A stretch of 64,000 bases of DNA from an uncultured Neomegalonema sp. (GTDB lineage Bacteria; Pseudomonadota; Alphaproteobacteria; Rhodobacterales; Rhodobacteraceae), in assembly GCA_937911325.1 (NCBI GenBank), contig CALDSD010000093.1, positions 1 through 64,000 on the forward strand. The letters are read 5' to 3'. Positions 1-64,000 of the stretch are shown here, piece after piece (within the stretch, counting starts at the first letter, position 1; each line of letters opens with the position of its first letter). Below the pieces are notes generated by a model that worked only from the letters and a program-made list of their open reading frames with translations, ran no database searches and was not told where the DNA came from. Position numbers and translations under genes: made by a program.

Positions 1-1
1 G

Positions 2-940
2 CTAGCCGACGCCCGATATGTCGAGCTGACAAAGCCCGCTGGCGCCTTGGGGCGCTTGGAGGAGCTCGCCATCTGGTATGCCGGCTGGCGCGGAGATCCA
101 AAGCCAAACCTGCAGCGCCCGCAGATCCTTGTGTTCGCGGGAAATCATGGCGTGGCGGCGCGGGGCGTCTCGGCGTACCCGACAGATGTCACAGCGCAGA
201 TGGTCGCCAATTTCGAGGCGGGCGGCGCGGCCATCAACCAGCTTTGCAATCTGCACGGGGCGGCGCTGACGGTCATACCGCTTGCTTTGGACATACCGAC
301 GGCCGACTTCACGAAAACAGCCGCCATGACGGAAGACGAGTTCGCCTCCGCCCTGTCGGCTGGGTGGACCGCCGTCGATCCGGACGCCGATTGCATACTG
401 TTGGGCGAGATGGGCATCGGCAACACGACCAGCGCCGCTGCGATCGCCTGTGCGTTGTTCGATGGTCGGCCCGAGGCTTGGGTCGGAGCTGGAACCGGCG
501 TCACGGGCGACGCTTTGCGTGCAAAGCAAGAGACGGTCAAACTGGGGATCGCGCGCCATGCTGACGCGCTGGTCAATCCGATTGAGGTTCTCCGGCGTCT
601 TGGCGGGCGCGAACTGGCGGCGATCGCTGGCGCGATCATGCGCGCAAGACAGGAGCGCATTCCCGTTATCCTCGACGGCTTCATCTGCTGCGCGGCGGCG
701 GCGCCTTTGCTGAAGCACGCGCGACGGGCCTTGGATCATTGCGTCGCCGCGCACAGGTCGGCCGAGGTCGCGCATGGACGGCTGCTGAACGAAATGAACC
801 TAAAACCGGTTCTGGACCTCGACTTACGTCTCGGCGAGGGATCCGGGGCGGCCGTCGCATTGGGTGTTCTGAAAGCCGCGCTCGCATGCCACTCCGGCAT
901 GGCGACGTTCGCTGAGGCGGCGGTTTCAGGAAAAACCTAG
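2..940 (+). CDS. cobT: nicotinate-nucleotide--dimethylbenzimidazole phosphoribosyltransferase CobT (5' end outside window)
   Basis: Frame continues open upstream of the listed TTG at 47. It translates as ...[15 protein letters not shown]..., the conserved CobT N-terminal motif, followed by GEMGIGNTT. Confidence 0.85.
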
Positions 941-2082
941 GAGGCGAACACGCGGCGAAGAACCTCTTCGTAGACACGGCTGAGCGCCGCGATTTCGGCC
1001 ACGGGAGCACGCTCATCCACCTGATGCATGGTCTTGCCGACGAGGCCGAACTCGACGACAGGGCAATGGTTCTTGATGAACCGTGCGTCCGATGTGCCGC
1101 CCGTCGTGGACAACTCCGGCGTGACGCCGGTGACCTTCGCGACCGCCTCGGCGACAATCCCGCTGAGCTGACCGGGAGGCGTCAGGAAACTCTCTCCCGA
1201 GAGTTTCGTCGTCAGTCCGATCGCGACGCCGTCGACGGAGGCTGCGTCTGCTTCCTGCGTCAGCCAGTCGATCAAGGATGCGCCGGTATGGCCGTCGTTG
1301 AACCGGATGTTCAGCGTGGCCCGCGCCTCGCTCGGTATGACATTGTTGGCGGGGTTGCCGACATCGATCGTTGTTAGGGCGAGCGTTGACGCGTCAAAGT
1401 GTTCATTGCCCTCATCCAGCGTATGACTGGCGAGGCGATCGAGCAGTTTCACCAATGGCGGCAGAGGGTTGCGCGCTCGGTGCGGGTAAGCCGAATGCCC
1501 CTGGACGCCGGTCGCGGTCAGGTAAGCGGTCAGACTGCCCCGGCGGCCGATCTTGATCATGTCGCCAAGCGTCTCGCGGCTGGTCGGCTCTCCAACAAGG
1601 CACAGATCGACTTTCTCGCCTTCCCCCTCCATCCAATCGAGCACGGCGGCCGTTCCGTGCACCGCGTCGCCTTCCTCGTCGCCAGTGATCAACAGCGAAA
1701 TCGACCCACTGGGCGGCGTCTCCGTCACGAACTTGCACGCCGCGGCGGCAAAGGCTGCAACGCCGGACTTCATATCAGTGGCGCCACGCCCAATCACCTC
1801 GCCGTCTCGGATCTCCGCTCCAAAGGGATCAGCGGTCCACGCAGCGCGTTCGCCGATCGGCACGACATCGGTATGTCCGGCGAAACAGAAATTCGGCGCG
1901 GCCGTCCCCCAGCGGGCGTAGAGATTCGCGATGCCCTCCACGTCGATGCGGCGACACACGAATCCGTGCGCGGTCAGAAGATCCTCCAACAGCGCAAGCG
2001 CTCCGCCCTCGGCCGGCGTGACGGACGGGCAGCGGATCAGGTCTCGCGTCAGCTCAACGGGATCAGGCAGCGTCGCCATCAA
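937..2082 (-). CDS. dapE: succinyl-diaminopimelate desuccinylase
   Basis: 381 aa, M20 peptidase family with the DapE-type motifs ([17 protein letters not shown]). It overlaps the dapD stop by 4 bp. Confidence 0.9.
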
Positions 2083-2924
2083 TCGCGCAGGAGATCGTTG
2101 ATCGAGGTTTTTGAGCGTGTCTGAGCGTCGACGCGTTTCACGATGACGGCGCAGTAAAGGCTTGGTCCGGGGTCTCCGTTCGGGAGCGGCTTGCCCGGCA
2201 TCGAGCCCGATACGACCACCGAATAGGGCGGCACTTCGCCGATATGCACTTCACCGGTGGCGCGATCGACGATCTTGGTCGAGGCGCCGATGAAGACGCC
2301 CATCGCCAGGACCGACCCTTCCCGCACGATCACGCCCTCGACCACCTCGGAGCGCGCGCCGATAAAGCAGTTGTCCTCGATGATTGTCGGACCAGCCTGC
2401 ATCGGCTCGAGCACGCCGCCGATCCCGACGCCGCCCGAAAGGTGCACGTTCTTACCGATCTGCGCGCAGGAGCCGACGGTGGCCCACGTGTCGACCATCG
2501 TTCCCTCATCGACATAAGCGCCGAGATTGACGAAGGACGGCATCAGAACCACGCCGGGGGCGACATAGGCCGAACGGCGAACGACGCAGTTCGGCACCGC
2601 GCGGAACCCTGCTTCTGTCCATTCCGCTTCGCCCCAACCATCGAACTTCGATGGCACCTTGTCCCACCACGTCGAATGGCCCGGCCCGCCGGGGATCGGC
2701 GCCATATCGTTCATACGGAACGACAAAAGCACTGCTTTCTTGAGCCACTGATTGACAGTCCAGGTCCCATCGGGCGCACGTTCAGCGACGCGTTCTTCGC
2801 CGCGGTCCATCATATGCAAGGCCGATGTGATGGCTTCGCGGGTGGCTCCGCCGGTGTCGGGGGTGATTTCCGCCCGCGCCTCCCAGGCGGCTTCGATGGC
2901 GGCTTCAAGCTCGGCGTGCGACAT
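2079..2924 (-). CDS. dapD: 2,3,4,5-tetrahydropyridine-2,6-dicarboxylate N-succinyltransferase
   Basis: Hexapeptide-repeat transferase with a DapD-like N-terminus ([17 protein letters not shown]). Start moved to the internal ATG at 2924, which has a GGAGG RBS. Confidence 0.9.
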
Positions 2925-3064
2925 AGGTCCTCCAAGAGTAATCGCGGCGGACCATAGAGCCGGGCGTCGGTCGCCGCAATTGCCGGAGGCGCGCAAAGTA
3001 AACTCGTGCTCTAAGAGGCGCAGATTGAACGAAACCGCATGGTCCGCGGACAGGAGAACTCTCG

Positions 3065-3901
3065 ATGACAGACACGGATAGCCGCATTTCCAGGTTTAAA
3101 GGCGTCCAGGAAGATCTTGAGACCGCGCAGAGAATTCCGCCAACGCCTCAATCGAGCGCCCCTGCCTACAAACTGGCCTTCACCGATCCCGACTTTCTCA
3201 AGCGCGAAGAGCTGCGGCCCGTGCGTCTGCAGCTTGAGCTTCTCAAGCCGGAGATCATCCTCAGCGAGCGCGGCGTGCGCTCGACGGTGATCATGTTTGG
3301 CGGCTCCAGGGTTCCACGTCCGGGCGAAGCGCCGAACGCGCCAACCCAAAAGGTGCGGAAGAACCTGGCGAACGTCGCGAAATACTATGACGAGGCTCGG
3401 CTTTTCGCGCAGCTTTGTTCGAAAGAGTCGCTCAAGCACTATGGCCATGAGTTTGTTGTGGCGACGGGCGGCGGACCCGGCATCATGGAGGCTGGGAACC
3501 TTGGTGCCCAGGAAGTTGGGGCCGCCTCGATCGGCTTCAATATCTTCCTCCCACACGAGCAGGCGCCGAACGCCTATGTCACGCCGGATCTGTGTTTCAA
3601 CTTCCACTATTTCGCGATCCGCAAGATGCACTTTCTGATGCGCGCCAAAGCGATCGCAATCTTCCCCGGCGGCTTTGGCACGCTCGACGAGTTGTTCGAG
3701 GTGCTGACGCTGATCCAGACCCAGCGGATGGACCCGGTGCCAATCGTTCTGTTCGCCGAAGCCTTCTGGCGCAAGATCATCGATTTCGAGGCGCTGAAAG
3801 ATGCGGGGACGATCTCGGCGGAGGACCTCAAGCTGTTCACGTTTGTCGAGACGGCCGATGACGCCTGGGGACTGATCAGACAGCACTATGGTCTCAGCTG
3901 A
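3065..3901 (+). CDS. LOG family protein (cytokinin riboside 5'-monophosphate phosphoribohydrolase-like, TIGR00730 type)
   Basis: Carries the GGGPGIMEA and [12 protein letters not shown] motifs; 278 aa. Confidence 0.8.
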
Positions 3902-4873
3902 CTAGCGCGCCGCATCCACCTCGAGTTGCAGCAACACGGTGGACTGGAAGCTATTGAAGTTGTCGTCCGACAAAACCGTCACAATGACGGCTCCGTCCGC
4001 GCCGCGTTCGACGACAACGCCTTCCATGTTGTCAATTCCACTGTCGGGCCCAAGGATCGCCAGCGTCTCACCGGCGCCAAGGTCGTCCATGTCGAACGAG
4101 GGCTCCGCAAAGCGACGGAGCCGCATCCAGACGCCGCCCAACAACGTAAAGCGGCGCTCGAGCAGATAGAGGGCGCCGTCAGGACCAAAATCCAACCCGG
4201 TCGGGGAGAACCCCTCTGAGCGCTCGAACGTAAACTTCGACCAGCGCCCACGAGCCAGACGGTACCCCAGATTGCGCCGACCGAGCATCGCACGCGGGCC
4301 TGTCGCACGTTCAGCAACCACGACAAGCGCGCCATCCGGAGCTCTCGCCAGACCTTCAAAGCTCCGATTGCCGCTGACAAGCCGATTTGGCGGTTGAGGG
4401 GTAAAACGGCGTTCTGCGGACTGGAGCGTTTTGAACAAACCCAGACGATGTGTCTGTTCAAACGAGACCAAGACGCCATCGGGCGTCGCCTGCACCCCCT
4501 CGGCGTCGCCGCCGTCTTTGTCGAGAGCAAGACCATCCGGCCCAAGCATCGGCCGGATCTCGCCACCCTTCACGTCGATCAACCGCCCTTCGCTGTCTCG
4601 CACCAGCTGCATCGAGACGAAGCGACCTTGATCGACGACGGCGGTCAGGCGGTCGTCTTCGATCATCATGCCGGAAAGTCCGCCAAAGCCATGATGGGGC
4701 GAGGACAAACGCAACGCTGACACAAAACGCGCGCGGCTTCCCGCGAGGGCGTCGTCAGGCATCTCGAACTGTTCGGCTTCGATCTCGATCGGCGCCGCTG
4801 CTGCCCAGAGCGCATGCCCGAGAAGCGCCGCGACAACCAAACTCCGCGCCAGAACGCGTTTATGATGCGTCAC
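3902..4873 (-). CDS. secreted esterase-like/phytase-like family protein
   Basis: N-terminal signal peptide and a repeat-rich beta-propeller-like sequence typical of the 'esterase-like activity of phytase' family. It is convergent with the LOG gene. Confidence 0.55.
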   Translation of the reverse strand: MTHHKRVLARSLVVAALLGHALWAAAAPIEIEAEQFEMPDDALAGSRARFVSALRLSSPHHGFGGLSGMMIEDDRLTAVVDQGRFVSMQLVRDSEGRLIDVKGGEIRPMLGPDGLALDKDGGDAEGVQATPDGVLVSFEQTHRLGLFKTLQSAERRFTPQPPNRLVSGNRSFEGLARAPDGALVVVAERATGPRAMLGRRNLGYRLARGRWSKFTFERSEGFSPTGLDFGPDGALYLLERRFTLLGGVWMRLRRFAEPSFDMDDLGAGETLAILGPDSGIDNMEGVVVERGADGAVIVTVLSDDNFNSFQSTVLLQLEVDAAR

Positions 4874-5739
4874 CGCGTCACCAAGCTCCGGCAGGCTTCC
4901 GGGAGATCCGCAAGCGTGACCGCCTTCCGGACCTTCTTGGGCCCAGGCTTAGGCTTGGGATTGAGCGCTTCATCGGAGAACCACCACGCCAACGTCGCAT
5001 CGCACCCATCCCCGGGCGGCGGCGGATCCTGCGCCTGACAGCCCGGCGATCCCGGCGGGCAATGAAGCCGGACATGAAAGTGATGGTCGTGCCCCCACCA
5101 CGGCCGCACCTTCCGCAGCCAGCCGCGATCATCGCCGCGGTCGCGCGCCTGTTCGCACAATCCCTGCTTGATCGCGGCGTTCACAAAAATCCGGGCGACG
5201 CCCAGATCCTCGGCGGCGGCGCGGATCACGTCGTAATGTTCGGGCGTCCACGCCTGGCTGAGCGACTTGCGGTCTGGCGCGACGACGTTGAACGAGGAGA
5301 GTTTCTCGCGCTCCTGCCGTGTGAGTTCGCGGTCGGGCGCCGGACGCATCCAAAAGTCCGCGTCGATGCCCGTTTGATGGGATCGATGACCCGTCAGCAT
5401 CGGCCCGCCGCGCGGCTGTGCGATGTCGCCGACCAGAACGCCGGGCCACCCAATCGCTTGCGCGGCGGTGGAGAGCCGCTCGATGAACGCGATCATGCTC
5501 GGATGGCCGAAGTTGCGGTTCCTGGAGAGCCGCATCGCCTGCCACCCCTCGCCGGTCGGCGCCAGACGCATCGCGCCCGCCAGACACCCCTTAGAGTATC
5601 CGCCGAAGACCTCCGGTGCCTGCGGGCTCGGATCAGCGACGGCGCCAAAGAGCCGCTTCGCCGGCTCTGTCTCGGCGCTCGCAACCGGAGCAGCCAAGGG
5701 GAGCGTTAGAACAATCAGCAGCAGCCAGCTTCGCGCCAT
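4870..5739 (-). CDS. mepA: penicillin-insensitive murein endopeptidase MepA (peptidase M74)
   Basis: Signal peptide and the HDHHFHVRL metal-binding motif characteristic of MepA. Confidence 0.8.
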   Translation of the reverse strand: MARSWLLLIVLTLPLAAPVASAETEPAKRLFGAVADPSPQAPEVFGGYSKGCLAGAMRLAPTGEGWQAMRLSRNRNFGHPSMIAFIERLSTAAQAIGWPGVLVGDIAQPRGGPMLTGHRSHQTGIDADFWMRPAPDRELTRQEREKLSSFNVVAPDRKSLSQAWTPEHYDVIRAAAEDLGVARIFVNAAIKQGLCEQARDRGDDRGWLRKVRPWWGHDHHFHVRLHCPPGSPGCQAQDPPPPGDGCDATLAWWFSDEALNPKPKPGPKKVRKAVTLADLPEACRSLVTR

Positions 5740-5795
5740 AGCAAGTCATCTCAACGTCGATGGACTTTCCTGGCGCAAGACTGAAGCGATCGCGC

Positions 5796-7595
5796 CTAGT
5801 TGTCCATCTTCAGCGCGTTGATGAAGGCCTCCTGCGGGATCTCGACCTTGCCGAACTGCCGCATCTTCTTTTTACCGGCCTGCTGTTTCTCCAGCAGTTT
5901 GCGCTTGCGCGTCACGTCGCCGCCATAACACTTCGCAGTGACGTCCTTACGCAGCGCGCGGACGGTTTCGCGCGCAATGATGCGACCACCGATCGCCGCC
6001 TGGATCGGCACTTTGAACATGTGCATCGGGATCAGTTCTTTGAGCTTTTCGCACATGGCGCGGCCACGGCGTTCCGCCTGGCTGCGGTGGACGATCGTGG
6101 ACAACGCGTCGACCGGCTCGTCGTTCACGAGGATCGACATCCGCACCAGGTCGCCCATCTCGTAACCGTCGATCTGGTAGTCGAAGCTCGCATAGCCCTT
6201 GGTGATCGACTTCAGGCGATCGTAGAAGTCGAACACCACTTCGTTCAGCGGAAGCTTATAATTCGCCATCGCACGCGAGCCCGCGTAGGTGAGATCCTGT
6301 TGCACCCCGCGCCGCTCCTGACAGAGCTTCAGGACGTCCCCCAAGTAGTCGTCGGGAACGAGGATGTTCGCCTGGATCCAGGGCTCCTCGATATGGTCGA
6401 TCTTTACTGGGTCGGGCATGTCGGCCGGATTGTGCATCTCGATCATCCCGCCATCCGTCGTGTAGACGTGATAAACCACCGACGGCGCTGTCGTGATCAA
6501 ATCGATGTTGTATTCGCGCTCAAGCCGCTCGCGGATGATCTCAAGGTGCAACAGACCCAGGAAACCACAACGGAAGCCAAACCCGAGCGCCGCAGAAGTC
6601 TCCATCTCGTGGCTGAAGGACGCGTCATTGAGGGCAAGCTTCTCCATCGCGTCGCGCAAGTTCTCGAATTCGGCGCTATCGACTGGGAAGATCCCACAGA
6701 ACACCACCGGCTGCGCCGGCTTGAAGCCCGGCAGCGGCTCCTCGGTTTGGCGGCGCTCTTCGGTGATCGTGTCGCCAACCCGTGTATCCGAAACCTGTTT
6801 GATCGAGGCGGTGATGAACCCGAGTTCACCTGGTCCCAACTCGTCGATGGTCATCATTTTCGGGATGCAGACGCCGACGCGGTCGATAGGATAGTAATCG
6901 TTCTTCGACATCATCCGGTTCTTCTGGCCCTGTTTCAGAACACCGTCGACGACGCGGACAAGAACGACCACTCCGAGATACGCGTCGTACCAGCTATCCA
7001 CCAGCAACGCTTTCAGAGGCGCATCGCGATCGCCGCTGGGCGCTGGTAGACGCTCGACGATCGCTTCGAGCACATCTTCGATACCAAGACCCGTCTTCGC
7101 AGAAATATGCACAGCGTCGCTGGCGTCGATCCCGATCACGTCTTCGATCTGCTCAGACACCCTCTCCGGCTCCGCCGCGGGGAGATCGATTTTATTAAGG
7201 ACCGACACAATCTCGTGGTCCGCGTCAATCGCCTGGTAGACATTTGCAAGCGTCTGCGCCTCGACGCCTTGGCTGGCGTCCACGACCAACAGCGATCCTT
7301 CGACCGCCAACATCGATCGGGAAACCTCGTAGGCGAAGTCCACATGCCCTGGGGTGTCGATCAGGTTGAGAATGTAATCTTCGCCGTTCTTGGCTTTGTA
7401 GCGCAGACGAACCGTCTGCGCCTTGATCGTGATGCCACGCTCTCTCTCGAGATCCATCGAGTCGAGCACCTGCGCTTTCATCTCGCGGTCTGAGAGCGCG
7501 CCGGTCGTCTGGATCAGCCGGTCGGCCAGCGTCGACTTTCCGTGGTCGATATGCGCGACGATCGAGAAGTTTCGAATGTGAGAGAGATCTGTCAT
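5796..7595 (-). CDS. lepA: translation elongation factor 4
   Basis: Full-length match to LepA, including [21 protein letters not shown]. Start set at the ATG at 7595 ([10 protein letters not shown]). Confidence 0.95.
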
Positions 7596-7660
7596 GTTCG
7601 GGTTATGGGTGCGCTTCCGGACACCGTCAACGTCAGATCGCCGCACCTATCGCCGCGCCC

Positions 7661-7692
7661 CAAAAGTTAAAGAGGCCGCTCAACCGAGCGGC
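7661..7692 (-). terminator. putative rho-independent terminator downstream of the hypothetical gene 7747..8118
   Basis: 7-bp GC-rich stem (GCCGCTC/GAGCGGC, loop AACC) followed on the minus strand by TCTTTAACTTTT. Confidence 0.45.
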
Positions 7693-7746
7693 TTCCTCCC
7701 CCCTTCATCCTGAACTCGCATGTTGCAGAGCGTAGAGGCGGCTTGT

Positions 7747-8118
7747 TCAAGCTGCGAGGGGCATCTCCACAACGTTGCGCGCCGGGGCCGACAGAGGCGC
7801 GGCAGCGGCGTCGCCCGTTAGGAAAACAAGAGCGCCGGAGACCAAACCCGCGACCGCCGAGCGCCCAAAGAGACGCCCTTCAGCCAACTCCGTGAACCCT
7901 TCGGCGTCCGAAGGCGCTTCGGCGATCAGAGCACCCGACGTACGAGCGCGAGCGACCACGTAATCCGGCCAGTCCGCCGACAGATCTTCCTGGGTCGTCA
8001 GGGCCACGCCGCCATCGTCGCCAAACAGGGCGCGAAAGCCCTTTTCAGCCACGGTCGCATCTTCGACGACAACGAGGGAACGGACAGCTGGGGCGGTGGT
8101 CGGCATGCTCACATACAT
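7747..8118 (-). CDS. hypothetical protein
   Basis: 123-aa ORF with a GGAGAA RBS 7-12 nt upstream of the ATG at 8118. No confident family assignment. Confidence 0.5.
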   Translation of the reverse strand: MYVSMPTTAPAVRSLVVVEDATVAEKGFRALFGDDGGVALTTQEDLSADWPDYVVARARTSGALIAEAPSDAEGFTELAEGRLFGRSAVAGLVSGALVFLTGDAAAAPLSAPARNVVEMPLAA

Positions 8119-8219
8119 TGGCTTTCTCCTGCCTCGGCGGGGACTGTCGCCCGCGTTGTTGATGTTTTGTTCCTACATTAACGATGAGAACAAAACAAGA
8201 TGTTTTCTTAATGTTCTCT

Positions 8220-8227
8220 CACTTTTT
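8220..8227. repeat. target-site duplication (left copy)
   Basis: CACTTTTT directly abutting the left IR; identical to 11113..11120. Confidence 0.8.
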
Positions 8228-8250
8228 GGCGATTATATACCTTGCAAACC
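8228..8250. repeat. IS left terminal inverted repeat
   Basis: GGCGATTATATACCTTGCAAACC; its exact reverse complement is at 11090..11112. Confidence 0.85.
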
Positions 8251-8301
8251 CGCTAATGTGATGCCATATCTAGCTTACTGAGAGCACTGGGGTTTTCTGA
8301 A

Positions 8302-9225
8302 ATGTCCATTCTTTCAAAAGCTTACTTCCACGACGAGGCTGCGGCCTTCGAGTACCTGGAGAACATCCTATGGCCGGACGGCCCGGTTTGCCCCCATTGC
8401 GGCGGGTACGAGCGCATTTCCAAGATCAAGGCGAACCCGGAGAAGCGGGTCCGTCAGGGCCTGCACAAGTGCGGTCAGTGCAAAAAGCAGTTCACGGTGC
8501 GTGTCGGCACTGTCTTTGAGGCGTCCAAGGTCGAGCTGCACAAGTGGCTGCAGGCGGTGTACCTGATGTGCGCCAGCAAGAAGGGCATCAGCGCGCACCA
8601 GCTTCACCGCGTTCTGGAGGTCACCTACAAGACCGCATGGTTCATGGCACACCGTATCCGGGAGGCGATGCGTTCGGGAGACCTTGGCCCTTTCGGCCCG
8701 ATGGGCGGTCAGGTCGAGGTGGATGAAACGTTCATCGGCCACGACAAGACCCGCCCGGTTGAGCGCGGCTACCAGCATAAGCACAAGGTTCTAGCGCTTG
8801 TGGACCGCCGCACGGGCAAAGCGAAAACGATGGTCGTTGATCGCCTCGCTAGCCGTGAGTTACTGCCGATCTTGAAAGAGAACATCTCTGAGGAAGCACG
8901 CGTCTACACCGATGAGGCTGGCTGTTACCGCCGCTTGCGCGACCACTTCCTGCAGCTCCAGTCGGTGAAGCATAATGATGGCGAGTACGGTCGTGGCGAG
9001 GTCCACACAATCACCGTCGAGGGCTACTTCTCGATCTTCAAGCGCGGCATGAAGGGTGTCTATCAGCACTGCGCCAAGAAGCACCTGCATCGGTACGTCG
9101 CTGAGTTTGAGTTTCGCTACAATAATCGGGTGGCCAACGGTGTAGGCGACGCCACAAGAACACGAGTTGCATTGGCGGCCGCAGTTGGGAAGCGACTGAC
9201 CTATCGGCGGGCTAACGTCGAATAG
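8302..9225 (+). CDS. IS1595 family transposase (N-terminal zinc ribbon + DDE_Tnp_IS1595/ISXO2-like domain)
   Basis: CPHCG...CGQC zinc ribbon, then VYTDEAGCYRRL...KHLHRYVAEFEFRYNNR, which is typical of IS1595/ISXO2-like transposases. Confidence 0.9.
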   Translation: MSILSKAYFHDEAAAFEYLENILWPDGPVCPHCGGYERISKIKANPEKRVRQGLHKCGQCKKQFTVRVGTVFEASKVELHKWLQAVYLMCASKKGISAHQLHRVLEVTYKTAWFMAHRIREAMRSGDLGPFGPMGGQVEVDETFIGHDKTRPVERGYQHKHKVLALVDRRTGKAKTMVVDRLASRELLPILKENISEEARVYTDEAGCYRRLRDHFLQLQSVKHNDGEYGRGEVHTITVEGYFSIFKRGMKGVYQHCAKKHLHRYVAEFEFRYNNRVANGVGDATRTRVALAAAVGKRLTYRRANVE

Positions 9226-9427
9226 TTGAGTCGGATCAAAGGGATAGCAAAAATATCCACATCTTGTTGGAATCGTTGAACGATTTACCCACATGTAGTA
9301 TGTTCCAATTGGTGGGCCGCCGGGTCGCTCGGGTCGGCAGCGAAAGTGACTGAGGGCGTCCATAGGGACGGTTGGCGCTCTAGGAAGCTGGCCTAGAAGC
9401 CCTTGGATTAGACGAGTCCGGGGCCCA

Positions 9428-10282
9428 CTATTGCCTGGGGTATCCGTAGTATCGGAAGACCTCGGATTGCTCGGGCAGTAGCTTGGCCCCTTTCAGCGAG
9501 GGTAGCAGCTTCACACCGTAGCCGGCAGCGGTGTTTGCAGGGTCGTCTCGATACTTTGCCATTCGTGGGCGCAAGAGCTTCGCGAAGCGCGGATCACAAG
9601 CGCCGGTGTTGTGCACGTCGGATCCTTTAAAAAACGAACTTGCAACGACATCCGCGAGTTGCAGACCAGCGCGTTCGTAATGTGGAAAAACCTTAAGTAG
9701 ATCGTAGTCAATGACCTCCCAGTGTATTTTGCCAAACTTCAGAAAGGTATTTTCGCCCTGATAGCTGATCCAGCGATAGTATGCATTCATCTGTGGGTAA
9801 GAAAGTCCGCCGCGGTTACTGTACTCAATGCGAACCTTTTTCGGCGTTCCGAACTCTTTTTTCGAATGCCAATAGACAAAGTCCGTGACCCGTTCCAAAA
9901 GTACCCTTGTCATCCAGCAATAAAACCAATTTCGAGATGGGATATTTTCGGCGAGAGGATTTCGGTAGCCGCGCATATTCTTCTTATTCGAGCAGACTAC
10001 AAAATATCTTGCGCTAAGCTCTGCTAGGCGCTCACATACAAATACTTTCTTGTTTTCCGAGAGGTTTGAAAAATGCAGGGTGCGTGCTTGGTGTCGCCAA
10101 AGCCCGTCTTTAATGCTTTGAACCCAGTGCTTGACCTCGTCTTCGCGCGAAGCCTTCACGACTACGCCTGAGATCATGAGCCACTCGCTCGAACCATTCT
10201 CGTCGATCGGCCGAATGCGCTTAAGGCCGTCGTCGCCAGCCTCATCGATGTACGCTATATAGTGATAGGGCTTTCCATTCAT
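9428..10282 (-). CDS. DUF3800-like protein (IS passenger)
   Basis: 284 aa. The N-terminal YIAYIDEAGDDG resembles the conserved YIDESG motif of DUF3800. GC content is visibly lower than the surrounding genome. Confidence 0.55.
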   Translation of the reverse strand: MNGKPYHYIAYIDEAGDDGLKRIRPIDENGSSEWLMISGVVVKASREDEVKHWVQSIKDGLWRHQARTLHFSNLSENKKVFVCERLAELSARYFVVCSNKKNMRGYRNPLAENIPSRNWFYCWMTRVLLERVTDFVYWHSKKEFGTPKKVRIEYSNRGGLSYPQMNAYYRWISYQGENTFLKFGKIHWEVIDYDLLKVFPHYERAGLQLADVVASSFFKGSDVHNTGACDPRFAKLLRPRMAKYRDDPANTAAGYGVKLLPSLKGAKLLPEQSEVFRYYGYPRQ

Positions 10283-10293
10283 GGCAGGATTTG

Positions 10294-10467
10294 ATGTCTG
10301 CGGATAAATTGAAAAAGAGTCAACGGGATCGCTTCAAAGAAGCCGCCCACGAGCTGGAGGCCAGTCAAGACGAGGAGCGTTTTAAGGACGCGCTGAGGCA
10401 GATCGGCCAAGCCAAACCACCCGACAAGGACAAAACCAAGGACGACGACCAGAAGCCCGGCCAATGA
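10294..10467 (+). CDS. small highly charged hypothetical protein (57 aa, IS passenger)
   Basis: ATG at 10294 with AGGA 5 nt upstream. Translates MSADKLKKSQRDRFKEAAHELEASQDEERFKDALRQIGQAKPPDKDKTKDDDQKPGQ. It is below the 60-aa cutoff of the ORF track and is preferred over the hydrophobic antisense ORF 10279..10464. Confidence 0.35.
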   Translation: MSADKLKKSQRDRFKEAAHELEASQDEERFKDALRQIGQAKPPDKDKTKDDDQKPGQ

Positions 10468-10495
10468 GCCGGGCTTCGCATTTATGGAGGACCGA

Positions 10496-10681
10496 ATGAC
10501 GGAATGGACCTACCGCGCGCAGGCATGGGTCTGGCGCGCCGTCGCGCAACTAGTGCCGACGTGTTTTTTGCAGTGGGAGCTTCAGCGACGCCCTGGTGTT
10601 GAGGCGATCCGGCGCGGGATCGGCGAGAGAGCCGAGGTCGCGGCAGACGGCCCCTGCACCGTGACGATCAACCGAGACTAG
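10496..10681 (+). CDS. hypothetical protein (61 aa, IS passenger)
   Basis: ATG preceded by GGAGGA (4-nt spacer); Trp-rich. Its stop overlaps the convergent KTSC gene. Confidence 0.3.
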   Translation: MTEWTYRAQAWVWRAVAQLVPTCFLQWELQRRPGVEAIRRGIGERAEVAADGPCTVTINRD

Positions 10682-10860
10682 TAGCGGTCTCGGATATGGT
10701 CGCTGAAGAACGTTCCCTTTGAGGGCGCCCGCAAGAACGCGAGGTAAACGTGCTCCGGCACTCCGTGATAGTCGTACCGTCCGCTCTCATGGAACCAGAT
10801 GGACAGCGTTCCCGCGTCCCATTCGATCCGTCCGATTGCGGAGGAGTTTACAAATGGCAT
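10678..10860 (-). CDS. KTSC domain-containing protein (IS passenger)
   Basis: 60 aa from the ATG at 10860 with an AAGGAGG RBS. IEWDAGTLSIWFHESGRYDYHGVPEHVYLAFLRAPSKGTFFSDHIRDRY matches the KTSC domain. Confidence 0.7.
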   Translation of the reverse strand: MPFVNSSAIGRIEWDAGTLSIWFHESGRYDYHGVPEHVYLAFLRAPSKGTFFSDHIRDRY

Positions 10861-10969
10861 GCTCAAGCCTCCTTTTCCAACATGTTGTGGTTGGGGCTTG
10901 ACGTGAATCGCGCTTTGAATCAGTGTCGTGACGCGGTTCCGCTCCAGCCCCAACCGGCTGGTTCATCTA

Positions 10970-10999
10970 GGTGCTGAGGTGGTTGCACACCTCAGCACC
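10970..10999. other. perfect 12-bp-stem hairpin in subterminal IS region
   Basis: GGTGCTGAGGTG-gttgca-CACCTCAGCACC. No flanking U-tract on either strand. Confidence 0.4.
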
Positions 11000-11089
11000 G
11001 ACATCTTGATAGCACAGAAGAAGAACACGCGGGAGTCCTAGATTCCCGTGTCCACCAGCCTGCAGACTAGATCTGGTACCTCAGGTCTA

Positions 11090-11112
11090 GGTTTGCAAGG
11101 TATATAATCGCC
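11090..11112. repeat. IS right terminal inverted repeat
   Basis: GGTTTGCAAGGTATATAATCGCC, the exact reverse complement of 8228..8250. Confidence 0.85.
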
Positions 11113-11120
11113 CACTTTTT
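11113..11120. repeat. target-site duplication (right copy)
   Basis: CACTTTTT directly abutting the right IR. Confidence 0.8.
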
Positions 11121-11197
11121 TCACCTTGGGGCGAAGCCGACCGATCGTTACGGTCGACACGACACAGCTGACTGACTTTGAGCGACAGGGGGTCTCA

Positions 11198-11905
11198 TTG
11201 GCGCGGATCGTCATATTAACGGGCGCCGGGATTTCGGCGGAGTCGGGACTTGGAACCTTCCGGGATGAAGACGGACTCTGGACCCAATACGACCTTGAAG
11301 ACGTCGCAACGCCCGAGGGGTTCGCCCGCAATCCCGAGCTCGTGCACGACTTCTACAACGCGCGCCGGCGTGGATTGTTGGAGGCACGGCCAAACGCCGC
11401 GCATCACGCGCTGGCGCGTCTTGAGACGGCGCTGCCTGCGCAGGTTCTGATCGTCACTCAGAACATCGACGATCTGCACGAGCAGGCGGGATCAGAAAAC
11501 CTCATCCATATGCATGGCGAGTTGCTGAGAGCCCATTGCACCGAATGCGGGGGCAGCTTTGAGATGCGCGAAGACCTGTCGCCCGAACGCCCATGCCTGC
11601 AATGCCGCGAGATCGGCGGGATGCGGCCATCGGTGGTGTGGTTCGGGGAAATGCCGCTTGAGATGCCGCGGATCTGGAACGAGATCCGAGACGCCGACCT
11701 GTTTGTGTCAATCGGCACCAGCGGAAACGTCTACCCAGCCGCAGCGTTTGTGCAGGACGCCGGTCGCGCAGGAGTAGCGACGCTCGAGCTGAACCTTGAA
11801 AAAACGTCGAACGACTTCGACGAGTCGCGCCAAGGCCAGGCGAGTGTGATCGTCCCGGCCTGGGTCGATGAGGTGTTAAGAGACCTAGAAGGATCCGAGA
11901 TCTAG
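11198..11905 (+). CDS. cobB: NAD-dependent protein deacylase (Sir2 family)
   Basis: [17 protein letters not shown] and a Cys-rich zinc site. Start proposed at the TTG at 11198 ([11 protein letters not shown]), preceded by AGGGGG with a 6-nt spacer. The annotated upstream TTG at 11126 lies only 6 bp from the IS target duplication. Confidence 0.85.
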
Positions 11906-12192
11906 CTCGCTGGCGCGGCCGCTTTCTCGAGATCGCGCTTCACCTTCAGCGCCCGAGGCGACAGTTCTTCGTCGCGAGCCTTCTTCAGGAAAGCGTCAAG
12001 ACCGCCCCGGTGATCGACGGAGCGCAGGGCGTGCGAGGAGATCCGGAACCGGAAGCTACGGCCTAGCGCGTCGCTGTGAAGCGTCACCTGATTGAGATTG
12101 GGCAACCAGCGCCGACGCGTTCTGTTGTTCGCGTGGCTCACATTGTTGCCGGTTTGAACGCCTTTACCAGTCAGCTCGCAGCGACGGGACAT
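11902..12192 (-). CDS. rpmB: 50S ribosomal protein L28
   Basis: [34 protein letters not shown]... Start at the ATG at 12192 with a GAGGGAAAG RBS. It overlaps the cobB stop by 4 bp (convergent). Confidence 0.9.
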
Positions 12193-12353
12193 CGTCTTTC
12201 CCTCTCGGATATAGACCCTTGCGGTCTTCACCGCCCGCGCTTTGACGTTCGGAGACGTCAGCGTCGCGGATCTACTCGTCAAAAACCAAGAACCGCTCCG
12301 GCGAGGCCAGGAGCGGCGTGAGATCGGGTAGCTACTCGTCTCTGAGCGTCAGG

Positions 12354-13379
12354 TCAAGATTTCTGTTCAAGGAAAAGCGCCAAAACCGCGTCGGCGGCGG
12401 CCTCCGGCGAAAGTTCGCCTGCCTTCACCCGCCGTTGCAGATCGGGCAACGCGCTCACGACCGCGGGCGACGCGTCGAAGGACGCCGACAATCCCCGCTC
12501 GATCTCATAACGCATCCAGCGAACGTCTTGCTCGGCGCGACGACCATCGCGCCACCCCTCCGCACGTCGCCAGGAGTCAAGCTTGGCGATACGTTGAAGG
12601 ACGTCTTCGAGCCCTGATCCCGTGACGGCCGAGGCAGGAAGAACGGCCGGGACGTCGTCCGGGTCGCCTGGCCGCTTCCGAAACAGACGCAGCGCGTTCG
12701 CGTAGTCTGACGCTGTCGCCTGCGCCGGGCCCGCAAGCTCGCCGTCCGCCTTGTTGACGACGATAAGATCAGCCATCTCCATCACGCCTCGCTTGACCCC
12801 CTGCAACTCGTCGCCGCCCGCCGGCGCGATCAAGAGCAGGAAGACGTCTGTCATATCCGCGACCATGGTCTCCGATTGACCGACCCCGACTGTCTCGACA
12901 ATGACGACGCCGTACCCAGCCGCCTCGCACAGAAGGATGGCCTCGCGCGTTCGCCGCGCGACGCCGCCAAGCGCGCTCTGAGACGGAGACGGGCGGATGA
13001 ACGCGTTCGCGTCCCGGGAGAGCCGCTCCATCCGCGTCTTGTCGCCCAGGATCGATCCGCCGGTTCGCGCCGAGCTTGGGTCGACCGCCAGCACCGCGAC
13101 GCGCTCGCCTTTCTCGATCAGCAACCGCCCGAAACTCTCGATGAAGGTCGACTTCCCGACGCCGGGCGTCCCGGTCAGACCCAGCCGAACGGCGCCGCCA
13201 GCGTGAGGGTACAGTCTTTCCAGCAGTCTCCGAGCGCGCTCCCGGTGCGACGGATTCGTCGACTCAATGAGTGTAATGGCCCGAGAAAGGGCTCTGCGGT
13301 CGCCTTTTCGCAACGCGTTGGCCCAAGCTGAAAGGTCCTGAAACGGCTGTTGATACTCAGCACCTTGCGTTTCACCCAT
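12354..13379 (-). CDS. meaB: methylmalonyl-CoA mutase-associated GTPase MeaB/ArgK
   Basis: P-loop GTPGVGKST and the full-length MeaB pattern. The ATG at 13379 is chosen over the TTG at 13391. Confidence 0.85.
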   Translation of the reverse strand: MGETQGAEYQQPFQDLSAWANALRKGDRRALSRAITLIESTNPSHRERARRLLERLYPHAGGAVRLGLTGTPGVGKSTFIESFGRLLIEKGERVAVLAVDPSSARTGGSILGDKTRMERLSRDANAFIRPSPSQSALGGVARRTREAILLCEAAGYGVVIVETVGVGQSETMVADMTDVFLLLIAPAGGDELQGVKRGVMEMADLIVVNKADGELAGPAQATASDYANALRLFRKRPGDPDDVPAVLPASAVTGSGLEDVLQRIAKLDSWRRAEGWRDGRRAEQDVRWMRYEIERGLSASFDASPAVVSALPDLQRRVKAGELSPEAAADAVLALFLEQKS

Positions 13380-13436
13380 GGTTTGGCCCAAATTGTTGAT
13401 TTACCGGGGACCAGCATATCGGAGCGAGGTTGCGGG

Positions 13437-14252
13437 ATGCGCAATACTTTTTTGGACCAGAAGACCCATCGGAGATCCTGGTTGAAGATTGCAGCCGCGC
13501 TGGTGCTTGCGGCGGGCGTCTCTGCGACAGGCACGCAGGCCGACGTCAAGAAACCTCGCGAGTTGCGCCTCACCTATGACTTTTACATCGCCGGCCTGCC
13601 GATCGCGAAAGCCAAGCTCAACGCGCGGATCGAAGACGGGTTCTACAGCGCCGAAAGCTCCGGCAAGACGACCGGGATCGCAGCGCTTTTCTTCGGCTCC
13701 AAAGTCGAATCGAGCGGCGGCGGCTTGTTGATGCCGACAGAGGCAGACGCCGTCGACGGCATGGCTCCGCAAGTCTTTGAAGCGTACTTCAAGGTCAAGA
13801 AGAAGGACATGACGCTGCGGATCGCCTATGACGGCGACGCGCCGGAGAGCGTTGAGGCCGAGCCGCCTTTCCGAAAAAAGTCATATGAGATCGACCCCAC
13901 CGAACAACATGGCGCGCTGGATCCGATGTCTGCGATCGTCGCCGCTTACCTGCCGGTGAAATCCGCCGCTGCGGTTTGCAACCGGACCATCACGGTCTTC
14001 GACGGCCGCAAGCGCTTTGACGTTCGCTTCGATGGGTTGCTCGAAGAGTACGAGGAAGACGGCGCACGCTATGTCGAGTGCGCCGGAACCTACTTCCGGA
14101 TCGGCGGGTTCAAGAAGAAGCACATGACGCCAGAACGTCGAACCTATCCGTTCAAGATCCGGTTTCGGATGAACAAGGAAGGCGCGCCGCTGCCGGTGCG
14201 CATCTGGGGCGACACTGATTTCGGCACAGCGGTGGCCTTGCTGCGCGACTGA
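13437..14252 (+). CDS. DUF3108 domain-containing secreted protein
   Basis: Signal peptide (MRNTFLDQKTHRRSWLKIAAALVLAAG) and DUF3108-like repeats (YDFYIAGLPIAKAKL...). GGAGCGAGG RBS. Confidence 0.65.
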   Translation: MRNTFLDQKTHRRSWLKIAAALVLAAGVSATGTQADVKKPRELRLTYDFYIAGLPIAKAKLNARIEDGFYSAESSGKTTGIAALFFGSKVESSGGGLLMPTEADAVDGMAPQVFEAYFKVKKKDMTLRIAYDGDAPESVEAEPPFRKKSYEIDPTEQHGALDPMSAIVAAYLPVKSAAAVCNRTITVFDGRKRFDVRFDGLLEEYEEDGARYVECAGTYFRIGGFKKKHMTPERRTYPFKIRFRMNKEGAPLPVRIWGDTDFGTAVALLRD

Positions 14253-14428
14253 GGTCTGAACCTGCGCAACCTGCGGGATTCCGCAGGTTCGCTTTTGCAA
14301 GTCTCTTCCTATCTCTGCCTCTCCCGAGCCGAAGACTTCTTCGAGCCTCGGCGGGCGCGGGTCCAAACCGCCCCGGCGCGGGTCGCTGTGCGTCCCCGTG
14401 TACGAAGGTCGAAGTGGTGGAACGGGAT

Positions 14429-14504
14429 GCGGATATAGCTCAGAGGTTAGAGCATCAGGTTCAGGATCTGACGGACGCGGGTTCGACTCCCGTTATCTGC
14501 TCCA
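14429..14504 (+). tRNA. tRNA, short-variable-arm cloverleaf; hand-folded anticodon CAG (identity uncertain)
   Basis: GCGGATA acceptor with G3:U70, GCTC/GAGC D-stem, TCAGG/TCTGA anticodon stem with loop TTCAGGA, GGTTCGACTCC T-loop, discriminator U then CCA. Confidence 0.6.
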
Positions 14505-14579
14505 TGGATCGTAGCTCAGTGGTAGAGCAACAGATTGCTAATCTGTGAGGCGAAGGTTCGAGTCCTTCCTATCCAGCCA
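14505..14579 (+). tRNA. tRNA, short-variable-arm cloverleaf; hand-folded anticodon GCU (Asn-like body; identity uncertain)
   Basis: U1:A72 acceptor (TGGATCG / CTATCCA, one mismatch), GAGCAAC, ACAGA/TCTGT anticodon stem with loop TTGCTAA, GGTTCGAGTCC T-loop, discriminator G then CCA. It directly abuts the previous tRNA. Confidence 0.55.
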
Positions 14580-15012
14580 GGGCATTCAAACGCCCCCCAG
14601 CCTTTCACGCTGGTCGAAGAAAATGGGTTTCCGAGGTTCGGCGAGGTCTCGCTGAACAACGCCGCGGCGCCTATCCCAAAGGTGAAAACCAGCGGGTGAC
14701 GCGCCAAGGCCGAGGACGGCGAGGCCGCGCGCTGCGCGCCTCGTGCGTTGGATGATGACGAAGGCGACCATCGGTCAGGTTGAGGCGCTCGCGCCGAGAT
14801 CCCGCCGAGGGTCCCCGACGCCCGCTCTTCGGCGCCCGCTCTCAGGGCGTCAAAGCCGAACCTCGGAGCTCTTCGAATGAAGTTTCAAAGATCGCCGGTC
14901 CAAACGGCGAGATCCGGACGCGGGCGCCGCCCAACTCCGACCCGACGCAACCAGATGGAGACAACCTCAGTCATGCCAAACGCGCCTTGAGCGAACACGC
15001 AAGACGAACTGA

Positions 15013-16182
15013 ATGGATGAAGCGATGACACAGACACGATTTTGGGACGCCGTCTTCGGCGTTCGCCGCATCACATTGACCGAGAACCAGCGCGCCCTCG
15101 CGCTGAAGCAGGGTCGCTTCATGAGCATCCTGGGTCCCGGCGAACACTCTTTCGCCGACCCGCGGGGCCGGATCACGTTTGAGATACACGATCTCAATCG
15201 GCCGGAGTTCGTTTCTGCGTACGAGCGGGCGTTGCTGCGCGAGCGGCCGGATCTGGCCGAGCGCCACCTGACGATCGCAGAGACCGGCGTCGAAGAGATC
15301 GGCCTGGTCGAGCGTGAGGGCCGACTGTTCGGCATCCTCAAGCCGGAGGGTCGTTCCGTGTTCTGGACCGACGCGGGTCCGTGGAAGATCGAGCGCGTCA
15401 ACGTCGGCGAGGCCCTTGAGGTCGCCCCGACGCTGCAGCGGCGTCTCGAGCGCTTTGGCCAGATGGACAAGGTGATCCGCTTCCACGTGCAGGCGGAGCA
15501 GGCAGGTCTTCTGTTCGTCGACGGCGCCTACCAGCGCACGCTGCCGGCCGGCGCGCACATGTTCTGGAACGTGGGCCGCAAGGTCGAGGTGAAGATCGTC
15601 GATCTTCGTCGGCGTTCGCTGGACGTGACCGGTCAGGAGATCCTGACCCGCGACCGCGTGTCGATCCGGGTCAACCTCGCGGCCGAGTACCGCGTGGCGG
15701 ATCCGGTGACGGCGGTGACGGAGGTGACCGACTTCGCCGACGCGCTGTACCGTGCGGTGCAGTATGCGTTCCGCAAGACGCTGGGCGCGATGACGCTCGA
15801 CGAGATCCTCGAGAAGAAGGTCTCCGTCGACGCCGAGGCGGCCGAGCGGGTGCGCGCGGACATGGCGGAGATCGGCCTGCAGGTCGGTGAGATCGCGTTG
15901 AAGGACGTGGTCCTGCCGGGCGAGATGCGGGAGATCCTGAACCAGGTGGTGGCGGCGGAGAAGGAGGCTCAGGCCAATGTCATCCGCCGGCGCGAGGAGA
16001 CAGCGGCGACGCGGTCTCTTCTGAACACCGCCAAGGTGATGGACGAGAACCCGACGATGCTGCGCCTGAAGGAGCTCGAGGCGCTGGAGACGATCTCCGG
16101 CAACGTCGAGAGCCTGGTCGTGCACAACGGCCCGCGCGGCCTGCTGAACGACATCGTTCAGCTCTCCGAGCGGAAGGAGTAG
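15013..16182 (+). CDS. SPFH/band-7 (slipin/stomatin-like) domain protein
   Basis: 389 aa with an SPFH-like core (RVNLAAEYRVADP...) and a C-terminal coiled-coil region (EKEAQANVIRRREE). Confidence 0.65.
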   Translation: MDEAMTQTRFWDAVFGVRRITLTENQRALALKQGRFMSILGPGEHSFADPRGRITFEIHDLNRPEFVSAYERALLRERPDLAERHLTIAETGVEEIGLVEREGRLFGILKPEGRSVFWTDAGPWKIERVNVGEALEVAPTLQRRLERFGQMDKVIRFHVQAEQAGLLFVDGAYQRTLPAGAHMFWNVGRKVEVKIVDLRRRSLDVTGQEILTRDRVSIRVNLAAEYRVADPVTAVTEVTDFADALYRAVQYAFRKTLGAMTLDEILEKKVSVDAEAAERVRADMAEIGLQVGEIALKDVVLPGEMREILNQVVAAEKEAQANVIRRREETAATRSLLNTAKVMDENPTMLRLKELEALETISGNVESLVVHNGPRGLLNDIVQLSERKE

Positions 16183-16243
16183 CCGCCAGATCGGCTGTCC
16201 CTAGAAACGGGGCGATCCGGGAAACCGGGTCGCCCTTTTCAGT

Positions 16244-17236
16244 TCACAGGTAGGTCGCGGCGTCTGCAGCGGGGCTCGGATACCGCCGAACGTCGTGGTC
16301 GCCCGCAGCGGCCTCCGGTTCAGGGATCGGCCCGCCAAGCTGGCGCACGGCTGCGTCGAGATAGCCGATATGGTAGCGGTCGCCATCCTTCTCGAACCGC
16401 GCCGGCAAGCCGGACCAGGGCAGGTTTGGATCGCGGTGATGAACCTCATGCATGTTGAAATTCAGAAAGGCCCGCTCGATCAGACGCGGGAGGCGCAGAT
16501 TGTAGCCCGCCTTAACGTCCTCGAGCGTGTTGCCATAGTGATAGGCGTTGTCGAAGAACGAGATCATGAAACCGCGGCCCCATAACGCCAACGCCAGCAT
16601 CCACCAGTGCTGGCCATAGAGCCAGAAGCTCGACCCGAACAATACCAAAACCAACAGGCCGTCGATCCGCATGATCGTGCGGCCGGGCTCCTGGTTGAGC
16701 TGGCGCTCGGCGGCGCGCATCATCGTTCGCCCATCCGGCGCTTCGTCACCAAAGGTCAGGAACACGAGCCAGCGGTAATAGCGTTTGGGCAGTTGCGCGA
16801 ATGCGCTGGCCATCAGCTCAAAGAAGTAGAGCCCGCCCAAGAGGTTGAAAAAGTACCAGACGCGTTCGCGCAGGCTCGGCTTTGGCAGGACCTTATGTAC
16901 GTCCGCACAGTTGAGCGGCGTCCGGTTGAACCGGTGATGCATGAGGTGACCCAACCGCAGGAGCTGGAACGGCGAGCCAAACAGAATGCACAGGAACCGA
17001 CCGACTCGGTCGCTCCAACGCTTATTCGGCAGAAGATGACCATGGATCGCCTCGTGGATCAGCGACCAGAAAGTGGTCGTGGTCAGAACGATCAGCGCCA
17101 GCAACAGTCCCCAGCCCGGATCAAGCGGGAGCAGATATAGCGGCAAGATGAGAAACTGCAGTACGTTCGCCGCGATCACGACCGCAACGATCAACACATT
17201 CGCACGAACAGGTATCGGCCCAGAGAGGTTTGACAT
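16244..17236 (-). CDS. membrane fatty acid desaturase family protein
   Basis: Multiple TM segments and three His boxes (HEAIHGH, HLMHH, HEVHH). Confidence 0.8.
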   Translation of the reverse strand: MSNLSGPIPVRANVLIVAVVIAANVLQFLILPLYLLPLDPGWGLLLALIVLTTTTFWSLIHEAIHGHLLPNKRWSDRVGRFLCILFGSPFQLLRLGHLMHHRFNRTPLNCADVHKVLPKPSLRERVWYFFNLLGGLYFFELMASAFAQLPKRYYRWLVFLTFGDEAPDGRTMMRAAERQLNQEPGRTIMRIDGLLVLVLFGSSFWLYGQHWWMLALALWGRGFMISFFDNAYHYGNTLEDVKAGYNLRLPRLIERAFLNFNMHEVHHRDPNLPWSGLPARFEKDGDRYHIGYLDAAVRQLGGPIPEPEAAAGDHDVRRYPSPAADAATYL

Positions 17237-17320
17237 TCAGGGCGGCCCCAAACGTTCTCACAATAGACGAACCCAATATACCGCAAATTTGTTTAGGCTC
17301 AAACGAGATGGGCGCGCGGC

Positions 17321-19627
17321 TCAGGCGGACCGCTCGATCCCCGCAAGCGCCGCGACGTTCAAAAGTCCCCGCGCCGTCACCGAGGGCGTTACAATGTAGG
17401 CGCAATCTTCAAACCCCATCAGGATCGGGCCGACCTGCAAGCCGCCGGCGAGGGTTTTGAGCGCGTTCTTTGTCGCGCTGGCGGCGTCCGCCGACGGCAT
17501 GATCAGCAGATTCGCCGGACCGTGCAGCCGCGACTCGGGGAACAGGCGCGCACGAACGTCAGGGGCCACTGCCGCATCGACATGCATTTCGCCGTCAAAC
17601 TCAAAGTCGGCCCCGCTGGTCTCAAGCAGCTTCGCCGCCAAACGCATCTTCAGCGCCGCCGGCGTCTGCAGCTCGCCGAAGTTCGAGTGACTGATCAGCG
17701 CCGCCTTCGGCTCGATGCCAAACCCGCGTATATTGGCTGCGGCCGCCTTTGAGATCTCGACGATCTGATCCGCTGACGGATCGTGGTGCACGTGACTGTC
17801 CGCGATGAAGATCGGCCCCTCATCGAGGATGAGTATCGACAATGCGCCCACCGCGCGGCGCAGACCAGCCTCTCCCAGAACGGCTTCGATGTAGCGCAGA
17901 TGCCAACCGTACTGCCCAAAGGCGCCGCAGATCATCGCGTCCGCTTCCTTGCGGTGAACCATCACCGCCGCGATCGCGGTCGAGTTGGTCCGGATGATCG
18001 CGCGGGCGAGATCCGGGCTGACGCCATCGCGCGCCAAAAGCTCGTGATAGGTCTTCCAGTAATCGGGGTAGCGCGGATCGTCTTCGGGGTTGCAGACCTC
18101 GAAATCCGTCTCCGGTCGGATCTTCAGCCCAAGCTGTTGGCAACGCCGCTCGATCACGCGCGGACGACCGATTAGAACCGGCGCATCGGCGCCTTCTTCA
18201 AGGATCGCATTGGCCGCCTGCAGCACACGACTGTCTTCTCCCTCGGCAAAGACGATGCGGCGGGTCGACTGACGCGCCTGTTCGAAGATCGGCTTCATCA
18301 AGAAGCCCGAGCGGTAGACGAAGCGGTTCAAACGATCGCGGTAAGCGGCGACGTCGTCGAGCGGGCGCGCGGCGACCCCGCTTTTCATCGCGGCGTTCGC
18401 CACGGCGCAGGATACCTGCGACAGCAGACGCGGATCGAACGGCTTGGGGATCAGATAGTCCCTGCCAAAGACCAACCGTTCGCCCGAATAGGCCCGCGCC
18501 GCCTCCGCCGAGACCGGCTCACGCGCGAGCTCCGCCAGCGCCTCGACACAGGCGATCTGCATGGCGTCGTTGATCTGCGTGGCCCCGACATCCAGAGCGC
18601 CCCGAAAGATGAACGGGAAGCACAGCACGTTGTTGACCTGGTTGGGATAGTCCGAACGGCCGGTGGCGATGATCGCATCGGGGCGCGCAGCCGCCGCCTC
18701 TTCCGGCGAGATCTCCGGGTTCGGGTTGGCGAGCGCCAGAACCACCGGGTTCTCGGCCATCCGCTTGAGCATGTCGACCTTGAGCACGCCCGCGCCCGAG
18801 AGACCCAGGAACAGATCCGCGCCGTCGATCACCTGATCCAGCGTCCGCAGATCCGTCGCCTGCGCGTACTCGGCCTTTTGCGGCGTCATCTCGTCCTGGC
18901 GGCCTTGATAGACCAGCCCAGCGATATCGCAGAGCCAGACATTCTCGCGCTTGACCCCAAGCTTGAGCAGCATGTTCAGGCACGCAATGCCCGCCGCCCC
19001 GCCGCCGGTCGAGACGACCTTGATGTCCTCGAAACTTTTGCCTGCGACGTGCAGCGCGTTCTTCGCTGCTGCGGCCACCACGATCGCCGTCCCGTGCTGA
19101 TCGTCATGGAAGACGGGGATCTTCATTGTCTTCTGGCAGAGCTGTTCGACCTCGAAACAGTCCGGCGCCTTGATGTCCTCCAGGTTCACCGCGCCGAATG
19201 TCGGCTCGAGCGCGCGGACGATCTCGGCCAGCCGCGCCGGATCGCTCTCATCCACCTCGATGTCGAAACAGTCGATATTGGCGAACTTCTTAAAGAGGAC
19301 CGCCTTGCCCTCCATGATCGGTTTCGAGGCGAGCCCCCCGATGTTGCCCAGACCCAGCGCCGCCGAGCCGTTGGAGATCACCGCGACAAGATTGGCTTTG
19401 GCGGTGTAGCGCGCCGCGAGGGCGGGATTGTCTTTGATCTCGAGGCACGCCTCGGCGACGCCTGGGCTGTAGGCGAGCGCGAGGTCACGTTGGTTCGAGA
19501 GCGCCTTGGTGGCGCGGATCTCAAGCTTACCGGGGCGGGGATGCTCGTGGTAATCGAGGGCGCGCTGGCGGAACAGTTCCGCGTCGGACTTCTCCTGCGC
19601 GCCGCTTTCAATTGGATTGTCCGGCAT
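17321..19627 (-). CDS. maeB: NADP-dependent malic enzyme (malic enzyme + phosphotransacetylase-like domain)
   Basis: About 768 aa with the MaeB two-domain architecture. ATG at 19627 (MPDNPIES) with a GGGAGA RBS. Confidence 0.9.
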   Translation of the reverse strand: MPDNPIESGAQEKSDAELFRQRALDYHEHPRPGKLEIRATKALSNQRDLALAYSPGVAEACLEIKDNPALAARYTAKANLVAVISNGSAALGLGNIGGLASKPIMEGKAVLFKKFANIDCFDIEVDESDPARLAEIVRALEPTFGAVNLEDIKAPDCFEVEQLCQKTMKIPVFHDDQHGTAIVVAAAAKNALHVAGKSFEDIKVVSTGGGAAGIACLNMLLKLGVKRENVWLCDIAGLVYQGRQDEMTPQKAEYAQATDLRTLDQVIDGADLFLGLSGAGVLKVDMLKRMAENPVVLALANPNPEISPEEAAAARPDAIIATGRSDYPNQVNNVLCFPFIFRGALDVGATQINDAMQIACVEALAELAREPVSAEAARAYSGERLVFGRDYLIPKPFDPRLLSQVSCAVANAAMKSGVAARPLDDVAAYRDRLNRFVYRSGFLMKPIFEQARQSTRRIVFAEGEDSRVLQAANAILEEGADAPVLIGRPRVIERRCQQLGLKIRPETDFEVCNPEDDPRYPDYWKTYHELLARDGVSPDLARAIIRTNSTAIAAVMVHRKEADAMICGAFGQYGWHLRYIEAVLGEAGLRRAVGALSILILDEGPIFIADSHVHHDPSADQIVEISKAAAANIRGFGIEPKAALISHSNFGELQTPAALKMRLAAKLLETSGADFEFDGEMHVDAAVAPDVRARLFPESRLHGPANLLIMPSADAASATKNALKTLAGGLQVGPILMGFEDCAYIVTPSVTARGLLNVAALAGIERSA

Positions 19628-19860
19628 CCCTGCGTCTCCCACACCCTAAGTCTTGTCGCGCATACGCGTTTGATTTCTGCACCTTAGACGGCGAAATCGC
19701 CCACGTCTCTCACGCGTTGATGACGGTCCTGTCGGAACCGATCACGCCCGAGCTGACCCTAGAGTGATCCCCCGTGATTTGCGACCGGATGTCGCACACC
19801 CAATCTCATCCGCATGGACGGCCCCGCTGTCTGGGGCCGCGGATGAATGGGAGTTCCACA

Positions 19861-19980
19861 ATGAAGTTCGTATTCCTTGGCACCGCCGCTGCAATCCTGG
19901 CGCTGACCTTCACCGCCTACACGGTCGAGCCGCACACCACCGAGGTGATGATGGCCCATGCGGGCGCGTTCATTCAGTAG
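19861..19980 (+). CDS. small secreted/membrane peptide (39 aa)
   Basis: GGGAG RBS 7 nt upstream; MKFVFLGTAAAILALTFTAYTVEPHTTEVMMAHAGAFIQ. Confidence 0.35.
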   Translation: MKFVFLGTAAAILALTFTAYTVEPHTTEVMMAHAGAFIQ

Positions 19981-19992
19981 GCGGATGACCCG

Positions 19993-20457
19993 CTAACCGG
20001 CGGCGCGCGCCAGGCGCTTCTCCATGAAGACGAGGCGCGCGTTGTCCGGGTAGCAGCCAAACGGCCCGCGGCGGGAGAACCCGTGGCGGGCGTAGAGACG
20101 TTGGGCGGCGGTCAGAACATCGCCCGTCTCGAGCAGAATGAGAGCGCAGCCGCGCTGTTCGGCCTCAGCCTCCACCGCCGCGACCAGCGCATCAGCGACC
20201 CCGAGGCCGCGCGCGCTCTCCGCCACGTACATCGACTTCAGCTCGCCCTCGCCGTTCCCCTTGTCGACAAAGGCGACGCAACCCAGCGGCTCGCCGTCCT
20301 GTTCCGCCACGAAGAAGGCGACGCCTTCGCCGCGAAGTTCGTCGAGATCGTAGTTGTAGCAAATGTCCGGCGGGTAGAGCTCGGCGATATAGGCCCAATA
20401 CGCGCGGAGCAGCGGCTCGGCGTCAGCGGGGTCGGCGATGCGGGTCGACACGGTCAT
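19993..20457 (-). CDS. GNAT family N-acetyltransferase
   Basis: 154 aa; acetyl-CoA binding motif region RGLGVADALVAAVEAEAEQRG. Confidence 0.8.
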   Translation of the reverse strand: MTVSTRIADPADAEPLLRAYWAYIAELYPPDICYNYDLDELRGEGVAFFVAEQDGEPLGCVAFVDKGNGEGELKSMYVAESARGLGVADALVAAVEAEAEQRGCALILLETGDVLTAAQRLYARHGFSRRGPFGCYPDNARLVFMEKRLARAAG

Positions 20458-20603
20458 GGGAACACAGTGAGCCGATCAACCCGCGGCGACAATTCAAGAG
20501 ATTTGGGGAAAGCCATCATTCGCAGCTTCAACCGCGTGTCGCCAACACTCTCACTTTCGCCGGGCGCATGACTCCACACGCTCGAGCTGACTTCGGCTCA
20601 ACG

Positions 20604-22760
20604 CTACTCCGCCGCCATCGGGGCGCCGCGATTGCGGATGAGCTTCAGCACCTCGCGGGCGGCGTCGGGGATGTTGGTGCCCGGACCGAAGATCGCCGCG
20701 ACCCCGCTCTGCTTGAGGAAGTCGTAGTCCTGGCTCGGGATCACCCCGCCGCAGACCACCAGCACGTCCTCCGCGCCCGCCGCCTTCAAAGCCTGGATCA
20801 GCGCCGGCGCCAGCGTCTTGTGACCCGCCGCCTGGCTGCTGATGCCGACCACGTGCACGTCATTGTCGATCGCGTCCTGAGCGGCTTCCTCCGGCGTTTG
20901 GAACAGTGGGCCGATATCGACGTCGAAGCCCAGATCGGCAAAGGCCGTGGCGATGATCTTGGCGCCGCGGTCATGCCCGTCCTGCCCCATCTTCACGACC
21001 ATCATCCGTGGCCGGCGACCTTCAGCCGCCTCGAACGCGGCGATGTCCGCCTGCAGCGCCTCGAAGCCCTCGTCGCCCTCATAGGCCGAGCCATAGACGC
21101 CCGAGATCGAGCGGACCTCGGCCCGGTGGCGGTCGAATTCTTTCTCCATGGCGTCCGAGATCTCCCCGACTGTGGCCCGGGCGCGCGCGGCCTCGACCGC
21201 CAGCCCGAGCAGATTGCCCTCGCCCGTCTGCGCCGCCTTGGTCAGCGCCGACAGCGCCGCCTCGACCGCCGCCGCGTCGCGGGACGCGCGGATCTGTTCC
21301 AGCCGCGCGACCTGCCCGTCGCGCACGGCCTTGTTGTCGATGTCGAGCACATCGACCGGGTCTTCCTTGGTCGGGCGGTATTTGTTGACGCCGACGATGA
21401 CCTCCTCGCCGCGGTCGATCCGGGCCTGACGGCGGGCGGCGGCCTCCTCGATGCGCAGTTTCGGCATGCCGGTGGCGACCGCCTTGGTCATGCCGCCCAT
21501 GTCTTCGACTTCCTCGATCAGCTTCCAGGCTTCCTCGGCCAGCGACGCCGTGAGGCTCTCGACGTAATAGGAGCCCGCCAGCGGATCGACGACGTTGGTC
21601 ACGCCGGTCTCGTGCTGGAGGATGAGCTGGGTGTTCCGCGCGATGCGCGAGGAAAACTCCGTCGGCAGCGCGATCGCCTCGTCGAACGAGTTCGTGTGCA
21701 GCGACTGGGTGCCGCCCAGCACCGCCGCCAGCGCCTCGTAAGCGGTGCGGACGACGTTGTTGTAGGGGTCCTGCTCCTGCAGCGAGACGCCGGAGGTCTG
21801 GCAATGGGTGCGCAGCATCAGCGAGCCTGGCTTCTTCGGCTCGAACTCGGTCATGATCCGGTGCCACAGCAGGCGCGCGGCGCGGAGCTTGGCGGCCTCC
21901 ATGAAGAAATTCATGCCGATGGCGAAGAAGAAGGAGAGCCGTCCGGCGAACTGGTCGACATCCATGCCTTTCGACAGCGCCGCACGGACATATTCCCGTC
22001 CATCAGCCAGCGTGAAGGCGAGTTCCTGCACCAGCGTCGCCCCGGCCTCCTGCATGTGATAGCCGGAAATCGAGATCGAGTTGAACCGCGGCATTTCCTG
22101 CGCGGTGTATTCGATGATGTCCGCAACGATCCGCATCGAGGGCTCGGGCGGATAGATGTAGGTGTTGCGGACCATGAACTCCTTGAGGATGTCGTTCTGG
22201 ATGGTCCCGGACAGCTCGGCGGTCGTGCAGCCTTGCTCCTGACCGGCGACGATGAAATTCGCCAGGATCGGGATTACGGCGCCGTTCATGGTCATGGAGA
22301 CCGAGATGTCCTTCAGCGGGATGCCGTCGAAGAGGATCTTCATGTCCTCGACGCTGTCGATCGCAACGCCCGCCTTGCCGACATCCCCGATCACCCGGGG
22401 GTGGTCGCTGTCGTAGCCGCGGTGCGTGGCCAGATCGAAGGCGACGGAGACGCCCTGCTGCCCGCCCGCGAGCGCCTGACGATAAAAGGCGTTGCTTTCC
22501 TCTGCGGTCGAAAAACCCGCATATTGGCGGATGGTCCAAGGGCGCCCGGCATACATCGTGGCGCGCGGACCACGGGTGAAGGGCGGCAGGCCGGGCAGCC
22601 CTCCAATATGCTCAAGCTGCTCTAGATCCTCAGCCGTGTAGAGCGGTTTTACGGCGATGCCCTCGGGCGTGTCCCAAGTCAGTTCGTCCGGCGATTTACC
22701 CTTGCGCTCTTTCTCGGCCAGGGCGCGCCAATCGGCCTTTGTGGGTTTCGGCTGCGACAT
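20604..22760 (-). CDS. methylmalonyl-CoA mutase large subunit (with C-terminal B12-binding domain)
   Basis: 718 aa, with a full-length MCM alpha pattern ([19 protein letters not shown]..., C-terminal DxHxxG-type B12 domain). Confidence 0.95.
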
Positions 22761-22900
22761 GACGGGCCTCCCGGGTGCGTTCTTCGTATCCTGCGGTGCA
22801 ACAATACCTACCGCCGCGCCCAGTGTCGGCGCAAGCGATCAGAGGTCGCGGCGCCCATCCGGGCTGGCGTCTTACGAACGCTCACGGTACCTGATGCGCT

Positions 22901-25366
22901 GTGAAGACGCATCCAGATCTACCTATTGACGCTGTCTTGCCCGATCTTGCCGAGCGTTTGCGCGCCGGCGGCAATCTGGTTCTGCAAGCGCCCCCCGGCG
23001 CGGGAAAGACGACCAGGGTTCCGTTGGCGTTGCTCGAAGCCGACTGGCTCGGCGGCGATCGGATCGTCATGTTGGAGCCTCGACGGGTCGCCGCCCGCGC
23101 CGCCGCAGAGCGCATGGCGGAGATGCTCGACGAGAAAGTCGGCCAGACCGTCGGCTACCGCATCCGGCACGAGACGAAGGTGTCGCGCGGCACGCGGATC
23201 GAGGTCGTCACGGAAGGCGTCCTCACGCGCCGGCTGCAATCGGATCCTGGCCTCGAAGGCGTGGGCTGCGTCGTCTTTGACGAGTTTCACGAGCGGTCAA
23301 TCCACGCGGATCTGGGCCTCGCGCTCTGCCTTGAGGCGCAATCGGCGCTGCGACCGGACATCCGGCTCGTCGCCATGTCGGCCACCCTCGACGGCGAGGC
23401 GGTCGCGGCTCTGATGCGCGCTCCGATCATCACGTCCGAGGGCCGCAGCTTTCCGGTCGAGACCCGTTGGCTCGACGCGCCGCTGAAGCTTGACCGGCGA
23501 CGCCGCCTGGAGGACGCGGCCGCAGAGCTTGTCCGACGCGCGCTCGAAGAAGAACCGGGCGACGCGTTGGTCTTTCTTCCGGGCGCTCGCGAGATCCACG
23601 CCGTCGAAAGCCGCTTGGCCGGACAAGTGAGCGACGGCGTCGACATTCTACCGATTTACGGCGGCCTACCCTTTGCGAAGCAGCAACAGGCGCTTCGCCC
23701 ATCCAGTCCGGGCCGCCGCAAAGTCGTGCTGGCCACCGCGATCGCAGAAACGTCGTTGACGATCGAGGGCGTGCGGATCGTGATCGACGCCGGTCGATCC
23801 CGCCGGGCGCGCTTCGACCCGAGCTCCGGTATGAGCCGCCTTGTCACCGAGCGCGCCTCCAAGGCGGCGGCGGCGCAGCGTCGGGGACGCGCCGGACGCC
23901 TTGAGGACGGCGTTTGCTATCGGCTCTGGAGCAAGGGAGAGGAAGGCGCGCTGCGCGCCTTCGACCCACCGGAGATCATCGAGGCCGACCTTGCGCCGCT
24001 TGCGCTGGAGCTTGCGCAGTGGGGCGCCGCCCCCAGCGGGTTGCCTTTCCTCGACGCGCCCCCCGACGCAGCTTTCGCTCAAGCTGTCGATCTTCTCCGC
24101 ATGCTCGGCGCCCTCGACGCCGCCGACCGGATCACGGCGCACGGGCGCGCGATGGCGTCAGCGCCGCTGCATCCGCGGCTCGCCCACATGGTTCTGGCGG
24201 CCGGGGTCTCCGACGAGGCTTGTCAACTCGCCGCGCTTCTTGAAGAGCGCGATCCATTGCGTCAGGACGGGATCGACGTCGGCAAACGGCTGGCCGCGCT
24301 GCGTGAACCCCACAAGCACCCGTCCGTCAGAACGACGTTGGAACGTATCGCAGACACGGCTCGACGACTGCGTCGACGCTTGCCCAGTTCTCAGCCGCGC
24401 GTGTTGTCTATCGGCGCGTTGCTCGCGCTAGCCTACCCCGACCGCATCGGACTGCGCCGCAAAGGCGAGGAACCGCGCTTTCTGCTGTCCGGCGGGAAAG
24501 GCGCCGCGCTCAAGCGGGAAGATCCCCTTGGCGCGGAAAGACTGATCGTCGCCGCTGACCTCGACGGCGACGCGCGCGAGGCGAAGGTCCGCCTTGGCGC
24601 AGCGGTCAGTCTCGGAGAGATCGAGGAGCTCTTCGCGGACCAGATAAAGTGGACAAACGTCTGCGAATGGTCGAAGCGCGACCGAATGGTGAGCGCGCGG
24701 CGTCGGCGGATGCTTGGCGCGGTCGCGCTCGAGGACCAGGTTTGGCGAGACGCCCCGCCAGAAGCGCTGGGCGCCGCGATGGCCGATGGCGTCCGACAGC
24801 TCGGGCTCGCCGCCTTGCCTTGGTCGCCAGCCGCGGAACGTCTTGTCTCCCGCGTCAGACGCGCGTCTGACGGCGACGCTGGCGACGGTGATTTGCCGGA
24901 CTGGTCCGACGCCGCGCTTCTCGACGGACTAGACGCTTGGCTCGCGCCACATCTGGCTGGCCTGCGATCGGCGACGGATCTCGGCACGCTCAACCTGCAC
25001 GAGATCCTGCGATCCGGATTGACCTGGAACCAGACACAAGCCCTCGACCGCATCGCCCCGGCCCATTTCGAAACGCCGTTGGGCGGGCGGGCGCCGATCG
25101 ACTACAGCGGCGCCGACCCGAAAGTCTCCATTCGCCTGCAAGAGCTTTTCGGCCTCGATCACCACCCAACGGTCGCGGGCGCTCCGATCTTGCTCGAACT
25201 CCTGTCGCCGGCCCACCGTCCGATACAGACGACGGCGGACTTGCCCGGCTTCTGGCGAGGCTCTTACGCTGACGTGCGCAAGGATATGCGGGCCAAGTAT
25301 CCAAAACACCCGTGGCCAGAAGATCCGATCGCCGCCAATCCAACTCGGCGCGCGAAACAGCGCTGA
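22901..25366 (+). CDS. hrpB: ATP-dependent RNA helicase HrpB
   Basis: DEAH helicase motifs (GAGKTT, DEFHER) and an HrpB C-terminal domain. GTG start. Confidence 0.9.
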   Translation: MKTHPDLPIDAVLPDLAERLRAGGNLVLQAPPGAGKTTRVPLALLEADWLGGDRIVMLEPRRVAARAAAERMAEMLDEKVGQTVGYRIRHETKVSRGTRIEVVTEGVLTRRLQSDPGLEGVGCVVFDEFHERSIHADLGLALCLEAQSALRPDIRLVAMSATLDGEAVAALMRAPIITSEGRSFPVETRWLDAPLKLDRRRRLEDAAAELVRRALEEEPGDALVFLPGAREIHAVESRLAGQVSDGVDILPIYGGLPFAKQQQALRPSSPGRRKVVLATAIAETSLTIEGVRIVIDAGRSRRARFDPSSGMSRLVTERASKAAAAQRRGRAGRLEDGVCYRLWSKGEEGALRAFDPPEIIEADLAPLALELAQWGAAPSGLPFLDAPPDAAFAQAVDLLRMLGALDAADRITAHGRAMASAPLHPRLAHMVLAAGVSDEACQLAALLEERDPLRQDGIDVGKRLAALREPHKHPSVRTTLERIADTARRLRRRLPSSQPRVLSIGALLALAYPDRIGLRRKGEEPRFLLSGGKGAALKREDPLGAERLIVAADLDGDAREAKVRLGAAVSLGEIEELFADQIKWTNVCEWSKRDRMVSARRRRMLGAVALEDQVWRDAPPEALGAAMADGVRQLGLAALPWSPAAERLVSRVRRASDGDAGDGDLPDWSDAALLDGLDAWLAPHLAGLRSATDLGTLNLHEILRSGLTWNQTQALDRIAPAHFETPLGGRAPIDYSGADPKVSIRLQELFGLDHHPTVAGAPILLELLSPAHRPIQTTADLPGFWRGSYADVRKDMRAKYPKHPWPEDPIAANPTRRAKQR

Positions 25367-25479
25367 TATGAGCAGCGGACTCTCGTTAAATCGGCTCAAC
25401 GCGATCATAGGCGCTTGACGGATCGGCATTCGCCTCGCGACCATCGCGCATTAGTTTTATTTCGTGAACAAGCGACGAG

Positions 25480-26139
25480 GTGAGGTCGGCGCTGTTGATA
25501 GACCCAGGACAAAGCGAGATCGAGCAACGGCTCGAGAGACTGGAGCGCGAGAAAGTCGTCGTTTTCGCGGTTCGGGAGGCGATGCGCGCCGCTCCGCTGC
25601 TCGCGATCGCGGGGCCCAAGAGTTTCGACCGTCTTGCGGAACCCAGTTTTCGTGCGATTCTCACCGCTTCGATCGCAGCCTTTGATCCGAAGGCGCGACC
25701 GTCGGCGCAGATCGCGTCGGACGAAGCCTTCGCCGCGGCCAGCCTGACCGACACCGCGCATTCAGCGGTTTACGCCGCGGCTCGCGCCGCAGGAGCCGCC
25801 GTCGCAAACCATGCCGCGGCGGCCGCCTACGCCGGTTACGCAGCGGCGTTTAGCTCCGCCCGAGCGGCAGCCGCGGAAACGACCTTGCTGCGCGAGGCGA
25901 TCCTCGACCTCGAACAGCTTGAGCGGGCGGTGGCTGCTGATCAGCTGCGCGCCACCCCGCTCTGGCCTTCCGGCACGCCGGTTGAATTCACAGGAGCCGT
26001 CGACCGGCTCGCGCAGACGGTTCGCCAAACCGGCGCAGCGTGCGCCCGTTGGGTCGACTGGTACGTGACCAAGATCTACGGCTGGCCCGAGCTTCTCCCG
26101 ATGGAGCGCGACTGGGCGCTCGCCGAGAACGTTCATTAG
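25480..26139 (+). CDS. hypothetical Ala-rich protein
   Basis: 219-aa ORF filling the gap between hrpB and the convergent regulator. No family recognised. Start uncertain (GTG at 25480 or TTG at 25495). Confidence 0.35.
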   Translation: MRSALLIDPGQSEIEQRLERLEREKVVVFAVREAMRAAPLLAIAGPKSFDRLAEPSFRAILTASIAAFDPKARPSAQIASDEAFAAASLTDTAHSAVYAAARAAGAAVANHAAAAAYAGYAAAFSSARAAAAETTLLREAILDLEQLERAVAADQLRATPLWPSGTPVEFTGAVDRLAQTVRQTGAACARWVDWYVTKIYGWPELLPMERDWALAENVH

Positions 26140-26143
26140 GTCC

Positions 26144-27124
26144 TCAACGCGCCCATGATCTTCGCAGCCGTTGTGGCGACGCGCCGAACTCCGCCTTGAA
26201 GGCGCGCGTGAAGGCGCTGGGGTCGCGGTATCCGGACCGAAGCGCGACTTCGGAAACGCCGAGATCGCTGTCGACGATCCATCGACGCGCCTGGAGAAGA
26301 CGAAGACGCCGATAGACCGTTCGCGGCGGCGCTCCCAAAGCGCTTGTGAACCTCCGCTCAAGCTCTCGAGACCGACACGCGGCGGCCTTGGCCAAAGCGG
26401 CGACGCTCAATGGCGTCTCCAGATTGGCGAGCATCTCGGCCAGCGCCGCCCGAACCTTTCGGTCTTTGGTCTTCGGCGCCAGGGAGTTCGGATCGCCGCT
26501 GCCGCCGCCCGGGTGGTCGCCCTGCATGAACAGGCTGGCGATCTCCAGTGTCAGGGCCGCGCCGTAGTCGCGCTCGATGAGTTGCGTCGCAAGCTCATAG
26601 GCTGTCGCGGCACCGCCCGCGCTCAGCCGATCGCCGTCGATCACCCAGCGTTCGCGGCGGGCGTCCACGTCGGGGAAGCGTTCGGCGAAGGCGTCGAACT
26701 CCTCGAAATGAATGGTTGCAGCCCGTCCCCCCAGCAAACCGGCTTCGGCGAGCAGCCAGCTTCCCGAATCCAATCCAGCCAGAACCCGGTAGCGCCGCGC
26801 AGCCGCCTGCAACGCGCGGAGACACTTGGGCGTGGCGAGGCTTCGAAAACCATAGCTCGGCATCACAAACAGCGCGTCGCCCCTGGGCGCCTCGGCCAAG
26901 GCGCATTCAGGCATCACCGGGAATCCGCTCGAAGACGAGACCGGCGCCCCGTCCAAGGTCAGGATGCGCCACGAATACGCCTTGCGGCCCAGAAAGGTGT
27001 TTGCCGCTCGAAACGGCTCAATCGCATTGGCCAGGCAGTGATTGGAGAAGCGCTCGAACAGCAGAACGCCAAAGCTGCGCGCTTGCTCGCCCGAGACATC
27101 ACCAGTTTTAGTCCAATCCGGCAT
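26144..27124 (-). CDS. GlxA-family (DJ-1/PfpI + AraC HTH) transcriptional regulator, CdhR-like
   Basis: N-terminal GATase1-like domain plus a C-terminal AraC-type HTH. Transcribed divergently from the BKACE/carnitine dehydrogenase genes. Start set at the ATG at 27124. Confidence 0.8.
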   Translation of the reverse strand: MPDWTKTGDVSGEQARSFGVLLFERFSNHCLANAIEPFRAANTFLGRKAYSWRILTLDGAPVSSSSGFPVMPECALAEAPRGDALFVMPSYGFRSLATPKCLRALQAAARRYRVLAGLDSGSWLLAEAGLLGGRAATIHFEEFDAFAERFPDVDARRERWVIDGDRLSAGGAATAYELATQLIERDYGAALTLEIASLFMQGDHPGGGSGDPNSLAPKTKDRKVRAALAEMLANLETPLSVAALAKAAACRSRELERRFTSALGAPPRTVYRRLRLLQARRWIVDSDLGVSEVALRSGYRDPSAFTRAFKAEFGASPQRLRRSWAR

Positions 27125-27221
27125 GATTTCGAGACAATTCGGCATGATGCTGAAAGTCAATCCCATAAACCTCTTAGGACAATACGCCGGCACTCAACGA
27201 ACGTTTCCGGGAGGATCTGCC

Positions 27222-28130
27222 ATGCCGTTGGCCATGAACCGCGAAGTCTTCATCACCTGCGCCGTCACCGGCTCTGGCGGAACCCAGGACCGCAGCCCCC
27301 ATGTGCCGCGCAGCCCGCAACAGATCGCAGACAGCGCAATTGACGCTGCGAAGGCTGGCGCGGCCATCGTGCATTGCCATGTGCGCGATCCGGAGACCGG
27401 CAAACCTGCGCGCGACGGCGCGCTCTACCGCGAGGTCACCGAGCGGATCCGCGACGCGGACGTGGATGTTGTGTTGAACCTCACCGCCGGGATGGGTGGC
27501 GATCTGGTTTTCGGGTCGCCCTCCGCGCCGTTGCCGCTCACCGAAGGCACGGACATGCTCAGCGCCGAGGAACGCGTCGCCCATGTCGCCGACTGCCGGC
27601 CGGAGATCTGCACGCTCGACTGCGGAACCATGAACTTCGCCGAAGCCGATTACGTCATGACCACCACGCCCGGCATGCTCCGCGCGATGGGGTCGATGAT
27701 GACCGAACTGGGCGTGAAGCCGGAAATCGAAGCGTTCGACACCGGCCATTTGTGGCTGGCGAAAGCCCTTGTCGACGAGGGCGTGCTGTCGAGCCCGGCG
27801 CTGGTGCAGCTTTGCATGGGCGTCCCCTGGGGCGCGCCGGACGACCTCAACACGTTCATGGCGATGGTCAACAACGTGCCGTCCGACTGGACCTGGTCGG
27901 CGTTTGCGCTTGGCCGACACCAGATGCCCTATGTCGCCGCCGCGGTTCTGGCGGGCGGCAACGTCCGCGTCGGCCTGGAGGACAACCTGTGGCTCGCCAA
28001 GGGCCAGCTGGCGACGAACGCGCAGCTGGTCGAGCGCGCGGTCACCATAATCGAGAACCTGGGCGCGACTGTCGTCGGGCCCGAGCAGGTCCGCGAGCGA
28101 CTGTCCCTCACCAAGCGGGCCCCGGCATGA
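27222..28130 (+). CDS. 3-keto-5-aminohexanoate cleavage enzyme family (BKACE/DUF849), dehydrocarnitine cleavage enzyme-like
   Basis: ATG at 27222 with a GGGAGGA RBS. VFITCAVTGSG... matches the BKACE N-terminus. The longer annotated ORF from 27042 would overlap the regulator. Confidence 0.85.
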   Translation: MPLAMNREVFITCAVTGSGGTQDRSPHVPRSPQQIADSAIDAAKAGAAIVHCHVRDPETGKPARDGALYREVTERIRDADVDVVLNLTAGMGGDLVFGSPSAPLPLTEGTDMLSAEERVAHVADCRPEICTLDCGTMNFAEADYVMTTTPGMLRAMGSMMTELGVKPEIEAFDTGHLWLAKALVDEGVLSSPALVQLCMGVPWGAPDDLNTFMAMVNNVPSDWTWSAFALGRHQMPYVAAAVLAGGNVRVGLEDNLWLAKGQLATNAQLVERAVTIIENLGATVVGPEQVRERLSLTKRAPA

Positions 28131-29581
28131 TCGAGGTTGAGAAAAAGACCCGAAGCGCGGCGATCATCGGCGGCGGCGTCATTGGCGGCGCCTGGGCCGC
28201 GCGGTTCCTTTTGAACGGATGGAATGTCCGCCTTTTCGATCCGGACCCCGAAGCGGAACGGAAAATGAGCGAAGTCCTGGGCAACGCGCGCCGGTCGTTG
28301 CCGATGCTTTATGACCGGGCTTTGCCGCCCGAAGGCGCGCTGACGCATGTCGCCACGATCGCCGAGGCCGTTGCGGACGCCGCTTGGGTGCAGGAGAGCG
28401 TGCCGGAACGGCTGGAGATCAAGCACAAGGCGATCGCCGAGATCCAGGACGCGATCGACCCGGAAGCGGTGATCGGGTCGTCGACTTCGGGCTTCAAACC
28501 CTCCGAGCTGCAAGAAGGATCGACGGACCCTGGGCAGATCCTGGTCACACATCCGTTCAACCCTGTGTATCTGCTGCCATTGGTCGAGGTCGTGCCCTCG
28601 CCCGCCACCGATCCGCGCGCGACAGCATGGGCGCGTTGGGTGCTCGGCAGCATCGGCATGCACCCGCTCGTGGTGCGCCAGGAGATCGACGCGCATATCG
28701 CCGACAGGTTCCTCGAGGCGGTCTGGCGCGAGGCGCTCTGGTTGATCAAAGACGGGGTCGCCACGACCGAAGAGATCGACGATGCGATCCGCTACGGCTT
28801 TGGTTTGCGCTGGGCGCAGATGGGCCTTTTCGAGACGTATCGCGTGGCCGGCGGCGAGGCTGGCATGCGGCACTTCATCGGCCAGTTCGGCCCCGCGCTG
28901 AAATGGCCCTGGACGAAGCTGATGGATGTTCCCGAGCTCACGGATGACCTTGTCGACGCGATCGCGGATCAGTCGGACGCGCAGTCCGGACATCTCTCGA
29001 TCCGCGAGCTGGAACGTCTGCGCGACGAGAACCTCGTGTCCATCCTCCGCGCGCTCAAGGGACGAGGCTCGGCGGCAGGCGCGTTGATTGCGAACCACGA
29101 GTCGACATTGCCGAAGGAGGCGTCGCCGGACGCCGAGCTGCTGCCCTCGATCGACCGCACCGTGCCGATCGACTGGACCGACTATAACGGCCACATGAAC
29201 GAAAGCCGGTTCGGCCAGGTGTTCTCGGATGCGGCCGACTATGTGATGGTCCATGTCGGCGCGGACGCCGATTACATCGCCCGCGGCCTGAGTTACTTCA
29301 CCGTCGACATCCGGATCCGCTTTCTGGCCGAGGCCAAGGCGGGCCAGCGGATCACCGTCAAAAGCCAAGTCCTTCAGGGCGAGGGCAAGAAGCTGCGCTT
29401 GTTCCATCGCATTCTTGACGCCGACGGCGCCGAGATGGCGACCGGCGAGCAGATGCTGATCCATGTCAGCCTGGAGCCGCGCCGCGCCTGTGATCCCGCG
29501 CCTGAAGTGCTGGCGAAAGTCGAGGCGCTGGCCTCGGCGCATGCGGCCCTGCCGAGACCTTCCGACAAGGAGCTGATGTGA
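28127..29581 (+). CDS. L-carnitine dehydrogenase fused to C-terminal hotdog thioesterase
   Basis: ATGA overlap with the BKACE stop. N-terminal 3-hydroxyacyl-CoA-dehydrogenase NAD fold (AAIIGGGVIGGAWAARF) and C-terminal 4HBT-like thioesterase (PIDWTDYNGHMNESRFGQVF). It is the C-terminal 484 aa of listed ORF 27374..29581. Confidence 0.85.
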   Translation: MIEVEKKTRSAAIIGGGVIGGAWAARFLLNGWNVRLFDPDPEAERKMSEVLGNARRSLPMLYDRALPPEGALTHVATIAEAVADAAWVQESVPERLEIKHKAIAEIQDAIDPEAVIGSSTSGFKPSELQEGSTDPGQILVTHPFNPVYLLPLVEVVPSPATDPRATAWARWVLGSIGMHPLVVRQEIDAHIADRFLEAVWREALWLIKDGVATTEEIDDAIRYGFGLRWAQMGLFETYRVAGGEAGMRHFIGQFGPALKWPWTKLMDVPELTDDLVDAIADQSDAQSGHLSIRELERLRDENLVSILRALKGRGSAAGALIANHESTLPKEASPDAELLPSIDRTVPIDWTDYNGHMNESRFGQVFSDAADYVMVHVGADADYIARGLSYFTVDIRIRFLAEAKAGQRITVKSQVLQGEGKKLRLFHRILDADGAEMATGEQMLIHVSLEPRRACDPAPEVLAKVEALASAHAALPRPSDKELM

Positions 29582-30741
29582 TGCAATTCGGACTGACCGA
29601 AGAGCAGGAGATGATCGTCTCGACCGTGCGCAGTTTCGTCGAGACAGAGATCTACCCGCACGAAGCGGACGTCGAGCGCACCGGCGAAGTGCCGCCCGAG
29701 CTGGCCGAGGCGATCAAGGCCAAGACGATCGAGTTGGGCTTTTACGCGTGCAACTTCCCGGAAAGCATCGGCGGCGCGGGGCTTTCGCACCTAGACTTTG
29801 CTCTGGTGGAGCGGGAGCTCGGCCGTGGCTCGATGGCGCTCACGCATTTCTTTGGCCGACCACAGAACATCCTGATGGCCTGCGAAGGCGAGCAGATCGA
29901 GCGCTACCTGCTGCCCGCTGTCCGCGGCGAGCGCATGGATGCGCTGGCGATGACGGAACCGGACGCCGGTTCGGACGTGCGGGGCATGAAATGCGCTGCG
30001 CGACGCGACGGCGGCGACTGGGTCGTCAACGGCTCCAAGCATTTCATCTCGGGAGCCGAGCACGCCGACTTTGTGATCGTGTTCATCGCCACCGGCGAAG
30101 AGGACACGCCCAAAGGTCCGAAAAAGAAGATCACCACCTTCCTGGTCGATCGCGGCACGCCCGGCTTCACGATCCGCGAGGGATATCGCTCCGTCAGCCA
30201 TCGCGGCTACAAGAACATGATCCTCGAGTTCGACGACTGCCGCCTGCCTGACGCCCAGGTTCTGGGCCCGGTCGACGGCGGCTTCGCCGTGATGAACGAA
30301 TGGCTCTACGCCACGCGCATCACTGTGGCGACGATGTCGGTCGGCCGCGCGCGGCGCTGCTTTGACATGGGGCTCGCCTACGCCGCCGAACGCAAGCAGT
30401 TCGGGCAGCAGATCGGGAAGTTCCAGGGGGTCAGCTTTCAGCTGGCGGACATGATCACGGAGATCGACGCGGCGGACTGGCTGACGCTCGCCGCGGCCTG
30501 GCGGCTCGATCAGGGACTGCCGGCGAACCGGGAGATCGCCAGCGCCAAGCTCTACGCCTCGGAGATGCTGGCGCGCGTCACCGACGCGACGCTGCAGATC
30601 TACGGCGGCATGGGACTGATGGACGACTTCCCGATCGAACGCTTCTGGCGCGATGCGCGGGTCGAGCGGATCTGGGACGGCACCTCCGAGATCCAACGCC
30701 ACATCATCAGCCGCGATCTTCTGCGGCCATTGGGGGCCTGA
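29578..30741 (+). CDS. acyl-CoA dehydrogenase family protein
   Basis: 387 aa with ACAD N, middle and C domains. Start overlaps the upstream stop. Confidence 0.85.
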   Translation: MMQFGLTEEQEMIVSTVRSFVETEIYPHEADVERTGEVPPELAEAIKAKTIELGFYACNFPESIGGAGLSHLDFALVERELGRGSMALTHFFGRPQNILMACEGEQIERYLLPAVRGERMDALAMTEPDAGSDVRGMKCAARRDGGDWVVNGSKHFISGAEHADFVIVFIATGEEDTPKGPKKKITTFLVDRGTPGFTIREGYRSVSHRGYKNMILEFDDCRLPDAQVLGPVDGGFAVMNEWLYATRITVATMSVGRARRCFDMGLAYAAERKQFGQQIGKFQGVSFQLADMITEIDAADWLTLAAAWRLDQGLPANREIASAKLYASEMLARVTDATLQIYGGMGLMDDFPIERFWRDARVERIWDGTSEIQRHIISRDLLRPLGA

Positions 30742-30746
30742 CCTAG

Positions 30747-32825
30747 GTGGCGCCCGCGAACCGCGACCTTACTCGACTGCTGTCTCCGCGTTCGATCGCA
30801 TTCATTGGCGGGCGCGACGCGGCGGAGGCCATCCGGGTCTGCCGCCGCTTTGGCTACGAGGGTGAGATCTGGCCGGTTAGCGCCTCGCGAACGGAGCTGG
30901 CCGGGGTCGCCGCGTTCAAGGACATCGCGTCACTGCCCGGCGTTCCGGACGCCGCGTTTGTCGGAGTGAACCGCGAAGCCAGTATCGACGTGATCGCACA
31001 GCTCCGCGGGTTGGGCGCCGGCGGAGCAATCGCCTATGCGTCGGGCTTCTCGGAATCCATCAGCGAGATCGACGGCGGCGCAGATCTGGAGGCGCGGCTG
31101 ATCGCGGCCGCCGGGGACATGCCGCTGCTGGGACCCAATTGCTACGGTTTCATCAACGCCGGCGTCGGCGCGAGCATCTGGCCGTCAGAGCACGGCGTCG
31201 CCCGCGCTGAGCGAGGCGTCGCGCTGATCAGCCAAAGCACCAATATCGCGATCTCGCTGACGATGCAGCGTCGCGGCCTCCCGATCGCCTTTGTCGGCAC
31301 GGTCGGCAACCAGGCGCAGACAGGACTTTCGAGCCTTGCGCGGGCGGCGTTGGCTTTGCCGACGGTGACCGCATTGGGTCTGCATGTCGAAGCGATCGAC
31401 GACGCGGCGGGCTTTGAGGCCTTGGCGTCGCTGGCGCGCGAGCTGGGCAAGCCGATTGCGCTGACGCAGACCGGTCGGACCGAGGCCGCGCAGAACGCAA
31501 CGCTGTCTCATACGGCGTCGCTGGCGGGTTCGCATGCGGCGTCCGACGCGTTCTACCGGCGGCTCGGCGTCGCACGTCTCGATACGCTGACGCAGCTCGT
31601 CGAAACGCTGAAGCTGCTTCACGTTCACGGACCCTTGCCGGGCGGCAGGATCGCGTCGATGTGCTGTTCCGGCGGCGAGACCGCATTGCTCGCGGATGCG
31701 ATCGACGGCCGCAAGGTGGTCTTCCCGCCCCTGAGCGACACGCACCGTGTTCGGGTGAAAGACACCCTGAACGACATGGTGCGCGTCCTGAATCCGCTCG
31801 ACTATCACACCTTCATCTGGGGGAATGAGGCCGCCCTGACCGAAACCTTTTCGGCGATGATGGGCGGCGGCGGACCGAGCGCGTTCGACATCGGGTTGCT
31901 GACCTTAGATTGGGTGCGGACGGATCGTTGCTCGGACGCTGACTGGTTGCCCACGGTCGCCGCCTTGCGAGCCGCCGCAAACCGATCGGGGTTGAAGGCC
32001 GGCACGCTCTCAACTTTGCCAGACAATATGCCTGAACCGATCGCGGAAAGGCTGATCACAGAGGGTCTGGTTCCCCTCTGCGGGGTCGAGGACGGGTTGA
32101 GCGCCGTCGAAGCCGCCGCATTCATCGGCGGCGCCTGGGCCAGGCCGGCGCCAGCGGTCTTGACGCCTGCGCCGAGAACGGATCGCACGACGCGGCTGCT
32201 GGACGAAGCGGCGGCGAAGGCCGAGTTGGCCGGCTCTGGCGTCCCGACGCCCAAAGGGCGCGCCGTCGAGGAAAACGCCGTCCGAAAGACAGCCGAAGAG
32301 ATCGGGGGAGCCGTTGCGGTGAAATGGCTCGGAACCGCGCACAAGACTGATCTTGGCGCCGTTCAGCTTGGTCTGTTCCCGGAAGAGGCCGCCGAAGCGG
32401 CGCAGGAAATGACGGACCGACTGGGGCCATCGAAGTTCCTGGTCGAGGAGATGGCCTCCAAGCCCGTCGCAGAGTTGATCGTCGGCGCAAAGCGCGACGC
32501 GCCTTACGGCGTGTCGCTCACCTTGGGCGCCGGGGGCGTGCTGACGGAGTTGCTTCGGGACACCGTGACGTTGCTTTTACCTGCGACGCGCGAGGAGATC
32601 CGAGACGCCCTCCTTTCCTTGCGGTCCGCGCCGCTGCTGAAGGGATATCGCGGTCAAGAAGGAGCCGACATAGACCTCGCGGTCGACGCAATCGAAAACC
32701 TTGCTCGCTACGCGATCGCTCGCGCCGATCGGCTGCTGGAAGTTGAAGTAAACCCATTGATGGTGTCCGCAACCGGCGCAACCGCCGTGGATGCGCTGAT
32801 CCGATTGGAGGTCGAAGATGACTGA
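30747..32825 (+). CDS. acetate--CoA ligase family protein, ADP-forming (fused CoA-binding + ATP-grasp domains)
   Basis: 692 aa with an N-terminal CoA-binding Rossmann domain and a C-terminal ATP-grasp domain. GTG start. Confidence 0.8.
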   Translation: MAPANRDLTRLLSPRSIAFIGGRDAAEAIRVCRRFGYEGEIWPVSASRTELAGVAAFKDIASLPGVPDAAFVGVNREASIDVIAQLRGLGAGGAIAYASGFSESISEIDGGADLEARLIAAAGDMPLLGPNCYGFINAGVGASIWPSEHGVARAERGVALISQSTNIAISLTMQRRGLPIAFVGTVGNQAQTGLSSLARAALALPTVTALGLHVEAIDDAAGFEALASLARELGKPIALTQTGRTEAAQNATLSHTASLAGSHAASDAFYRRLGVARLDTLTQLVETLKLLHVHGPLPGGRIASMCCSGGETALLADAIDGRKVVFPPLSDTHRVRVKDTLNDMVRVLNPLDYHTFIWGNEAALTETFSAMMGGGGPSAFDIGLLTLDWVRTDRCSDADWLPTVAALRAAANRSGLKAGTLSTLPDNMPEPIAERLITEGLVPLCGVEDGLSAVEAAAFIGGAWARPAPAVLTPAPRTDRTTRLLDEAAAKAELAGSGVPTPKGRAVEENAVRKTAEEIGGAVAVKWLGTAHKTDLGAVQLGLFPEEAAEAAQEMTDRLGPSKFLVEEMASKPVAELIVGAKRDAPYGVSLTLGAGGVLTELLRDTVTLLLPATREEIRDALLSLRSAPLLKGYRGQEGADIDLAVDAIENLARYAIARADRLLEVEVNPLMVSATGATAVDALIRLEVEDD

Positions 32826-33603
32826 GTCTCCGCTGAAACTTCGCCGCGACGGCGCCGTTCTGGAAGTCGTGCTCGAGCGCGGCAAGGCCAACGCCATCGA
32901 CGCGCCGACCTCGCGCGCGATGAGCCGCGTCTTCGCCGAGTTCCGCGACGACCCTGAGCTACGGGTCGCCATCATCACCGGCGGCGGCGAGAAGTTCTTC
33001 TGCCCGGGCTGGGACCTTAAAGCCGCAGCCGACGGCGAAGGCCCGGTGTCGGATTACGGCGAGGGCGGTTTCGGCGGTTTGCAAGAGCTGCCGAACCTCA
33101 ACAAACCGGTGATCTCGGCCGTCAACGGCATCGCCTTCGGCGGCGGGTTTGAGCTGGCGTTGTCCGCCGACATCGTCATCGCCGCCGAGCACGCCACCTT
33201 TGCGCTGCCGGAGATCCGTTCGGGCACGTTGGCCGACGCCGCGACCCTGAAGCTGCCAAAGCGCATCCCCTATCACATCGCGATGGAGATGCGCTTCACA
33301 GGCCGCGTGCGGACCGCCGAGGAAGGCGCGCGTTGGGGCTTTGTGAACCGGACCGTCCCAGCGGACCAGCTGATGGAGGAGGCGCGCACCCTCGCCAGCG
33401 AACTTGCATCGGGCCCGCCCCTCGTGTTCGCAGCGATCAAAGAGGTCGTGCGCGAGGCCGAGGTCATGGGCTTTCAGCAGGCGCTCGACCGGGTCAACCG
33501 CCAGCAATTCGCAACGGTAAAGACGCTCTATAACTCAGAAGACCAGCTCGAAGGGGCGCGAGCATTCGCTGAAAAACGCGACCCAGAGTGGAAGGGCCGC
33601 TAG
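32818..33603 (+). CDS. enoyl-CoA hydratase/isomerase (crotonase) family, CaiD-like
   Basis: 261 aa with crotonase fold motifs (ITGGGEKFFCPGWDL, AVNGIAFGGGFELAL). Confidence 0.85.
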   Translation: MTESPLKLRRDGAVLEVVLERGKANAIDAPTSRAMSRVFAEFRDDPELRVAIITGGGEKFFCPGWDLKAAADGEGPVSDYGEGGFGGLQELPNLNKPVISAVNGIAFGGGFELALSADIVIAAEHATFALPEIRSGTLADAATLKLPKRIPYHIAMEMRFTGRVRTAEEGARWGFVNRTVPADQLMEEARTLASELASGPPLVFAAIKEVVREAEVMGFQQALDRVNRQQFATVKTLYNSEDQLEGARAFAEKRDPEWKGR

Positions 33604-33665
33604 CATTCCAAAGCCGCTCACAGTAAAGCCCGGGGCGTGGCGGTTCCCCTTGAGTGGTGCTTGGA

Positions 33666-35327
33666 ATGGAAGCTGATTTCGTAATCGTCGGCTCTGGGTC
33701 GGCGGGCTCGGCGATGGCGGCGCGTCTCTCGGAGGATGCGGCTCACAGCGTTTTGGTGCTTGAGTACGGCGGAACGGATTGGGGCCCGCTGATCCAGATG
33801 CCCGGCGCGCTGAGCTATCCAATGAACATGAAGCGCTATGATTGGGGCTACGTCTCTGAACCGGAGCCGCATCTGGGCGGACGCCAGCTTGCTTGCCCGC
33901 GCGGAAAGGTGATCGGCGGCTCCTCCTCGATCAATGGCATGGTCTATGTGCGCGGACATGCGCGCGACTTTGATCACTGGTCGGAGAGCGGCGCAGATGG
34001 CTGGGCGTACGCGGATGTGCTTCCATACTTTCTTCGGATGGAGAACTGGAACGACCGCGGACACGGCGGCGACCCGGATTGGCGCGGCAAGGACGGACCT
34101 CTGCATGTGACGCGCGGCAAGCGTGACAATCCGCTCGTTCACGCCTTCGTCGAAGCGGGGAAACAGGCCGGTTTCGAACTGACCGCCGACTATAACGGCG
34201 AGAAGCAGGAAGGCTTCAGCCCGATGGAGCAGACGACGTATCGGGGCCAGCGCTGGTCGGCCGCGAACGCCTATCTCAAACCTGCGTTGAAGCGATCCAA
34301 CCTCGACCTGGTGAGATGTCTGGTCCGCAAGATCGTCATCGAAGACGGTCGCGCTGTCGGCGTCGAGGTCGAACGCGGCGGCGCCTTGGAGACAGTCCGC
34401 GCGCGCAAAGAGGTGATCATTGCGGCGTCGTCGATCAACTCTCCGAAACTGCTGATGCTTTCCGGCGTGGGTCCAGCCGCGCATCTGGCCGAGAATGGGA
34501 TCGACGTTGTCGCCGATCGGCCGGGCGTCGGCCAAAACCTGCAGGACCATCTGGAGCTTTACATCCAGCAGGCGAGTACACAGCCGATCACGCTCTACAA
34601 ATACTGGAACCTGCCGGGCAAAGCCTGGGTCGGCGCACAATGGTTGTTCACACGCTCTGGTCCCGGCGCATCGAACCAGTTCGAAAGCGCCGCGTTCCTG
34701 CGCTCGAAGCCCGGCGTCGAGTACCCGGACATCCAGTATCATTTCCTGCCCATCGCCGTCCGCTACGATGGTCAGGCGGCTGCCGAGGGGCATGGCTACC
34801 AGGCCCATGTCGGACCGATGCGGTCGCCCTCGCGCGGATCGGTGACCCTGCGCTCGGCCGACCCGAAAGACCCGCCGAAGATCTTGTTCAATTACATGAG
34901 CCACGAGGACGACTGGGCCGACTTCCGCCATTGCATCCGATTGACGCGGGAAATCTTCGGCCAGGCTGCGTTTGATCCCTATCGGGGCAAGGAGATCCAA
35001 CCCGGGGCGGATGTCCAGAGCGACGACGCGTTGAACGACTTCATCCGGGAGCACGTCGAGAGCGCCTATCATCCCTGCGGCACCTGCAAGATCGGACGCC
35101 GCGACGATGCGATGGCCGTCGTCGACCCAGAGTGTCGCGTGATCGGCGTCGACGCGCTTCGCGTGGCCGACAGCTCGATCTTTCCGCGGATCCCCAACGG
35201 CAACCTCAACGGGCCATCGATCATGGTTGGGGAAAAGGCGTCCGACCATATCCTCGGCCGCGATCCGCTGCCGCGATCGAACCGCGAGCCCTGGATCAAC
35301 CCGCGCTGGCGCGAGGCCGATCGCTAA
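33666..35327 (+). CDS. betA: choline dehydrogenase-like GMC oxidoreductase
   Basis: FAD-binding [12 protein letters not shown] and GMC signatures. Start at the ATG at 33666 (MEADF...). The betA assignment rests on family similarity. Confidence 0.75.
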
Positions 35328-35338
35328 GACCAAGACCC

Positions 35339-36442
35339 CTAGATTTCACTGACCTGGTGCGCGGCGGTCGCAAGCCATTCCGGGTTGATCTCGACGCCCC
35401 ATCCCGGCGCGTCCGGAATGGTCGCGCGCCCGTCCTCGATCCGAAACGGATCGCCGAGGAACAGGCCCTCTTGCCACGGGTAGTAGTCCGGGCCCTCGAT
35501 CGAAAACTCGAGATACTTGCCTGCGTTCGGGATGGCGCCGAGCAGATGCATCGTGCAGATCGTGACAAGCGAGAGGTTCGCGCAATGCGGCGTGCAGGGA
35601 AGGCCGGCCGTCGCCGCCATCTCCGCGACCTGCAGGATCCGGGACAGACCGCCCATATACATGACGTCAGGTTGAACGATATCGACCGCGCGCATGGCGA
35701 TCATCCGCTCCCAGGTCGCCAGATCCCAGTCCTGTTCGCCGCCGGTCACGTCGAGCGAGAGCGCGTCGCTCACCTGCTTGGTCTGCTCGAGTTTCCAATA
35801 GGGGCACGGCTCTTCAAAATGACCAATCCCTTCGGCCTCGAGAAGACGGCCGACCTCGATCGCGCGAGCCGGCGAGAAACCGCTATTGGCGTCGACGAGT
35901 TTGGAGACGCCGTCGCCAAGCGCGCGCGACACGGTCGGAACCACCGCCTCGGTGCGGCCCGGCCATTCGTCGACGTCTTGTCCGCATTCGGCCCCAACGC
36001 GCCACTTGAACGCGTCGAACCCTTTTGCGTCTCGCAGACGGACGAGCCGGTCAGCTTCATCTTCGGGCGTGACGTCACGTTTCATCGACGACGCGTAGGC
36101 GCGCAGCGGGCCGGCCTTTCCGCCGATCAGCTCTACCACCGGCTTGCCCTCGACCTTGCCGCGCAAGTCCCACATCGCCGTGTCGAGCCCCGCCAACGCG
36201 CGGCAACGATAGCTGCCGGGAAACTTGTGCTCACGCGCTTCGACCAACTCCACCAGCGGCAAAATCTCGAACGCGTCCGCCCCTAGCGCCCAAGGCGCCA
36301 CCTGTCGGTGGAAGATCGTCGCCGTGATGTCGGCGTTGTAGGTCGACGTCTGACCCCAGCCGACCTCGCCGGCGTCGGTGGTCAAACGAACGAAACAGAC
36401 GAATTCGTTGGAAAAGGTCTCGAGTTTGGCGATGCGGCTCAT
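35339..36442 (-). CDS. mandelate racemase/muconate lactonizing enzyme (enolase superfamily) protein
   Basis: 367 aa with an MR/MLE N-terminal capping domain and a barrel carrying the metal ligands. Confidence 0.85.
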   Translation of the reverse strand: MSRIAKLETFSNEFVCFVRLTTDAGEVGWGQTSTYNADITATIFHRQVAPWALGADAFEILPLVELVEAREHKFPGSYRCRALAGLDTAMWDLRGKVEGKPVVELIGGKAGPLRAYASSMKRDVTPEDEADRLVRLRDAKGFDAFKWRVGAECGQDVDEWPGRTEAVVPTVSRALGDGVSKLVDANSGFSPARAIEVGRLLEAEGIGHFEEPCPYWKLEQTKQVSDALSLDVTGGEQDWDLATWERMIAMRAVDIVQPDVMYMGGLSRILQVAEMAATAGLPCTPHCANLSLVTICTMHLLGAIPNAGKYLEFSIEGPDYYPWQEGLFLGDPFRIEDGRATIPDAPGWGVEINPEWLATAAHQVSEI

Positions 36443-36455
36443 GGCGTACCGGCGA

Positions 36456-38060
36456 TCAGTTGGCGAGGATCTGGTCAGCAGCCTTATACGCCACCATCAT
36501 CGCCGGCGCATTGGTGTTGGCCGAGGTGATGTTCGGGAAGATCGACGCGTCCACCACGCGCAGCCCCTCGACGCCGTAGACCCGCAGCTGTGGATCGACA
36601 ACGCCGCCATCCTCTTGCGGAGCCATCCGGCAAGTGCCGCAGGGGTGATAGACAGAGGCCGACCGCGCTCGGAAATCGGAGACGATCTCATCGTCGGTCG
36701 CGTCGGTCGGATCAAACGGCGGTTCGACCGCGATCAAGGCGCGCATCGCTTCAGTCTCTTGCAAGCGACCAATCAATCGCGCGCCAGCGACCACTTCCTC
36801 GATGTCCTTGTTGGTGTCGAGATAATTCGGTCGAATGCGCGGCGCAGCGTCGGGATCCGGACTGCTGAGGTCGACCCGTCCCTGGCTCGTGGGTCGGCAC
36901 GAGTTGAAGCCAATGATGAAGCCCGGCCACGGATCGGGTTTGAAGAGCTCGCGTTTGTTCACGAGATCCGTCGAGTAACTCACCGGGTTGAAGTAGAGTT
37001 GCGTATCCGGGCGCGGCAGATCCGGGTCGCTGCGAACCATGCCGCCGAATTGATTGACGCCTATGCTGAGCGGGCCGGTTTGATTCAAGACGAAGCGGAT
37101 CCCCGCCGCGATAAGACCGGTCCAACTGCCCAACACGTTGTTGAGCGTCGGTTTGACGGCGCGATAGAAGTAGTTGACCCCAAGATGGTCCTGCATTGCG
37201 CCGCCGACGGCGTCGGCGCCGTGGACGACGTCGATGCCCATCGCGCTCAGGGATCGCCCCGGCCCCACGCCCGAGCGTTGCAGCAACATCGGCGATCCGA
37301 TCGCGCCGGCGGCGAGCAGAACCTCTCCATGCGCGCGCACCGCGACGGTCTCGCCACGGAACGTGTAGTCGACCCCGGCGGCGCGCCGGCCTTCAAAACG
37401 GACTTTCTGGACATAGGCGCCGCTGCGGACCTCCAAGTTGGGCCGCCGACGCGCGGGCCTCAAAAAGGCGACAGCGCTCGAGCAGCGCCATCCCCGCCGG
37501 GTTGTGACGTGGTAGCCGCCGACGCCTTCAGGTTCTGGACCGTTGACGTCCGGCGCATGGCGCAACCCGAGTTCAGACGCCGCGTCAAGAAAATGGCTTT
37601 TGACAGGATGATAATCGGCGTCGCGATTGCAGACCCACAGCGGTCCTTCGCCTTTTACGCCAGTGTCGGCCACTCGGCGCTCGAACCGCTCATAGACGGT
37701 TGAGACCTCATCCCATCCCCACCCTGGATTGCCGACGTCGCGCCAATCGTCATAGTCCACCGGCATGCCGTGCGAATAGACCATCGCGTTGATCGAGCTC
37801 GATCCGCCCAGAACCTTGCCGCGCGGGAAGTAGATCGGCCGATCGCCCAACGCTGGCTCCGGCTCGGAGTTGTATTTCCAATTGACCGAGGCGTCGAAAA
37901 ACGTCTTGCCGTAGCCGATCGGCATGTGGATCCAGAAGCTGCGATCCTCGCCCCCGGCTTCGAGCAGCAAGACACGATTGTGCGGATCGGCGCTCAACCG
38001 GTCCGCCAGAACGCATCCGGCGGACCCGCCGCCGACGATCACATAGTCGAATTCATCCAT
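36456..38060 (-). CDS. GMC family oxidoreductase
   Basis: DYVIVGGGSAGCVLADRLS FAD motif and GMC signatures. Start taken at the ATG at 38060 (MDEFDYVIV). Confidence 0.8.
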   Translation of the reverse strand: MDEFDYVIVGGGSAGCVLADRLSADPHNRVLLLEAGGEDRSFWIHMPIGYGKTFFDASVNWKYNSEPEPALGDRPIYFPRGKVLGGSSSINAMVYSHGMPVDYDDWRDVGNPGWGWDEVSTVYERFERRVADTGVKGEGPLWVCNRDADYHPVKSHFLDAASELGLRHAPDVNGPEPEGVGGYHVTTRRGWRCSSAVAFLRPARRRPNLEVRSGAYVQKVRFEGRRAAGVDYTFRGETVAVRAHGEVLLAAGAIGSPMLLQRSGVGPGRSLSAMGIDVVHGADAVGGAMQDHLGVNYFYRAVKPTLNNVLGSWTGLIAAGIRFVLNQTGPLSIGVNQFGGMVRSDPDLPRPDTQLYFNPVSYSTDLVNKRELFKPDPWPGFIIGFNSCRPTSQGRVDLSSPDPDAAPRIRPNYLDTNKDIEEVVAGARLIGRLQETEAMRALIAVEPPFDPTDATDDEIVSDFRARSASVYHPCGTCRMAPQEDGGVVDPQLRVYGVEGLRVVDASIFPNITSANTNAPAMMVAYKAADQILAN

Positions 38061-38192
38061 GAAACGGGCCCGCGCTCCGGTCTCCAAGCCCCACGAGAAT
38101 CCGAGCAGAGAGGATCGTCCGCAAATCCAGACGCGACAAAGCAGGTCGTTTTCGCGGCTTTCCGTAACGTCATCTTGGGCAGAGCGGGCCGA

Positions 38193-38954
38193 TCAGACTT
38201 TGGGGTCTGGGTTTTCCGTGTGGCCGTCGACCGCGATCACCTGGCCGGAAATCAGCCGCGCGGCGTCCGATCCCAAGAACACCGCCATCCCGGCGACGTC
38301 CGCGGCGGTCACCCAACTGCGCATCGAGGATCCGGCCGCGTAACCGCTATAAATTGCGTCCCGGGTCGTTCCCTTCGCCGCCGCTTCGCGCTCGAGAACG
38401 CCTTCCATCCGCGGCCCTTCGACGGCGCCCGGACAGATCGCGTTCGCGCGGACGCCATGCGGACCCAGTTCCATGGCCACGGTCTTCATCAAACCAATCA
38501 CGCCCCATTTCGCCGCGCAGTATGGCGCGCGGTTCGGGTACCCATAGAGCCCCGCGGTCGAGGATGTGAAAACAATGGAGCCGCCGCCTTGCCGTCGCAT
38601 CATCGGCGCGACGTGCTTCGCGGTCAGGAAGGCGCCCTCGAGGTTCACCGCGATACAGCGGCGCCAGTCCGCCAGATCGACCTGTTCGATGCCGGCCGTC
38701 GGCCCCGCGACTCCCGCGTTCGCGCACAAAACGTCGAGACCGCCCCAGTCTGCGGCGATCTTGTCGAACAGGCCGGCGACCTGCTTTTCGTCAGAGGCGT
38801 CCAGCTCGGAGCGCCGCCACGCGTCAGGCGCGGCCGCAAGCGCGGCCGCGTCAATGTCGGCGATCCAGACCTGCGCTCCGGCATCGGAAAACGCTTCCGC
38901 CATCGCCAGGCCGATACCATTGGCGCCGGCGGTGATCAGAACACGCTGCGTCAT
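38193..38954 (-). CDS. SDR family oxidoreductase
   Basis: TAGANGIG Rossmann motif and a YxxxK catalytic motif. Confidence 0.85.
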   Translation of the reverse strand: MTQRVLITAGANGIGLAMAEAFSDAGAQVWIADIDAAALAAAPDAWRRSELDASDEKQVAGLFDKIAADWGGLDVLCANAGVAGPTAGIEQVDLADWRRCIAVNLEGAFLTAKHVAPMMRRQGGGSIVFTSSTAGLYGYPNRAPYCAAKWGVIGLMKTVAMELGPHGVRANAICPGAVEGPRMEGVLEREAAAKGTTRDAIYSGYAAGSSMRSWVTAADVAGMAVFLGSDAARLISGQVIAVDGHTENPDPKV

Positions 38955-39039
38955 CGGTCGACCGAACGCCCGTCTTTCATCGCGACCATCCTGTCAACTT
39001 GCGTCCGCGTGAGGCCATAGCGACCTCACGCGGGTTTCC

Positions 39040-40611
39040 TCAGGCGAAGGACCAGCGCTCGAACCAGCGATGGCCATCCTTGTCCCAATGGGACGAGAAG
39101 CTGTCGCCGCCGGTGTCGATCTCACCATTTGTCGCAAAGACGTAGTTCGCGAACATCGGGATGATCGCGCCGCCGTCTTCGCCACAGATCGCCTGCATCT
39201 CGTAGTACATCGCGCGCCGCTTGGCGTCGTCGAGCTCGGCGCGAGCCGCGACAAGAAGTTCGTTGAAGCGCCCATTGTCCCAGAAGGTGTCGTTCCAGGC
39301 GGCCCCGGCGGCGTAGGCGGTGGTGAACATAGCGTCCTCCGTCGGGCGCCCGCCCCAGTACACTGCGCTGAACGGATGCTTCATCCAAACATCGGCCCAA
39401 TAGCCGTCGTTCGGCGCACGCTTGACCGTCAGATCAATTCCAGCGGCCGACGCCGAGTTCTGGAACAAGACGCCCGCGTCGACCGCGCCGGCGAACGCCG
39501 CGTCCGCGGCGGCAAGTTCAACGCTGAGGCTGTCGAGCCCAGCCTCCTTCAGATAGAACTTCGCCTTATCCGGATCGTACTCGGTCTGCGCCATCTCGTC
39601 GTTGAAGTAGCGCTGGCCGCGGCCGATCGGGTGGTCGTTGCCCAACGACCCGTAGCCGAACAGGATCTTGTCGACGAGTTCCTGGCGGTTGATCGCGTAT
39701 TTCAGCGCGCGCCGAACGTTGGCGTCGGTGAACGGCTCCTTGTTCGTCGACATCGCGAAGGTGTAGTGCTGGTTCCCCGCGACGGAGTGGATCTTGATCG
39801 CCGGGTTACGCGCCAGAAGGCCGACGGTTTTCAGATCGATCCGGTCGACCATGTTGACGTCGCCCGAGACGAGCGCCGTGGTCCGAGCGTTGGCGTCGAC
39901 GACCGACAGGACCTCGATCTCCTCGAAGAAGCCGCGGCCGGAGTCCCAGTCGTTTTCGTTTCGCGTGTAACGCGCTCTCACGCCGGCCTCGAACTCCTCG
40001 ATCTTGTAGGGCCCGCAGCCGACGCCCGACTGCCAGTCGATGCTGCCGTCGCCTGTCGCCGGCATGACCGGAAGGTGGTAGTCGGTGAAGGTCGTCGGGA
40101 AGTCGGCGCTGCCCGAGTTCAGCTCGACCACGACGACATCGCCGTCGGCAGTGACGTTCGTGACCGCGTCGAGAAGCGGCTTGGCGACGGAGGTCGAGTC
40201 CTCGCTGCGATGGAAATTGATCGAGGCGATCACGTCCTCGGCCGTCACGGTCTTCCCGTTGTGGAACTCCACGCCCGACCGGAGCTTGAAGCGCCATGTG
40301 GCCGCGTCCGGCGACGCTTCCCAGCTTTCAGCGAGCTGCGGCTCGAGCGAGCCGTCGCGTGCGATGCCCGTCAGAAAGCCGCCATAAGCGTAAGACTGTC
40401 CGTTGACGAAGTCGTTTCCCCACATGCCTGGGGTGAGGGTGTCGGGCGTCGAACCGTGTCCCCGCGCGGCGCGTAAGATGCCGCCGCGCGACTGAGCGGC
40501 GCGCGCGCCGCCGGGGAACAACGAGCTTCCAAAACCAGCCGCCGCCCCCGCAGCTGCGGTCGTTTGCAAAAAGGATCGACGGTTTAGACCGCGCTTAATC
40601 TTCTTTCCCAT
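39040..40611 (-). CDS. ABC transporter substrate-binding protein (family 5, peptide/opine type), Tat signal
   Basis: RRSFLQ twin-arginine motif and an SBP_bac_5 body. It is paralogous to the SBP at 46557..48158. GGAGG RBS. Confidence 0.85.
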   Translation of the reverse strand: MGKKIKRGLNRRSFLQTTAAAGAAAGFGSSLFPGGARAAQSRGGILRAARGHGSTPDTLTPGMWGNDFVNGQSYAYGGFLTGIARDGSLEPQLAESWEASPDAATWRFKLRSGVEFHNGKTVTAEDVIASINFHRSEDSTSVAKPLLDAVTNVTADGDVVVVELNSGSADFPTTFTDYHLPVMPATGDGSIDWQSGVGCGPYKIEEFEAGVRARYTRNENDWDSGRGFFEEIEVLSVVDANARTTALVSGDVNMVDRIDLKTVGLLARNPAIKIHSVAGNQHYTFAMSTNKEPFTDANVRRALKYAINRQELVDKILFGYGSLGNDHPIGRGQRYFNDEMAQTEYDPDKAKFYLKEAGLDSLSVELAAADAAFAGAVDAGVLFQNSASAAGIDLTVKRAPNDGYWADVWMKHPFSAVYWGGRPTEDAMFTTAYAAGAAWNDTFWDNGRFNELLVAARAELDDAKRRAMYYEMQAICGEDGGAIIPMFANYVFATNGEIDTGGDSFSSHWDKDGHRWFERWSFA

Positions 40612-41037
40612 TTAAGCCTCCAGAACTCTATGTTTCTTCTCGCCCATTCCGGTACGCACACAATGACCCAACGCGATGCGTCAAAGCGTTTCCGGAACAG
40701 ACCCGGAATTGGCTTCGCAAGCTAACTCACGTTGTATGAGACTTTGCAAGCGCTTGCGCTTTCGCATCTCCGGTTGATGAGGCGTTTTCGCAAGCTCCGG
40801 CGACGGATTGGTCGGGTTCCGGTTCTTTGAAAACAGACGTTTGCTCAAGATCCGAGCAATTCCGGTTGACCCGGTCGGGATTTCGAGCGTTGGTTGACGG
40901 CAGAGACAGTTCTCAGCTGTCGAAGACCTGCAGCAAAGGCAGCCTTCATGCGCTGGTTCCTTCCTCGCCGGTCCAAAAGCCCCGCCCCGACCCCCTCGGA
41001 GGCGCATAAAGAACACACGCCAAAGGAGGTTTCCCGG

Positions 41038-42477
41038 ATGCAGGACACGGCGCATCAAAGCCCAAAGAACGAACCGAGTTTCCGCGAGTCCGTCGATCTG
41101 ATGTACGAGCGGGCGACAGGCTTTATGGATATCTCGCCCGGCCTGAAGCAAAAGATCCGCGTCTGCAACTCGACCTACACCGTCCGCTTTGGCGTGAAGC
41201 TCCGGGGCGAGATGCAGACCTTCACGGGATACCGCTCGGTCCATTCGGAACATGCCGAACCGGTGAAAGGCGGGATCCGCTATGCGCCGGACGTCAATCA
41301 AAACGAGGTCGAAGCGCTGGCCGCGCTGATGACCTACAAATGCGCGCTGGTCGAAGTGCCGTTTGGCGGCTCCAAGGGCGGTTTGGCGATCGATCCGCGC
41401 AAGTGGGAGCCCGACGAGTTGGAGCGGATCACCCGCCGGTTCGCCTACGAGCTGATCAAGCGCGACCTGATCAACCCGTCCCAGAACGTGCCGGCGCCGG
41501 ATATGGGCACCGGCGAACGGGAAATGGCGTGGATCGCCGACCAGTACAAACGAATGCACACGACGGATATCGACAGTCGCGCATGCGTGACGGGCAAACC
41601 GCTGGCGTCGGGCGGCATTCGCGGCCGCGTCGAAGCGACCGGCCGCGGCGTGCAATACGCGATCCGCGAGTTCTTTCGACACCCAGAGGACATCGCGGCC
41701 GCGCAACTGACGCCGTTCTTGCGCGGAAAGAAAGTCGTCGTGCAGGGGTTGGGCAACGTGGGGTACCACGCCGCGAAGTTCCTGCAGGAAGAGGATGACT
41801 GCCAGATCGTCGCCGTCATCGAACGCGACGGCGCCGTCATCAACGAGAACGGCGGCTTGGATATCGAAATCCTTAAGCGCCACATCGCCGAGACGGGCGG
41901 CGTCGCGGACTTCCCGCACGGCCAGCACATCGAAGACGGGGCTAAGGCGCTCGAACTGGATTGCGACATCCTCATCCCGGCGGCGCTTGAAGGCGTCATC
42001 CACGGCGAAAACGCAGATCGGATCAAGGCCCGCCTGATCGTGGAAGCGGCCAATGGCCCGGTTACGGCGACCGCCGACAAGACGCTTCGCGACAAGGGCG
42101 TGGTCATCATCCCGGATATGTACGCGAACGCTGGCGGCGTGACGGTGTCGTATTTTGAATGGGTCAAAAACCTCAGCCATATCCGCTTCGGTCGGATGCA
42201 GCGCCGGCAGGAAGAAGCGCGGCAGGAGCTGATCATCGAAGCGCTGGAGAAAATGACCGGAAACGCCTTCCCGGAGGAGCTGCGGAACGCGTTCGTGTCA
42301 GGCGCCGATGAGCTCACGCTGGTCCGGTCCGGTCTCGACGACACGATGCGCGGCGCATACGGACAGATGCGCGAGGTCTGGCGACGACGGGCGGCGGAGG
42401 GGGTTGATCTCAGAACAGCCGCCTATCTGATCGCCGTCGACCGCGTGCAACAAAGCTACGAGTCGTTGGGTCTTTAG
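41038..42477 (+). CDS. Glu/Leu/Phe/Val dehydrogenase (glutamate dehydrogenase-like)
   Basis: ATG at 41038 with an AAAGGAGG RBS. Carries the GGIRYAPDV and VPFGGSKGG motifs. Confidence 0.85.
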   Translation: MQDTAHQSPKNEPSFRESVDLMYERATGFMDISPGLKQKIRVCNSTYTVRFGVKLRGEMQTFTGYRSVHSEHAEPVKGGIRYAPDVNQNEVEALAALMTYKCALVEVPFGGSKGGLAIDPRKWEPDELERITRRFAYELIKRDLINPSQNVPAPDMGTGEREMAWIADQYKRMHTTDIDSRACVTGKPLASGGIRGRVEATGRGVQYAIREFFRHPEDIAAAQLTPFLRGKKVVVQGLGNVGYHAAKFLQEEDDCQIVAVIERDGAVINENGGLDIEILKRHIAETGGVADFPHGQHIEDGAKALELDCDILIPAALEGVIHGENADRIKARLIVEAANGPVTATADKTLRDKGVVIIPDMYANAGGVTVSYFEWVKNLSHIRFGRMQRRQEEARQELIIEALEKMTGNAFPEELRNAFVSGADELTLVRSGLDDTMRGAYGQMREVWRRRAAEGVDLRTAAYLIAVDRVQQSYESLGL

Positions 42478-42661
42478 CCGAAGAGCGGGGTCCGGCGACG
42501 CCGCGTTGCACTATCTCGGCGCTCTCGAGGGGGCGGTTTGGCTGTCAACGCGCGAAGTCTACCGAGCTGCTCGAAGGGGCCGATCACACAGTCAGCGTCC
42601 GCCTGGACGATCGGCTCGGCTGGCGCTGGCGATGCAGGCGTCGTCGCTCCGAACCCGTGGC

Positions 42662-42877
42662 TCAAGACCTGCCGCGCCGTCGAAACCACTCGTTGGCGAC
42701 GTCTCCCATCGTCTTCTCCGAACCGTCCTTGATCCACTGCATGAAGGGTCGGTCAAAAGCGAAGTCCGGACCGCACTCCGCCTTCAAGAAACGGCGGACG
42801 TTCTGCGTGCTTTTATAGTCTTGGGTGACCGGCGTGTCTCGCGAGATGACGCCACTGTGCCAATCGAACTTTGTCAT
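42662..42877 (-). CDS. small conserved hypothetical protein (71 aa)
   Basis: ATG at 42877 with a GAGGG RBS. The protein-like C-terminal segment of the long ORF 42662..43474 is MTKFDWHSG...FMQWIKDGSEKTMGDVANEWFRRRGRS. The rest of that ORF overlaps a real + strand gene. Confidence 0.45.
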   Translation of the reverse strand: MTKFDWHSGVISRDTPVTQDYKSTQNVRRFLKAECGPDFAFDRPFMQWIKDGSEKTMGDVANEWFRRRGRS

Positions 42878-43066
42878 TGAACAATCCCTCAAGGGCGAAA
42901 GCGGTCGATCCTCCCGATCCGGCGCAGGAGCGGACACCGTTATACACGGCCTGCAGCCGCGGCGTGAGGAGGACCTGATGCAAGGCTTCCTGCGCGGGGT
43001 TATTTCTGTGCTTCGCGCGCTTTCAGCGGATGGCCCGCCAAGTAACGATCTGCCAAGGTGGCTGGC

Positions 43067-43759
43067 ATGCTGACCGAGAACCTGATGCGTGAACTTACGG
43101 CGCCGCCAAACTCGAATGATGGCGATCACCGGCGCGACGCGCCCGCCTTCCATCGCAACGGAATCCCGATCCTCGACGCGCTTTCGAAACGCTTGTCGCA
43201 ACTCGACGGACATCTGCTCGAAATCGGCAGTGGGTCGGGCCAGCATACCGCATTGCTCGCGAAACACTTTCCCCGGTTGACGTTCTGGCCCAGCGATCCC
43301 AACCCTGACCATCGCGCGAGCGTTGACGCATGGCGCGCATATCTCGGCCTGGAGAACGTGCGTCCTGCTGCCGATCTCGACGTCCGCACGAAGCGTTGGG
43401 AGCTGGGGACCGAGACAGCGAGTCGCCGGTTCGACATCCGGTTCGACGCCATCCTGAGCGCCAACGTCATTCACATCGCTCCGTGGTCGGTCGCTGAAGG
43501 TCTATTTCTGGGAGGCGCAAAGCGGCTCGCGCCGGGTGGGTTTCTCGCGCTTTACGGCCCGTTTCGCTGGCGCGGCGTCCACGTGTCGAGCAGCAACCAG
43601 GCTTTCGACGAACGTCTGCGCGCGCGCGACCCGGCATGGGGCGTACGTGATATCGAAGATGTGGATCAGCTGGCGACGTCGCATCAGCTTGCGCGGATCG
43701 AGACGATTGCGATGCCGGCGAACAATCATCTGCTCGTTTTTTCACAGGAAGAGGGGTGA
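43067..43759 (+). CDS. DUF938-type class I SAM-dependent methyltransferase
   Basis: LEIGSGSGQH SAM motif and ANVIHIAPW...LYGPF, typical of DUF938. ATG at 43067 with an AAGGTGG RBS. Confidence 0.7.
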   Translation: MLTENLMRELTAPPNSNDGDHRRDAPAFHRNGIPILDALSKRLSQLDGHLLEIGSGSGQHTALLAKHFPRLTFWPSDPNPDHRASVDAWRAYLGLENVRPAADLDVRTKRWELGTETASRRFDIRFDAILSANVIHIAPWSVAEGLFLGGAKRLAPGGFLALYGPFRWRGVHVSSSNQAFDERLRARDPAWGVRDIEDVDQLATSHQLARIETIAMPANNHLLVFSQEEG

Positions 43760-43806
43760 GCTTCTGGCGGTCTGCGCGGCCCGCTGAGACAAGTCCTCGG
43801 TCTCGT

Positions 43807-43836
43807 CCACGATCGAGATCCAGATCTCGATCGTGG
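43807..43836. terminator. perfect 13-bp-stem hairpin between convergent genes (possible bidirectional terminator or protein-binding palindrome)
   Basis: CCACGATCGAGAT-ccag-ATCTCGATCGTGG with four GATC sites. No U-tract. Confidence 0.35.
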
Positions 43837-43983
43837 CGCATGCCGTTCCAATGGCCACCAGGACCATAGCGTGCGCCGAGGCGGGGCTCGAGTCCGGCCA
43901 GTTCAGATGTGGCGACGAAGGCTCTGGCAAGTCGAGGTTCCACCATCGGCCGAACAGGCGACGATCTCCGCTGCCGCGTCCGA

Positions 43984-44772
43984 TCACATGCTCCGAAGAA
44001 GTTGTCCGAAACCCTCTAGACGGTCGGCCACGCCGCCCAGACGCAGACAATCCCAGAGCATCGCCTGGTTGCTGCAGACGACCGGCTTTCCCAAGCGCCG
44101 TTCGATCTCGTCGACAACCTCGATCGTCCGAAGCGCCCCGCAGCTGATCACGACGGCGTCCGCCTCCGGCCGGTCGATCGCCTCTGCAAACTCGATCAGA
44201 TACTCGGGCGCCACGCGGATCATCTCGGTGTCGAAATTCAACTGAAGGCCCTGAATGTCGAGAATGTCGAAACCGGCCTGGCGAAAGAATTCCGCGACGT
44301 TCGCATTGAGTTCGTCGACATACGGCGTCCCGATAACGATCCGTTTCGCGCCGAGCGCTGCGAGGCCCTTGCGCACCGCGCCGGCGAGCGTCGTCGCCTT
44401 GGCGCCCGGGTGCCCTCGCTCGAGTTCGGCGACGGCCGCTTGCTCGCCAACTGCGACGGTCCCCGAGGTACAGGCGAAACAGACGACGTCGAGGCGGTCG
44501 TCCGGCAAGATCCGTGACGCCGTATCCGCAAGGCTCCCGCGCAATTGAGCCAGGCTTTGGGTCGAGATCTCACGCGGCATTGTCGCGCGCTGGAAGTAGA
44601 CGCCGACGCCCCGAGGCGCATAGCGGATCATTTCCTCCTCGATCGTTTGTTCGTTGGGGATCAGCACGAAGCCGATCTTCGCTCGCGCGTTCCGGCCGCC
44701 GTCGAAGCGAGGAACCCACTTGCGTGATCGAACGATCGAGGCGCTCGCCGGTTCCCGATTAAAATCATCCAT
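43984..44772 (-). CDS. Asp/Glu/hydantoin racemase superfamily protein (maleate isomerase/arylmalonate decarboxylase/EutA-like)
   Basis: 262 aa with paired Cys-containing motifs (VVCFACTSGT, VVISCGALRT) as in the Asp/Glu racemase family. Confidence 0.75.
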   Translation of the reverse strand: MDDFNREPASASIVRSRKWVPRFDGGRNARAKIGFVLIPNEQTIEEEMIRYAPRGVGVYFQRATMPREISTQSLAQLRGSLADTASRILPDDRLDVVCFACTSGTVAVGEQAAVAELERGHPGAKATTLAGAVRKGLAALGAKRIVIGTPYVDELNANVAEFFRQAGFDILDIQGLQLNFDTEMIRVAPEYLIEFAEAIDRPEADAVVISCGALRTIEVVDEIERRLGKPVVCSNQAMLWDCLRLGGVADRLEGFGQLLRSM

Positions 44773-44960
44773 GGCTTGTCCTCAGGCTCAGCAAACCCAC
44801 TGAATCTCATGTTGTATGCAACATGACGCTGCCGCAATGCTGAGAGCGCTGGTTTTGGGCCAGCTTGAGGGCAAGCCTCGCCCCAGATGCGTACATCTTT
44901 GGACGTTCTTGGCGCCCACTTGCTTGCTCCGAGCCGCGTGATCAAGTTTGCGAGGACGAT

Positions 44961-46121
44961 ATGAGCACGACTGAGGACGTCTTCCCACCAACGGAACTTA
45001 AGACAAGGCTCGCAGCCGTGCGCAGTCGAATGGCCGAACAGGAACTCGACGGGCTGGTGATCAGCGCGCCCGAGAACATCTACTATCTCACAGGGCTCGA
45101 TCACTGGGGGTTCTTCGCCTGCCATCTACTGATCGTTCCGCGGGATGGAGATCTGGTCCTGACCGGTCGCGCGATCGAGCGCATCACCTTTGACAATCAG
45201 GTCAGGAACGCACGGTTCGAGGGTCACGCCGACCATGAGGACGTCGTCGACTATGCGGTGCGCATTCTGGCGGAGCTTGGTTTGTCGGGTGGACGGCTCG
45301 GTATCGAAAAGCGTAGTCTGTTCCTGACCCCGCGGATCGCAGAAGGGATCCAGGCCCGGGAAAACGGGGCAGATTGGCGCGACGCCTCTGGCTTGGTCGA
45401 CGCCCTTCGACTTGTGAAGTCGCCGTTGGAGATGTCCTACACGCGCAAGGCTGCGAAAGCCGCCGACGCTGGAACCCTCGCAGCGATCGAGGCGGTCCGC
45501 GACGGTGCGAGCGACTACGAAATCGCAGCCGAATGCCATCGTGCGATGATCCTGGCCGGCAGCGAGTATCCCGGTTTTGGACCCTTCATCCGGCCGACGT
45601 CGCGTCTGGGTGAGGAGCACACGACATGGCGTGGGGACGCCTTCCATGACGGCGATGCGATGTTCCTCGAGATCGCCGCCGCCTACCGCAAGTATCAAGC
45701 TCCGATGGGACGTCTCGTTTATGTCGGCCGCGCGCCAGACGGCGCGGAGAAGTCGGCTGAGATGGCGAGGGACGGAATGAAGGCGATCTGTGGCGCGCTA
45801 CGACCAGGGGTCAAAGCCGGCGACGTCTACGCGGCTTGGCGCGAGGTCGTGCGGGCGGCGGGGCTCGCCAACTACGATCGGCACCATTGCGGATATCTGG
45901 TCAGCATTGGCTTTCCACCGAGTTGGACGGGCGGCAGCATGGTCACCGGGCTCGCGCCGGGGTCTCAGATGGCGCTCGAGACCGGCATGACGTTTCACGC
46001 GCAATCGTGGTTCACCGACACCGACTGCGTCGACTACTTCATTTCCAACACTGTTCTTCTGGGCGAAGAGGGCGCGGAGATCCTCACGCATGAAACGCCA
46101 GAGACGCTGATCGTTCGCTGA
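44961..46121 (+). CDS. M24 family metallohydrolase (creatinase/Xaa-Pro aminopeptidase/ectoine hydrolase-like)
   Basis: Creatinase-type N-domain plus a pita-bread C-domain with conserved His/Asp/Glu metal ligands. ATG at 44961. Confidence 0.8.
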   Translation: MSTTEDVFPPTELKTRLAAVRSRMAEQELDGLVISAPENIYYLTGLDHWGFFACHLLIVPRDGDLVLTGRAIERITFDNQVRNARFEGHADHEDVVDYAVRILAELGLSGGRLGIEKRSLFLTPRIAEGIQARENGADWRDASGLVDALRLVKSPLEMSYTRKAAKAADAGTLAAIEAVRDGASDYEIAAECHRAMILAGSEYPGFGPFIRPTSRLGEEHTTWRGDAFHDGDAMFLEIAAAYRKYQAPMGRLVYVGRAPDGAEKSAEMARDGMKAICGALRPGVKAGDVYAAWREVVRAAGLANYDRHHCGYLVSIGFPPSWTGGSMVTGLAPGSQMALETGMTFHAQSWFTDTDCVDYFISNTVLLGEEGAEILTHETPETLIVR

Positions 46122-46556
46122 TCGGGCGCACCAAGAAACGAGCGACCAGCGAAACGCATCAAGGCGTCTGCGAACACCGCGCCGCCGATGCCGGGCGGGA
46201 TGGAGTGTCAGAGGAGTTCGTCGCCCCTAGAACGGGTGTCGTGACGGGTTTTCGGGATCTGTTGGAGACGATTGAGACGCTGAGAAAGATCGACGGCGTA
46301 TCTCAGCCCGTGCGACGACGTGATCAGGCGGAGAGGCCGCGCGAGCAAATCGGGATGCAAACCGGAATGTCGGAAAGTTTTTGAGTTTGGTCGCTCTGGG
46401 TTTGAAAATTTCCTGAATCGCGGGTGGATCGAGGGAAACTAACGTGCTTCCATGCACTTGGTTCGCAGATGACGTTTGAGAGTTGGGACAAGAGCCAAGG
46501 GGGCGGCGCCCGCCAAACCGCTGCGGCAAAAATCAGAACGACTGGGAGACGACACG

Positions 46557-48158
46557 ATGAAGAAAGATCAAGCCCTTATTGATCGACTAGCGGAAGAGGC
46601 TCGAAAGGGCCGCATCTCTCGCCGGAATTTCATGCATTACTCGCTCGCCGCTGGCCTGACAGCCAGCTCTGCGACGGGATTGTGGACGACGACCGCGATG
46701 GCGCAACCAAAGCCTGGCGGCGTCTTCCGCCTTGGCGCGCATGACGGCAACACGTCCGACACCCATGACCCGGGCACCTATCTCAGCTTCTCGGTGATTC
46801 AGCTGGCGCACACGTATCGCGCGTATCTGACGTTGATTGAACCAGACGGAAGCAACGGTCCAGACGTGGCCACGGAATGGTCGGCGACGCCGGACGCGAA
46901 AGAGTGGACGTTTAAGCTAAACGAGCGGGCGACCTTCCATTCCGGCGGTAAAGTTACGGCCAACGACGTGATCGCGTCGATGAACCATCACCGCGGCGAA
47001 GACTCGACGTCGGCAGCCAAGGCGTTGTTGAAGGATGTCGAGGACATCGTCGACAACGGCGACAACTCGGTCACCTTCAAGCTTGGGTCGTCGAACGCTG
47101 ACCTGCCATGGCTGATGACGGATTATCACCTGCCGATCTGCCCGGCGAACGCCGACGGCTCGTTGAATTGGCAGTCGGGCGACGGTTGTGGCCCCTACAA
47201 GCTCGTCGAAGCTGAGTTCGGCGTCGGCTTCCGCCTGGTCCGTCACGAAGATTGGCACCTGGAAGGCGCCTACTTCGATGAAATCGTCATCCAGGTCCTG
47301 AACGATCCGAACGCTCGTCAGACCGCCCTGGTGACCGGAGACGTGGACGCGATCACGCAGCTCGAACTGAAGACGCTCGCGCTGCTGCAGCGCAATCCGC
47401 AGATCGCGATTGATAACGTGCCGTCCGCAGCGGCGATTACAATGCCGATGTTCTGCGACACCGCACCGTTCGACAATGTCGACGTGCGCAATGCGCTGAA
47501 ACTGTCGATCGATCGCCAGGAGATTATCGACAAAATCGCGTTTGGCACCGCCACGATGGGCAATGACTTCCATCATTCGCCAGCCATGCCTTACTGGCCG
47601 GATGATCTGGAGCAGACCCCGTACGACCCTGATCAGGCGAAAGCGCTGCTCAAGAAAGCAGGGGCTGAGGGGCTGAGCGTCGATCTCAGCGTCGCGGACT
47701 CGGTTTTCTCTGGGGCGGTCGACCTTTGCGTTCTCTACGCCGAGCACGCCAAGGCCGCGGGCATCAACATCAACGTCATCCGCGAGCCGAACGACGGCTA
47801 CTACTCGGATGTCTGGCTGAAAAAACCTTGGTGCGCGGTGCAGTGGGGCGCCCGCCCGACGCCAGACGTGATGTACTCGTTGGCCTACAAGGACGACGCC
47901 GCGTGGAACGAAAGCCGCTGGCAGAACGCTCGGTTCAACGAACTGCTTCGGACCGCCAAGGCCGAGCTCGACGATGCAAAGCGCGCCGAGATGTACCGCG
48001 AAATGGCGATCCTCGCGAAAGACGATGGCGGGACGGTCATCCCGATGTTCCCGAACTTCGTCTACGCGCGCCGCTCGAATGTCATGCACGGCGAGCAACT
48101 CGCCGCCAGCTGGCAGATGGACGGCGCACGCGCGTGCAGCCGCTGGTGGTTCGGCTAA
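46557..48158 (+). CDS. ABC transporter substrate-binding protein (family 5)
   Basis: Tat-like RRNFMH motif and an SBP_bac_5 body. ATG at 46557 with a GGGAGA RBS. Confidence 0.85.
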   Translation: MKKDQALIDRLAEEARKGRISRRNFMHYSLAAGLTASSATGLWTTTAMAQPKPGGVFRLGAHDGNTSDTHDPGTYLSFSVIQLAHTYRAYLTLIEPDGSNGPDVATEWSATPDAKEWTFKLNERATFHSGGKVTANDVIASMNHHRGEDSTSAAKALLKDVEDIVDNGDNSVTFKLGSSNADLPWLMTDYHLPICPANADGSLNWQSGDGCGPYKLVEAEFGVGFRLVRHEDWHLEGAYFDEIVIQVLNDPNARQTALVTGDVDAITQLELKTLALLQRNPQIAIDNVPSAAAITMPMFCDTAPFDNVDVRNALKLSIDRQEIIDKIAFGTATMGNDFHHSPAMPYWPDDLEQTPYDPDQAKALLKKAGAEGLSVDLSVADSVFSGAVDLCVLYAEHAKAAGININVIREPNDGYYSDVWLKKPWCAVQWGARPTPDVMYSLAYKDDAAWNESRWQNARFNELLRTAKAELDDAKRAEMYREMAILAKDDGGTVIPMFPNFVYARRSNVMHGEQLAASWQMDGARACSRWWFG

Positions 48159-48336
48159 TCGCGCAGCCGCATTGCACCCAGCCTGCGCTGGCTGGATGAA
48201 AACTCGGGGCGCCTCCGATGCGAGGCGCCCCCACATACGAACCGAAGACACACGAACACTATAAAAATCAACGTGTTGGACGGTTCAGAAAAAAAGGGTC
48301 AGGCAGGAAGCGGCCCTGAGCGGAGGAGTTCTTCAA

Positions 48337-49293
48337 ATGGGGACGCTACTGTTCCTAATCGCCAAGCGGCTATTCCTCGGATTGCTGACGCTGCTGGTGA
48401 TTTCGGTGATTATTTTCTTCATGGTCGAGCTGCTGCCGGGCGATATCGCCGAGGCCGTGCTTGGGATGGGCGCGACGGAGGAGAACCTCGCCGCTCTGCG
48501 TAAGCAGATGGGTTTGGATCAACCCGCCCCTGTAAGATACCTCAATTGGCTGTCCGGCGCCGTCGTGGGCGACTTTGGCACGTCTTTGATTTCAGGCGAG
48601 CGCGTCACGACGATCATCGGCCAGAGGTTCATGAACACGCTGTTCCTCGCGGCTTACGCGGCTGTGATCGCAGTGCCCTTCGCGATCACCCTCGGCGTGA
48701 TCGTCGCTCTGCTGCGCAACACGCTTTTCGACCGGGTGGCCAACGTCGTGACCTTGACGTCGATTTCGAGCCCAGAGTTCTTCCTCGGCTACATTCTGAT
48801 CCTCTACTTCTCCGTGCAAACGGGCATGTTCCCGGCGATCTCCAGCCTGAACGCGGATATGACGTTCCTGGAGCTGCTCCACCGGACATTCCTGCCGGCG
48901 CTGACGCTGGTGCTCGTTGTCACCGCGCATATGATGCGGATGACGCGCGCGGCGATCATCAACCTGCTGGCCTCGCCTTACATCGAGATGGCGCGGCTCA
49001 AGGGGATGCCGCCGTGGAAGGTGATTGTGAAGCACGCCCTGCCGAACGCGTGGGCTCCGATCATCAACGTGGTGGCGCTGAACCTCGCCTACCTGATCAC
49101 CGGCGTCGTGCTGGTCGAGGTGGTGTTCGTCTACCCAGGGATCGGCCAATCGCTTGTCGATGCCGTGTCAAAGCGTGACTTCCCGGTCGTTCAGGCCTGT
49201 TGTTTGATCTTCGCTGCGACGTTCATCTTGCTGAACATAGCGGCGGATGTCGGCGCAATTCTCACCAACCCGCGCTTGCGGCATCCGAAATAG
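48337..49293 (+). CDS. ABC transporter permease (DppB/OppB-like)
   Basis: 318 aa with 6 TM segments and a BPD_transp_1 EAA-like loop. Confidence 0.85.
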   Translation: MGTLLFLIAKRLFLGLLTLLVISVIIFFMVELLPGDIAEAVLGMGATEENLAALRKQMGLDQPAPVRYLNWLSGAVVGDFGTSLISGERVTTIIGQRFMNTLFLAAYAAVIAVPFAITLGVIVALLRNTLFDRVANVVTLTSISSPEFFLGYILILYFSVQTGMFPAISSLNADMTFLELLHRTFLPALTLVLVVTAHMMRMTRAAIINLLASPYIEMARLKGMPPWKVIVKHALPNAWAPIINVVALNLAYLITGVVLVEVVFVYPGIGQSLVDAVSKRDFPVVQACCLIFAATFILLNIAADVGAILTNPRLRHPK

Positions 49294-49305
49294 GGGGGCG
49301 ATAGA

Positions 49306-50367
49306 ATGAGTGAGTTCGTCATCATCTACTTCGCCCTGCTGGTCATAGCCTCGTGCGGGGCTGCGTATTATGGTCAGCGGCCGGCGTTTCTTACGCTCTT
49401 TTCTCTGACGTTGGTCTCCTTCGTGTTGGGGATCGTCGGCGGCGTGTCGGCGCTCCAGTTCGTGGCGATTGCGGCTGGCTTGTTGGCTTTCGCGGCGGGT
49501 ATCTCCTACTCGTTCCGCGAGTTCCTCGTCGCGATCACCAAGGGCAACCTGTCGAAGGAGCTAAAGACGGCGCCGTTGACGGCGGCGTTTGGCATGTTTG
49601 TCATTTTCACCTACGCGATTGCGGGCATTTTCGCGCCGTTCATCGCCCCTTATGGCGAGGCGGAGGTGATTGCGGCGGCGTTTGCACCAGCGGACGAGAA
49701 CATGCTGCTCGGCGCTGACCAGCTCGGCCGCGACATGTTTAGCCGCCTGATCTATGGCGCGCGAAACACGGTCGGCCTCGCCCTTGTCGCGACAAGCGCC
49801 GCATTCTTCATGGGGGCGACCGCGGGTCTTCTCGCAGCGACAAAAGGCGGCTGGTTCGATCAGTTCATGGGCCGTTTCGCCGATGTCGTCATGTCGATCC
49901 CGTCCCTGATTTTCGCGCTGCTGATGCTGTCGATCTTTGGTCCGGAGATCCACGTGATCATCATCGCGGTGGCGATCATCTATGCGCCAAGGGTCTTCCG
50001 TCTGACCCGCGCCGTCGCCGGCAACGTCGTCGTGATGGACTACATTGAGGCCGCCAAGCTGCGCGGAGAAGGAACCGGGTATCTCATCCGCAGGGAGATC
50101 CTGCCGAACGCGACCGCGCCTTTGGTCGCCGAGTTCGGCTTGGAGTTCTGCTTCGTGTTCCTGTTGGTCGCCGGGCTGTCGTTCCTCGGACTTGGCATCC
50201 AGCCGCCCACAGCGGACTGGGGCTCGATGGTGCGCGAGAACGCAACCCTCATTTCGTTCGGCGTCGTCACGCCGCTCATCCCAGCCGCGGCGATCGCTCT
50301 TCTGACGGTCGCCGTCAACTTCGTCGTTGACTGGATGCTGTTCCGTTCATCCGGCCTGAAGGAGTAA
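49306..50367 (+). CDS. ABC transporter permease (DppC/OppC-like)
   Basis: 353 aa with an extra N-terminal TM region and a permease core. Confidence 0.8.
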   Translation: MSEFVIIYFALLVIASCGAAYYGQRPAFLTLFSLTLVSFVLGIVGGVSALQFVAIAAGLLAFAAGISYSFREFLVAITKGNLSKELKTAPLTAAFGMFVIFTYAIAGIFAPFIAPYGEAEVIAAAFAPADENMLLGADQLGRDMFSRLIYGARNTVGLALVATSAAFFMGATAGLLAATKGGWFDQFMGRFADVVMSIPSLIFALLMLSIFGPEIHVIIIAVAIIYAPRVFRLTRAVAGNVVVMDYIEAAKLRGEGTGYLIRREILPNATAPLVAEFGLEFCFVFLLVAGLSFLGLGIQPPTADWGSMVRENATLISFGVVTPLIPAAAIALLTVAVNFVVDWMLFRSSGLKE

Positions 50368-50372
50368 TCGCC

Positions 50373-52025
50373 ATGTCAGCGAGCAACAAACAGGTTCTCC
50401 TGGAGATCAAAGACCTCAAGATCGAGGGCTTTACCGGCGAGGAGTGGATCCCGATCATCAAGGGCGTCGACCTGACGCTTCATCGCGGCGAGGTGATGGG
50501 GCTGATCGGCGAGTCCGGCGCCGGGAAGTCCACGATCGGCGCGGCGGCCATGGGGTTCGCCCGCGATGGCACGCGCATCTCGGACGGGACCATCGAGTTC
50601 GATGGAATGGAGCTGACCACCGCTACGGAAGAAGACCGCCGCGCGCTGCGGGGCGCTCGCATCGCCTATGTGGCGCAGTCCGCGGCGGCGTCCTTCAATC
50701 CAGCTCACAAGATCATCGATCAGCACACCGAAGCGCCGCTGCACTATCGCATCCAGAAGCGCCTGGAGGCGCAAGAGGATGCGATGGAGCTCTATGAAAG
50801 GCTCCGTCTGCCGAACCCGCAGGAGATCGGTTTCCGCTATCCGCATCAGGTGTCCGGTGGTCAGCTGCAGCGCGCGATGACTGCGATGGCGATGGCCTGC
50901 CGGCCTGACCTGATCATCTTCGACGAGCCGACGACCGCGCTCGACGTGACGACGCAGATCGAGGTTCTGGCCGCGATCCGCGATATCGTCGATCAGTTCG
51001 ACACCGCTGCGATCTACATCACGCATGACCTCGCTGTGGTCGCCCAGATGGCGGACACGATCAAAGTGCTGCTGAAGGGTGAAGAGGTCGAGGAAGCCCC
51101 AACCAAGGAGATGCTGGATAGTCCGAAGGAGGACTACACCAAGAGCCTCTGGGCGGTTCGCAGCTTGAGGCGAGAGCAAAAGTCGCGACCTCAGGGCGCA
51201 ACACCCGTGGTTTCGGTCCAGAATGTCGACGCGGCTTACACAGGCGGCGTGAAAGTCCTCGATGACGTCTCCTTCGACATCTACGAGGGCATGACGGTCG
51301 CCGTGGTGGGAGAATCCGGATCGGGCAAATCGACGACAGCTCGGTGCATCACCGGCCTGCTTCCACCGAAGAAGGGGCAGATCCTGTTCCGAGGCGAGCC
51401 GCTTCCGCCCAGCTATCTCAAGCGAACCAAGGATCAGCTGCGACAGGCCCAGATGATCTATCAAATGGCTGATACGGCGTTGAATCCCAAGGTTCGCATC
51501 AGCGAGATCATCGGTCGTCCGGCCCAGTTCTATTCGGGCCTTCACGGCGGCGCGCTGAAGCAGCGCGTTGACGAACTGCTGGACCTGATCGAACTGGAGC
51601 CATCCAAATTCTACGACCGCTTCCCGCCGGAACTCTCGGGCGGACAGAAGCAGCGGATCGGGATCGCGCGGGCGCTCGCGGCGGAGCCGACCTTCATCAT
51701 CTGCGACGAGGTGACTTCGGCGCTCGACCAGCTCGTCGCCGAGGGCATTCTAAAGCTGTTGAACCGGCTGCAGAGTGAGCTGAACCTCGCCTACATGTTC
51801 ATTACCCACGATCTCGCAACGGTGCGCTCGATCGCGGACGAGGTGGTGGTGATGCAGCACGGGCGGGTCGTCGAACAGGGGCCAAAAGACGAGATGTTCA
51901 CGCCCCCGCACCATCCCTACACGGATCTGCTGCTCTCGTCGGTGCCGGAAATGGATCCGGAGTGGCTGACATCGCTGCTCGAAGAACGCGGCGTCGACAA
52001 TGTCGGAGAGGCGGCGAACGTCTAG
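50373..52025 (+). CDS. ABC transporter ATP-binding protein with duplicated ATPase domains (DppD/DppF fusion)
   Basis: Two Walker A motifs (GESGAGKST, GESGSGKST) and two LSGGQ signatures. Confidence 0.9.
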   Translation: MSASNKQVLLEIKDLKIEGFTGEEWIPIIKGVDLTLHRGEVMGLIGESGAGKSTIGAAAMGFARDGTRISDGTIEFDGMELTTATEEDRRALRGARIAYVAQSAAASFNPAHKIIDQHTEAPLHYRIQKRLEAQEDAMELYERLRLPNPQEIGFRYPHQVSGGQLQRAMTAMAMACRPDLIIFDEPTTALDVTTQIEVLAAIRDIVDQFDTAAIYITHDLAVVAQMADTIKVLLKGEEVEEAPTKEMLDSPKEDYTKSLWAVRSLRREQKSRPQGATPVVSVQNVDAAYTGGVKVLDDVSFDIYEGMTVAVVGESGSGKSTTARCITGLLPPKKGQILFRGEPLPPSYLKRTKDQLRQAQMIYQMADTALNPKVRISEIIGRPAQFYSGLHGGALKQRVDELLDLIELEPSKFYDRFPPELSGGQKQRIGIARALAAEPTFIICDEVTSALDQLVAEGILKLLNRLQSELNLAYMFITHDLATVRSIADEVVVMQHGRVVEQGPKDEMFTPPHHPYTDLLLSSVPEMDPEWLTSLLEERGVDNVGEAANV

Positions 52026-52607
52026 GGCCTCGCGGCGTTGACGGCTCACGTCGAGAGGGTGGCCTGGCGATCAGCCGGCCATCTTCTCTTCACATATGGT
52101 TTTGTCGGGTAATTCGCCGGGGGTCAGACGATCGTCGACGCAGTCGCGACGAGCGTACCAACAAGAACACCATACAGGATCAAAAGCGCCGGAAGGGTGC
52201 CGGCGCGGGCGCGGTATTCGCGGATCAAAGCGTCTCGTGTCAGCATCTTACCAACCCCTAAATCGAGTTCGGCCAGCGCGAACGCGCGCTGCGAGCGGAC
52301 ACATATGGATTTCGGTGTTTCCGCGCAACCAACTGAATGACGAATTTGCATGCGCTGACAGCATGCCTCCCATGCGTTTTCCGCTTAACGTGGGGCACGG
52401 CCCCATGCACGCGCGCATGCACGGATCTAGGCGCGTGATCGCCCTAGTTGGCGCATTCATAAACAGGCGCCAAGGACAAGTCCACACCAACCAAGGCGGT
52501 TGTTTTCCATCTGCACAAAAAGATGAGTTCTGGCATTCGCGAGAACACCACGACTTTTCATGCTTTCGCGCGGCCCTAGAAACTCTAAATTATCGTTTCA
52601 TATCAAG

Positions 52608-53210
52608 TTAATCTAGCTTACTGCATTTCTCTGAAAAAGCCCTCACCACGTTCAGTATATTTCCCGCGTGTTCTGTTTTAAATTTTATAACTGCACTTGC
52701 ACCAAACTCTTGCAGGCTCGCTCTAATTCCACAATATTGAGATAGTGAGAAGCTGGCGTAGTCATCCTTAAACCTATTGGTTAAGTGTGGTATATATCTC
52801 GAGTATTTAATGTGCCCAATATCGTGCAGACGCGATGGCTGGAACCATCCAGCGTTCTTAAAAAACACAGTCAGATCGGAGTACCTTCCATAGCTCTTCA
52901 ATATTGGCAGTCTTTTTCTGAAATCTATTTTTGAAAAATCGATTGATTTTACTCTAAGTTTCGCAAAGAAACCACGCTCACATTGATGAGCGAGATTCTC
53001 AACACCCCACGATATTCTACAACCATCAATGTGTATATCTTCTCTTGACCCTCTCTCCCCTGCCTTTAATTCACTCGATAGCAGTATTTCTTTAATATCA
53101 TTTTTTATTTTATATTCATTGAAATTATGCGATCTATCAAAATAATCCGAGCATGATGCAGTTAAAGCAAGAAGAGCAAGTACTGATATACCTGTCATAC
53201 AGTATTTCAT
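52608..53210 (-). CDS. AT-rich orphan lipoprotein (hypothetical)
   Basis: 200 aa with a lipobox (LALLALTASC). GC content is far below the window average. It is adjacent to the tRNA-Ala 3' flank. Confidence 0.55.
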   Translation of the reverse strand: MKYCMTGISVLALLALTASCSDYFDRSHNFNEYKIKNDIKEILLSSELKAGERGSREDIHIDGCRISWGVENLAHQCERGFFAKLRVKSIDFSKIDFRKRLPILKSYGRYSDLTVFFKNAGWFQPSRLHDIGHIKYSRYIPHLTNRFKDDYASFSLSQYCGIRASLQEFGASAVIKFKTEHAGNILNVVRAFSEKCSKLD

Positions 53211-53430
53211 TGCCGACTTCGACCCTTAATGAATGCTCAAATTTCTCTCCGCGATACGCATCTTTTGACAACGATCTCGCAGGTTGAGCGAACCATTGGC
53301 GCCTGTTCTTCCATCCCCGGAATCGGGATGAGTCACATTTAGGTGTTCTTGTGTCGGATAACAGGGCTTCCAAAACCGAACCAGAGTTCGCTTTTAGACC
53401 GCTGACGCCCTGAACTGTCAGATGAGCTTC

Positions 53431-53450
53431 GCGCAACCACACGGTTGCGC
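53431..53450. other. 8-bp-stem hairpin immediately 3' of tRNA-Ala
   Basis: GCGCAACC-acac-GGTTGCGC. Confidence 0.4.
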
Positions 53451-53452
53451 TG

Positions 53453-53528
53453 TGGTGGAGCCGAGGGGAATCGAACCCCTGACCTCTACGATGCGAACGT
53501 AGCGCTCTCCCAGCTGAGCTACGGCCCC
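53453..53528 (-). tRNA. tRNA-Ala (anticodon CGC)
   Basis: Reverse complement reads GGGGCCGTAGCTCAGCTGGGAGAGCGCTACGTTCGCATCGTAGAGGTCAGGGGTTCGATTCCCCTCGGCTCCACCA. It has G3:U70, a TTCGCAT anticodon loop and discriminator A. Confidence 0.85.
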
Positions 53529-53653
53529 ACAATCCTACGCGCTTGCTCCTCGCGCAGATCCGGCAGGTACGCATGGCTCTGGGCGTTGTCAAGCGGCGCC
53601 CTTCGACGTATCTCATGCGTCGAAAGCATCGAATAGGCAGAGCGGTCCAAGGC

Positions 53654-53944
53654 ATGAACACGTTGATTTGGCTGGTCGGCGCAGTCGCGCAGATCATCTT
53701 TTATCTGGTGCTGATCCAACTCGTGATCGGGCTTCTTATACAGTTTGACGTGCTCAACCGCCGTCAGCAGTTCGTTTGGCAGATCTACAACGGCATCAAT
53801 CAGCTGCTCGACCCGCTGTTGGCGCCGATCCGCAGGATCTTGCCGCCGGCCGGCGGGATGGACTTCTCGCCGCTTGTCCTGTTGCTCGGGCTCTGGGCGC
53901 TCCAAACACTGCTTGTGAACTGCTTCATCCGAGGCGCTTGCTAA
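53654..53944 (+). CDS. YggT family membrane protein
   Basis: 96 aa from the ATG at 53654; PIRRILPPAGGMDFSPL motif. Confidence 0.7.
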   Translation: MNTLIWLVGAVAQIIFYLVLIQLVIGLLIQFDVLNRRQQFVWQIYNGINQLLDPLLAPIRRILPPAGGMDFSPLVLLLGLWALQTLLVNCFIRGAC

Positions 53945-54088
53945 AGCCCGGTCGTTGCAACCAATCGGCTAAACTGGCAAACAGCCTTTGGGGACGACGG
54001 CGGGCTCCCCTCCAGACCAATGCCTAAGCTTGGTCCAAGCATCGCCAGACGCCGACGGCGCGAGCCGCGGCTCTGAAGGAGTGCTTGG

Positions 54089-54475
54089 ATGTCTGATCGC
54101 ATCGAAACAACTGACGATGAAGTCCTGATAGACGGCGCCGTGGGCGTCCTCGCCCGCGTGGCGGTCGCTGCAACCGACGCGCTGATCGTCGATGTCCGCA
54201 AACGCGCCGCCCGGCGCGAGAGCGGTCGAGTTGTCGCCGGCGCCCCCTATCGCGACCCCGAAGAATTTCAGGTTTATGACGAGATTTGGCGTCGCTCGGG
54301 GTCCGTCCTCGTCTACTGCGTGCACGGGCACGAAGTCAGTCAAGAGATCTGCGCCCAGCTGCGCGCCGCCGGCGTTGATGCAAAGTTCATCGTCGGAGGT
54401 TTTGAGGCCCTGACGCATGCCGGCGCAGCGCTAAGTGACCTTGGAGTTGACCGCGATTTGGGGGAGAACGCGTGA
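54089..54475 (+). CDS. rhodanese-like domain protein (chromate-cluster associated)
   Basis: 128 aa; CVHGHEVS active-site-like loop. It overlaps the chrA start. Confidence 0.6.
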   Translation: MSDRIETTDDEVLIDGAVGVLARVAVAATDALIVDVRKRAARRESGRVVAGAPYRDPEEFQVYDEIWRRSGSVLVYCVHGHEVSQEICAQLRAAGVDAKFIVGGFEALTHAGAALSDLGVDRDLGENA

Positions 54476-55758
54476 TGACCGAGGGGCAAGCTTCGGAGGC
54501 GGAGACCAGTCCGGGGCCAAAGGGCGCAACATCCGATACGTCGTCGATGTGGATCAAGATCGGCCTGCTGTCTTTCGGCGGGCCGGCAGGTCAGATCGCG
54601 CTGATGCAAAACGAGCTCGTCGACCGACGCAAGCTCGTTGACGAGCAGACGTTCCTGAGGGGTTTGAACTTCTCGATGCTGCTGCCCGGACCCGAGGCCC
54701 AGCAACTCGCGACCTGGCTTGGATGGCGGATCGGGGGGCTTTGGGGCGGCCTGTTCGCGGGCCTCGCCTTCGTGCTGCCTGGGGCTGTGCTGATGATCGG
54801 GCTCGCATGGCTCGCCGCCAGCGCCGGCGACACGCAATGGGCGCGCTGGATCTTTGCGGGCGTGCAGCCTGTCGTCGTGGCTATTGTCGCCCAAGCGCTC
54901 TATCGGATCGGAAGAAAGGCGCTGAACGGGCCCGCGGCGATGGCCTTGGCCCTGTCCGCTTTCGTCGCGATCTATTTCCTGAGCGCGCCATTCCCCTTGA
55001 TTGTCGCGCTGGCGGGCGTCATCGGATTGCTCCTGCCGCATGGCCCGGAGCAGACCAAGGTCGATCCGGCGCCGCCGGGGTCGCGCGGCTTTGCGCTGCG
55101 TGTGGTGCTCGCCTTCGCCGTCGTGGTGGCCGCCGTCTACGTCGCCGTCCGAGCGGTTTTTGGCGCCGACCCGTTCGACGGGGTCGCGGAACTGTTCCTG
55201 TCGGCCGCCTTCGTCACTTTCGGCGGCGCGTACGCCGTCCTGCCCTATGTCGCTGATCTCGCCGTCGAGAGTTACGCATGGCTGACAAAGGCGGAGATGA
55301 TCAACGGGTTGGCGCTGGCCGAGTCGACGCCTGGACCGTTGATCCTCGTGAACGTCTACGCCGGGTTCTTCGCCGGATGGGACGGGCCTGGGAGCGACCC
55401 AACGATCGCGATCCTGACAGCGGCGCTGGCGTGCTTTTACACGTTTGCGCCAAGTTTCATGCTGATCCTGGCCGCCGCGCCTTATGTCGAACGCCTGCAG
55501 AATGCGCCAGTGGCTAGACGCGCGCTCGCCGGGGTCTCGGCTGCGGTCGTCGGGGTGATTGCGAACCTGGCCGTCTATTTCGGCGTGGAGGCCTTGGCGC
55601 CCGCCGGAGCCGCCGGACCGCTGGGTCTCGATCTTGTTCGAACGGCCATCGCACTCCTCGCCGCCGGACTAGCTTTTGGCCTGAACGTCTCGATGCAGTA
55701 CCTTGTCGCTCTTGGCGCCGTCACAGGTCTGGCGCTGGGTTACGGAGGCTTGTTGTGA
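54472..55758 (+). CDS. chrA: chromate efflux transporter (CHR family)
   Basis: Duplicated CHR domains (GLLSFGGPAGQIALMQ... and FVTFGGAYAVLPYV...). Confidence 0.9.
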   Translation: MMTEGQASEAETSPGPKGATSDTSSMWIKIGLLSFGGPAGQIALMQNELVDRRKLVDEQTFLRGLNFSMLLPGPEAQQLATWLGWRIGGLWGGLFAGLAFVLPGAVLMIGLAWLAASAGDTQWARWIFAGVQPVVVAIVAQALYRIGRKALNGPAAMALALSAFVAIYFLSAPFPLIVALAGVIGLLLPHGPEQTKVDPAPPGSRGFALRVVLAFAVVVAAVYVAVRAVFGADPFDGVAELFLSAAFVTFGGAYAVLPYVADLAVESYAWLTKAEMINGLALAESTPGPLILVNVYAGFFAGWDGPGSDPTIAILTAALACFYTFAPSFMLILAAAPYVERLQNAPVARRALAGVSAAVVGVIANLAVYFGVEALAPAGAAGPLGLDLVRTAIALLAAGLAFGLNVSMQYLVALGAVTGLALGYGGLL

Positions 55759-56396
55759 GCAATGAAACGGTGCCGAAACTAACGTTCTGGTTCGAGTTCG
55801 CGAGCACCTATACCTACCTGACCCTGCAGCGGATCGAAGACGCGGCGAAGTCGGCGGGTGTCGAGCTTGAATGGCGCCCGATCCTTCTAGGGCCGATTTT
55901 CGGCGCGCAGGGTTGGGACACCTCGCCCTTCAAAATCTACCCCGCGAAAGGCGCGTTCATGTTTCGCGACCTTGAGCGTCGCGCCGCCGCATACGGATTG
56001 CCGTTCAAACGCGAGGGCATTCTTCCAGTAAACTCGGTCATGGCCGCGCGCCTGGCCGTCGCCGCATTGGAGCAGTCGCAAGGCCCGGCCTTCTGCCGGC
56101 GTGTTTCTTTCGCCCATTGGGGCGAGGGACGCGACATCAGCAACGCCGACGTCCTTGAAGACTGCGCCAGAGCCGCAGGCTTCGATCCGCAGGCGCTGAG
56201 CGCGCGCGCGTCGGACCCTGCGGTGAAGCCGCGCTTGCGTCAGAATACGGAAGACGCCCAGTCGCTCGGCGTCTTCGGCGCGCCGAGCTTCACGGCCCGG
56301 GGTGAGCTCTTTTGGGGCGACGATCAGCTTGAGGATGCGCTGGCATGGGCCAGGACCGGCGCAATGTCGCCTCGAAACCGTTCGCAGCCGCGCTGA
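55755..56396 (+). CDS. 2-hydroxychromene-2-carboxylate isomerase family (DsbA-like thioredoxin fold)
   Basis: 213 aa with FWFEFASTYTYL and FGAPSF motifs. It overlaps the chrA stop. Confidence 0.8.
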   Translation: MSNETVPKLTFWFEFASTYTYLTLQRIEDAAKSAGVELEWRPILLGPIFGAQGWDTSPFKIYPAKGAFMFRDLERRAAAYGLPFKREGILPVNSVMAARLAVAALEQSQGPAFCRRVSFAHWGEGRDISNADVLEDCARAAGFDPQALSARASDPAVKPRLRQNTEDAQSLGVFGAPSFTARGELFWGDDQLEDALAWARTGAMSPRNRSQPR

Positions 56397-56569
56397 ACGC
56401 TCCGCAACCCGCAGTTGCGCTGTTTCTGCAACGTTGTCTCGACAATAACTCCACGTGTCGAGGCATGGCGCAATAGTTATCCACAATCATGCTAGATCTG
56501 GTGTCGTTGATCACGGTCGACGCGAAATAACGATATACTCGAAACAACGAGATCGAGGAGAAGCGAGCC

Positions 56570-56797
56570 ATGAACGAGCAGAGAACCGGGGGCGATATGT
56601 CCGGCGCCATGATGGGCGCGGCCGCAGGCAATCTATCCGCCGTTATGACGACGACAGCCGTTTGCATGGCGGTGTTTCCACCGCTCGCCTTCATGTTGGT
56701 TCCAGCCGCCGCTTTGGTGGGCGCCGTACAAGGGGCCGAGGCCGGGTACCGAGACCCCGACGCTGGAAAGCACTATTTCGGCTATCGAGGGCGTTAG
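56570..56797 (+). CDS. small membrane protein (75 aa, hypothetical)
   Basis: GAGGAG RBS; Ala/Gly-rich TM segment. Confidence 0.4.
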   Translation: MNEQRTGGDMSGAMMGAAAGNLSAVMTTTAVCMAVFPPLAFMLVPAAALVGAVQGAEAGYRDPDAGKHYFGYRGR

Positions 56798-56915
56798 CGA
56801 GACGAGAATCGGAAAGCGCCAAAAGAAGAGACCCCCGACGCGAGCGCCGAGGGCCTTCCATCCCGGGATAGATGGTCGGTCCGAGTAGGTGGAGAACCCG
56901 AACCGTCGCAGATGA

Positions 56916-57143
56916 CTATGCGCCGAGCGCGGCGTATTCCTCTGCATTGAGGACGCCGTCGCCATTGGCGTCTGCGGACAAGAAGGCGTCCTCCGTCACG
57001 TCGGGCATAGCCGCCAAAAGCTCCTCGTAAGTGATTGCGAGATCGCTGTTGACGTCGACAACCGCGAAGTCTGGGATCGCTGCGATCGTCGCCGAAGCGA
57101 CGAACATGCCGCCCAGGGCCAGAACGGTGAGTGTCTTCTTCAT
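56916..57143 (-). CDS. secreted EF-hand calcium-binding protein (75 aa)
   Basis: Signal peptide MKKTLTVLALGGMFVASA, then two EF-hand loops (DVNSDLAITYEEL, DANGDGVLNAEEY). GGAGAC RBS at the ATG at 57143. Confidence 0.6.
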   Translation of the reverse strand: MKKTLTVLALGGMFVASATIAAIPDFAVVDVNSDLAITYEELLAAMPDVTEDAFLSADANGDGVLNAEEYAALGA

Positions 57144-57406
57144 TGTCGTCTCCATCTTTTCCATGTTGATGGATGAGACGGCCCGCCTGCGCGGGCCGCC
57201 GAACCGATGACGAACCCACCATCGTGGGGGAGCGGCGGCTCGCACCGGTTCGAGGAGCGAGATCGGCTTCAGGACGGGCGGAAACCGGCGCGGTCGATGG
57301 CGAAAAAAGGGCGGTGACGCTGGCTGTGACGCAAGAACAGCGGCTCTGACGCGGTCCGTGATTCCCGTCACGTGATAGGAATCACAACGCGTTAGACGGA
57401 TTGGGC

Positions 57407-58684
57407 CTAGTCGAAGCGGGTCAGCCCTTCGTCGGAGACGATGTCGGTCGACACCGACTCGCCCGCCAGGCGCTTGTCGCGCATCGCCAGCAAGCGCAAC
57501 CGCAGCGCGTTGATCTTGATGAAGCCGGCGGCGTCTTTCTGATCGTAGGCGCCGGCGTCTTCTTCGAACGTGACATGCTGTTCCGAGTAGAGCGAATGCG
57601 CTGACCACCGGCCCACGGTGCTGACCGAACCTTTGTAGAGTTTGAGCCGCACGGTGCCGGTCACATGCTGCTGGCTCTGGTCGATCAGCGCCTGCAACAT
57701 CTCGCGTTCCGGGCTATACCAATAGCCGAAATAGATCAGCTCGGCGTAGCGGGGCATCAGCTCGTCCTTGAGATGCGCAGCCCCCCGGTCGAGCGTAATC
57801 GACTCGATGCCGCGATGCGCCTCCAGCCAGATCGTGCCGCCTGGCGTCTCGTAGATGCCGCGCGACTTCATGCCGACATAGCGTCCCTCGACGAGGTCGA
57901 GCCGGCCGACGCCGTGTTTGCGGCCGTACTCGTTGAGCGTTTCCAGGATCGTGGCCGGCGACATCGCTTCGCCGTTGATGGCGACGGGATCGCCTTTCTT
58001 GAAATCGATTTCGATAAACTCGGGCTGATCCGGCGCATCTTCCGGGCTCACCGTCCGCTGATAGACGTAGTCCGGCGCTGCCTCGGCCGGGTCTTCCAGC
58101 ACCTTTCCCTCAGAGGAGGTGTGCAGCAGGTTTGCGTCGACGCTGAACGGCGCTTCGCCGCGCTTGTCCTTCGGCACGGGGACCTGATGCTGCTCCGCCC
58201 ATTCGATCAGGCGTGTCCGCGAGGAGAGGTCCCACTCCCGCCATGGCGCAATGACCTTGATGTCCGGCTCCAACGCATAGGCCGCGAGCTCGAAACGAAC
58301 CTGGTCGTTGCCTTTGCCGGTGGCGCCATGCGCAACGGCGTCGGCGCCCGTCGCCCGGGCGATCTCGACCAGGTGTTTCGAGATCAGCGGGCGCGCGATT
58401 GAGGTGCCGAGCAGATATAGCCCCTCGTAGACCGCATTCGCCCGAAACATCGGCGCCACAAAGTCTCGAACGAACTCTTCGCGCAGATCGCGGATGTAGA
58501 TGTTCTCGGGCTTGATGCCGAGCAACTCGGCTTTCTTTCGCGCCGGATCGAGTTCCTCGCCCTGCCCCAGATCAGCCGTGAAAGTTACGACCTCGCAGCC
58601 GTATTCGACTTGCAGCCATTTGAGGATGATCGAGGTGTCCAGACCGCCGGAATAGGCGAGCACGACTTTCTTTGGAGCAGACAT
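57407..58684 (-). CDS. argG: argininosuccinate synthase
   Basis: [11 protein letters not shown]-loop motif and a full-length ArgG. Confidence 0.95.
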
Positions 58685-58823
58685 GGGAAGGCCTTTGCGC
58701 GAAGTGATCGGCGACTTCTAGGAGGAAGGTCGCGCCGCGGCAACCCAAGTCGGAAACGCGACCGTTGACTGACGTGGCGTCGACCTCCCATCTCGCCTCG
58801 AAACAGCGAGTGAGGGACCGCGA

Positions 58824-59360
58824 ATGTATCCGTTTCTGCGCTTCTTTTGGGTGTTGTGGCGCGCCAAACGAAAGCCGGCGATGAGCCCAGATGACGAGTC
58901 GGTGTTGGACCTGACGATCTGGCCGTGGGACTGCGACGTCTTCGCCGAACTCAACAATGGGCGCACGCTGACCCTGTTCGATCTGGGTCGCTTCGACCTC
59001 GGCGCCCGCATCGGTCTTCTCGAGCTGCTGCAGAAGCGAAAATGGACGCTGACGGTCGGCGGATCGAGCCTGCAGTATCGCAAACGGATCACGCCGCTTC
59101 AGCGCGTGAAACTTCGCACGCGGTTCGTCGGTATGGACGACAAGTGGTTGTATCTCACGCAGACTTTCGAGAGAGATGGAACGCCCTGCAGTCAGGGACT
59201 GCTGCGCACGGCGGTCGTCGCGCCTGGAAAGGGGATCGTGCCCACCGCTGAGGTCGCGGCGGCGCTTGGGTGGTCCGATTGGCGGCAAGAGTTGCCCGAC
59301 TGGGTCAAGGCATGGATCGCAGCGGACGCCGAACGCCCCTGGCCGCCAAAGGCGCCCTAG
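58824..59360 (+). CDS. acyl-CoA thioesterase (hotdog, 4HBT_2-like)
   Basis: GAGGGA RBS; a thioesterase-like 178-aa protein. Confidence 0.65.
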   Translation: MYPFLRFFWVLWRAKRKPAMSPDDESVLDLTIWPWDCDVFAELNNGRTLTLFDLGRFDLGARIGLLELLQKRKWTLTVGGSSLQYRKRITPLQRVKLRTRFVGMDDKWLYLTQTFERDGTPCSQGLLRTAVVAPGKGIVPTAEVAAALGWSDWRQELPDWVKAWIAADAERPWPPKAP

Positions 59361-59364
59361 GCGG

Positions 59365-60135
59365 TCAGCCCATCTTCGTCAGATCGAGCGGGACGCCCGC
59401 CGCCAACCACCCGCCATCGACCGGCAGGATAGCGCCCGATACGTAGGCGGCGGCGTCAGACGCCAGCCAGAGGCACGCCTGTCCGATTTCTTCGGCCTGC
59501 CCGTGGCGCCGCAGCGGCACTGATTTTGTGACAGCGGCTTTGGCCTCCTCGCTCGGGGCGAGACGGTCCCTGCCCTCGGTGTTGTCGATCGGGCCTGGCG
59601 AGCTCGCATTCACCCGCACACCAGCGGGCCCCCACTCCAGCGCGAGGCATTTCGTCAGCATATCGACGCCCGCCTTCGCCGCGCAGACATGGGACTGCAT
59701 CGCCATCGCCACCTGGGCCTGCGGCGCCGAGATGTGGATCACTGTCGATCCGGGCTTCTTCAGGTGTGGAAACGCGGCTTTCATCACGTGAAAGCTGCCG
59801 AGCAGGTCGATGTCGACAACGCTTTTGAAACCGTTTGGGCTCATCGCGACCGCAGGCGCAGGGAAGTTGCCAGCTGCGCCCGAGATCAACACGTCGGTCT
59901 CGCCCCAATCCGCCATCGCCTCAGCAGCGGCTTCGGGGTCGCGGACGTCGAGCGCATATCCCTTGGCGCCGGCCCCGAGCGTCGCGACCGCCGCATCGAC
60001 CTTGTCCTGGCTTCGACTGGCCACGCCCACCGTCGCTCCAGCGCGCGCGAAGCACTGCGCCACCCCGAGGTTGATGCCGGAGGTGCCGCCAAACACAAAC
60101 ACCCGCGCGCCGTTGAAATCAAAAGTTGCCCGCAT
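59365..60135 (-). CDS. SDR family oxidoreductase
   Basis: GGTSGINLG Rossmann motif and a catalytic tetrad region. Confidence 0.85.
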   Translation of the reverse strand: MRATFDFNGARVFVFGGTSGINLGVAQCFARAGATVGVASRSQDKVDAAVATLGAGAKGYALDVRDPEAAAEAMADWGETDVLISGAAGNFPAPAVAMSPNGFKSVVDIDLLGSFHVMKAAFPHLKKPGSTVIHISAPQAQVAMAMQSHVCAAKAGVDMLTKCLALEWGPAGVRVNASSPGPIDNTEGRDRLAPSEEAKAAVTKSVPLRRHGQAEEIGQACLWLASDAAAYVSGAILPVDGGWLAAGVPLDLTKMG

Positions 60136-60158
60136 CTCAGCTGTTTCCTCTCATCAGT

Positions 60159-60560
60159 TCAGGCGTCGGTCGTTTCGACCGGCGCGCCCGACTTTTTCCA
60201 GGCGCCGAAGCCTCCGTTCACATGCTTGACCGGCTTCAGACCCATGTCCTGAGCCGCTTTGGCCGCGAGAGCCGAGCGCATGCCTCCGGCGCAAAAGAAC
60301 ACGAATGTCTTGTCCTGGGCGAAAACCTCCTTGTGGTAGGGGCTGGCGGGGTCGATCCAGAACTCCAGCATCCCGCGCGGCGCGTGAAACGCGCCCGGCA
60401 TGCGCCCCTCCCGATCCAGTTCGCGGATGTCTCGGATATCGACAAACACGACGTCCTCACGCCCGTGCAACGTCTGGGCGTCCTCGATGGTGATCTCGTC
60501 GACCTCGGCGTTGGCGGCGTCGACGAGGCTCTTCGCCGACTTGGTGATCGTCTGCGGCAT
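60159..60560 (-). CDS. rhodanese-like domain protein
   Basis: 133 aa from the ATG at 60560 with a GGGAGGG RBS. FFCAGGMRS active-site Cys loop. Confidence 0.75.
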   Translation of the reverse strand: MPQTITKSAKSLVDAANAEVDEITIEDAQTLHGREDVVFVDIRDIRELDREGRMPGAFHAPRGMLEFWIDPASPYHKEVFAQDKTFVFFCAGGMRSALAAKAAQDMGLKPVKHVNGGFGAWKKSGAPVETTDA

Positions 60561-60624
60561 TACTTCCCTCCCAGGGCGAGCTCCGGATCTGGCGCGTCGA
60601 AAGCACGCCCGATACGGTGGCGGT

Positions 60625-61530
60625 ATGTCCGAACTCGACCATAAGCAGGCGCTGGCGGCGATCAACGCTGACGATATGCGGCGACTGACCCAGCTCTCTG
60701 ACAGTCCGGGGCTGATCCGCCTGACAAGCCATCTCGCGGCCATTCTGCTCTGCGGCGCTTTTGTCGGCGCAACCACGGGCCTAACGCAGGTCGGTGCGCA
60801 AGCCTTGCTTGGACTGGTTCTGGTGTTCCTGTTCGCGCCCATGCACGAGTGCATTCACCGAACGGCGTTCCGCACGCGTTGGCTCAATGACGTCGTCGCC
60901 GAGATCTGCGGCTTCTTGCTGTTGCTTCCTCCACGAAGTTTTCGGTTTTTCCACTTCGCGCATCATCGTCACACTCAGGATCCGGAGCGCGACCCCGAGC
61001 TGTCCTCGCCAAAACCTGAAACCTGGCCGGCCTACCTTTGGCGGCTCACAGGGTGGTCCTACTGGGTTGGTCAGGTCCGTGGGATGATCACGGCGGCCGT
61101 TGGCGGAGAGATGCCGGATTTCGTGCCCGAACGGGCGGTCGCTCGCGTTCGTTGGGAGGCGCGAGCGTACCTGGCGCTGTACCTCGCAGCCGCCTGTTTC
61201 ACCATCATGAGCGGCCATACTGCTCTTGTGACATTCTGGATATTGCCGCTGGTGCTGGGCCAACCGTGGCTCCGAGCTTATTTGCTGGCCGAGCATACCG
61301 CCTGCCCGCTGAACCCGGACATGCTGGCGAACACGAGAACGACGTTCGCAAACCGTTTTGTGCGTTGGTTCGCGTGGGAAATGCCGCATCACACGGCGCA
61401 TCACGCCCTTCCCCAAGCGCCGTTTCACAAGCTGCCGAGTTTGACGGAGGAATTGCGCCCCTACTTGCGGAGCACGGCTTACGGCTACCCCGACGCCCAC
61501 CGCCAGATCGTCGCGCGTTTTAGGACTTAG
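60625..61530 (+). CDS. fatty acid desaturase family protein
   Basis: ATG at 60625 (MSELDHK). His boxes HECIH, HFAHHRH and HHTAHH. Confidence 0.75.
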   Translation: MSELDHKQALAAINADDMRRLTQLSDSPGLIRLTSHLAAILLCGAFVGATTGLTQVGAQALLGLVLVFLFAPMHECIHRTAFRTRWLNDVVAEICGFLLLLPPRSFRFFHFAHHRHTQDPERDPELSSPKPETWPAYLWRLTGWSYWVGQVRGMITAAVGGEMPDFVPERAVARVRWEARAYLALYLAAACFTIMSGHTALVTFWILPLVLGQPWLRAYLLAEHTACPLNPDMLANTRTTFANRFVRWFAWEMPHHTAHHALPQAPFHKLPSLTEELRPYLRSTAYGYPDAHRQIVARFRT

Positions 61531-61682
61531 TTAATTCAATTGGCTGGCTGATGCGCCCCGAGGCTCAATTCGCGTGTGAATTTGACTGCGTTGATCGCCG
61601 TTCGGTCCACTTTTCGCTAAGCAATTCGGGATAATCTTCGGACAAAGTTTATCGAATTGCGCGTGGGAAACGAGAGAGCGCT

Positions 61683-62726
61683 ATGCTGAATAAAGTTATG
61701 GCAGGCATGTTTGCGCTGATTGGGTTTCTCATCGGCGGGGTCCTGACAGGGCTGCTGACGCCGAATTTTGAGGGCGCAACCACGTCAGCCGAGAAAACCG
61801 CGCGTGAAGCGGCGCAGGACGTTGCATCGCTCAAACCCTCGCCACGGATCGAGACCACGGTCGACTTTCCCGTGGCGCCCACTGCGCCCGACACGGCGGG
61901 CGACGGCGGCTTCGCACGATCGGACGACCAACATCCAGCGCTCTGGCGTGTTTCGGACGAGGACAGCGTGCTGTGGCTGTTCGGAACAGTCCATGCGCTC
62001 CGCGAAGACCTCGACTGGCGCTTTCCGGAATACGAGGCCGCGGTATCTGAAGCCGAACGCTTCTACTTTGAGTCGAAGGTTGAAGACACCGCAGAGACCC
62101 GCAAACGCCTCCGCCAGCTGGAACGCCTTGCGACGTACAAGGACACGCCCCTGACCGAGCGCCTGTCCCAGAGCGGAAGCCGGCGCCTGCTTCGCTTGGC
62201 CCGCCGCCTCGGCTTGGATCAGTCCTCAATCATCTATACGCGCCCCTGGCAGGCAGGTCTGCTTCTCGGTCAGCGATTGGCGGTTCGAGCCGGCATGAAG
62301 GCGGAGCATGGCGTCGAAAGCGTGCTCGCCAAAAGGGTTGGAGATCGCCCGACCTACTACCTTGAGGATGGCATTGAAGTGCTGTTCAACCTCGCGGCGA
62401 TCCCCGAGGAGGCGCAACTCAGAGAGTTCGAGACCGCCCTGGAGCAGATCGACGACAACCCTTACCACACCGCCGACCTGCAGGACGCCTGGCGGTTGGG
62501 AGAGGTCGACCGGCTTTCCCAGCTCGCGTTCGGGTCGATGCCTGTGAACAGTCAGAGCTACGCCGTAATGATGCGCGACCGGAACGTGGCGTGGAGCGAA
62601 AAACTCCGTGCCGACCTGGACGCGGCAGGCGTGAGCTTTGTCGCTGTCGGAGCCGCGCATTTGATCGGCCCAGACAGCGTCCAGAGGCTCCTTGCGGACG
62701 ACGGTTACACGGTCGAGCGGTTCTGA
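61683..62726 (+). CDS. TraB/GumN family protein
   Basis: N-terminal TM segment, LWLFGTVHAL and the C-terminal AVGAAHLIGPDSV motifs. Confidence 0.8.
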   Translation: MLNKVMAGMFALIGFLIGGVLTGLLTPNFEGATTSAEKTAREAAQDVASLKPSPRIETTVDFPVAPTAPDTAGDGGFARSDDQHPALWRVSDEDSVLWLFGTVHALREDLDWRFPEYEAAVSEAERFYFESKVEDTAETRKRLRQLERLATYKDTPLTERLSQSGSRRLLRLARRLGLDQSSIIYTRPWQAGLLLGQRLAVRAGMKAEHGVESVLAKRVGDRPTYYLEDGIEVLFNLAAIPEEAQLREFETALEQIDDNPYHTADLQDAWRLGEVDRLSQLAFGSMPVNSQSYAVMMRDRNVAWSEKLRADLDAAGVSFVAVGAAHLIGPDSVQRLLADDGYTVERF

Positions 62727-62776
62727 CGCTTATTGCTCGTAGCAAGCTGTCTCTAACGGAGCTGGAAGCGCCGCCC

Positions 62777-63970
62777 TTAGCCGACGCGTTCGAGCGCAAC
62801 CGCAGTTCCTTCACCGCCGCCGATGCACAGTGAGGCGACGCCACGGCTCTCGCCCCGCTCCTCAAGCGCGTGGAGCAGCGTCACGAGGATCCGAGCGCCA
62901 GAAGCGCCGATTGGATGTCCAAGAGCGCAGGCGCCGCCGTTCACATTCAGCTTCTCACGCGGAATGTTGAGCTCCTGCTGCGCGGCCATCGGAACAACCG
63001 CAAATGCTTCGTTGATCTCCCAAAGATCCACATCCTCGACCGACCACCCGGTCGTCTCGAGCACCTTCTTCATCGCCGGGATCGGAGCCGTGGTGAACCA
63101 GTTCGGCTCCTGAGCGTGGCTTGCTTGTGCGAGGATCCTGGCGCGGATTGGAAGGCCGCGCTTCTCCGCCTCCGACTGGCGCATCAAAACCAGAGCGGCG
63201 GCGCCGTCGGAGATGGAGGAAGCGTTTGCCGGCGTCACCGTCCCGTCCTTCTTGAAGGCCGGTTTGAGGTGCGGGATCTTGTCCGGCCGCGCATTCTTAG
63301 GCTGTTCATCCTCACCGATCGTCACATCGCCTTTGCGTGTCTTCACAGTGACTGGCGTGATTTCGGCGCCGAAGCGGCCTTCGTTCTGAGCCGACAAGGC
63401 GTTTTCGAGCGACTTCAGCGCGTAGGCGTCCTGCATTTCGCGCGTGAACTGATACTTTTCCGCGCAATCCTCGGCGAACGTTCCCATGGCGCGCCCGGGC
63501 TCGTAGGCGTCCTCCAGACCATCAAACATCATATGATCCAGAACCTGCCCATGACCGATCCGCGTGCCTGAGCGCCCCTGCGGCAGAAGATGTGGCGCGT
63601 TGGTCATCGACTCCATGCCCCCGGCGACGACGACCTCGCTCGCGCCGGTGCGGATCGCATCCGCGCCTTGCATCACGGTCTTCATGCCCGAGCCGCACAT
63701 CTTGTTGACGGTTGTCGCCGGCGCGCTCCACGGCACGCCCGCCGCGTGCGCCGCCTGGCGAGCCGGCGCCTGGCCGAGGCCCGCGGGCAGCACCATGCCC
63801 ATCAGGACTTCCTGAACGTCTTCGGCCGGCAACCCGGCGCGTTCAAGCGCCGCCTTGATCGCCGCGCCGCCGAGATCGGTCGCTTTCACGCCTGAAAGAT
63901 CGCCTTGAAAGCCCCCCATCGGGGTGCGCGCCGCCCCGACGATGACAATCGGATCCGACTCGACACTCAT
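62777..63970 (-). CDS. acetyl-CoA C-acetyltransferase (thiolase II)
   Basis: Active-site Cys region VNKMCGSGMK and a C-terminal GGGEG; GGAGGG RBS. Confidence 0.9.
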   Translation of the reverse strand: MSVESDPIVIVGAARTPMGGFQGDLSGVKATDLGGAAIKAALERAGLPAEDVQEVLMGMVLPAGLGQAPARQAAHAAGVPWSAPATTVNKMCGSGMKTVMQGADAIRTGASEVVVAGGMESMTNAPHLLPQGRSGTRIGHGQVLDHMMFDGLEDAYEPGRAMGTFAEDCAEKYQFTREMQDAYALKSLENALSAQNEGRFGAEITPVTVKTRKGDVTIGEDEQPKNARPDKIPHLKPAFKKDGTVTPANASSISDGAAALVLMRQSEAEKRGLPIRARILAQASHAQEPNWFTTAPIPAMKKVLETTGWSVEDVDLWEINEAFAVVPMAAQQELNIPREKLNVNGGACALGHPIGASGARILVTLLHALEERGESRGVASLCIGGGEGTAVALERVG

Positions 63971-64000
63971 GGCATTCCCTCCAAATGGTTCGTTCGTTGG

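What the first reader, a model, noticed from the sequence alone, without database searches (positions are those of the whole stretch)
8220..11120. Intact IS1595-family element with perfect 23-bp TIRs, 8-bp target duplication and a cargo of non-transposition genes
The sequence GGCGATTATATACCTTGCAAACC at 8228..8250 recurs as its exact reverse complement at 11090..11112. The 8-mer CACTTTTT lies immediately outside both copies (8220..8227 and 11113..11120), which fits the 8-bp target-site duplication reported for the IS1595 family. The element is 2885 bp, roughly three times a minimal IS1595 member, because it carries at least four passenger ORFs besides the transposase. The unbroken TIRs and TSD argue for a recent, possibly still active insertion.
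Basis: partly seen in the sequence, partly recalled or inferred. Interest (0 to 1): 0.7.

Follow-up and report, generated by a model that had tools for sequence, protein, structure and literature searches.

The report
Cargo-carrying IS1595-family insertion sequence
This is a real, intact 2.9-kb jumping gene of the IS1595 family that carries extra genes, a kind of element already known, and a close relative's genome still shows the empty site it jumped into.

Summary
Perfect 23-bp inverted repeats lie at 8228-8250 and 11090-11112, flanked by the 8-bp direct repeat CACTTTTT. They bound a 2885-bp element. Its 307-aa transposase carries the IS1595 zinc ribbon and DDE domain, with all conserved residues in place.

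A related MAG (flanks about 96.6% identical) has the precise empty site, with CACTTTTT once. Three near-identical assemblies carry the element at the same site. No second insertion site was found in any collection, so transposition is shown once and current activity is not shown.

The element is a transporter IS (tIS), a category defined on this family, so I rate it a new member of a known kind.

Comparison with 53 complete relatives (1.85-4.0 kb) adds two points:
- All of them carry extra genes.
- 49 of 53 share a fixed layout: transposase, variable slot, a conserved unannotated 45-60-aa gene (here 10294-10467), an optional second slot, right end.

That small gene is therefore probably a core part of the element, not cargo. 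The slots hold DUF3800 (as here), PIN and Panacea modules, Fic, KilA-N and other conflict-type genes. Their function is inferred only.

Interest is modest.

The parts
8220..8227 (.). Left copy of the 8-bp target-site duplication, CACTTTTT
   Evidence: Read directly. It is present once at the empty site in L083.
8228..8250 (+). Left terminal inverted repeat (IRL), GGCGATTATATACCTTGCAAACC
   Evidence: It fits the clade consensus GGCGATTATATACTTTACAAACCCA, whose terminal GG is invariant in 47 elements.
8302..9225 (+). Transposase, 307 aa: N-terminal zinc ribbon plus DDE domain
   Evidence: Pfam PF12760 (E 3.9e-13) and PF12762 (E 4.6e-33); NCBIfam NF033547 at 204 bits. It is full length against homologues of 304-319 aa. 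D141, D204, E240, K247 and C30/C33/C57/C60 fall in columns at least 98% invariant across 121 sequences.
9226..9427 (.). Non-coding spacer between the convergent transposase and DUF3800 genes
   Evidence: No ORF support. Folding is unremarkable (z -1.05). No Rfam match. No similarity in other elements.
9428..10282 (-). Passenger gene in slot 1: DUF3800 protein, 284 aa
   Evidence: Pfam PF12686, E 2.3e-9, 38.5 bits against a cutoff of 21. Homologues occupy the same position and strand in 13 of 53 related elements. A TAG/TGG polymorphism at 9429 gives 300 aa in L081 and L082.
10294..10467 (+). Clade-conserved small gene (sORF), 57 aa; the core reads QRDRFKEAAHELEASQDEERFKDALRQIGQAK
   Evidence: Present in 45 of 53 relatives, plus 4 with a divergent form, always on the transposase strand. 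Third codon positions vary most: entropy 0.89, 0.78 and 1.42 for positions 1, 2 and 3. At least 1121 homologues exist, none annotated. It was called as a gene in L081, L082 and L147.
10496..10681 (+). Passenger gene in slot 2: 61-aa protein of unknown function, paired with KTSC
   Evidence: Called in L081, L082 and L147. Homologues lie next to KTSC in L013, L017 and L026. No Pfam match. The only NCBIfam match, BC1881, is below cutoff at 20.3 against 27 bits.
10678..10860 (-). Passenger gene in slot 2: KTSC-domain protein, 60 aa
   Evidence: Pfam PF13619, E 1.1e-18. 78% identical copies lie in L013 and L017 and a 53% copy in L026, at the same position. PDB relatives are 4rgi and 7x8c.
10862..11089 (.). 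Hairpin-rich non-coding region between the KTSC start and the right repeat
   Evidence: Minimum free energy -101.3 kcal/mol, z -6.1, 0 of 200 shuffles fold as well. No Rfam match. It is not repeated elsewhere in the window, and KTSC-bearing relatives lack it; their KTSC start lies about 70 nt from the end.
11090..11112 (-). Right terminal inverted repeat (IRR)
   Evidence: Exact reverse complement of IRL.
11113..11120 (.). Right copy of the target-site duplication, CACTTTTT

Best explanation
Positions 8228-11112 are an intact transporter insertion sequence (tIS) of the IS1595 family.

Shown: the whole 2885-bp unit was inserted as one piece, with an 8-bp duplication of CACTTTTT. It landed in the 186-bp divergent intergenic region between a 123-aa hypothetical gene (next to lepA) and the Sir2/cobB deacylase gene of an alphaproteobacterial MAG, probably Neomegalonema. 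It now lies 109 nt from the start of the first gene and 85 nt from the start of the second.

Inferred from the family: the zinc-ribbon plus DDE transposase binds the GG-terminated 23-25-bp terminal repeats. It joins the ends by staggered cuts 8 bp apart at an A/T-rich target.

Shown by comparison: the element belongs to a large alphaproteobacterial clade with a fixed scaffold. The order is IRL, transposase, variable slot 1, a conserved 45-60-aa gene, optional slot 2, IRR. Here slot 1 holds a DUF3800 gene and slot 2 holds a 61-aa ORF plus a KTSC gene.

Inferred only: the slot genes are conflict-type genes (defence, addiction or toxin-antitoxin-like) that favour retention of a single-copy element. 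The small conserved gene is an accessory or regulatory factor of the element, not cargo.
For: - Ends and duplication.
- Family domains above the curated cutoffs.
- Transposase full length, with D141/D204/E240/K247 and the CxxC...CxxC pairs in invariant columns.
- Exact empty site in L083, whose flanks are 96.1-96.6% identical, with an 8-bp alignment overlap; a second relative at about 80% identity (L084) also lacks the element.
- Same element, same site and identical ends in L081, L082 and L147. Divergence inside the element (0.21-0.28%) is similar to that of the flanks (0.14-0.16%).
- 47 relatives from different species have matching GGCGATTATATAC-type repeats and perfect 8-bp duplications. 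Their lengths are 1851-4033 bp (median 2710). Their duplications are 81% A/T against 40% in the flanks.
- Modular layout and cargo content.
- The small gene is conserved, coding, unannotated, and sits in an IS1595 context in 6 of 6 homologues picked independently of the transposase.
- A plasmid relative, L149, has only the transposase and the small gene.
- The tIS concept was defined on the IS1595 family: PMC3129680; bioRxiv 10.1101/2021.05.26.445724.
- DUF3800 is described as an RNase H-like fold linked to mobile elements, defence systems and non-coding RNAs: PMC10910872, PMC13594972, PMC5737381.
Against: - No second copy or second insertion site of this element (transposase above 90% identity) was found in the window, in genome or metagenome collections, or in the exact-protein index. 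Present-day activity is therefore not shown.
- No cargo protein matches a PADLOC defence model. No DUF3800-associated RNA motif is present. The conflict-gene role is therefore only an inference from domain names and the literature.
- The small gene has no detectable homologue of known function. Its model is two short helices at a mean pLDDT of 67, which is uninformative.
- The chemistry of IS1595 transposition (cut-and-paste or copy-and-paste) was not tested here. No solved structure of a relative was found by sequence.
Confidence: 0.9

Rival explanations
1. The element is a one-off insertion that is now immobile. It is structurally intact but fixed in this lineage, behaves as an ordinary chromosomal gene cluster, and is maintained for its cargo rather than as an active transposon.
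For: It sits in one copy at one site in four assemblies. The exact 31-nt left end is absent from JGI metagenomes. The 90% transposase cluster has only 3 members, all at this locus. Divergence inside the element matches that of the flanks, so it has been inherited vertically since insertion.
Against: The repeats are perfect, the duplication is intact, the transposase is full length with every conserved residue, and no frameshift or stop is present. The insertion is younger than a split at about 3.4% divergence. Short-read MAG assemblies would under-report extra copies.
Confidence: 0.35
2. The unit is not one IS. It is a minimal IS of about 1 kb plus neighbouring host genes, mobilised once because the transposase used a distant solo right repeat. 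On this reading the cargo is an accident of this locus.
For: Minimal IS1595 members are about 1 kb. G+C content dips to 45-46% across the DUF3800 gene against about 60% in the transposase and the flanks, which suggests a different origin for that gene.
Against: No internal repeat-like sequence follows the transposase; allowing 3 mismatches, the window holds only the two terminal matches. 47 relatives in different species have the same layout, with duplications flanking the whole 1.85-4.0-kb unit. The small gene and the KTSC pair recur at the same relative positions. The empty site lacks everything between the repeats.
Confidence: 0.03
3. The repeats and the duplicated 8-mer are a chance or native repeat structure, or the island was integrated by some other recombinase.
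For: None beyond the prior possibility. The A/T-rich 8-mer is of low complexity.
Against: A 23-nt perfect inverted repeat has 0 expected matches in shuffles. The same repeat sequence bounds homologous elements in dozens of species. The exact 23-mer occurs in 49 metagenome contigs, and a homologous transposase (55-68% identical where a substantial length aligns) was detected in 27 of them. The empty site shows exact excision-level boundaries. No integrase or other recombinase gene lies inside.
Confidence: 0.01

Closest known systems
Transporter IS (tIS) of the IS1595 family, most likely the ISNwi1 / 'ISNwi1+' subgroup of ISfinder (Siguier, Gagnevin and Chandler 2009)
   Same: - A single zinc-ribbon plus DDE transposase, GG-terminated repeats and an 8-bp duplication.
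- Extra genes carried inside the repeats.
- The left end GGCGATTAT fits my recollection of the ISNwi1 end consensus (ggnnatTAT) and of the 'plus' size range of about 1.75-4.75 kb.
- A homologue 66% identical is named 'ISSpo8, transposase' by its source.
   Different: - The nearest transposase found outside this lineage is only 74% identical (L001), so by ISfinder's usual thresholds this would get a new name.
- Subgroup assignment could not be tested because no ISfinder copy was available.
- I found no description in the held literature of the conserved small gene, the two-slot layout, or the conflict-type cargo. The key 2009 and 2014 papers are not held.
Related elements found here, such as L017 (Roseovarius MAG), L013 (Roseobacter sp.) and L148 (Roseomonas marmotae plasmid p1318-1)
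   Same: The repeat type, the 8-bp A/T-rich duplication and the small gene are shared. L013, L017 and L026 also share the 61-aa ORF plus KTSC pair at the right end (KTSC 78%, 78% and 53% identical).
   Different: - Their slot 1 holds an unknown 250-aa gene plus a PIN gene on the plus strand, or Panacea plus a partner gene. The window element has a minus-strand DUF3800 gene there.
- Their transposases are only 59-64% identical.
- They lack the 160-nt hairpin-rich stretch before the right repeat.
IS1 family
   Same: Distantly related DDE transposase with a zinc-finger N-terminus. There is a weak NCBIfam transpos_IS1 match (E 1.4e-4, 21.9 bits).
   Different: The match is far below the cutoff of 100 bits. 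IS1 makes its transposase by frameshifting between two ORFs and gives 8-9-bp duplications with different ends. Here there is a single uninterrupted ORF.
DUF3800 genes with associated structured RNAs (DUF3800-I to XI, drum, skipping-rope; Weinberg et al. 2017, PMC5737381) and CRISPR-linked TPR-DUF3800 proteins (PMC10910872, PMC13594972)
   Same: The main passenger has the DUF3800 domain. The literature describes that domain as an RNase H-like fold often found on mobile elements and in defence loci.
   Different: No TPR domain is present. No Rfam DUF3800 RNA motif occurs in this element or in 11 DUF3800-bearing relatives. There is no CRISPR or retron context.

Membership tests
IS1595 family | Transposase with the DDE_Tnp_IS1595 catalytic domain | tested here: met
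   PF12762, E 4.6e-33, 114.8 bits (cutoff 27). NF033547, 204 bits (cutoff 75)..
IS1595 family | N-terminal Zn_ribbon_IS1595 domain (present in all groups except IS1016) | tested here: met
   PF12760, E 3.9e-13. C30, C33, C57 and C60 are invariant.
IS1595 family | Conserved acidic triad with a downstream K/R | tested here: met
   D141, D204, E240 and K247 fall in columns at least 98% invariant across 121 aligned sequences. Calling these the catalytic residues is an inference from their position in the Pfam domain; they were not mapped on a structure.
IS1595 family | 8-bp target-site duplication | tested here: met
   CACTTTTT occurs on both sides and once at the empty site. 47 relatives have perfect 8-bp duplications.
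IS1595 family | Terminal inverted repeats starting with GG | tested here: met
   23 of 23 bases match perfectly. The terminal GG is invariant in 94 ends.
ISNwi1 subgroup (ISfinder) | End consensus ggnnatTAT and placement with ISNwi1-group transposases | not testable with these tools
   The end GGCGATTAT fits the consensus as I recall it. No ISfinder sequences were available. The only link is a 66%-identical homologue that its source names ISSpo8.
Transporter IS (tIS) | Genes unrelated to transposition lie inside the repeats of an otherwise IS-like element | tested here: met
   DUF3800 and KTSC have Pfam matches above cutoff. The 61-aa ORF is conserved together with KTSC.
Transporter IS (tIS) | The whole unit moves as one, with the duplication flanking transposase plus cargo | tested here: met
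   The empty site in L083 lacks all 2885 bp plus one copy of the 8-mer.
Composite (compound) transposon | Two IS copies flanking the cargo | tested here: not met
   There is one transposase gene and only two repeat matches in 64 kb.
Active (currently transposing) IS | Several copies at different sites, or observed movement | tested here: not met
   A single site was found in 4 assemblies and no other site in any collection. MAG assemblies may hide further copies.
DUF3800-associated RNA systems (Rfam DUF3800-I to XI, drum, skipping-rope) | A matching structured RNA next to the DUF3800 gene | tested here: not met
   There is no Rfam match at E up to 1 in 7500-12000. None reached gathering score in 11 DUF3800-bearing relatives.
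Known anti-phage defence systems (PADLOC-DB v2) | A cargo protein matches a defence-system model | tested here: not met
   There are no matches at E up to 0.01 for any of the five proteins.

The most novel reading that the evidence does not exclude
This element represents a large alphaproteobacterial clade of IS1595 elements that is a dedicated shuttle for conflict-system genes. On this reading the unannotated 45-60-aa gene (at least 1121 homologues, found so far only inside these elements) is an essential accessory factor: a transposition regulator, or a factor that marks the boundary where cargo modules are exchanged. The slot genes (DUF3800, PIN pairs, Panacea pairs, Fic, Schlafen/AlbA_2 ATPase, KilA-N, a D12 methyltransferase cluster) would give defence or addiction functions that explain why single-copy elements are kept.
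Probability: 0.3. Interest if true: 0.55.

Novelty: new member of a known kind. Interest (0 to 1): 0.3.

Why it matters
As an annotation matter, public records label only the transposase. The cargo genes and the boundaries are not marked as mobile. As a result a DUF3800 gene, a KTSC gene and two small genes look like chromosomal genes.

The insertion also splits the divergent promoter region of cobB and its neighbour, which may change their expression.

More broadly, the clade comparison gives a clean natural data set. It holds 47 elements with exact boundaries and a fixed scaffold with exchangeable slots. It could be used to ask how IS elements acquire and swap cargo, and what DUF3800 proteins and the conserved small protein do. 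None of this changes the category: cargo-carrying IS1595 elements have been recognised since 2009.

Tried and rejected
- Exact-protein look-up of the window transposase returned nothing, although the cluster look-up later showed the sequence is in the collection.
- Megablast of the element against plasmids gave one short 76% hit.
- The 31-nt left end has no match in JGI metagenomes. The 22-nt repeat has no match in viral contigs.
- Rfam, including the DUF3800 motifs, gave nothing inside the element or in 11 DUF3800-bearing relatives.
- PADLOC gave no hits.
- The 202-nt spacer beside the DUF3800 gene was tested as a candidate partner RNA. Its folding is ordinary (z -1.05) and it is not conserved in other elements, so I rejected that idea.
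- The small gene has no Pfam family above noise and no PDB match. Its AlphaFold model (pLDDT 67) was too weak to justify a fold search.
- The sigma-70 and terminator scan gave no more than chance.
- The 2014 ISfinder review (PMC7190074) is not held. 'ISNwi1' occurs in only two unrelated papers.
- The compound-transposon and chance-repeat readings were considered and rejected; see the rival explanations.
Full report
**Observation**

The sequence GGCGATTATATACCTTGCAAACC lies at 8228-8250 and its exact reverse complement at 11090-11112. With up to three mismatches allowed these are the only two matches in the 64-kb window, and none is expected in shuffles. CACTTTTT lies directly outside both copies, at 8220-8227 and 11113-11120. 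The element is 2885 bp.

**What is inside**

- ORF 8302-9225 (+) encodes a 307-aa protein. It matches Pfam Zn_ribbon_IS1595 (E 3.9e-13) and DDE_Tnp_IS1595 (E 4.6e-33), and NCBIfam transpos_IS1595 at 204 bits against a cutoff of 75.
- Aligned with 120 homologues of 304-319 aa, the protein is full length. D141, D204, E240, K247 and the two CxxC pairs (C30/C33, C57/C60) fall in columns that are at least 98% invariant.
- Downstream lie four further genes:
  - a DUF3800 gene on the minus strand (9428-10282; Pfam 38.5 bits against a cutoff of 21);
  - a 57-aa ORF (10294-10467, +);
  - a 61-aa ORF (10496-10681, +);
  - a 60-aa KTSC-domain gene (10678-10860, -; E 1.1e-18).
- The same five genes were called independently in three public assemblies of the same locus.

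**Proof of insertion**

- The Sir2/cobB protein next to the element has a 96%-identical orthologue on a 4.5-kb contig of another MAG (L083, GCA_039818685.1).
- In that contig the 123-aa gene and the Sir2 gene are 186 bp apart and CACTTTTT occurs once.
- Window 4516-8227 aligns to L083 1-3715 (96.6% identity). Window 11113-11906 aligns to L083 3708-4501 (96.1%). The two alignments overlap by exactly the 8-bp duplication.
A more distant relative (L084, about 80% identity) also lacks the element.
- Three assemblies (L081, L082, L147) carry the element at the same site with identical repeats and duplication. They are 99.7-99.8% identical to the window over 11-17 kb without gaps.
- In the two 16.9-kb loci compared (L081, L082), divergence inside the element is 0.21-0.28% and in the flanks 0.14-0.16%.
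- So there was one insertion event. It came after the split from the L083 lineage and before the four carriers diverged, and it has been inherited since.
- A source name for the KTSC protein suggests that the host is a Neomegalonema MAG.

**Is it active?**

I found no second site. The window has one copy. The 90% transposase cluster has three members, all at this locus. The 31-nt left end is absent from JGI metagenomes. The next nearest transposase in 185,579 species genomes is 74% identical. The element is structurally competent, but activity today is not shown.

**The family around it**

- A scan of one genome per species returned 80 loci with transposases 56-74% identical, nearly all from Alphaproteobacteria.
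- A script looked for GG...CC ends with matching 25-mers and flanking 8-mers. It found 47 elements from different species with GGCGATTATATAC-type repeats and perfect 8-bp duplications.
- Their lengths run from 1851 to 4033 bp, with a median of 2710. None is a minimal 1-kb IS.
- Their duplications are 81% A/T in flanks that are 40% A/T, so the clade targets short A/T-rich tracts.
- The exact 23-mer repeat of the window element also occurs in 49 metagenome contigs. A homologous transposase was detected in 27 of them, mostly 55-68% identical where a substantial length aligns. The ends therefore appear to be conserved more strongly than the protein.

**A fixed scaffold with exchangeable slots**

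- I clustered all ORFs downstream of the transposase in 53 complete elements. This showed that the 57-aa ORF of the window is not private cargo.
- Homologues of it are present in 45 of 53 elements, and 4 more have a divergent form. They always lie on the transposase strand.
- The shared core is Q-x-D-K-F-K-E-A-A-R-E-L-E-C-D-E-D-E-A-R-F-x-x-x-L-K-K-x-A-K-x-K-P.
- Third codon positions vary much more than first and second positions (entropy 1.42 against 0.89 and 0.78). The conservation is therefore at the protein level.
- The family has no Pfam or PDB match. It has at least 1121 members, all labelled hypothetical.
- I picked six homologues by the small protein alone. Five lie 1.4-2.4 kb downstream of an IS1595 transposase on the same strand. 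The sixth (L150) sits in a decayed copy that keeps the cargo, the small gene and a right repeat but has lost the transposase.
- A Pseudosulfitobacter plasmid carries a 1869-bp member with only the transposase and the small gene annotated.
- I conclude that the small gene is a core part of the clade.
- Its function is unknown. The AlphaFold model shows two short helices with an acidic loop and a Lys/Pro-rich tail, at a mean pLDDT of 67.

**What fills the slots**

- Between the transposase and the small gene (slot 1) the elements carry one of several alternative modules:
  - a DUF3800 gene on the minus strand, back to back with the small gene (13 of 53, including the window);
  - an unknown gene of about 250 aa plus a PIN gene (11);
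  - a SocA/Panacea gene plus a partner (6);
  - an HTH gene plus a PIN_10 gene (in L018; related HTH genes in 3 elements).
- Other cargo includes Fic, KilA-N, a D12 DNA methyltransferase cluster, the T4-type 'Beta protein', and a Schlafen/AlbA_2 ATPase.
- Between the small gene and the right repeat (slot 2), the window shares the 61-aa ORF plus KTSC pair with L013, L017 and L026.
- The literature describes DUF3800 as an RNase H-like fold. It is linked to mobile elements, CRISPR and retron loci, and at least 11 structured RNA motifs (PMC5737381, PMC10910872, PMC13594972).
- No such RNA motif was found here and no PADLOC model matches.
- Reading the cargo as conflict or addiction genes is therefore an inference from domain content, not a result.

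**Comparison with what is known**

- IS elements with passenger genes were first defined on the IS1595 family and named transporter IS (Siguier et al. 2009, as cited in PMC3129680).
- From memory, the end GGCGATTAT and the size fit ISfinder's ISNwi1 'plus' subgroup. I could not test this.
- The element meets every family feature I could test.
- It is a new member of a known kind.
- I found no description of the conserved small gene or the two-slot layout in the held literature. The key papers are not held, so I do not claim those as new categories.

**Verdict**

The interest is modest, at 0.3. This is a textbook-quality example of a known element type. Its side value is a well-bounded comparative set for studying cargo exchange, DUF3800 and an unannotated small protein.

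Noticed in passing
window 10862-11089: The 228-nt non-coding stretch between the KTSC start and the right repeat folds into four strong hairpins, one with a perfect 12-bp stem at 10970-10999. The minimum free energy is -101.3 kcal/mol (z -6.1; 0 of 200 shuffles fold as well). It has no Rfam match and is not repeated elsewhere in the window. KTSC-bearing relatives lack it; their KTSC start is about 70 nt from the end.
   Followed up: partly
window 9429: A single-base polymorphism changes the DUF3800 stop. TAG in the window and L147 gives 284 aa; TGG in L081 and L082 gives 300 aa. Homologues align only to about residue 281, so the shorter form is probably complete.
   Followed up: partly
window 6865-6932 (inside lepA): A cluster of 10 differences, nearly all A/C or T/G transversions within 68 nt, separates the window from all three sister assemblies. 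A similar cluster in L147 lies at window 8954-8997, inside the transposase. This looks like an assembly or consensus artefact, or a recombined patch, rather than ordinary divergence.
   Followed up: no
window 8119-8227 and 11113-11197: The element splits a 186-bp divergent intergenic region. It leaves 109 nt upstream of the 123-aa gene and 85 nt upstream of the probable TTG start of cobB/Sir2 at 11198. Promoters of one or both genes may be displaced. The consensus promoter scan found nothing.
   Followed up: partly
L150 4001-4363 (Erythrobacter ani, JAGSPB010000002.1): A decayed relative keeps the unknown-gene plus PIN module, the small gene and a right repeat (GGTGATTATATCGTTTGCAAACACG). It has no detectable transposase or left repeat.
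   Followed up: partly
L149 3432-5300 (Pseudosulfitobacter pseudonitzschiae plasmid NZ_CP087043.1): This is a short 1869-bp member of the clade. Only the transposase and the small gene are annotated in it, and its flanking 8-mers match at 7 of 8 positions. Most of the 36 plasmid hits (30 records) come from this species.
   Followed up: partly
window 10678-10860: The KTSC protein weakly resembles the C-terminal 50 residues of a HerA-type helicase with a solved structure (8wiv, E 8.6e-4). It matches two stand-alone KTSC structures better (4rgi, 7x8c).
   Followed up: no
L098-L146 (metagenome contigs): The exact 23-mer repeat of this element occurs in 49 metagenome contigs. A homologous transposase was detected in 27 of them, mostly only 55-68% identical, so the ends appear to evolve more slowly than the protein.
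   Followed up: partly
window 7516-7579: There is a sub-threshold Rfam match to AsrC (25.9 bits against a gathering score of 111) inside the 5' part of lepA. It is most likely similarity of conserved coding sequence, not an RNA gene.
   Followed up: no
window 9650-10100: G+C content falls to 45-46% across the DUF3800 gene, against about 60% in the transposase and the flanks. This fits a foreign origin for this cargo gene.
   Followed up: no

What the first reader, a model, noticed from the sequence alone, without database searches (positions are those of the whole stretch)
9428..10860. IS cargo module: lower-GC DUF3800-like gene, divergent 57-aa hyper-charged ORF, Trp-rich 61-aa ORF and KTSC-domain gene
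The 284-aa minus-strand gene has a YIDE[AS]G-type N-terminus like DUF3800 and is clearly lower in GC than the rest of the element and genome. That suggests it was captured from a different source. Its start overlaps a divergent unannotated 57-aa K/D/E-rich ORF (10294..10467, under the ORF-track cutoff). A 61-aa ORF follows, then a convergent 60-aa KTSC-domain gene with a strong RBS. None of these has an assigned function, and together they form a compact module moved as one unit by the IS. A toxin-antitoxin or defence-type role is plausible but is pure inference.
Basis: partly seen in the sequence, partly recalled or inferred. Interest (0 to 1): 0.65.

Follow-up and report, generated by a model that had tools for sequence, protein, structure and literature searches.

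The report
Insertion sequence carrying nuclease–RNA cargo
A 2.9-kb jumping gene carries three separate cargo units rather than one four-gene module, and the main unit is an RNase H-like enzyme paired with a previously unnoticed small structured RNA whose shared function is still unknown.

Summary
Window 8228-11112 is an intact IS1595-family insertion sequence: 46-nt inverted repeats, a perfect 8-bp target duplication (CACTTTTT) and a transposase. Inside it lie a DUF3800 gene, a 57-aa ORF, a 61-aa ORF and a KTSC gene, and all four belong to real conserved families.

The cargo is three separable units:
- **Unit 1:** The RNA runs convergent to DUF3800, and a promoter-like box is conserved upstream of it. 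It overlaps the 3' end of the ancestral DUF3800 ORF. It is supported by strong covariation in 40 sequences and is a sub-threshold relative of Rfam DUF3800-VII. The pair also occurs alone in chromosomes and in a prophage.
- **Unit 2:** the 57-aa protein. It travels with this IS lineage rather than with DUF3800.
- **Unit 3:** the 61-aa/KTSC pair, which recurs on another IS1595 element that lacks DUF3800.

Low GC is a trait of the whole DUF3800 family (74 of 75 loci), so it is not evidence of capture. The window's DUF3800 carries a nonsense SNP (W285*) that sister genomes lack.

The function remains inferred. My best guess is a protein–RNA addiction or defence-type pair.

The parts
8220..8227 (.). 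Left copy of the 8-bp target-site duplication, CACTTTTT
   Evidence: Read. Identical to 11113-11120.
8228..8273 (+). Left terminal inverted repeat (IRL), beginning GGCGATTATATACC...
   Evidence: 46-nt arms, 78% complementary; the first 23 nt are identical at both ends, with 0 matches expected by chance.
8302..9225 (+). IS1595-family DDE transposase, 307 aa, with an N-terminal zinc ribbon
   Evidence: PF12762, E 4.6e-33, and PF12760, E 3.9e-13. NF033547, E 2.5e-60.
9228..9304 (+). Candidate promoter region of the small RNA. GANTC sites at 9228-9232 and 9270-9274; -35-like TTGAAC at 9276-9281; 17-nt spacer; -10-like TATGTT at 9299-9304.
   Evidence: The support is comparative. A box matching TTGACA at 5 of 6 or better lies at -44..-32 in 32 of 53 loci, against 2-12 of 53 in control windows. 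GANTC is about 7-fold enriched. In the window itself the match is only 8 of 12, and the generic scan does not flag it.
9312..9428 (+). 117-nt structured small RNA, antisense to the DUF3800 3' end. Five helices, closed by GUGGGC(9312-9317)/GCCCAC(9423-9428).
   Evidence: A covariance model finds it at this position in 42 of 80 loci at E<0.01, 36 of them not used to build the model. On an independent MAFFT alignment of 40 sequences, 92.6% of cells pair, 25 of 31 pairs show compensatory changes, and there are 214 double changes against 63+/-7 in shuffles. Helices rich in G.U pairs fix the strand. Weak Rfam DUF3800-VII matches fall at the same coordinates and strand.
9428..10282 (-). DUF3800 gene (RNase HII-like), truncated 284-aa allele. 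The ancestral 300-aa ORF runs to 9380.
10294..10467 (+). 57-aa charged small protein. Conserved core: Q..+F+EAAREL...D.E.RF...L..I...KP.
   Evidence: The third codon position is the most variable (0.46, 0.40, 0.60). The model shows two helices at low confidence.
10452..10477 (+). GC-rich hairpin (10-bp stem) whose loop holds the stop codon of the 57-aa ORF
   Evidence: Read. Only weak, terminator-like Rfam noise matches here.
10496..10681 (+). 61-aa small protein. Invariant motifs PTCFLQWEL..R.G and C-terminal GPC.VT(V/I)NRD.
   Evidence: There is a GGAGGA ribosome-binding site at 10487-10492.
10678..10860 (-). 60-aa KTSC-domain protein, convergent with the 61-aa gene. Their stop codons overlap by 4 nt.
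   Evidence: The same convergent pair with the same 4-nt overlap occurs in L102.
11067..11112 (-). Right terminal inverted repeat (IRR)
11113..11120 (.). Right copy of the 8-bp target-site duplication, CACTTTTT
   Evidence: Read.

Best explanation
Window 8228-11112 is a 2,885-bp passenger-carrying insertion sequence of the IS1595 family. Its ends look like the ISNwi1 type. Its DDE transposase moves the whole element and makes 8-bp target duplications. It sits between a 123-aa ORF downstream of lepA and a Sir2 gene.

**The cargo is three separable units.**

1. **DUF3800 plus a small RNA.** This is a self-contained protein–RNA pair. DUF3800 is an RNase HII-like enzyme whose DE and QxxD motifs are intact. 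The 117-nt multi-helix RNA is transcribed convergently from its own sigma-70-type promoter. Its 3' part is complementary to the last 49 nt of the ancestral DUF3800 ORF.
2. **A 57-aa two-helix charged protein.** It belongs to this IS lineage and sits next to the right end. It is probably an IS accessory or regulatory protein.
3. **A 61-aa/KTSC gene pair** of unknown role, in a variable cargo slot between the 57-aa gene and the right end.

**What is shown:** the anatomy, the recurrence of each unit, the RNA structure and strand, and the protein fold.

**What is inferred:** the DUF3800–RNA pair is an addiction-type (toxin-antitoxin-like) or defence-type module in which the enzyme binds or cleaves its cognate RNA. 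The RNA may also dampen DUF3800 expression by antisense pairing. Such a pair would favour retention of whatever DNA carries it, which would explain why it recurs on IS copies and in a prophage. Which partner is the harmful one is not resolved.

In this genome the module may be decaying. DUF3800 carries W285*, and an RNA SNP at 9337 breaks a U-A pair.
For: **IS anatomy**
- establish the repeats, duplication and transposase.
- Eleven related copies have the layout IR-[variable slot]-57aa-DUF3800-RNA-Tnp-IR with perfect 8-bp duplications.
- The same IS occurs at two different sites.

**DUF3800 fold**
- The AlphaFold2 model has pLDDT 88.7.
- D13, E14 and D211 are invariant in 33 homologues.

**The RNA**
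- Searches give 92.6% pairing, 25 of 31 pairs with compensatory changes, and slid controls of 65 or fewer double changes against 214 observed.
- Strand: the U.G and G.U pairs that dominate helices 3 and 5 would be A.C mismatches on the other strand.
- A -35-like box is conserved upstream.
- Rfam DUF3800-VII matches at the same coordinates and strand: 14.9 bits in the window and 21.4 bits, E 0.041, in L072.

**Independence of the units:**

**Literature**
- DUF3800 genes are accompanied by 11 different structured RNA motifs on either side and strand (PMC5737381).
- DUF3800 serves as the effector partner in type VII retrons (PMC7736814).
- It is an accessory of Cas12a2/a3 and Cas13 systems.
- A strain-specific DUF3800 gene behaved as essential in a Legionella Tn-seq study and was listed beside antitoxin genes.

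**Decay:**
Against: - There is no experimental data for this clade.
- PADLOC has no model that hits any of the four proteins.
- The RNA's promoter in the window matches only 8 of 12 consensus positions and was not flagged by the generic scan.
- No terminator for the RNA was found, so its 3' end is unknown.
- Folding the window sequence alone gives weak z-scores (-1.5 and -2.4), so the structure rests on comparison with other loci.
- DUF3800 is a 300-aa enzyme, unlike typical type I toxins, and the RNA has no tandem repeats like type III antitoxins.
- The Legionella result comes from a distant homologue. It points to the protein as the protective partner, so the polarity is open.
- The truncated allele persists in three assemblies. 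Full-length DUF3800 is therefore not needed for viability here.
Confidence: 0.5

Rival explanations
1. The four genes form one functional toxin-antitoxin or defence module that the IS captured as a block from a lower-GC donor.
For: All four genes lie together inside the inverted repeats. GC dips over DUF3800. The same four-gene IS is fixed at this site in six assemblies.
Against: - The components occur independently of one another.
- Low GC is family-wide (74 of 75 loci).
- KTSC appears in 1 of 80 DUF3800 loci and the 61-aa ORF in none.
- Other IS copies carry different genes in the same slot.
Confidence: 0.07
2. The small RNA is only a cis-antisense regulator of DUF3800 expression, working through transcriptional interference or RNase III cleavage of the 49-nt duplex. 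DUF3800 would then have an unrelated enzymatic job, such as removing RNA:DNA hybrids, with no RNA-protein complex.
For: The arrangement is convergent and overlapping, with the RNA having its own promoter. The fold is that of RNase HII.
Against: - The RNA has five covarying helices and conserved unpaired stretches (GAUUAGACG, CUA). That is more than antisense pairing needs.
- In other phyla DUF3800 genes associate with unrelated structured RNAs on either side and strand. That argues for a partnership in trans.
Confidence: 0.2
3. DUF3800 plus the RNA serves the transposon itself, as TnpB with its omega RNA serves IS200/IS605 elements. It would be an RNA-dependent nuclease that promotes retention, homing or processing of transposition intermediates of IS1595 elements.
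For: - The pair is recurrently carried by IS1595 copies (27 of 80 loci).
- The protein has an RNase H-like fold.
- The RNA overlaps the 3' end of the protein gene.
- Solo copies exist, as they do for TnpB.
Against: - The RNA has no hypervariable guide-like segment.
- It lies in the middle of the IS, not at an end.
- Most DUF3800 loci (53 of 80) have no transposase or inverted repeats nearby.
- Related IS1595 copies carry other passengers or none in that place.
- The fold is RNase HII-like, not RuvC-like.
Confidence: 0.1
4. The conserved element works at the DNA level, for example as a recombination site or cassette boundary like an integron attC site, or as a hairpin used in mobilisation. It would not be a transcript.
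For: It sits at the edge of the unit that appears to have been exchanged between lineages. It has a long closing inverted repeat.
Against: - The pairing is strand-specific. Several pairs are mostly U.G or G.U, which would be A.C mismatches on the other strand and mismatches in a DNA cruciform.
- There is a conserved promoter-like box at a fixed distance.
- The element resembles an Rfam small-RNA family.
Confidence: 0.03
5. The cargo is functionally inert here: hitch-hiking DNA that is decaying, with no present role.
For: The window allele has a nonsense SNP in DUF3800 and a helix-breaking SNP in the RNA.
Against: - Sister assemblies keep an intact 300-aa gene and the U-A pair.
- All four proteins and the RNA are conserved across many genomes, with compensatory or synonymous-type variation.
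- The catalytic motifs are intact.
Confidence: 0.1

Closest known systems
IS1595 family insertion sequences, ISNwi1 group, in the passenger-carrying ('transporter IS') form
   Same: DDE_Tnp_IS1595 catalytic domain with an N-terminal zinc ribbon, 8-bp target duplication, and inverted repeats starting with GG (family description in PMC8101967). The terminal GGCGATTAT fits the ISNwi1-group end consensus ggnnatTAT, and that group is described as having longer members with passenger genes. Both points are from my memory of ISfinder and Siguier et al. 2009 and were not checked here.
   Different: The specific cargo was not found described in the searchable literature. That cargo is DUF3800 with its small RNA, the 57-aa backbone protein, and the variable slot next to the right end. 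The group assignment could not be tested because ISfinder is not available.
DUF3800-associated RNA motifs (Weinberg et al. 2017), especially Rfam RF02967 DUF3800-VII
   Same: A structured small RNA lies next to a DUF3800 gene. The outer three-part stem matches (GcGGG..GCGCCGG..cucg / cgag.CCGGGG.CCcgC), as does an internal hairpin followed by CAG. Matches fall at the same coordinates and strand in the window (14.9 bits) and in L072 (21.4 bits, E 0.041).
   Different: - Scores are far below the gathering threshold of 36.2, and no hit was found at curated thresholds in 11 loci.
- The interior is about 40 nt larger, with extra helices.
- There is no 3' U-tract.
- Here the RNA overlaps the DUF3800 coding end in antisense, and GANTC sites sit at its promoter.
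RNase HII / HIII / eukaryotic RNase H2A
   Different: Sequence identity is 9-13%. A profile of the family found nothing among PDB sequences. DUF3800 has extra C-terminal helices and a conserved QWW.P tail. The acidic tetrad is reported as rearranged (PMC10910872, PMC7736814). The substrate is unknown.
Type VII retrons and the CRISPR accessory DUF3800 proteins (TPR-DUF3800 with Cas12a2/a3; Csx32 with Cas13)
   Same: The same Pfam family is linked to mobile elements and defence systems that revolve around a non-coding nucleic acid.
   Different: There is no reverse transcriptase, cas gene, CRISPR array or TPR domain nearby. This is a stand-alone protein of about 300 aa with its own small RNA.
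TnpB/IscB with omega RNA in IS200/IS605 elements (analogy only)
   Same: An accessory protein with an RNase H-like fold is carried by an IS together with a structured RNA that overlaps the 3' end of its gene. Solo copies exist.
   Different: The fold subclass differs (RNase HII-like, not RuvC). The RNA is antisense and internal and has no guide segment.
Type I toxin-antitoxin systems with 3'-overlapping antisense RNA, such as txpA/RatA (analogy, from my own knowledge)
   Same: A convergent small RNA is complementary to the 3' end of the protein's mRNA.
   Different: The protein is a 300-aa enzyme rather than a small membrane peptide, and the RNA is far more structured than antisense pairing requires.

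Membership tests
IS1595 family (insertion sequences) | Transposase with a DDE_Tnp_IS1595 catalytic domain | tested here: met
   PF12762, E 4.6e-33. NF033547, E 2.5e-60, 204 bits against a cut-off of 75.
IS1595 family (insertion sequences) | N-terminal zinc-ribbon domain (present in all groups except IS1016) | tested here: met
   PF12760, E 3.9e-13.
IS1595 family (insertion sequences) | Terminal inverted repeats and an 8-bp target-site duplication | tested here: met
   46-nt inverted repeats, with the terminal 23 nt identical. CACTTTTT on both sides.
ISNwi1 group of IS1595 | End consensus ggnnatTAT and transposase clustering with ISNwi1 | not testable with these tools
   The ends read GGCGATTAT, which fits the consensus as I recall it from ISfinder. 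No ISfinder reference sequences were available. One related copy is in Nitrobacter sp. Nb-311A (L014).
Pfam DUF3800 (PF12686) | Score above the gathering threshold | tested here: met
   38.5 bits against 21.
Pfam DUF3800 (PF12686) | N-terminal DE motif and C-terminal QxxD motif (as described in PMC7736814) | tested here: met
   D13 and E14 in YIDEAGDDG. Q208-L-A-D211 in GLQLAD. D13, E14 and D211 are invariant in 33 homologues.
Pfam DUF3800 (PF12686) | RNase H-like fold | tested here: met
Rfam RF02967 DUF3800-VII RNA | Covariance-model score at or above the gathering score (36.2 bits) | tested here: not met
   14.9 bits, E about 2-3, in the window. 21.4 bits, E 0.041, in L072. Nothing at gathering level in 11 loci.
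Rfam RF02967 DUF3800-VII RNA | Located next to a DUF3800 gene, with the same outer-stem architecture | tested here: met
   The element is always at the DUF3800 3' end. Full-length model alignments share the three-part closing stem, and in L072 the internal hairpin as well.
Pfam KTSC (PF13619) | Score above the gathering threshold, with a central YxY motif | tested here: met
   67.2 bits against 25, covering the whole 58-position model. The sequence contains GRYDYHG. That YxY is the family motif is from my memory of the Pfam description.
Type I toxin-antitoxin system | Small hydrophobic toxin peptide repressed by an antisense RNA | tested here: not met
   The antisense overlap is present (49 nt against the ancestral ORF), but the protein is a 300-aa soluble enzyme-like fold.
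Type III toxin-antitoxin system (ToxIN-like) | Antitoxin made of tandem RNA repeats processed by the toxin endoribonuclease | tested here: not met
   No direct-repeat family lies in or near 9230-9430. The RNA is a single-copy multi-helix structure. Processing was not tested.
Known anti-phage defence systems (PADLOC-DB v2) | Any component matching a PADLOC model | tested here: not met
   No hits at E<=0.1 for the four cargo proteins or the transposase.
TnpB/IscB omega-RNA systems | RuvC-type nuclease with a guide-bearing RNA at the transposon end | tested here: not met

The most novel reading that the evidence does not exclude
The DUF3800 enzyme and its convergent structured RNA would form a new class of two-component protein–RNA system. 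One possibility is an RNA-toxin/protein-antitoxin addiction pair. Another is an RNA-dependent RNase H-like effector whose expression is wired to CcrM (GANTC) methylation state. IS1595 elements in Alphaproteobacteria would have repeatedly adopted it to secure their own maintenance, much as IS200/IS605 elements adopted TnpB with its omega RNA. If true, this would give a function to the whole set of 11 or more orphan DUF3800 RNA motifs.
Probability: 0.12. Interest if true: 0.85.

Novelty: new variant of a known kind. Interest (0 to 1): 0.5.

Why it matters
DUF3800 proteins and their many unrelated companion RNAs have been an open puzzle since 2017. The same protein family also appears beside retrons, Cas12a2/a3 and Cas13, still without an assigned role.

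This locus adds a compact unit of about 1.1 kb that is well suited to experiments:
- The RNA's strand, start and structure are defined by comparison across 40 sequences.
- The RNA overlaps its partner gene in antisense.
- The unit exists in three natural states: solo, prophage-borne and IS-borne.
- Natural variants are available, with intact and nonsense DUF3800 alleles and paired and mispaired RNA alleles.

The result also shows that one IS1595 lineage behaves as a small cargo platform. It has a conserved 57-aa backbone gene and two cargo slots.

Tried and rejected
- **PADLOC, NCBIfam and PHROGs scans of the cargo proteins.** No defence-system or named-function hits. The 61-aa ORF gave only sub-threshold matches to the BC1881 family and phrog_5765.
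- **Rfam.** Gathering thresholds on 11 loci and E-value mode on 5 whole loci found no DUF3800 RNA family. The IS copies with shorter DUF3800 genes (L087, L091) have neither an Rfam hit nor a hit to my model.
- **First RNA model, on the DUF3800-sense strand.** The pairs held, but A.C mismatches outnumbered G.U pairs (76 against 48). I therefore re-derived the structure on the opposite strand, where it fits better.
- **An integron attC-like or other DNA-level reading of the element.** Rejected because the pairing is strand-specific and a promoter box is conserved.
- **Guide-RNA reading.** No hypervariable segment was seen among close relatives.
- **PDB search by sequence with the DUF3800 profile.** Nothing at E<=1.
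- **Phage and plasmid collections.** Only 3 and 4 distant DUF3800 hits, at 28-32% identity.
- **Structure of the 57-aa protein.** Confidence was low (pLDDT 66.6, pTM 0.28), so I ran no fold search. A Pfam scan of 20 family members gave only scattered noise.
- **Generic promoter scan.** It did not flag the RNA promoter in the window.
- **Low GC as evidence of capture.** Rejected on the 75-locus comparison.
Full report
**1. Observation**

ORF listing and Pfam give these genes:
- An IS1595 transposase at 8302-9225(+): PF12762, E 4.6e-33; PF12760, E 3.9e-13; NCBIfam NF033547, E 2.5e-60.
- A DUF3800 gene at 9428-10282(-): PF12686, E 2.3e-9, 38.5 bits against a cut-off of 21.
- A 57-aa ORF at 10294-10467(+).
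- A 61-aa ORF at 10496-10681(+).
- A KTSC gene at 10678-10860(-): PF13619, E 1.1e-18.

The element's limits are clear. The inverted repeats are 8228-8273 and 11067-11112 (46 nt, 78% complementary). Their terminal 23 nt are identical, and the pattern occurs nowhere else in the window. A perfect 8-bp direct repeat, CACTTTTT, flanks them at 8220-8227 and 11113-11120.

The IS is 2,885 bp long. It lies between a 123-aa ORF downstream of lepA and a Sir2 gene. GC content over DUF3800 is 0.504, against 0.591 for the transposase gene and 0.628 for the whole window.

The source is a Neomegalonema-like alphaproteobacterial MAG.

**2. The four genes are not one module**

I fetched 80 genomic loci that encode relatives of the DUF3800 protein and compared them.

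*IS copies.* In 27 loci an IS1595 transposase lies convergent with DUF3800, as in the window. Eleven of these copies have both inverted repeats and perfect 8-bp duplications. They range from 2,294 to 4,133 bp. The order is always IR, variable slot, 57-aa gene, DUF3800, transposase, IR. One such IS occurs at two different chromosomal sites in related metagenomes.

*The 57-aa ORF.* It is a real gene.
- Twenty-four orthologues align, with a conserved core (Q..+F+EAAREL...D.E.RF...L..I...KP) and variable tails.
- The third codon position is the most variable.
- A profile search finds 2,803 unnamed proteins of 42-62 aa.
- It follows the IS, not DUF3800. Of the 25 loci that have it, 21 also have the transposase.
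- In Rhizobium laguerreae it sits in an IS1595 element whose passenger is a SocA_Panacea protein instead of DUF3800.
- Its model is two short helices at low confidence.

*The 61-aa ORF.* It is also a real family. An exhaustive search finds 20 representatives, mostly about 61 aa long. The motifs PTCFLQWEL..R.G and GPC.VT(V/I)NRD are invariant or nearly so.

*The 61-aa/KTSC pair.* Together with the 57-aa gene, the pair recurs on another IS1595 element (L102). There it has the same convergent 4-nt stop-codon overlap, and the element has no DUF3800. Among the 80 DUF3800 loci, KTSC was found once and the 61-aa ORF never. Other IS copies hold different small genes in that slot.

*Solo DUF3800.* The closest DUF3800 relatives (66-75% identity) have no transposase or inverted repeats nearby. 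They sit as single genes in three kinds of place:
- between uvrB and a PLDc_N gene;
- between an alcohol dehydrogenase gene and rho;
- in a prophage, between the terminase genes and a ParB-methyltransferase gene.

**3. Low GC is not evidence of capture**

The DUF3800 gene is lower in GC than its flanks in 74 of 75 loci. The mean difference is -0.11 for IS-borne genes and -0.14 for solo genes. In Jannaschia it is 0.517 against 0.761. Low GC is therefore a family trait.

An exchange of the DUF3800 unit is still likely, for a different reason.
- The window's transposase, ends and 57-aa gene resemble L064, L066 and L056 (transposase 61-67% identical).
- The DUF3800 proteins of those three loci are only 42-45% identical to the window's.
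- The window's DUF3800 and its downstream DNA match the solo clade.

**4.

*How it was found.* In the solo relatives, nucleotide conservation continues about 70-115 nt past the DUF3800 stop codon. A covariance model built from 7 sequences finds the element at the same place in 42 of 80 loci at E<0.01. Thirty-six of those were not used to build the model. Ten more loci match at the same position at weaker E-values, and 19 of the transposase-linked loci are among the matches.

*Which strand.* On the DUF3800-sense strand, A.C mismatches outnumber G.U pairs 76 to 48. I therefore realigned 40 sequences on the opposite strand with MAFFT alone. RNAalifold then predicts 31 pairs in five helices, with a covariation term of -6.27. 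The pair counts on that alignment are:
- 92.6% of cells form a standard pair;
- 25 of 31 pairs show compensatory changes;
- there are 214 double changes, against 63+/-7 in shuffles and 65 or fewer in the slid controls.

Several pairs in helices 3 and 5 are mostly U.G or G.U (for example UG in 28, 21 and 30 sequences and GU in 22). On the other strand these would be A.C mismatches. The functional strand is therefore the window + strand, at 9312-9428 (117 nt).

*Promoter.* A TTGACA-like box lies about 35 nt upstream of the first helix. It matches at 5 of 6 or better in 32 of 53 loci, against 2-12 of 53 in control windows and 3 of 53 in reverse orientation. An A at -12 occurs in 35 of 53 loci. 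The window has TTGAAC (9276-9281), a 17-nt spacer, TATGTT (9299-9304), and then 7 nt before G9312. That is only 8 of 12 consensus positions, and the generic scan does not flag it. The promoter call therefore rests on comparison between loci.

*3' end.* No terminator was seen, so the RNA's 3' end is unknown.

*Overlap with DUF3800.* The RNA's 3' arm is built from the codons for the near-invariant C-terminal WW.P motif. The RNA overlaps the ancestral ORF by 49 nt.

*Relation to Rfam.* Rfam gives sub-threshold matches to RF02967 (DUF3800-VII) at exactly these coordinates and on this strand. The scores are 14.9 bits in the window and 21.4 bits, E 0.041, in L072, where the internal hairpin also aligns. 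The gathering score is 36.2, and no locus reached it. I read the element as an expanded, divergent relative of DUF3800-VII. By Rfam's criterion it is not a member.

**5. The protein**

D13 and E14 (in YIDEAGDDG) and Q208xxD211 are present. D13, E14 and D211 are invariant among 33 homologues.

The window allele stops at ...YGYPRQ*. All homologues continue with WW.P. The stop is a single SNP, with window 9429 as T where sister assemblies have C, giving TAG instead of TGG on the coding strand.
- Three assemblies carry the stop: the window, GCA_050043125.1 and ERZ23487454.
- Three carry the intact 300-aa gene at the same insertion site: GCA_039026335.1, GCA_039200805.1 and SRR22824308.

A second SNP, 9337 G instead of T, turns a U-A pair of RNA helix 3 into G.A. 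It is found in the window and in one other assembly. These are MAG consensus sequences, and SNPs cluster oddly in the transposase gene. Inferences from single SNPs therefore need caution.

**6. How it most likely works**

*Shown:* the transposon anatomy, the three separable cargo units, the RNA's structure and strand, and the protein fold.

*Inferred:* the DUF3800–RNA pair is a protein–RNA addiction or defence-type module. The reasons are as follows.
- It is a compact unit of about 1.1 kb scattered among unrelated sites, a prophage and IS copies.
- DUF3800 genes across phyla keep company with 11 or more different structured RNAs on either side and strand (PMC5737381). That suggests a partnership in trans rather than simple cis regulation.
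- DUF3800 is the effector partner of type VII retrons and an accessory of Cas12a2/a3 and Cas13 systems.
- In a Legionella Tn-seq study, a strain-specific DUF3800 gene scored as essential and was listed beside antitoxin genes.

Here the RNA could also repress DUF3800 by antisense pairing. Which partner is harmful is open. The Legionella result hints that the protein is the protective one. PADLOC has no matching model, and nothing has been tested experimentally in this clade.

The rival explanations, with their weights, are listed separately.

**7. Comparison with what is known, and novelty**

Passenger-carrying IS1595 elements are known (from my memory of Siguier et al. 2009). The family traits are confirmed in PMC8101967. 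The association between DUF3800 and structured RNAs is also known.

What appears to be new:
- this expanded, antisense-overlapping RNA variant with its own promoter;
- the carriage of the pair on one IS1595 lineage;
- the 57-aa backbone gene and the two-slot cargo layout of that lineage;
- the 61-aa/KTSC pair.

I therefore rate the finding a new variant of a known kind, of moderate interest.

Noticed in passing
window 9228-9232 and 9270-9274; upstream of the RNA in 44 of 53 loci: GANTC, the CcrM methylation motif of Alphaproteobacteria, is about 7-fold enriched at -75..-30 upstream of the small-RNA start (mean 1.32 sites against about 0.18 expected). It often abuts the -35 box as GAATC-TTGAC, with other favoured positions at -53 and about -84 to -88. 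This may tie RNA expression to methylation or replication state.
   Followed up: partly
window 9429 and 9337: Two population SNPs. 9429 T creates the W285* stop in DUF3800, and it is present in 3 of 6 assemblies of this locus. 9337 G breaks a U-A pair in RNA helix 3, and it is present in 2 of those 3. Both partners of the module may be decaying in one sub-lineage.
   Followed up: yes
window 8924-9057, compared with L095-L100: SNPs between assemblies of the same locus cluster inside the transposase gene. One example is GGGC against TTTT at 8993-8997. This could be assembly noise or real diversity among IS copies collapsed in the MAGs.
   Followed up: no
L090 3200-3736: An IS1595 element in Rhizobium laguerreae carries a SocA_Panacea (antitoxin-type domain) gene in the slot where DUF3800 sits elsewhere, followed by the 57-aa gene.
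   Followed up: no
L014 5519-5836; L061 1282-1554 and L043 5229-5798; L018 1241-1846 and L072 5240-5809: The variable slot next to the right end holds other small cargo in other IS copies. By eye these are a 105-aa protein with a Cas2-like N-terminus (YLIAYDL...) in Nitrobacter Nb-311A, a conserved ~90-aa stretch shared by the slot ORFs of L061 and L043, and a 190-200-aa membrane-like protein. None was annotated with a tool.
   Followed up: no
P0244; L045 5690-5917; L062 5736-6008: The 57-aa protein occurs in fused forms. P0244 joins a C-terminal part like the 57-aa protein to the body of the 61-aa family. In L045 and L062 the 57-aa core carries a C-terminal CPECGH...GNGWDGIDAHWR zinc-ribbon-like extension.
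   Followed up: no
window 10889-10955 and 10965-11004: Two inverted repeats (24 nt at 79% and 17 nt at 88% complementarity) lie between the KTSC start and the right inverted repeat. Neither is followed by a T-run, and their role is unknown.
   Followed up: no
window 11113-11198: The IS right end lies only about 85 nt upstream of the called start of the Sir2 (CobB-like) gene. The insertion may therefore affect that gene's promoter.
   Followed up: no
L072 6841-6967: The RNA also gives a weak match to the Y RNA-like family YrlA (17.5 bits, E 0.21). This probably reflects only the long closing stem.
   Followed up: no
L087 3199-3999; L091 3283-4002: Some IS1595 copies carry shorter DUF3800 genes (239-266 aa), with a 137-165-nt gap to the transposase gene. 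That gap matches neither my RNA model nor any Rfam family, so a different companion RNA may be hiding there.
   Followed up: partly

Follow-up and report, generated by a model that had tools for sequence, protein, structure and literature searches.

What two tRNA-like sequences may be doing when they abut one another directly and carry anticodons that do not fit their bodies is the question raised by positions 14429-14579 of a 64,000-nucleotide stretch of DNA from an uncultured alphaproteobacterium (the window, from the first letter of which all coordinates are counted unless another locus is named). A preceding description, made from the sequence alone and referred to here as the sequence-only reading, proposed that these two cloverleafs with CAG and GCU anticodons are either mis-sense or recoding tRNAs or decaying copies, an assembly error at position 14538 being kept in mind as a possible source of the anomaly.

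On the plus strand, ARAGORN calls a tRNA-Leu(cag) at 14429-14504 and, with zero spacer after it, a tRNA-Ser(gct) at 14505-14579, and the same pair of full cloverleafs is called with the Rfam tRNA model, at 65.9 bits for the first (module 1) and 67.8 bits for the second (module 2), against a gathering score of 29 (E ~1e-12). These scores are far above chance. Module 1 possesses a 7-bp acceptor stem (GCGGATA/TATCTGC) with a G3:U70 pair, a U73 discriminator and an encoded CCA, and its anticodon loop UUCAGGA reads CAG. Module 2, which starts directly 3' of the module 1 CCA, also has a 7-bp acceptor stem (with U1:A72), followed by G73 and an encoded CCA, and its anticodon loop UUGCUAA reads GCU. 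The stems, discriminators, CCA ends and loops listed in the sequence-only reading were each confirmed on the sequence, to which has to be added a C6·U67 mismatch in module 2 that had been overlooked. Leu and Ser tRNAs are long-variable-arm types. With a variable region of 5 nt in both, neither module has a body of this type, and no other fold or ordinary isotype obtained with ARAGORN or Rfam rescues the anticodons, so that the misfit between anticodon and short-arm body is a genuine property of the pair. The suspected assembly error at 14538 is excluded, since three assemblies, made independently from different samples (Logan SRR22824307, NCBI GCA_038751425.1 and ENA ERZ23487454), agree at 100% over the 171 nt of 14420-14590.

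The only ordinary tRNA of the window, a tRNA-Ala(CGC) located on the minus strand at 53453-53528, has a GC content of 64%, compared to 50-55% for the two modules. The assignment of a body type from the similarity with E. coli tRNAs gave weak and inconsistent results (Thr, Arg, Lys) and was abandoned; consequently, no claim is made here that the modules originate from tRNA-Ala or tRNA-Asn.

The pair is located in the 760 nt that separate a DUF3108 gene (13350-14252) from a Band_7/SPFH gene (15013/15025-16182), in a neighbourhood of housekeeping genes identified by Pfam as LepA, Sir2, MeaB, malic enzyme and methylmalonyl-CoA mutase. Orthologous contigs, retrieved via the flanking DUF3108 protein, keep both the synteny and the abutting pair, and carry changed anticodons. 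A relative with an 81% identical DUF3108 protein has UAG and GCA, another at 67% identity (L009) has CAG and GCC with an A33 in the second loop, and relatives at 40-53% identity associate a module 1 reading CAG or UUG with a degenerate module 2, the loops of which read GUA, UAC or CAU. The intergenic region is conserved in blocks flanking the pair on both sides.

These replacements bear directly on the idea that the modules are real decoding tRNAs of this clade, mistranslating or recoding CUG and AGY in a way that resembles the Streptomyces tRNAProX family. Taken alone, the window genes would suit such a function, since they form perfect cloverleafs with 7-nt loops, U33, a purine at position 37 and an encoded CCA, the G37 following CAG as in CUN decoders. 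However, the nearest relatives display UAG+GCA and CAG+GCC, the A33 of L009 departs from the usual U33, and module 1 loops range from 4 to 9 nt among relatives. Moreover, no synthetase or synthetase paralogue was detected with Pfam among the main ORFs from 5.8 to 22.8 kb, i.e., over some 8 kb on each side, and CUG is likely to be among the commonest codons of the genome (~80% GC3), which would make its misreading costly.

The same arrangement extends far beyond the window clade. A T-arm...T-arm DNA pattern applied to species-representative genomes was too general, the matches listed consisting mostly of ordinary tandem tRNAs, and the arrangement was recognized, among the matches listed, in Mesorhizobium, Rhizobium, a Hyphomicrobiales MAG, Novosphingobium and a Rhodospirillaceae MAG. 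Downstream of the element, the Mesorhizobium and Hyphomicrobiales MAG loci possess a gene for an orthologous Band_7 protein of ~385 aa. Depending on the lineage, the upstream gene encodes a DUF3108 protein (window), a His_Phos_1 protein (Mesorhizobium) or an alcohol dehydrogenase (Hyphomicrobiales MAG). Since the upstream gene differs by lineage and the SPFH gene is constant, the element is linked to the SPFH gene; it lies 300-550 nt upstream of the gene for this ~385-aa soluble slipin/SPFH protein, on the same strand. Eighty metagenomic loci were additionally retrieved by alignment of the SPFH protein, 69 of them with at least 700 nt of upstream sequence. At least one same-strand ARAGORN call occurs 250-650 nt upstream of the SPFH gene in 48 of these 69 loci, two calls occur in 26, a T-loop motif in 62 and an opposite-strand ARAGORN call upstream of the gene in none, all counts that overstate the number of independent events, the metagenomic sequences being mutually related. 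More distant SPFH orthologues (42-48% identity) are found in Acidobacteriota (Bryobacteraceae, Acidobacteriaceae), the loci of which, inspected by eye, show apparently the same 5' domain (see below) and, as their only tRNA-like module, a full one that resembles module 2. Some loci contain one module and a separate T-arm hairpin. Overall, the association is found in Alphaproteobacteria with two modules, or with one module accompanied by such a hairpin, and in Acidobacteriota with a single module.

The genes located right after the SPFH gene vary as well, e.g., a ParD/ParE toxin-antitoxin pair in the syntenic locus L001 (8966-9577) and a TIR_2-domain protein in L010 (6496-7821), and the SPFH gene with its leader thus behaves as a unit of one gene. 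None of the SPFH, DUF3108 and DUF3800 proteins matched a defence system with PADLOC, and Sir2 had only two weak matches (E ~0.006-0.008). The DUF3800 gene (9428-10282, minus strand) belongs to a stretch at 7650-12300, between LepA and Sir2, with a GC content of 55-58% versus ~64% elsewhere, which also contains an IS1595-family transposase (8302-9225). As both the transposase and the DUF3800 gene are missing from L001, this low-GC stretch looks like a recent insertion. Several RNA motifs named after DUF3800 exist in Rfam, none of which matched at the DUF3800 stretch of the window.

What the sequence-only reading had not seen are the surroundings of the pair, namely an RNA that is large, structured and conserved and is linked to the SPFH gene located downstream. 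MAFFT-based alignments of 47 sequences, covering the whole element (alignment A5) or the 5' domain (alignment A7), were folded with RNAalifold, and both cloverleafs were recovered together with conserved flanking structures. The two cloverleafs are thus tRNA-shaped modules of a conserved RNA of ~550 nt (~14338-14869), composed, in this order, of a 5' three-way domain, module 1, module 2, two hairpins and a 3' domain of ~240 nt. The 5' domain (14338-14415) is built from an outer helix (14338-14349 with 14405-14415) enclosing hairpin A (14353-14374) and hairpin B (14376-14401). In alignment A7, 91.7% of the cells are paired, compared to 35-53% with slid partners, the covariation score reaches 0.609 versus ~0.1, the observed score being attained by none of 500 shuffles, and compensatory changes affect 20 of the 25 pairs. 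The core motif of this domain, GGTGCGG-hairpin-CCGYATGCC, is also discernible by eye in the acidobacterial variants. The two hairpins that follow module 2 occur at 14580-14595 (GGGC...GCCC, recognized by eye in the aligned sequences) and at 14597-14613 (CCAGC...GCTGG). The latter belongs to the consensus structure (columns 390-392 with 400-402 of A5), with 93% pairing and compensatory changes at all three consensus pairs.

The 3' domain (14627-14869) is closed by a long-range helix of 11 bp (14627-14637 with 14859-14869) which encloses ~240 nt of nested helices, where unpaired motifs, e.g., GGAUGAYG and CCCGCUC, are conserved too. The non-tRNA helices of A5, located for the greater part in this domain, show pairing in 90.9% of the cells, compared to 36-51% when the partners are slid, a covariation score of 0.525 (0.08-0.15 in the controls, 0 of 500 shuffles reaching the observed score) and compensatory changes at 33 of the 38 pairs. 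The element thus displays what is generally expected from a structured RNA, i.e., a structure supported by compensatory changes above controls. Two T-loop-like hairpins with a GUCCAAA loop, at 14893-14909 (CGCCG-GTCCAAA-CGGCG) and 14360-14372 (GCGG-GTCCAAA-CCGC), are specific to the window clade; they might dock on the tRNA-like elbows.

The comparison of the aligned modules reveals what selection keeps in them. It maintains the tRNA body, namely U8, A14, G18G19, the T-loop and the covarying stems. Neither the anticodon nor the discriminator is maintained, and many lineages have not kept the acceptor end either. In both modules the elbow, formed by the D-arm and T-arm columns, is invariant, and all module stems covary among relatives. 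In module 1, the 3:70 pair is G:U in 29 of the 47 sequences, G:U being rare at the other acceptor pairs, and NCCA is encoded in 35 of 45, with any base as the discriminator. The module 1 loop comprises 7 nt in 20 sequences, 6 nt in 14, 5 nt in 5, 4 nt in 5, 8 nt in 2 and 9 nt in 1, the loops of 4 nt consisting of GNRA tetraloops (GCGA or GUGA). Locus L008 offers an extreme case, with a module 1 (2845-2938) of 94 nt that has received a long insert in its variable/anticodon region, possesses a poor acceptor stem and still scores 42.7 bits as a tRNA, indicating that the module tolerates large insertions. In module 2, most of the sampled Alphaproteobacteria have a strongly covarying acceptor stem of only 4 bp and no CCA; the 7-bp stem is found in the window clade and in Acidobacteriota, together with NCCA in the former and in several loci of the latter.

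The module 2 loop has 7 nt in 46 of the 47 sequences, with U33 and A37/A38 mostly kept, and yet it contains 19 different triplets, GCU, GCC or GCA in the window clade. Across loci, at least 19 triplets are represented overall, including UUA, which makes ARAGORN call module 1 a 'tRNA-Stop (tta)' in L158 (477-549) and L161 (304-379). At the metagenomic loci, ARAGORN similarly reports 'anticodons' such as GUU, GAU, UGU, UUU, ACG, GAA, UUG, GCA, AAG and AUU, and even 'anticodons' of 2 or 4 bases. With respect to within-clade divergence, positions 34 and 35 of module 2 rank second and first, respectively, out of 544 columns (0.65-0.67), and the anticodon diverges at 0.55, versus 0.28 for the four-fold sites of the SPFH gene and 0.14 for the anticodon stem. 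Because other loop columns diverge nearly as fast as positions 34 and 35, the anticodon is regarded as unconstrained, and diversifying selection is not claimed. A pairing in cis of the module 2 anticodon with some 'specifier' was considered too and rejected within the region tested, where neither a covarying column nor an excess of complementary k-mers revealed a partner.

A triplet that keeps pace with the most rapidly evolving sites of the element is not what a decoding tRNA would be expected to show. Conserved modules within a slipin-linked RNA, associated with unselected anticodons, argue against recoding or mistranslating tRNAs as well as against decaying copies. The mis-sense or recoding function put forward earlier is therefore not supported, orthologous copies carrying other anticodons even among close relatives, and the decoding of CUG and AGY by the pair appears very improbable. 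Decaying tRNA pseudogenes, or an artefact of assembly, might be invoked to explain the 6:67 mismatch of module 2 and the odd anticodons. This is hardly credible in view of the identical sequence in three independent assemblies, the place of the element kept in two phyla, the invariant elbow nucleotides and the compensatory changes in all stems, and the proposal of decaying copies falls with it.

The gene to which the element is tied (15025-16182, plus strand) encodes a slipin-family SPFH/Band_7 protein of 385 aa, with an alternative in-frame ATG at 15013; in an exact-sequence look-up, the 385-aa form was matched and the 389-aa ORF was without a match. The protein contains a Band_7 domain and a stomatin-like fold, lacks a transmembrane helix, and is 56-84% identical among lineages, the slipin orthologues being numbered in thousands. 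Its three N-terminal β modules, SPFH core and long helix follow one another in the same order as in the major vault protein (MVP), to which Foldseek aligns ~470 columns, the best matches being stomatins. Solved SPFH structures form rings or cages, according to their descriptions. On the basis of these structural comparisons, the protein could assemble into a miniature vault-like or stomatin-like cage devoid of membrane anchor.

Several candidate signals surround the element. The hairpin at 14270-14296, CCTGCGGGATTCCGCAGG followed by TTCGCTTTT, is kept in L001 and L009 and probably represents the terminator of the DUF3108 gene, although it was missed by a strict terminator scan. The same strict scan found no terminator-like site between the pair and the SPFH gene. 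A promoter-like stretch on the plus strand (14286-14314) was delineated by alignment (A5) with a motif conserved in Mesorhizobium, CTTGCG-N17-CTATAG, which occurs ~105 nt upstream of module 1; its -10-like CTATCT lies at 14309-14314, the -35 position is weak in the window genome, and a strict scan for the sigma-70 consensus found no promoter at the element. From this alignment, transcription would start at ~14320, right after the DUF3108 terminator hairpin and ~105 nt before module 1. Further downstream, a mini upstream ORF on the plus strand (14973-14990, ATGCCAAACGCGCCTTGA, reading MPNAP before the stop) recurs in relatives as a start codon, one to four further codons and a stop codon (ATGACGTGA, ATGAGTTGA, GTGACGTAG, ATGCCGCCCTAG). 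The Rhizobiales version is reduced to a start, a single further codon and a stop (ATGACGTGA, ATGAGTTGA, GTGACGTAG, ATGACTTAG), and that of L008 reads MPP. The mini-uORF is placed 20-60 nt before the SPFH start in the window, L008, L046, L064, L077, L079, L121 and several metagenome loci, and could be a translational control point.

The best explanation for all these observations, to which a probability of about 0.55 is given, is a shape-based tRNA mimic carried by a co-transcribed leader and probably handled by tRNA-processing enzymes, the modules acting, as we infer, by their shape and not by decoding. The leader would be transcribed together with the SPFH mRNA, and the elbows would be recognised by the tRNA-processing machinery, with RNase P cutting on the 5' side of module 1. 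A next cut, made either by RNase P or by RNase E at the zero-spacer NCCA junction or immediately past it, would generate the 3' end of module 1. Such a processing would yield an RNA comprising the 5' domain as well as a module 1 of tRNA size with a CCA end, and the remaining mRNA would begin with the tightly folded module 2 and the 3' domain, which would determine how stable this mRNA is and how it is translated. An additional level of translational control is suggested by the conserved mini-uORF. In the window clade, where both modules are complete with CCA, the two of them may be set free. The CAG and GCU triplets would simply correspond to the current state of unconstrained loop positions. 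As a counterpoint to processing, the module 2 of most lineages, with its 4-bp acceptor stem and without CCA, would be a poor RNase P substrate.

Nor does a pure processing handle explain why module 1 has kept G3:U70 (~60%) and NCCA (~78%), which hints at charging by the alanyl-tRNA synthetase AlaRS. Module 1, once released, might in this respect be a non-ribosomal aminoacyl carrier, charged with alanine by AlaRS via G3:U70 in the way of tmRNA. AlaRS does not read the anticodon, and its indifference fits the free loop of module 1, as the 7-bp acceptor stem with NCCA in 35 of the 45 copies, and the G:U at 3:70 in 29 of 47 with its rarity at the other acceptor pairs, fit a substrate of the enzyme. 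However, G3:U70 is lost among close relatives (A:U in L135 versus G:U in L204) and replaced by C·A or G:C within Mesorhizobium, any base serves as the discriminator, and no aminoacyl-transferase gene is linked to the element at the window or at the relatives' loci that were scanned; the G:U may also be a relic of an ancestral tRNA. Such a carrier is considered unlikely.

A multi-domain RNA of ~550 nt greatly exceeds the ordinary cis-regulators in size, an argument in favour of a function in trans or as the partner of a protein. The entire RNA, or parts of it, may be viewed as a dedicated partner that binds the oligomer of the soluble slipin and serves it as a scaffold, a cargo or a regulator, in which case the binding of the slipin to its own leader would provide autoregulation as well. 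Such a partnership finds precedents in Ro60 with its Y RNA YrlA and in the vault RNA of vault particles, and it agrees with the co-occurrence of RNA and protein in two phyla while neighbour genes change, with the large, multi-domain and strongly covarying character of the RNA, with a protein conserved at 56-84% identity without membrane anchor and with the rings or cages formed by solved SPFH proteins. On the other hand, vault RNA is bound via TEP1 and not via MVP (10.1101/872010), and a leader explains the terminator-free adjacency equally well. The partner role is therefore put forward as a tentative possibility. A more specific form of it, in which RNA and slipin constitute an unrecognised bacterial ribonucleoprotein, i.e., a stomatin- or vault-like cage or ring equipped with one or two tRNA-shaped handles, one of them possibly alanylated through G3:U70, is more doubtful.

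Whichever role applies, the element points to a large and widespread class of structured RNA absent from Rfam 15, and its conserved tie to tRNA mimicry provides a first hint at the function of the soluble slipins of bacteria. It also represents a hazard for annotation, since tRNA finders call the modules as genes with arbitrary anticodons. Such calls include short-arm 'Leu' and 'Ser' tRNAs and even UUA 'suppressors' which can be mistaken for ochre suppressors, with the risk of contaminating tRNA gene sets and surveys of genetic-code changes. If the processing of the leader proves true, a conserved bacterial mRNA leader would be built around RNase P substrates. If the ribonucleoprotein proves true, an SPFH assembly conserved from Alphaproteobacteria to Acidobacteriota would be connected with tRNA mimicry, or with the state of tRNA processing and charging in the cell.

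With respect to known systems, Rfam 15 recognizes nothing beyond tRNA at the gathering cut-off over the whole window, and a search of 14150-15100 at E<=10 gave only tRNA and sub-threshold noise, without any T-box, riboswitch, GOLLD, ROOL, HEARO or raiA. No description of the element was found in the searchable literature, which omits most papers from subscription journals. The modules share with canonical tRNA (RF00005) the cloverleaf, the U8/A14/G18G19/T-loop nucleotides, the encoded CCA and scores of 66-68 bits, and differ from it by an unconserved anticodon, a varying loop length, an often truncated acceptor and their inclusion in a larger RNA. In this last respect they recall YrlA, a larger non-coding RNA with a tRNA-like module encoded beside its protein partner Ro60/Rsr (PMC4201824), with which the element has in common the mimicry of the tRNA elbow and acceptor and the location beside a protein gene. 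In contrast to YrlA, the model of which (gathering score 69) gives the element only 21.8 bits, there are here two modules, each with a full anticodon arm, the neighbour is an SPFH (Band_7) and not a TROVE protein, and no Ro-binding stem was identified. The vault particle, also a ribonucleoprotein, is approached by the SPFH protein in its order of β-repeats, 'shoulder' and long helix and by the structural match to MVP, but the protein is half the size of MVP, its best matches are stomatins, and its RNA partner is putative. The bacterial homologues of MVP are other proteins, occurring in Myxococcales, Cytophagales and Oscillatoriales (10.1101/872010).

GOLLD and ROOL are, like the element, large and ornate structured RNAs associated with tRNA sequences, but they gave no Rfam match at E up to 10 and have another architecture, host range and gene association. 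Mimicry of tRNA is also common to the element and the viral tRNA-like structures. The resemblance to tmRNA lies in a tRNA-like domain with G3:U70, which is joined to a large structured RNA and does not decode through an anticodon; unlike tmRNA, the element has no tag ORF, module 1 possesses both a D arm and an anticodon arm, and processing would be required for its internal CCA to become terminal. No tmRNA was called by ARAGORN or matched by Rfam in the window. The Streptomyces tRNAProX, credited to Vargas-Rodriguez et al. in 2021, reportedly possesses a fixed mismatched anticodon and adjoins a dedicated ProRS paralogue; the element shares the mismatch between anticodon and body, but its triplet drifts and no synthetase gene is linked to it. 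The tRNA-like processing signals, such as the mascRNA of MALAT1, and the tRNA-mRNA co-transcripts, e.g., that of the E. coli tufB operon, come close to the leader favoured here. In both cases tRNA-shaped elements belong to a longer transcript and RNase P would define the ends, a CCA-ended small RNA being in the present case a possible by-product of the putative processing. The element stands apart from them in that its tRNA-shaped modules reside in a bacterial 5' leader, where they are flanked by two further conserved domains.

Follow-up and report, generated by a model that had tools for sequence, protein, structure and literature searches.

What does the compact gene cluster that lies divergent from a GlxA/AraC-type regulator in this DNA do, and is any part of it new? 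The window, meaning the whole 64-kb stretch (64,000 nucleotides) from an uncultured Neomegalonema sp., contains all six genes that a preliminary description had placed at 26144–33603. Domains were called with Pfam, and families were called with the curated cut-offs of NCBIfam. With a probability of about 0.87, the locus is an alphaproteobacterial bco/cdh operon for the aerobic use of gamma-butyrobetaine and L-carnitine. The route to glycine betaine proposed in the preliminary description is supported by the membership of the fused dehydrogenase-thioesterase in NF005716 and by collinearity with a Sinorhizobium cluster. The operon is an ordinary copy of a system already worked out in Sinorhizobium meliloti, and is in this sense already known.

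Table 1. Features of the locus, numbered from the first nucleotide of the window.
Feature	Position	Strand	Evidence
Divergent GATase-1-like/AraC (GlxA-type) transcription regulator, 326 aa	26144..27124	-	DJ-1_PfpI + HTH_18 + HTH_AraC
Shared 97-bp control region	27125..27221	.	sequence
BKACE-family enzyme, 302 aa	27222..28130	+	PF05853, 340.8 bits
Fused L-carnitine 3-dehydrogenase / betainyl-CoA thioesterase (predicted), 484 aa	28127..29581	+	NF005716
NAD-dependent dehydrogenase module of fusion	28157..28897	+	3HCDH_N + 3HCDH, residues 11-257
Hotdog thioesterase module of fusion	29162..29518	+	4HBT_2, residues 346-464
Acyl-CoA dehydrogenase, 386 aa	29581..30741 (29578 = alternative start)	+	three ACAD domains
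NDP-forming acyl-CoA synthetase, 692 aa	30747..32825	+	CoA_binding_2, Succ_CoA_lig, ATP-grasp_5
Crotonase, 261 aa	32818..33603	+	ECH_1, 209 bits
Choline dehydrogenase BetA equivalog	33666..35327	+	TIGR01810

The genes of the operon are packed closely. BKACE and the fusion share an ATGA overlap at 28127/28130, the fusion and the acyl-CoA dehydrogenase a GTGA or TGATG overlap at 29578–29581, and the ligase and crotonase an 8-nt overlap at 32818/32825, while a 5-nt gap separates the acyl-CoA dehydrogenase from the ligase (30741/30747). Since these stops and starts overlap or nearly abut, the layout fits the translational coupling that had been claimed. Of 80 related loci, 23 show the complete series of regulator, BKACE, fusion, acyl-CoA dehydrogenase, ligase and crotonase, and such recurrence in many species puts the arrangement well outside what chance would give.

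The 80 loci do not include S. meliloti, and a further locus, that of Sinorhizobium sp. K101 (L081), serves as a congeneric proxy for the characterised S. meliloti genes SMc01637-01641. Comparison with the bco cluster, which the preliminary description had suggested, finds the six genes collinear in an identical layout, with identities of 35% for the regulator, 73% for BKACE, 50% for the fusion, 79% for the acyl-CoA dehydrogenase, 49% for the ligase and 69% for the crotonase. Judged through this strain, the S. meliloti cluster (bcoA/B, bcoC, bcoD, BKACE and SM2011_c01638; Bazire et al. 2019, J Bacteriol 201:e00772-18) resembles the present one in gene order and orientation. The fused dehydrogenase-thioesterase, the NDP-forming type of ligase, an acyl-CoA dehydrogenase with an Asp at the catalytic position and the divergent GlxA/AraC regulator are also shared. 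The two loci differ in sequence, most clearly in the fusion, ligase and regulator, and in the betA equivalog that follows the crotonase here; moreover, ABC transporter genes flank the Sinorhizobium locus on both sides, whereas none adjoins the operon here.

The fused enzyme belongs to the curated family NF005716, “carnitine 3-dehydrogenase”, with 728.5 bits against a cut-off of 592, and aligns to positions 4–485 of a 495-position model that covers the dehydrogenase as well as the hotdog thioesterase. Its domains are 3HCDH_N (residues 11–184), 3HCDH (191–257) and 4HBT_2 (346–464). The shorter, Pseudomonas-type L-carnitine dehydrogenase model (NF005471, 321 positions) is homologous over residues 7–312, yet the fusion is not a member (333.7 against 414 bits), and models of 3-hydroxyacyl/butyryl-CoA dehydrogenases give at most 225 bits, all below their cut-offs. 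The preliminary description had named placement among generic 3-hydroxyacyl-CoA dehydrogenases as evidence against its proposal; the HMM search puts the dehydrogenase in the curated carnitine 3-dehydrogenase equivalog, and therefore it is not a generic 3-hydroxyacyl-CoA dehydrogenase. Catalytic-type residues are kept in both modules. His142 and Glu154 of the dehydrogenase, in THPFNPVYLLPLVEVVP, do not vary among 16 homologues and align with identical residues in lambda-crystallin 3ado, the lambda-crystallins being the nearest solved relatives of this module. The DYNGH motif is conserved in the thioesterase module, whose best solved relative, 2hlj (71.8 bits), is a stand-alone protein of 157 aa. 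S. meliloti SM2011_c01638 is described as a carnitine dehydrogenase that also hydrolyses betainyl-CoA (PMC12482172, citing Bazire 2019). By homology, context and literature, the fusion here is predicted to oxidise L-carnitine in an NAD-dependent manner and to hydrolyse betainyl-CoA.

The fusion had been singled out as notable, an impression that is not borne out. NF005716 is built on it, and the same three-domain architecture is found in 120 of 120 homologues among the matches listed and in all 80 fetched loci. Relatives are encoded in the genomes of at least 597 species, and 217 plasmid or chromid records carry one. A 100% identical protein from a Neomegalonema sp. MAG is already named “carnitine 3-dehydrogenase” in NCBI, and JGI names some homologues “carnitine 3-dehydrogenase / betainyl-CoA thioesterase”. 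The fusion is thus the usual form of this enzyme among alphaproteobacteria, already covered by curation, and is not novel. The contrast drawn with Pseudomonas was correct, as each of the thioesterase, dehydrogenase and BKACE has its own gene there (PP_0301 to PP_0303). The caiX-cdhCAB-hocS operon of Pseudomonas aeruginosa and P. putida shares the chemistry from carnitine through dehydrocarnitine and betainyl-CoA to glycine betaine, and its BKACE likewise adjoins the dehydrogenase. Unlike the present operon, it includes caiX, for a binding protein, and hocS, and it lacks the arm of acyl-CoA dehydrogenase, ligase and crotonase.

The BKACE enzyme scores far above the Pfam gathering score of 24.8 for its domain but reaches the cut-off of none of the four BKACE equivalogs that NCBIfam names, including Kce (240 against 382); the models searched include no curated one for a dehydrocarnitine-cleaving BKACE. 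The catalytic-type motifs HxH (VHCHVRD) and GLEDN (VGLEDN), aligned to 3c6c, are kept and are identical in the Sinorhizobium BKACE; in the Kce structure they have a metal-binding role. In 74 of 80 loci the gene is 75–87% identical and lies immediately 5′ of the fusion. On this adjacency to carnitine dehydrogenase, it is a putative dehydrocarnitine cleavage enzyme. Such a reaction, in which dehydrocarnitine and acetyl-CoA give acetoacetate and betainyl-CoA, is cited from Bastard 2014.

The acyl-CoA dehydrogenase, ligase and crotonase, like BKACE, fall below the cut-offs of the named equivalogs, and therefore their substrates are assigned from context. The acyl-CoA dehydrogenase is below every NCBIfam equivalog cut-off (CaiA, NF002885, 180.3 against 540 bits). 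It is 81–92% identical in 23 loci, and in these, as in Sinorhizobium, Asp366 occupies the position of the canonical catalytic Glu (WDGTSEIQ here aligns with YEGTNEIQ of 1ukw); Asp for Glu is a family trait. For the ligase, the only matches are to generic CoA ligases for acetate or hydroxy-acids, and its identity among related loci is just 31–50%. The crotonase has as its best NCBIfam match the crotonobetainyl-CoA hydratase CaiD (NF002936), aligned in full length (3–261 of 261) but at 329.1 against 500 bits, and is 66–75% identical in related loci. The anaerobic caiTABCDE system of Escherichia coli, which converts carnitine to gamma-butyrobetaine, has the same carbon skeleton and CoA-thioester chemistry, and the crotonase and acyl-CoA dehydrogenase here match its CaiD and CaiA models, below the cut-offs. 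It differs in using an AMP-forming CaiC ligase and a CaiB CoA-transferase, in its reductive direction, and in having neither carnitine dehydrogenase nor BKACE.

These sub-cut-off scores and the variable ligase leave room for a reading in which only the BKACE and fusion half is as described, and the other three enzymes act on a different small acid, such as the acyl groups that acylcarnitines yield or some other omega-substituted butyrate. Moreover, 50 of the 80 loci do not have the trio beside the core, although several of these are truncated contigs. However, the trio overlaps closely with the core genes here and adjoins the core in 30 of 80 loci, in the present order in 23, and across Rhodobacterales, Rhodospirillales, Hyphomicrobiales, Puniceispirillum, Hellea and Gammaproteobacteria. 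As this linkage occurs in three different arrangements, it argues for functional coupling. The trio is also collinear with the Sinorhizobium cluster, whose ligase is documented on gamma-butyrobetaine: S. meliloti BcoAB converts gamma-butyrobetaine, ATP and CoA to gamma-butyrobetainyl-CoA (bioRxiv 10.1101/2021.01.25.428109). Together with the CaiD-like crotonase, this makes a separate role for the trio improbable, and the proposal that it feeds gamma-butyrobetaine into the carnitine route gains support from both the collinearity and the BcoAB activity. The three enzymes are accordingly best viewed as a predicted gamma-butyrobetaine/crotonobetaine-CoA ligase (BcoA/B-like), gamma-butyrobetainyl-CoA dehydrogenase (BcoC-like) and crotonobetainyl-CoA hydratase (BcoD/CaiD-like).

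In the bco/cdh pathway proposed here, gamma-butyrobetaine, and probably crotonobetaine, would first be converted to the CoA thioester by the NDP-forming ligase. The acyl-CoA dehydrogenase would then oxidise gamma-butyrobetainyl-CoA to crotonobetainyl-CoA, which the crotonase would hydrate to L-carnitinyl-CoA. The thioesterase module of the fusion may release L-carnitine, and the NAD-dependent dehydrogenase module would oxidise this to 3-dehydrocarnitine. BKACE would cleave 3-dehydrocarnitine with acetyl-CoA into acetoacetate and betainyl-CoA, and finally the same thioesterase module may act again to yield glycine betaine. Each substrate, the two roles of the thioesterase module and the mode of regulation are predicted from homology, context and literature. 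A 2019 scheme attributed to Bazire for S. meliloti is said to comprise five enzymes and seven steps, also with a double role for the thioesterase. In the Lonza strain HK4, which is close to Rhizobium meliloti, gamma-butyrobetaine is converted to L-carnitine by a beta-oxidation-like route, and mutation of carnitine dehydrogenase abolishes carnitine breakdown (PMC2131755).

The preliminary description ended at 33603; a seventh gene on the same strand starts at 33666, 62 nt 3′ of the crotonase. It is a betA equivalog (852.7 bits against a cut-off of 732.1). A search for a terminator-like site in the spacer found none, and the spacer can fold as a hairpin of -32.2 kcal/mol (z = -1.9); betA is possibly co-transcribed with the operon. 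The gene after the crotonase differs in 16 of 16 comparable loci, and a betA homologue is near the cluster in only one (L057), where it is upstream. betA is therefore outside the conserved unit, and its juxtaposition with the crotonase is local to this genome. It is conceivable, though rather doubtful, that betA was added to the 3′ end of the bco/cdh transcript in this lineage, or that the substrate of this GMC enzyme is an alcohol related to the pathway instead of choline; a separate suggestion, equally doubtful, is that the conserved Asp of the unusually conserved acyl-CoA dehydrogenase is an adaptation to a cationic trimethylammonium substrate. If the recruitment were real, one carnitine-responsive regulator would drive the gamma-butyrobetaine, carnitine and choline routes to glycine betaine.

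The presence of betA, whose product leads from choline to the osmoprotectant glycine betaine, directly downstream also bears on what the cluster is for. It could mainly make the osmoprotectants L-carnitine or glycine betaine from imported gamma-butyrobetaine, and not supply carbon and nitrogen, and the scanned ORFs of the window showed no genes for glycine-betaine demethylation. However, such catabolic genes may lie outside the 64 kb, and the pathway yields acetoacetate, a carbon source. This purpose is quite unlikely, and it concerns physiology and not mechanism, as both views imply identical enzymology. A scan of about 40 ORFs of the window gave no betaine-type transporter (BCCT or OpuAC).

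The regulator has the architecture of the CdhR/GbdR type, with an N-terminal DJ-1/PfpI (GATase-1-like) domain and a C-terminal AraC helix-turn-helix, and is divergent from the operon; this family of GATase-1-like AraC regulators has been described (PMC5806209). The GbdR equivalog is its best NCBIfam match, yet at 179.7 bits against a cut-off of 480 it is not a member. The label “CdhR-like” is reasonable by architecture and position. A homologue is divergent beside BKACE in 48 of 80 related loci, and in about eight others it lies next to the remaining cluster genes. The protein is presumed to be an activator that responds to carnitine or a related betaine and would switch on the operon through the 97-bp control region. 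A generic operon for beta-oxidation of fatty acids or ketone bodies, unlinked to quaternary amines, whose enzymes include all of the Pfam domains found here, is scarcely credible given this regulator subfamily, a BKACE in place of thiolase, the large margin of the carnitine 3-dehydrogenase score, and a dehydrogenase whose nearest solved relatives act on free hydroxy-acids and not CoA esters.

The start of the regulator at 27124 is supported by homologous regulators, which align from residue 1 of the called ATG. It lies 98 bp from the BKACE ATG at 27222, as had been claimed, with 97 bp between, and the gaps in homologous loci are similarly short (mostly 60–130 bp; 73–91 bp in the nearest relatives). 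A ribosome-binding site, GGAGG, is at 27210–27214. The region also contains three same-strand G[AT]CAAT hexamers, at 27133–27138, 27156–27161 and 27178–27183, spaced by 23 and 22 bp. Among 44 such hexamers in the window, only here do three on one strand fall within 60 bp, and they are putative binding sites. In Pseudomonas, where cdhR is also divergent and encodes a GATase-1-like AraC regulator, CdhR binds intergenic direct repeats with a GGTCGC half-site and a 15-bp spacer, compared to G[AT]CAAT and spacers of 16–17 bp here. Counted from the start of the regulator, the hexamers at 8–9 and 31–32 are also present in its nearest relatives (L001, L002 and L017), and L022 and L003 keep only the one at 31–32.

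The carnitine operon in the window represents a system that is already known, comprising a curated protein family and a characterized pathway with the same gene order. The window copy is an unremarkable orthologue, and its interest is therefore low. Since the pathway has already been described and curated, as have the fused enzyme and the gene order, the locus advances no open question. Its presence makes it likely that the Neomegalonema-like bacterium consumes L-carnitine and gamma-butyrobetaine and forms glycine betaine and acetoacetate from them. This is of use for metabolic reconstruction of the source community; beyond correct annotation, it matters little.

The fused dehydrogenase-thioesterase scores 728.5 bits against the NCBIfam model NF005716, “carnitine 3-dehydrogenase”, which has a curated cut-off of 592. 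It reaches 333.7 bits with NF005471, the short model of the Pseudomonas type, which is below the cut-off of 414, and at most 225 bits with any 3-hydroxyacyl/butyryl-CoA dehydrogenase model, below cut-off in each case. The comparison thus favors a carnitine dehydrogenase over the generic 3-hydroxyacyl-CoA dehydrogenase that the preliminary description had weighed as the alternative. The match to NF005716 spans profile positions 4–485 of 495, which means that the fused form is what the curated family represents. In a search of 5.8 billion proteins, an identical NCBI sequence was found under the name “carnitine 3-dehydrogenase” in a Neomegalonema sp. MAG. The same three Pfam domains occur in 120 of the 120 matches listed, which are 66–77% identical to the window protein (the identical sequence itself excepted), and some of which JGI names “carnitine 3-dehydrogenase / betainyl-CoA thioesterase”. 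With one genome scanned for each species, at least 597 loci were found, and the match includes the thioesterase module in all of the best 80 of these, which were kept. Records of plasmids or chromids that encode the fusion number 217, and in most of them the annotation reads “carnitine 3-dehydrogenase” (Rhizobium 143, Paracoccus 18, Leisingera 12, Agrobacterium 7, Sinorhizobium 6). The fusion, which had been singled out as notable, is therefore real but is a common, already curated architecture that does not make this locus notable.

No carnitine dehydrogenase structure has been solved. The structures nearest to the dehydrogenase part are lambda-crystallins, with a conserved His142/Glu154 pair, while the hotdog part is nearest to 2hlj, a 157-aa stand-alone protein, and conserves the DYNGH motif. 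A fused gene of 61% identity, with an adjoining BKACE gene, occurs in a contig labeled Nocardioides marinus (L078); its presence under an actinobacterial label could be due to horizontal transfer or contamination. On a Bacillus cereus E33L plasmid (H97), the region is annotated as two features, an L-carnitine dehydrogenase and a thioesterase family protein.

The arrangement of the operon is conserved among the 80 related loci, which range over Rhodobacterales, Rhodospirillales, Hyphomicrobiales, Puniceispirillum, Hellea and two gammaproteobacterial MAGs. In 74 of them, BKACE immediately precedes the fusion. A homologous divergent regulator adjoins BKACE in 48, and about 8 more have a homologous regulator beside the remainder of the cluster. 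The trio of acyl-CoA dehydrogenase, CoA ligase and crotonase is adjacent to the core in 30 loci, of which 23 have the window order, 3 carry the trio upstream on the same strand and 4 carry it divergently. S. meliloti is absent among the best 80 of the at least 597 loci, and a plasmid-collection replicon of Sinorhizobium sp. K101 (L081), whose record leaves the stretch without annotation, was used as a proxy. It has exactly the window order of regulator (−), BKACE, fusion, acyl-CoA dehydrogenase, ligase and crotonase, with identities of 35, 73, 50, 79, 49 and 69%, respectively. The K101 cluster (L081 1764–6724, 15698–18565) has ABC transporter genes on both flanks, whereas the window operon has no adjacent transporter. 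The upstream flank in K101 contains an SBP_bac_8 system and an SDR gene, and the downstream flank a family-5 binding-protein system.

Loci of the Roseovarius type have an SDR gene between BKACE and the fused dehydrogenase (L004 9189–9953, L005 8619–9392), and L004 also has an Abhydrolase_3 alpha/beta-hydrolase between the acyl-CoA dehydrogenase and ligase genes (12531–13430). These genes, both absent from the window operon, might at a guess be accessory, encoding for example a D-carnitine dehydrogenase or an acylcarnitine hydrolase. Seven related loci (L002, L009, L010, L018, L024, L026, L031) end about 100–400 bp past the crotonase, in most cases together with the contig, a possible sign of a repeat or of an element that breaks assemblies beside the operon there.

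The pathway from gamma-butyrobetaine to glycine betaine reportedly takes five enzymes for seven steps in the work of Bazire et al. from 2019. With fewer enzymes than steps, the thioesterase would act on both L-carnitinyl-CoA and betainyl-CoA. The ligase would act first, followed by the acyl-CoA dehydrogenase and then the crotonase, after which the thioesterase module would release L-carnitine. The dehydrogenase and then BKACE would follow, with acetoacetate as the carbon product, and the thioesterase would act again in the last step, releasing glycine betaine. A passage of PMC12482172, citing Bazire et al. 2019, states that SM2011_c01638 of S. meliloti has two activities, the oxidation of carnitine to dehydrocarnitine and the conversion of betainyl-CoA to glycine betaine. 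S. meliloti BcoAB has been used with ATP and CoA to make gamma-butyrobetainyl-CoA (Rajakovich et al., bioRxiv 10.1101/2021.01.25.428109). A P. putida fitness preprint summarizes the BKACE reaction as dehydrocarnitine + acetyl-CoA → acetoacetate + betainyl-CoA; it also bears out the earlier statement that the Pseudomonas dehydrogenase and thioesterase are separate, each of them and BKACE having its own gene. Lonza strain HK4, a close relative of Rhizobium meliloti, forms L-carnitine from gamma-butyrobetaine in a manner resembling the breakdown of fatty acids, and a carnitine-dehydrogenase mutant from that work no longer degrades carnitine (PMC2131755). The fitness preprint of Price et al. contains nothing about this cluster. 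The originally proposed function, conversion of carnitine and gamma-butyrobetaine to glycine betaine, is supported by the NF005716 match, the Sinorhizobium collinearity and this literature.

All six genes of the cluster, as first described, are borne out by the ORF map and domain scans.

Features of the carnitine operon and its surroundings
Feature	Position	Strand	Basis
DJ-1/PfpI + AraC-HTH regulator, 326 aa	26144..27124	-	ORF map, domain scan
BKACE	27222..28130	+	ORF map, domain scan
3HCDH_N + 3HCDH + 4HBT_2 protein, 484 aa	28127..29581	+	ORF map, domain scan
Acyl-CoA dehydrogenase	29581..30741	+	ORF map, domain scan
NDP-forming acyl-CoA synthetase	30747..32825	+	ORF map, domain scan
Crotonase	32818..33603	+	ORF map, domain scan
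betA equivalog	33666..35327	+	
Enolase-superfamily MR/MLE enzyme	35339..36442	-	
Second GMC oxidoreductase, below BetA cut-off	36456..38087	-	
SDR	38193..38954	-	
TAT-signal family-5 solute-binding protein	39040..40611	-	
IS1595-family transposase	8302..9225	+	

Consecutive operon genes overlap by ATGA at the first junction and by TGATG or GTGA at the second; a gap of 5 nt separates the third pair, and the fourth pair overlaps by 8 nt. This layout is compatible with the translational coupling suggested previously, and several starts are preceded by good Shine-Dalgarno sequences. The distance of 98 bp between the regulator and BKACE start codons is confirmed. Alignments of homologous regulators begin at residue 1 of the start chosen here, and the corresponding gaps in related loci are likewise short. 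The intergenic gaps of 25300–36600 contain no sigma-70-like promoter or terminator by scanning. Rfam finds only three tRNAs in the window, outside the operon, and no riboswitch or leader, and a repeat search of 25300–35400 gave only GC-rich matches at chance level.

The regulator shares its GATase-1-like/AraC architecture with GbdR and CdhR, and is not a GbdR equivalog (180 vs 480 bits). The 97-bp control region (27125..27221) contains three copies of the hexamer G[AT]CAAT on the same strand, at 27133, 27156 and 27178, which form the only such cluster within the 64-kb window; the first two boxes are at equal offsets in the closest relatives. In P. aeruginosa, the sites bound by CdhR are direct repeats of GGTCGC separated by 15 bp (PMC5806209). 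The CdhR-like periodicity of the hexamers suggests a putative analogous tandem-repeat operator of different sequence.

The analysis establishes the domain content, the family to which the fusion belongs and the conservation of synteny. Except for the substrate implied by the equivalog membership of the fusion, the substrates of the operon enzymes are predicted: BKACE, acyl-CoA dehydrogenase, ligase and crotonase all fail to reach the cut-off of any named NCBIfam equivalog. The best match of the crotonase is crotonobetainyl-CoA hydratase CaiD (329 against a 500-bit cut-off). In the acyl-CoA dehydrogenase, Asp366 (window 30676–30678) replaces the canonical catalytic Glu (YEGT): RIWDGTSEIQRH. Asp occupies this position in all 23 related loci with an 81–92% identical enzyme and in Sinorhizobium, and the substitution was therefore rejected as a novelty of the window locus; a second subgroup (7 loci, 60–64% identical) has Glu. 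The Asp-type enzyme is the most conserved product of the operon, with approximately 90% identity across orders, compared to approximately 70% for the fusion and 40–50% for the ligase.

A betA equivalog (TIGR01810, 852.7 vs 732.1 bits), missed in the preliminary description, follows the crotonase after 62 nt on the same strand, and the two genes have no terminator-like site between them. A long hairpin could form in the spacer (33604–33665) and take in the betA start codon; its energy (−32.2 kcal/mol, z = −1.9) is not clearly exceptional. Neither betB nor betI adjoins betA. The gene after the crotonase differs in 16 of 16 comparable loci, so betA was rejected as a member of a conserved unit and its juxtaposition with the crotonase is local. 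It is nevertheless metabolically sensible, as glycine betaine is the end product of both routes.

Among about 40 window ORFs scanned, there are no glycine-betaine demethylation genes and no BCCT or OpuAC-type betaine transporter, and family-5 binding-protein ABC systems are the only transporters found. A minus-strand cluster (35339–40611) converges on betA. The IS1595-family transposase is located in a lower-GC stretch (0.55 at 8001–10000), and a second dip in GC (0.51 at 52001–54000) lies beside a tRNA at 53456–53528. These may be mobile or island boundaries, unrelated to the carnitine operon.
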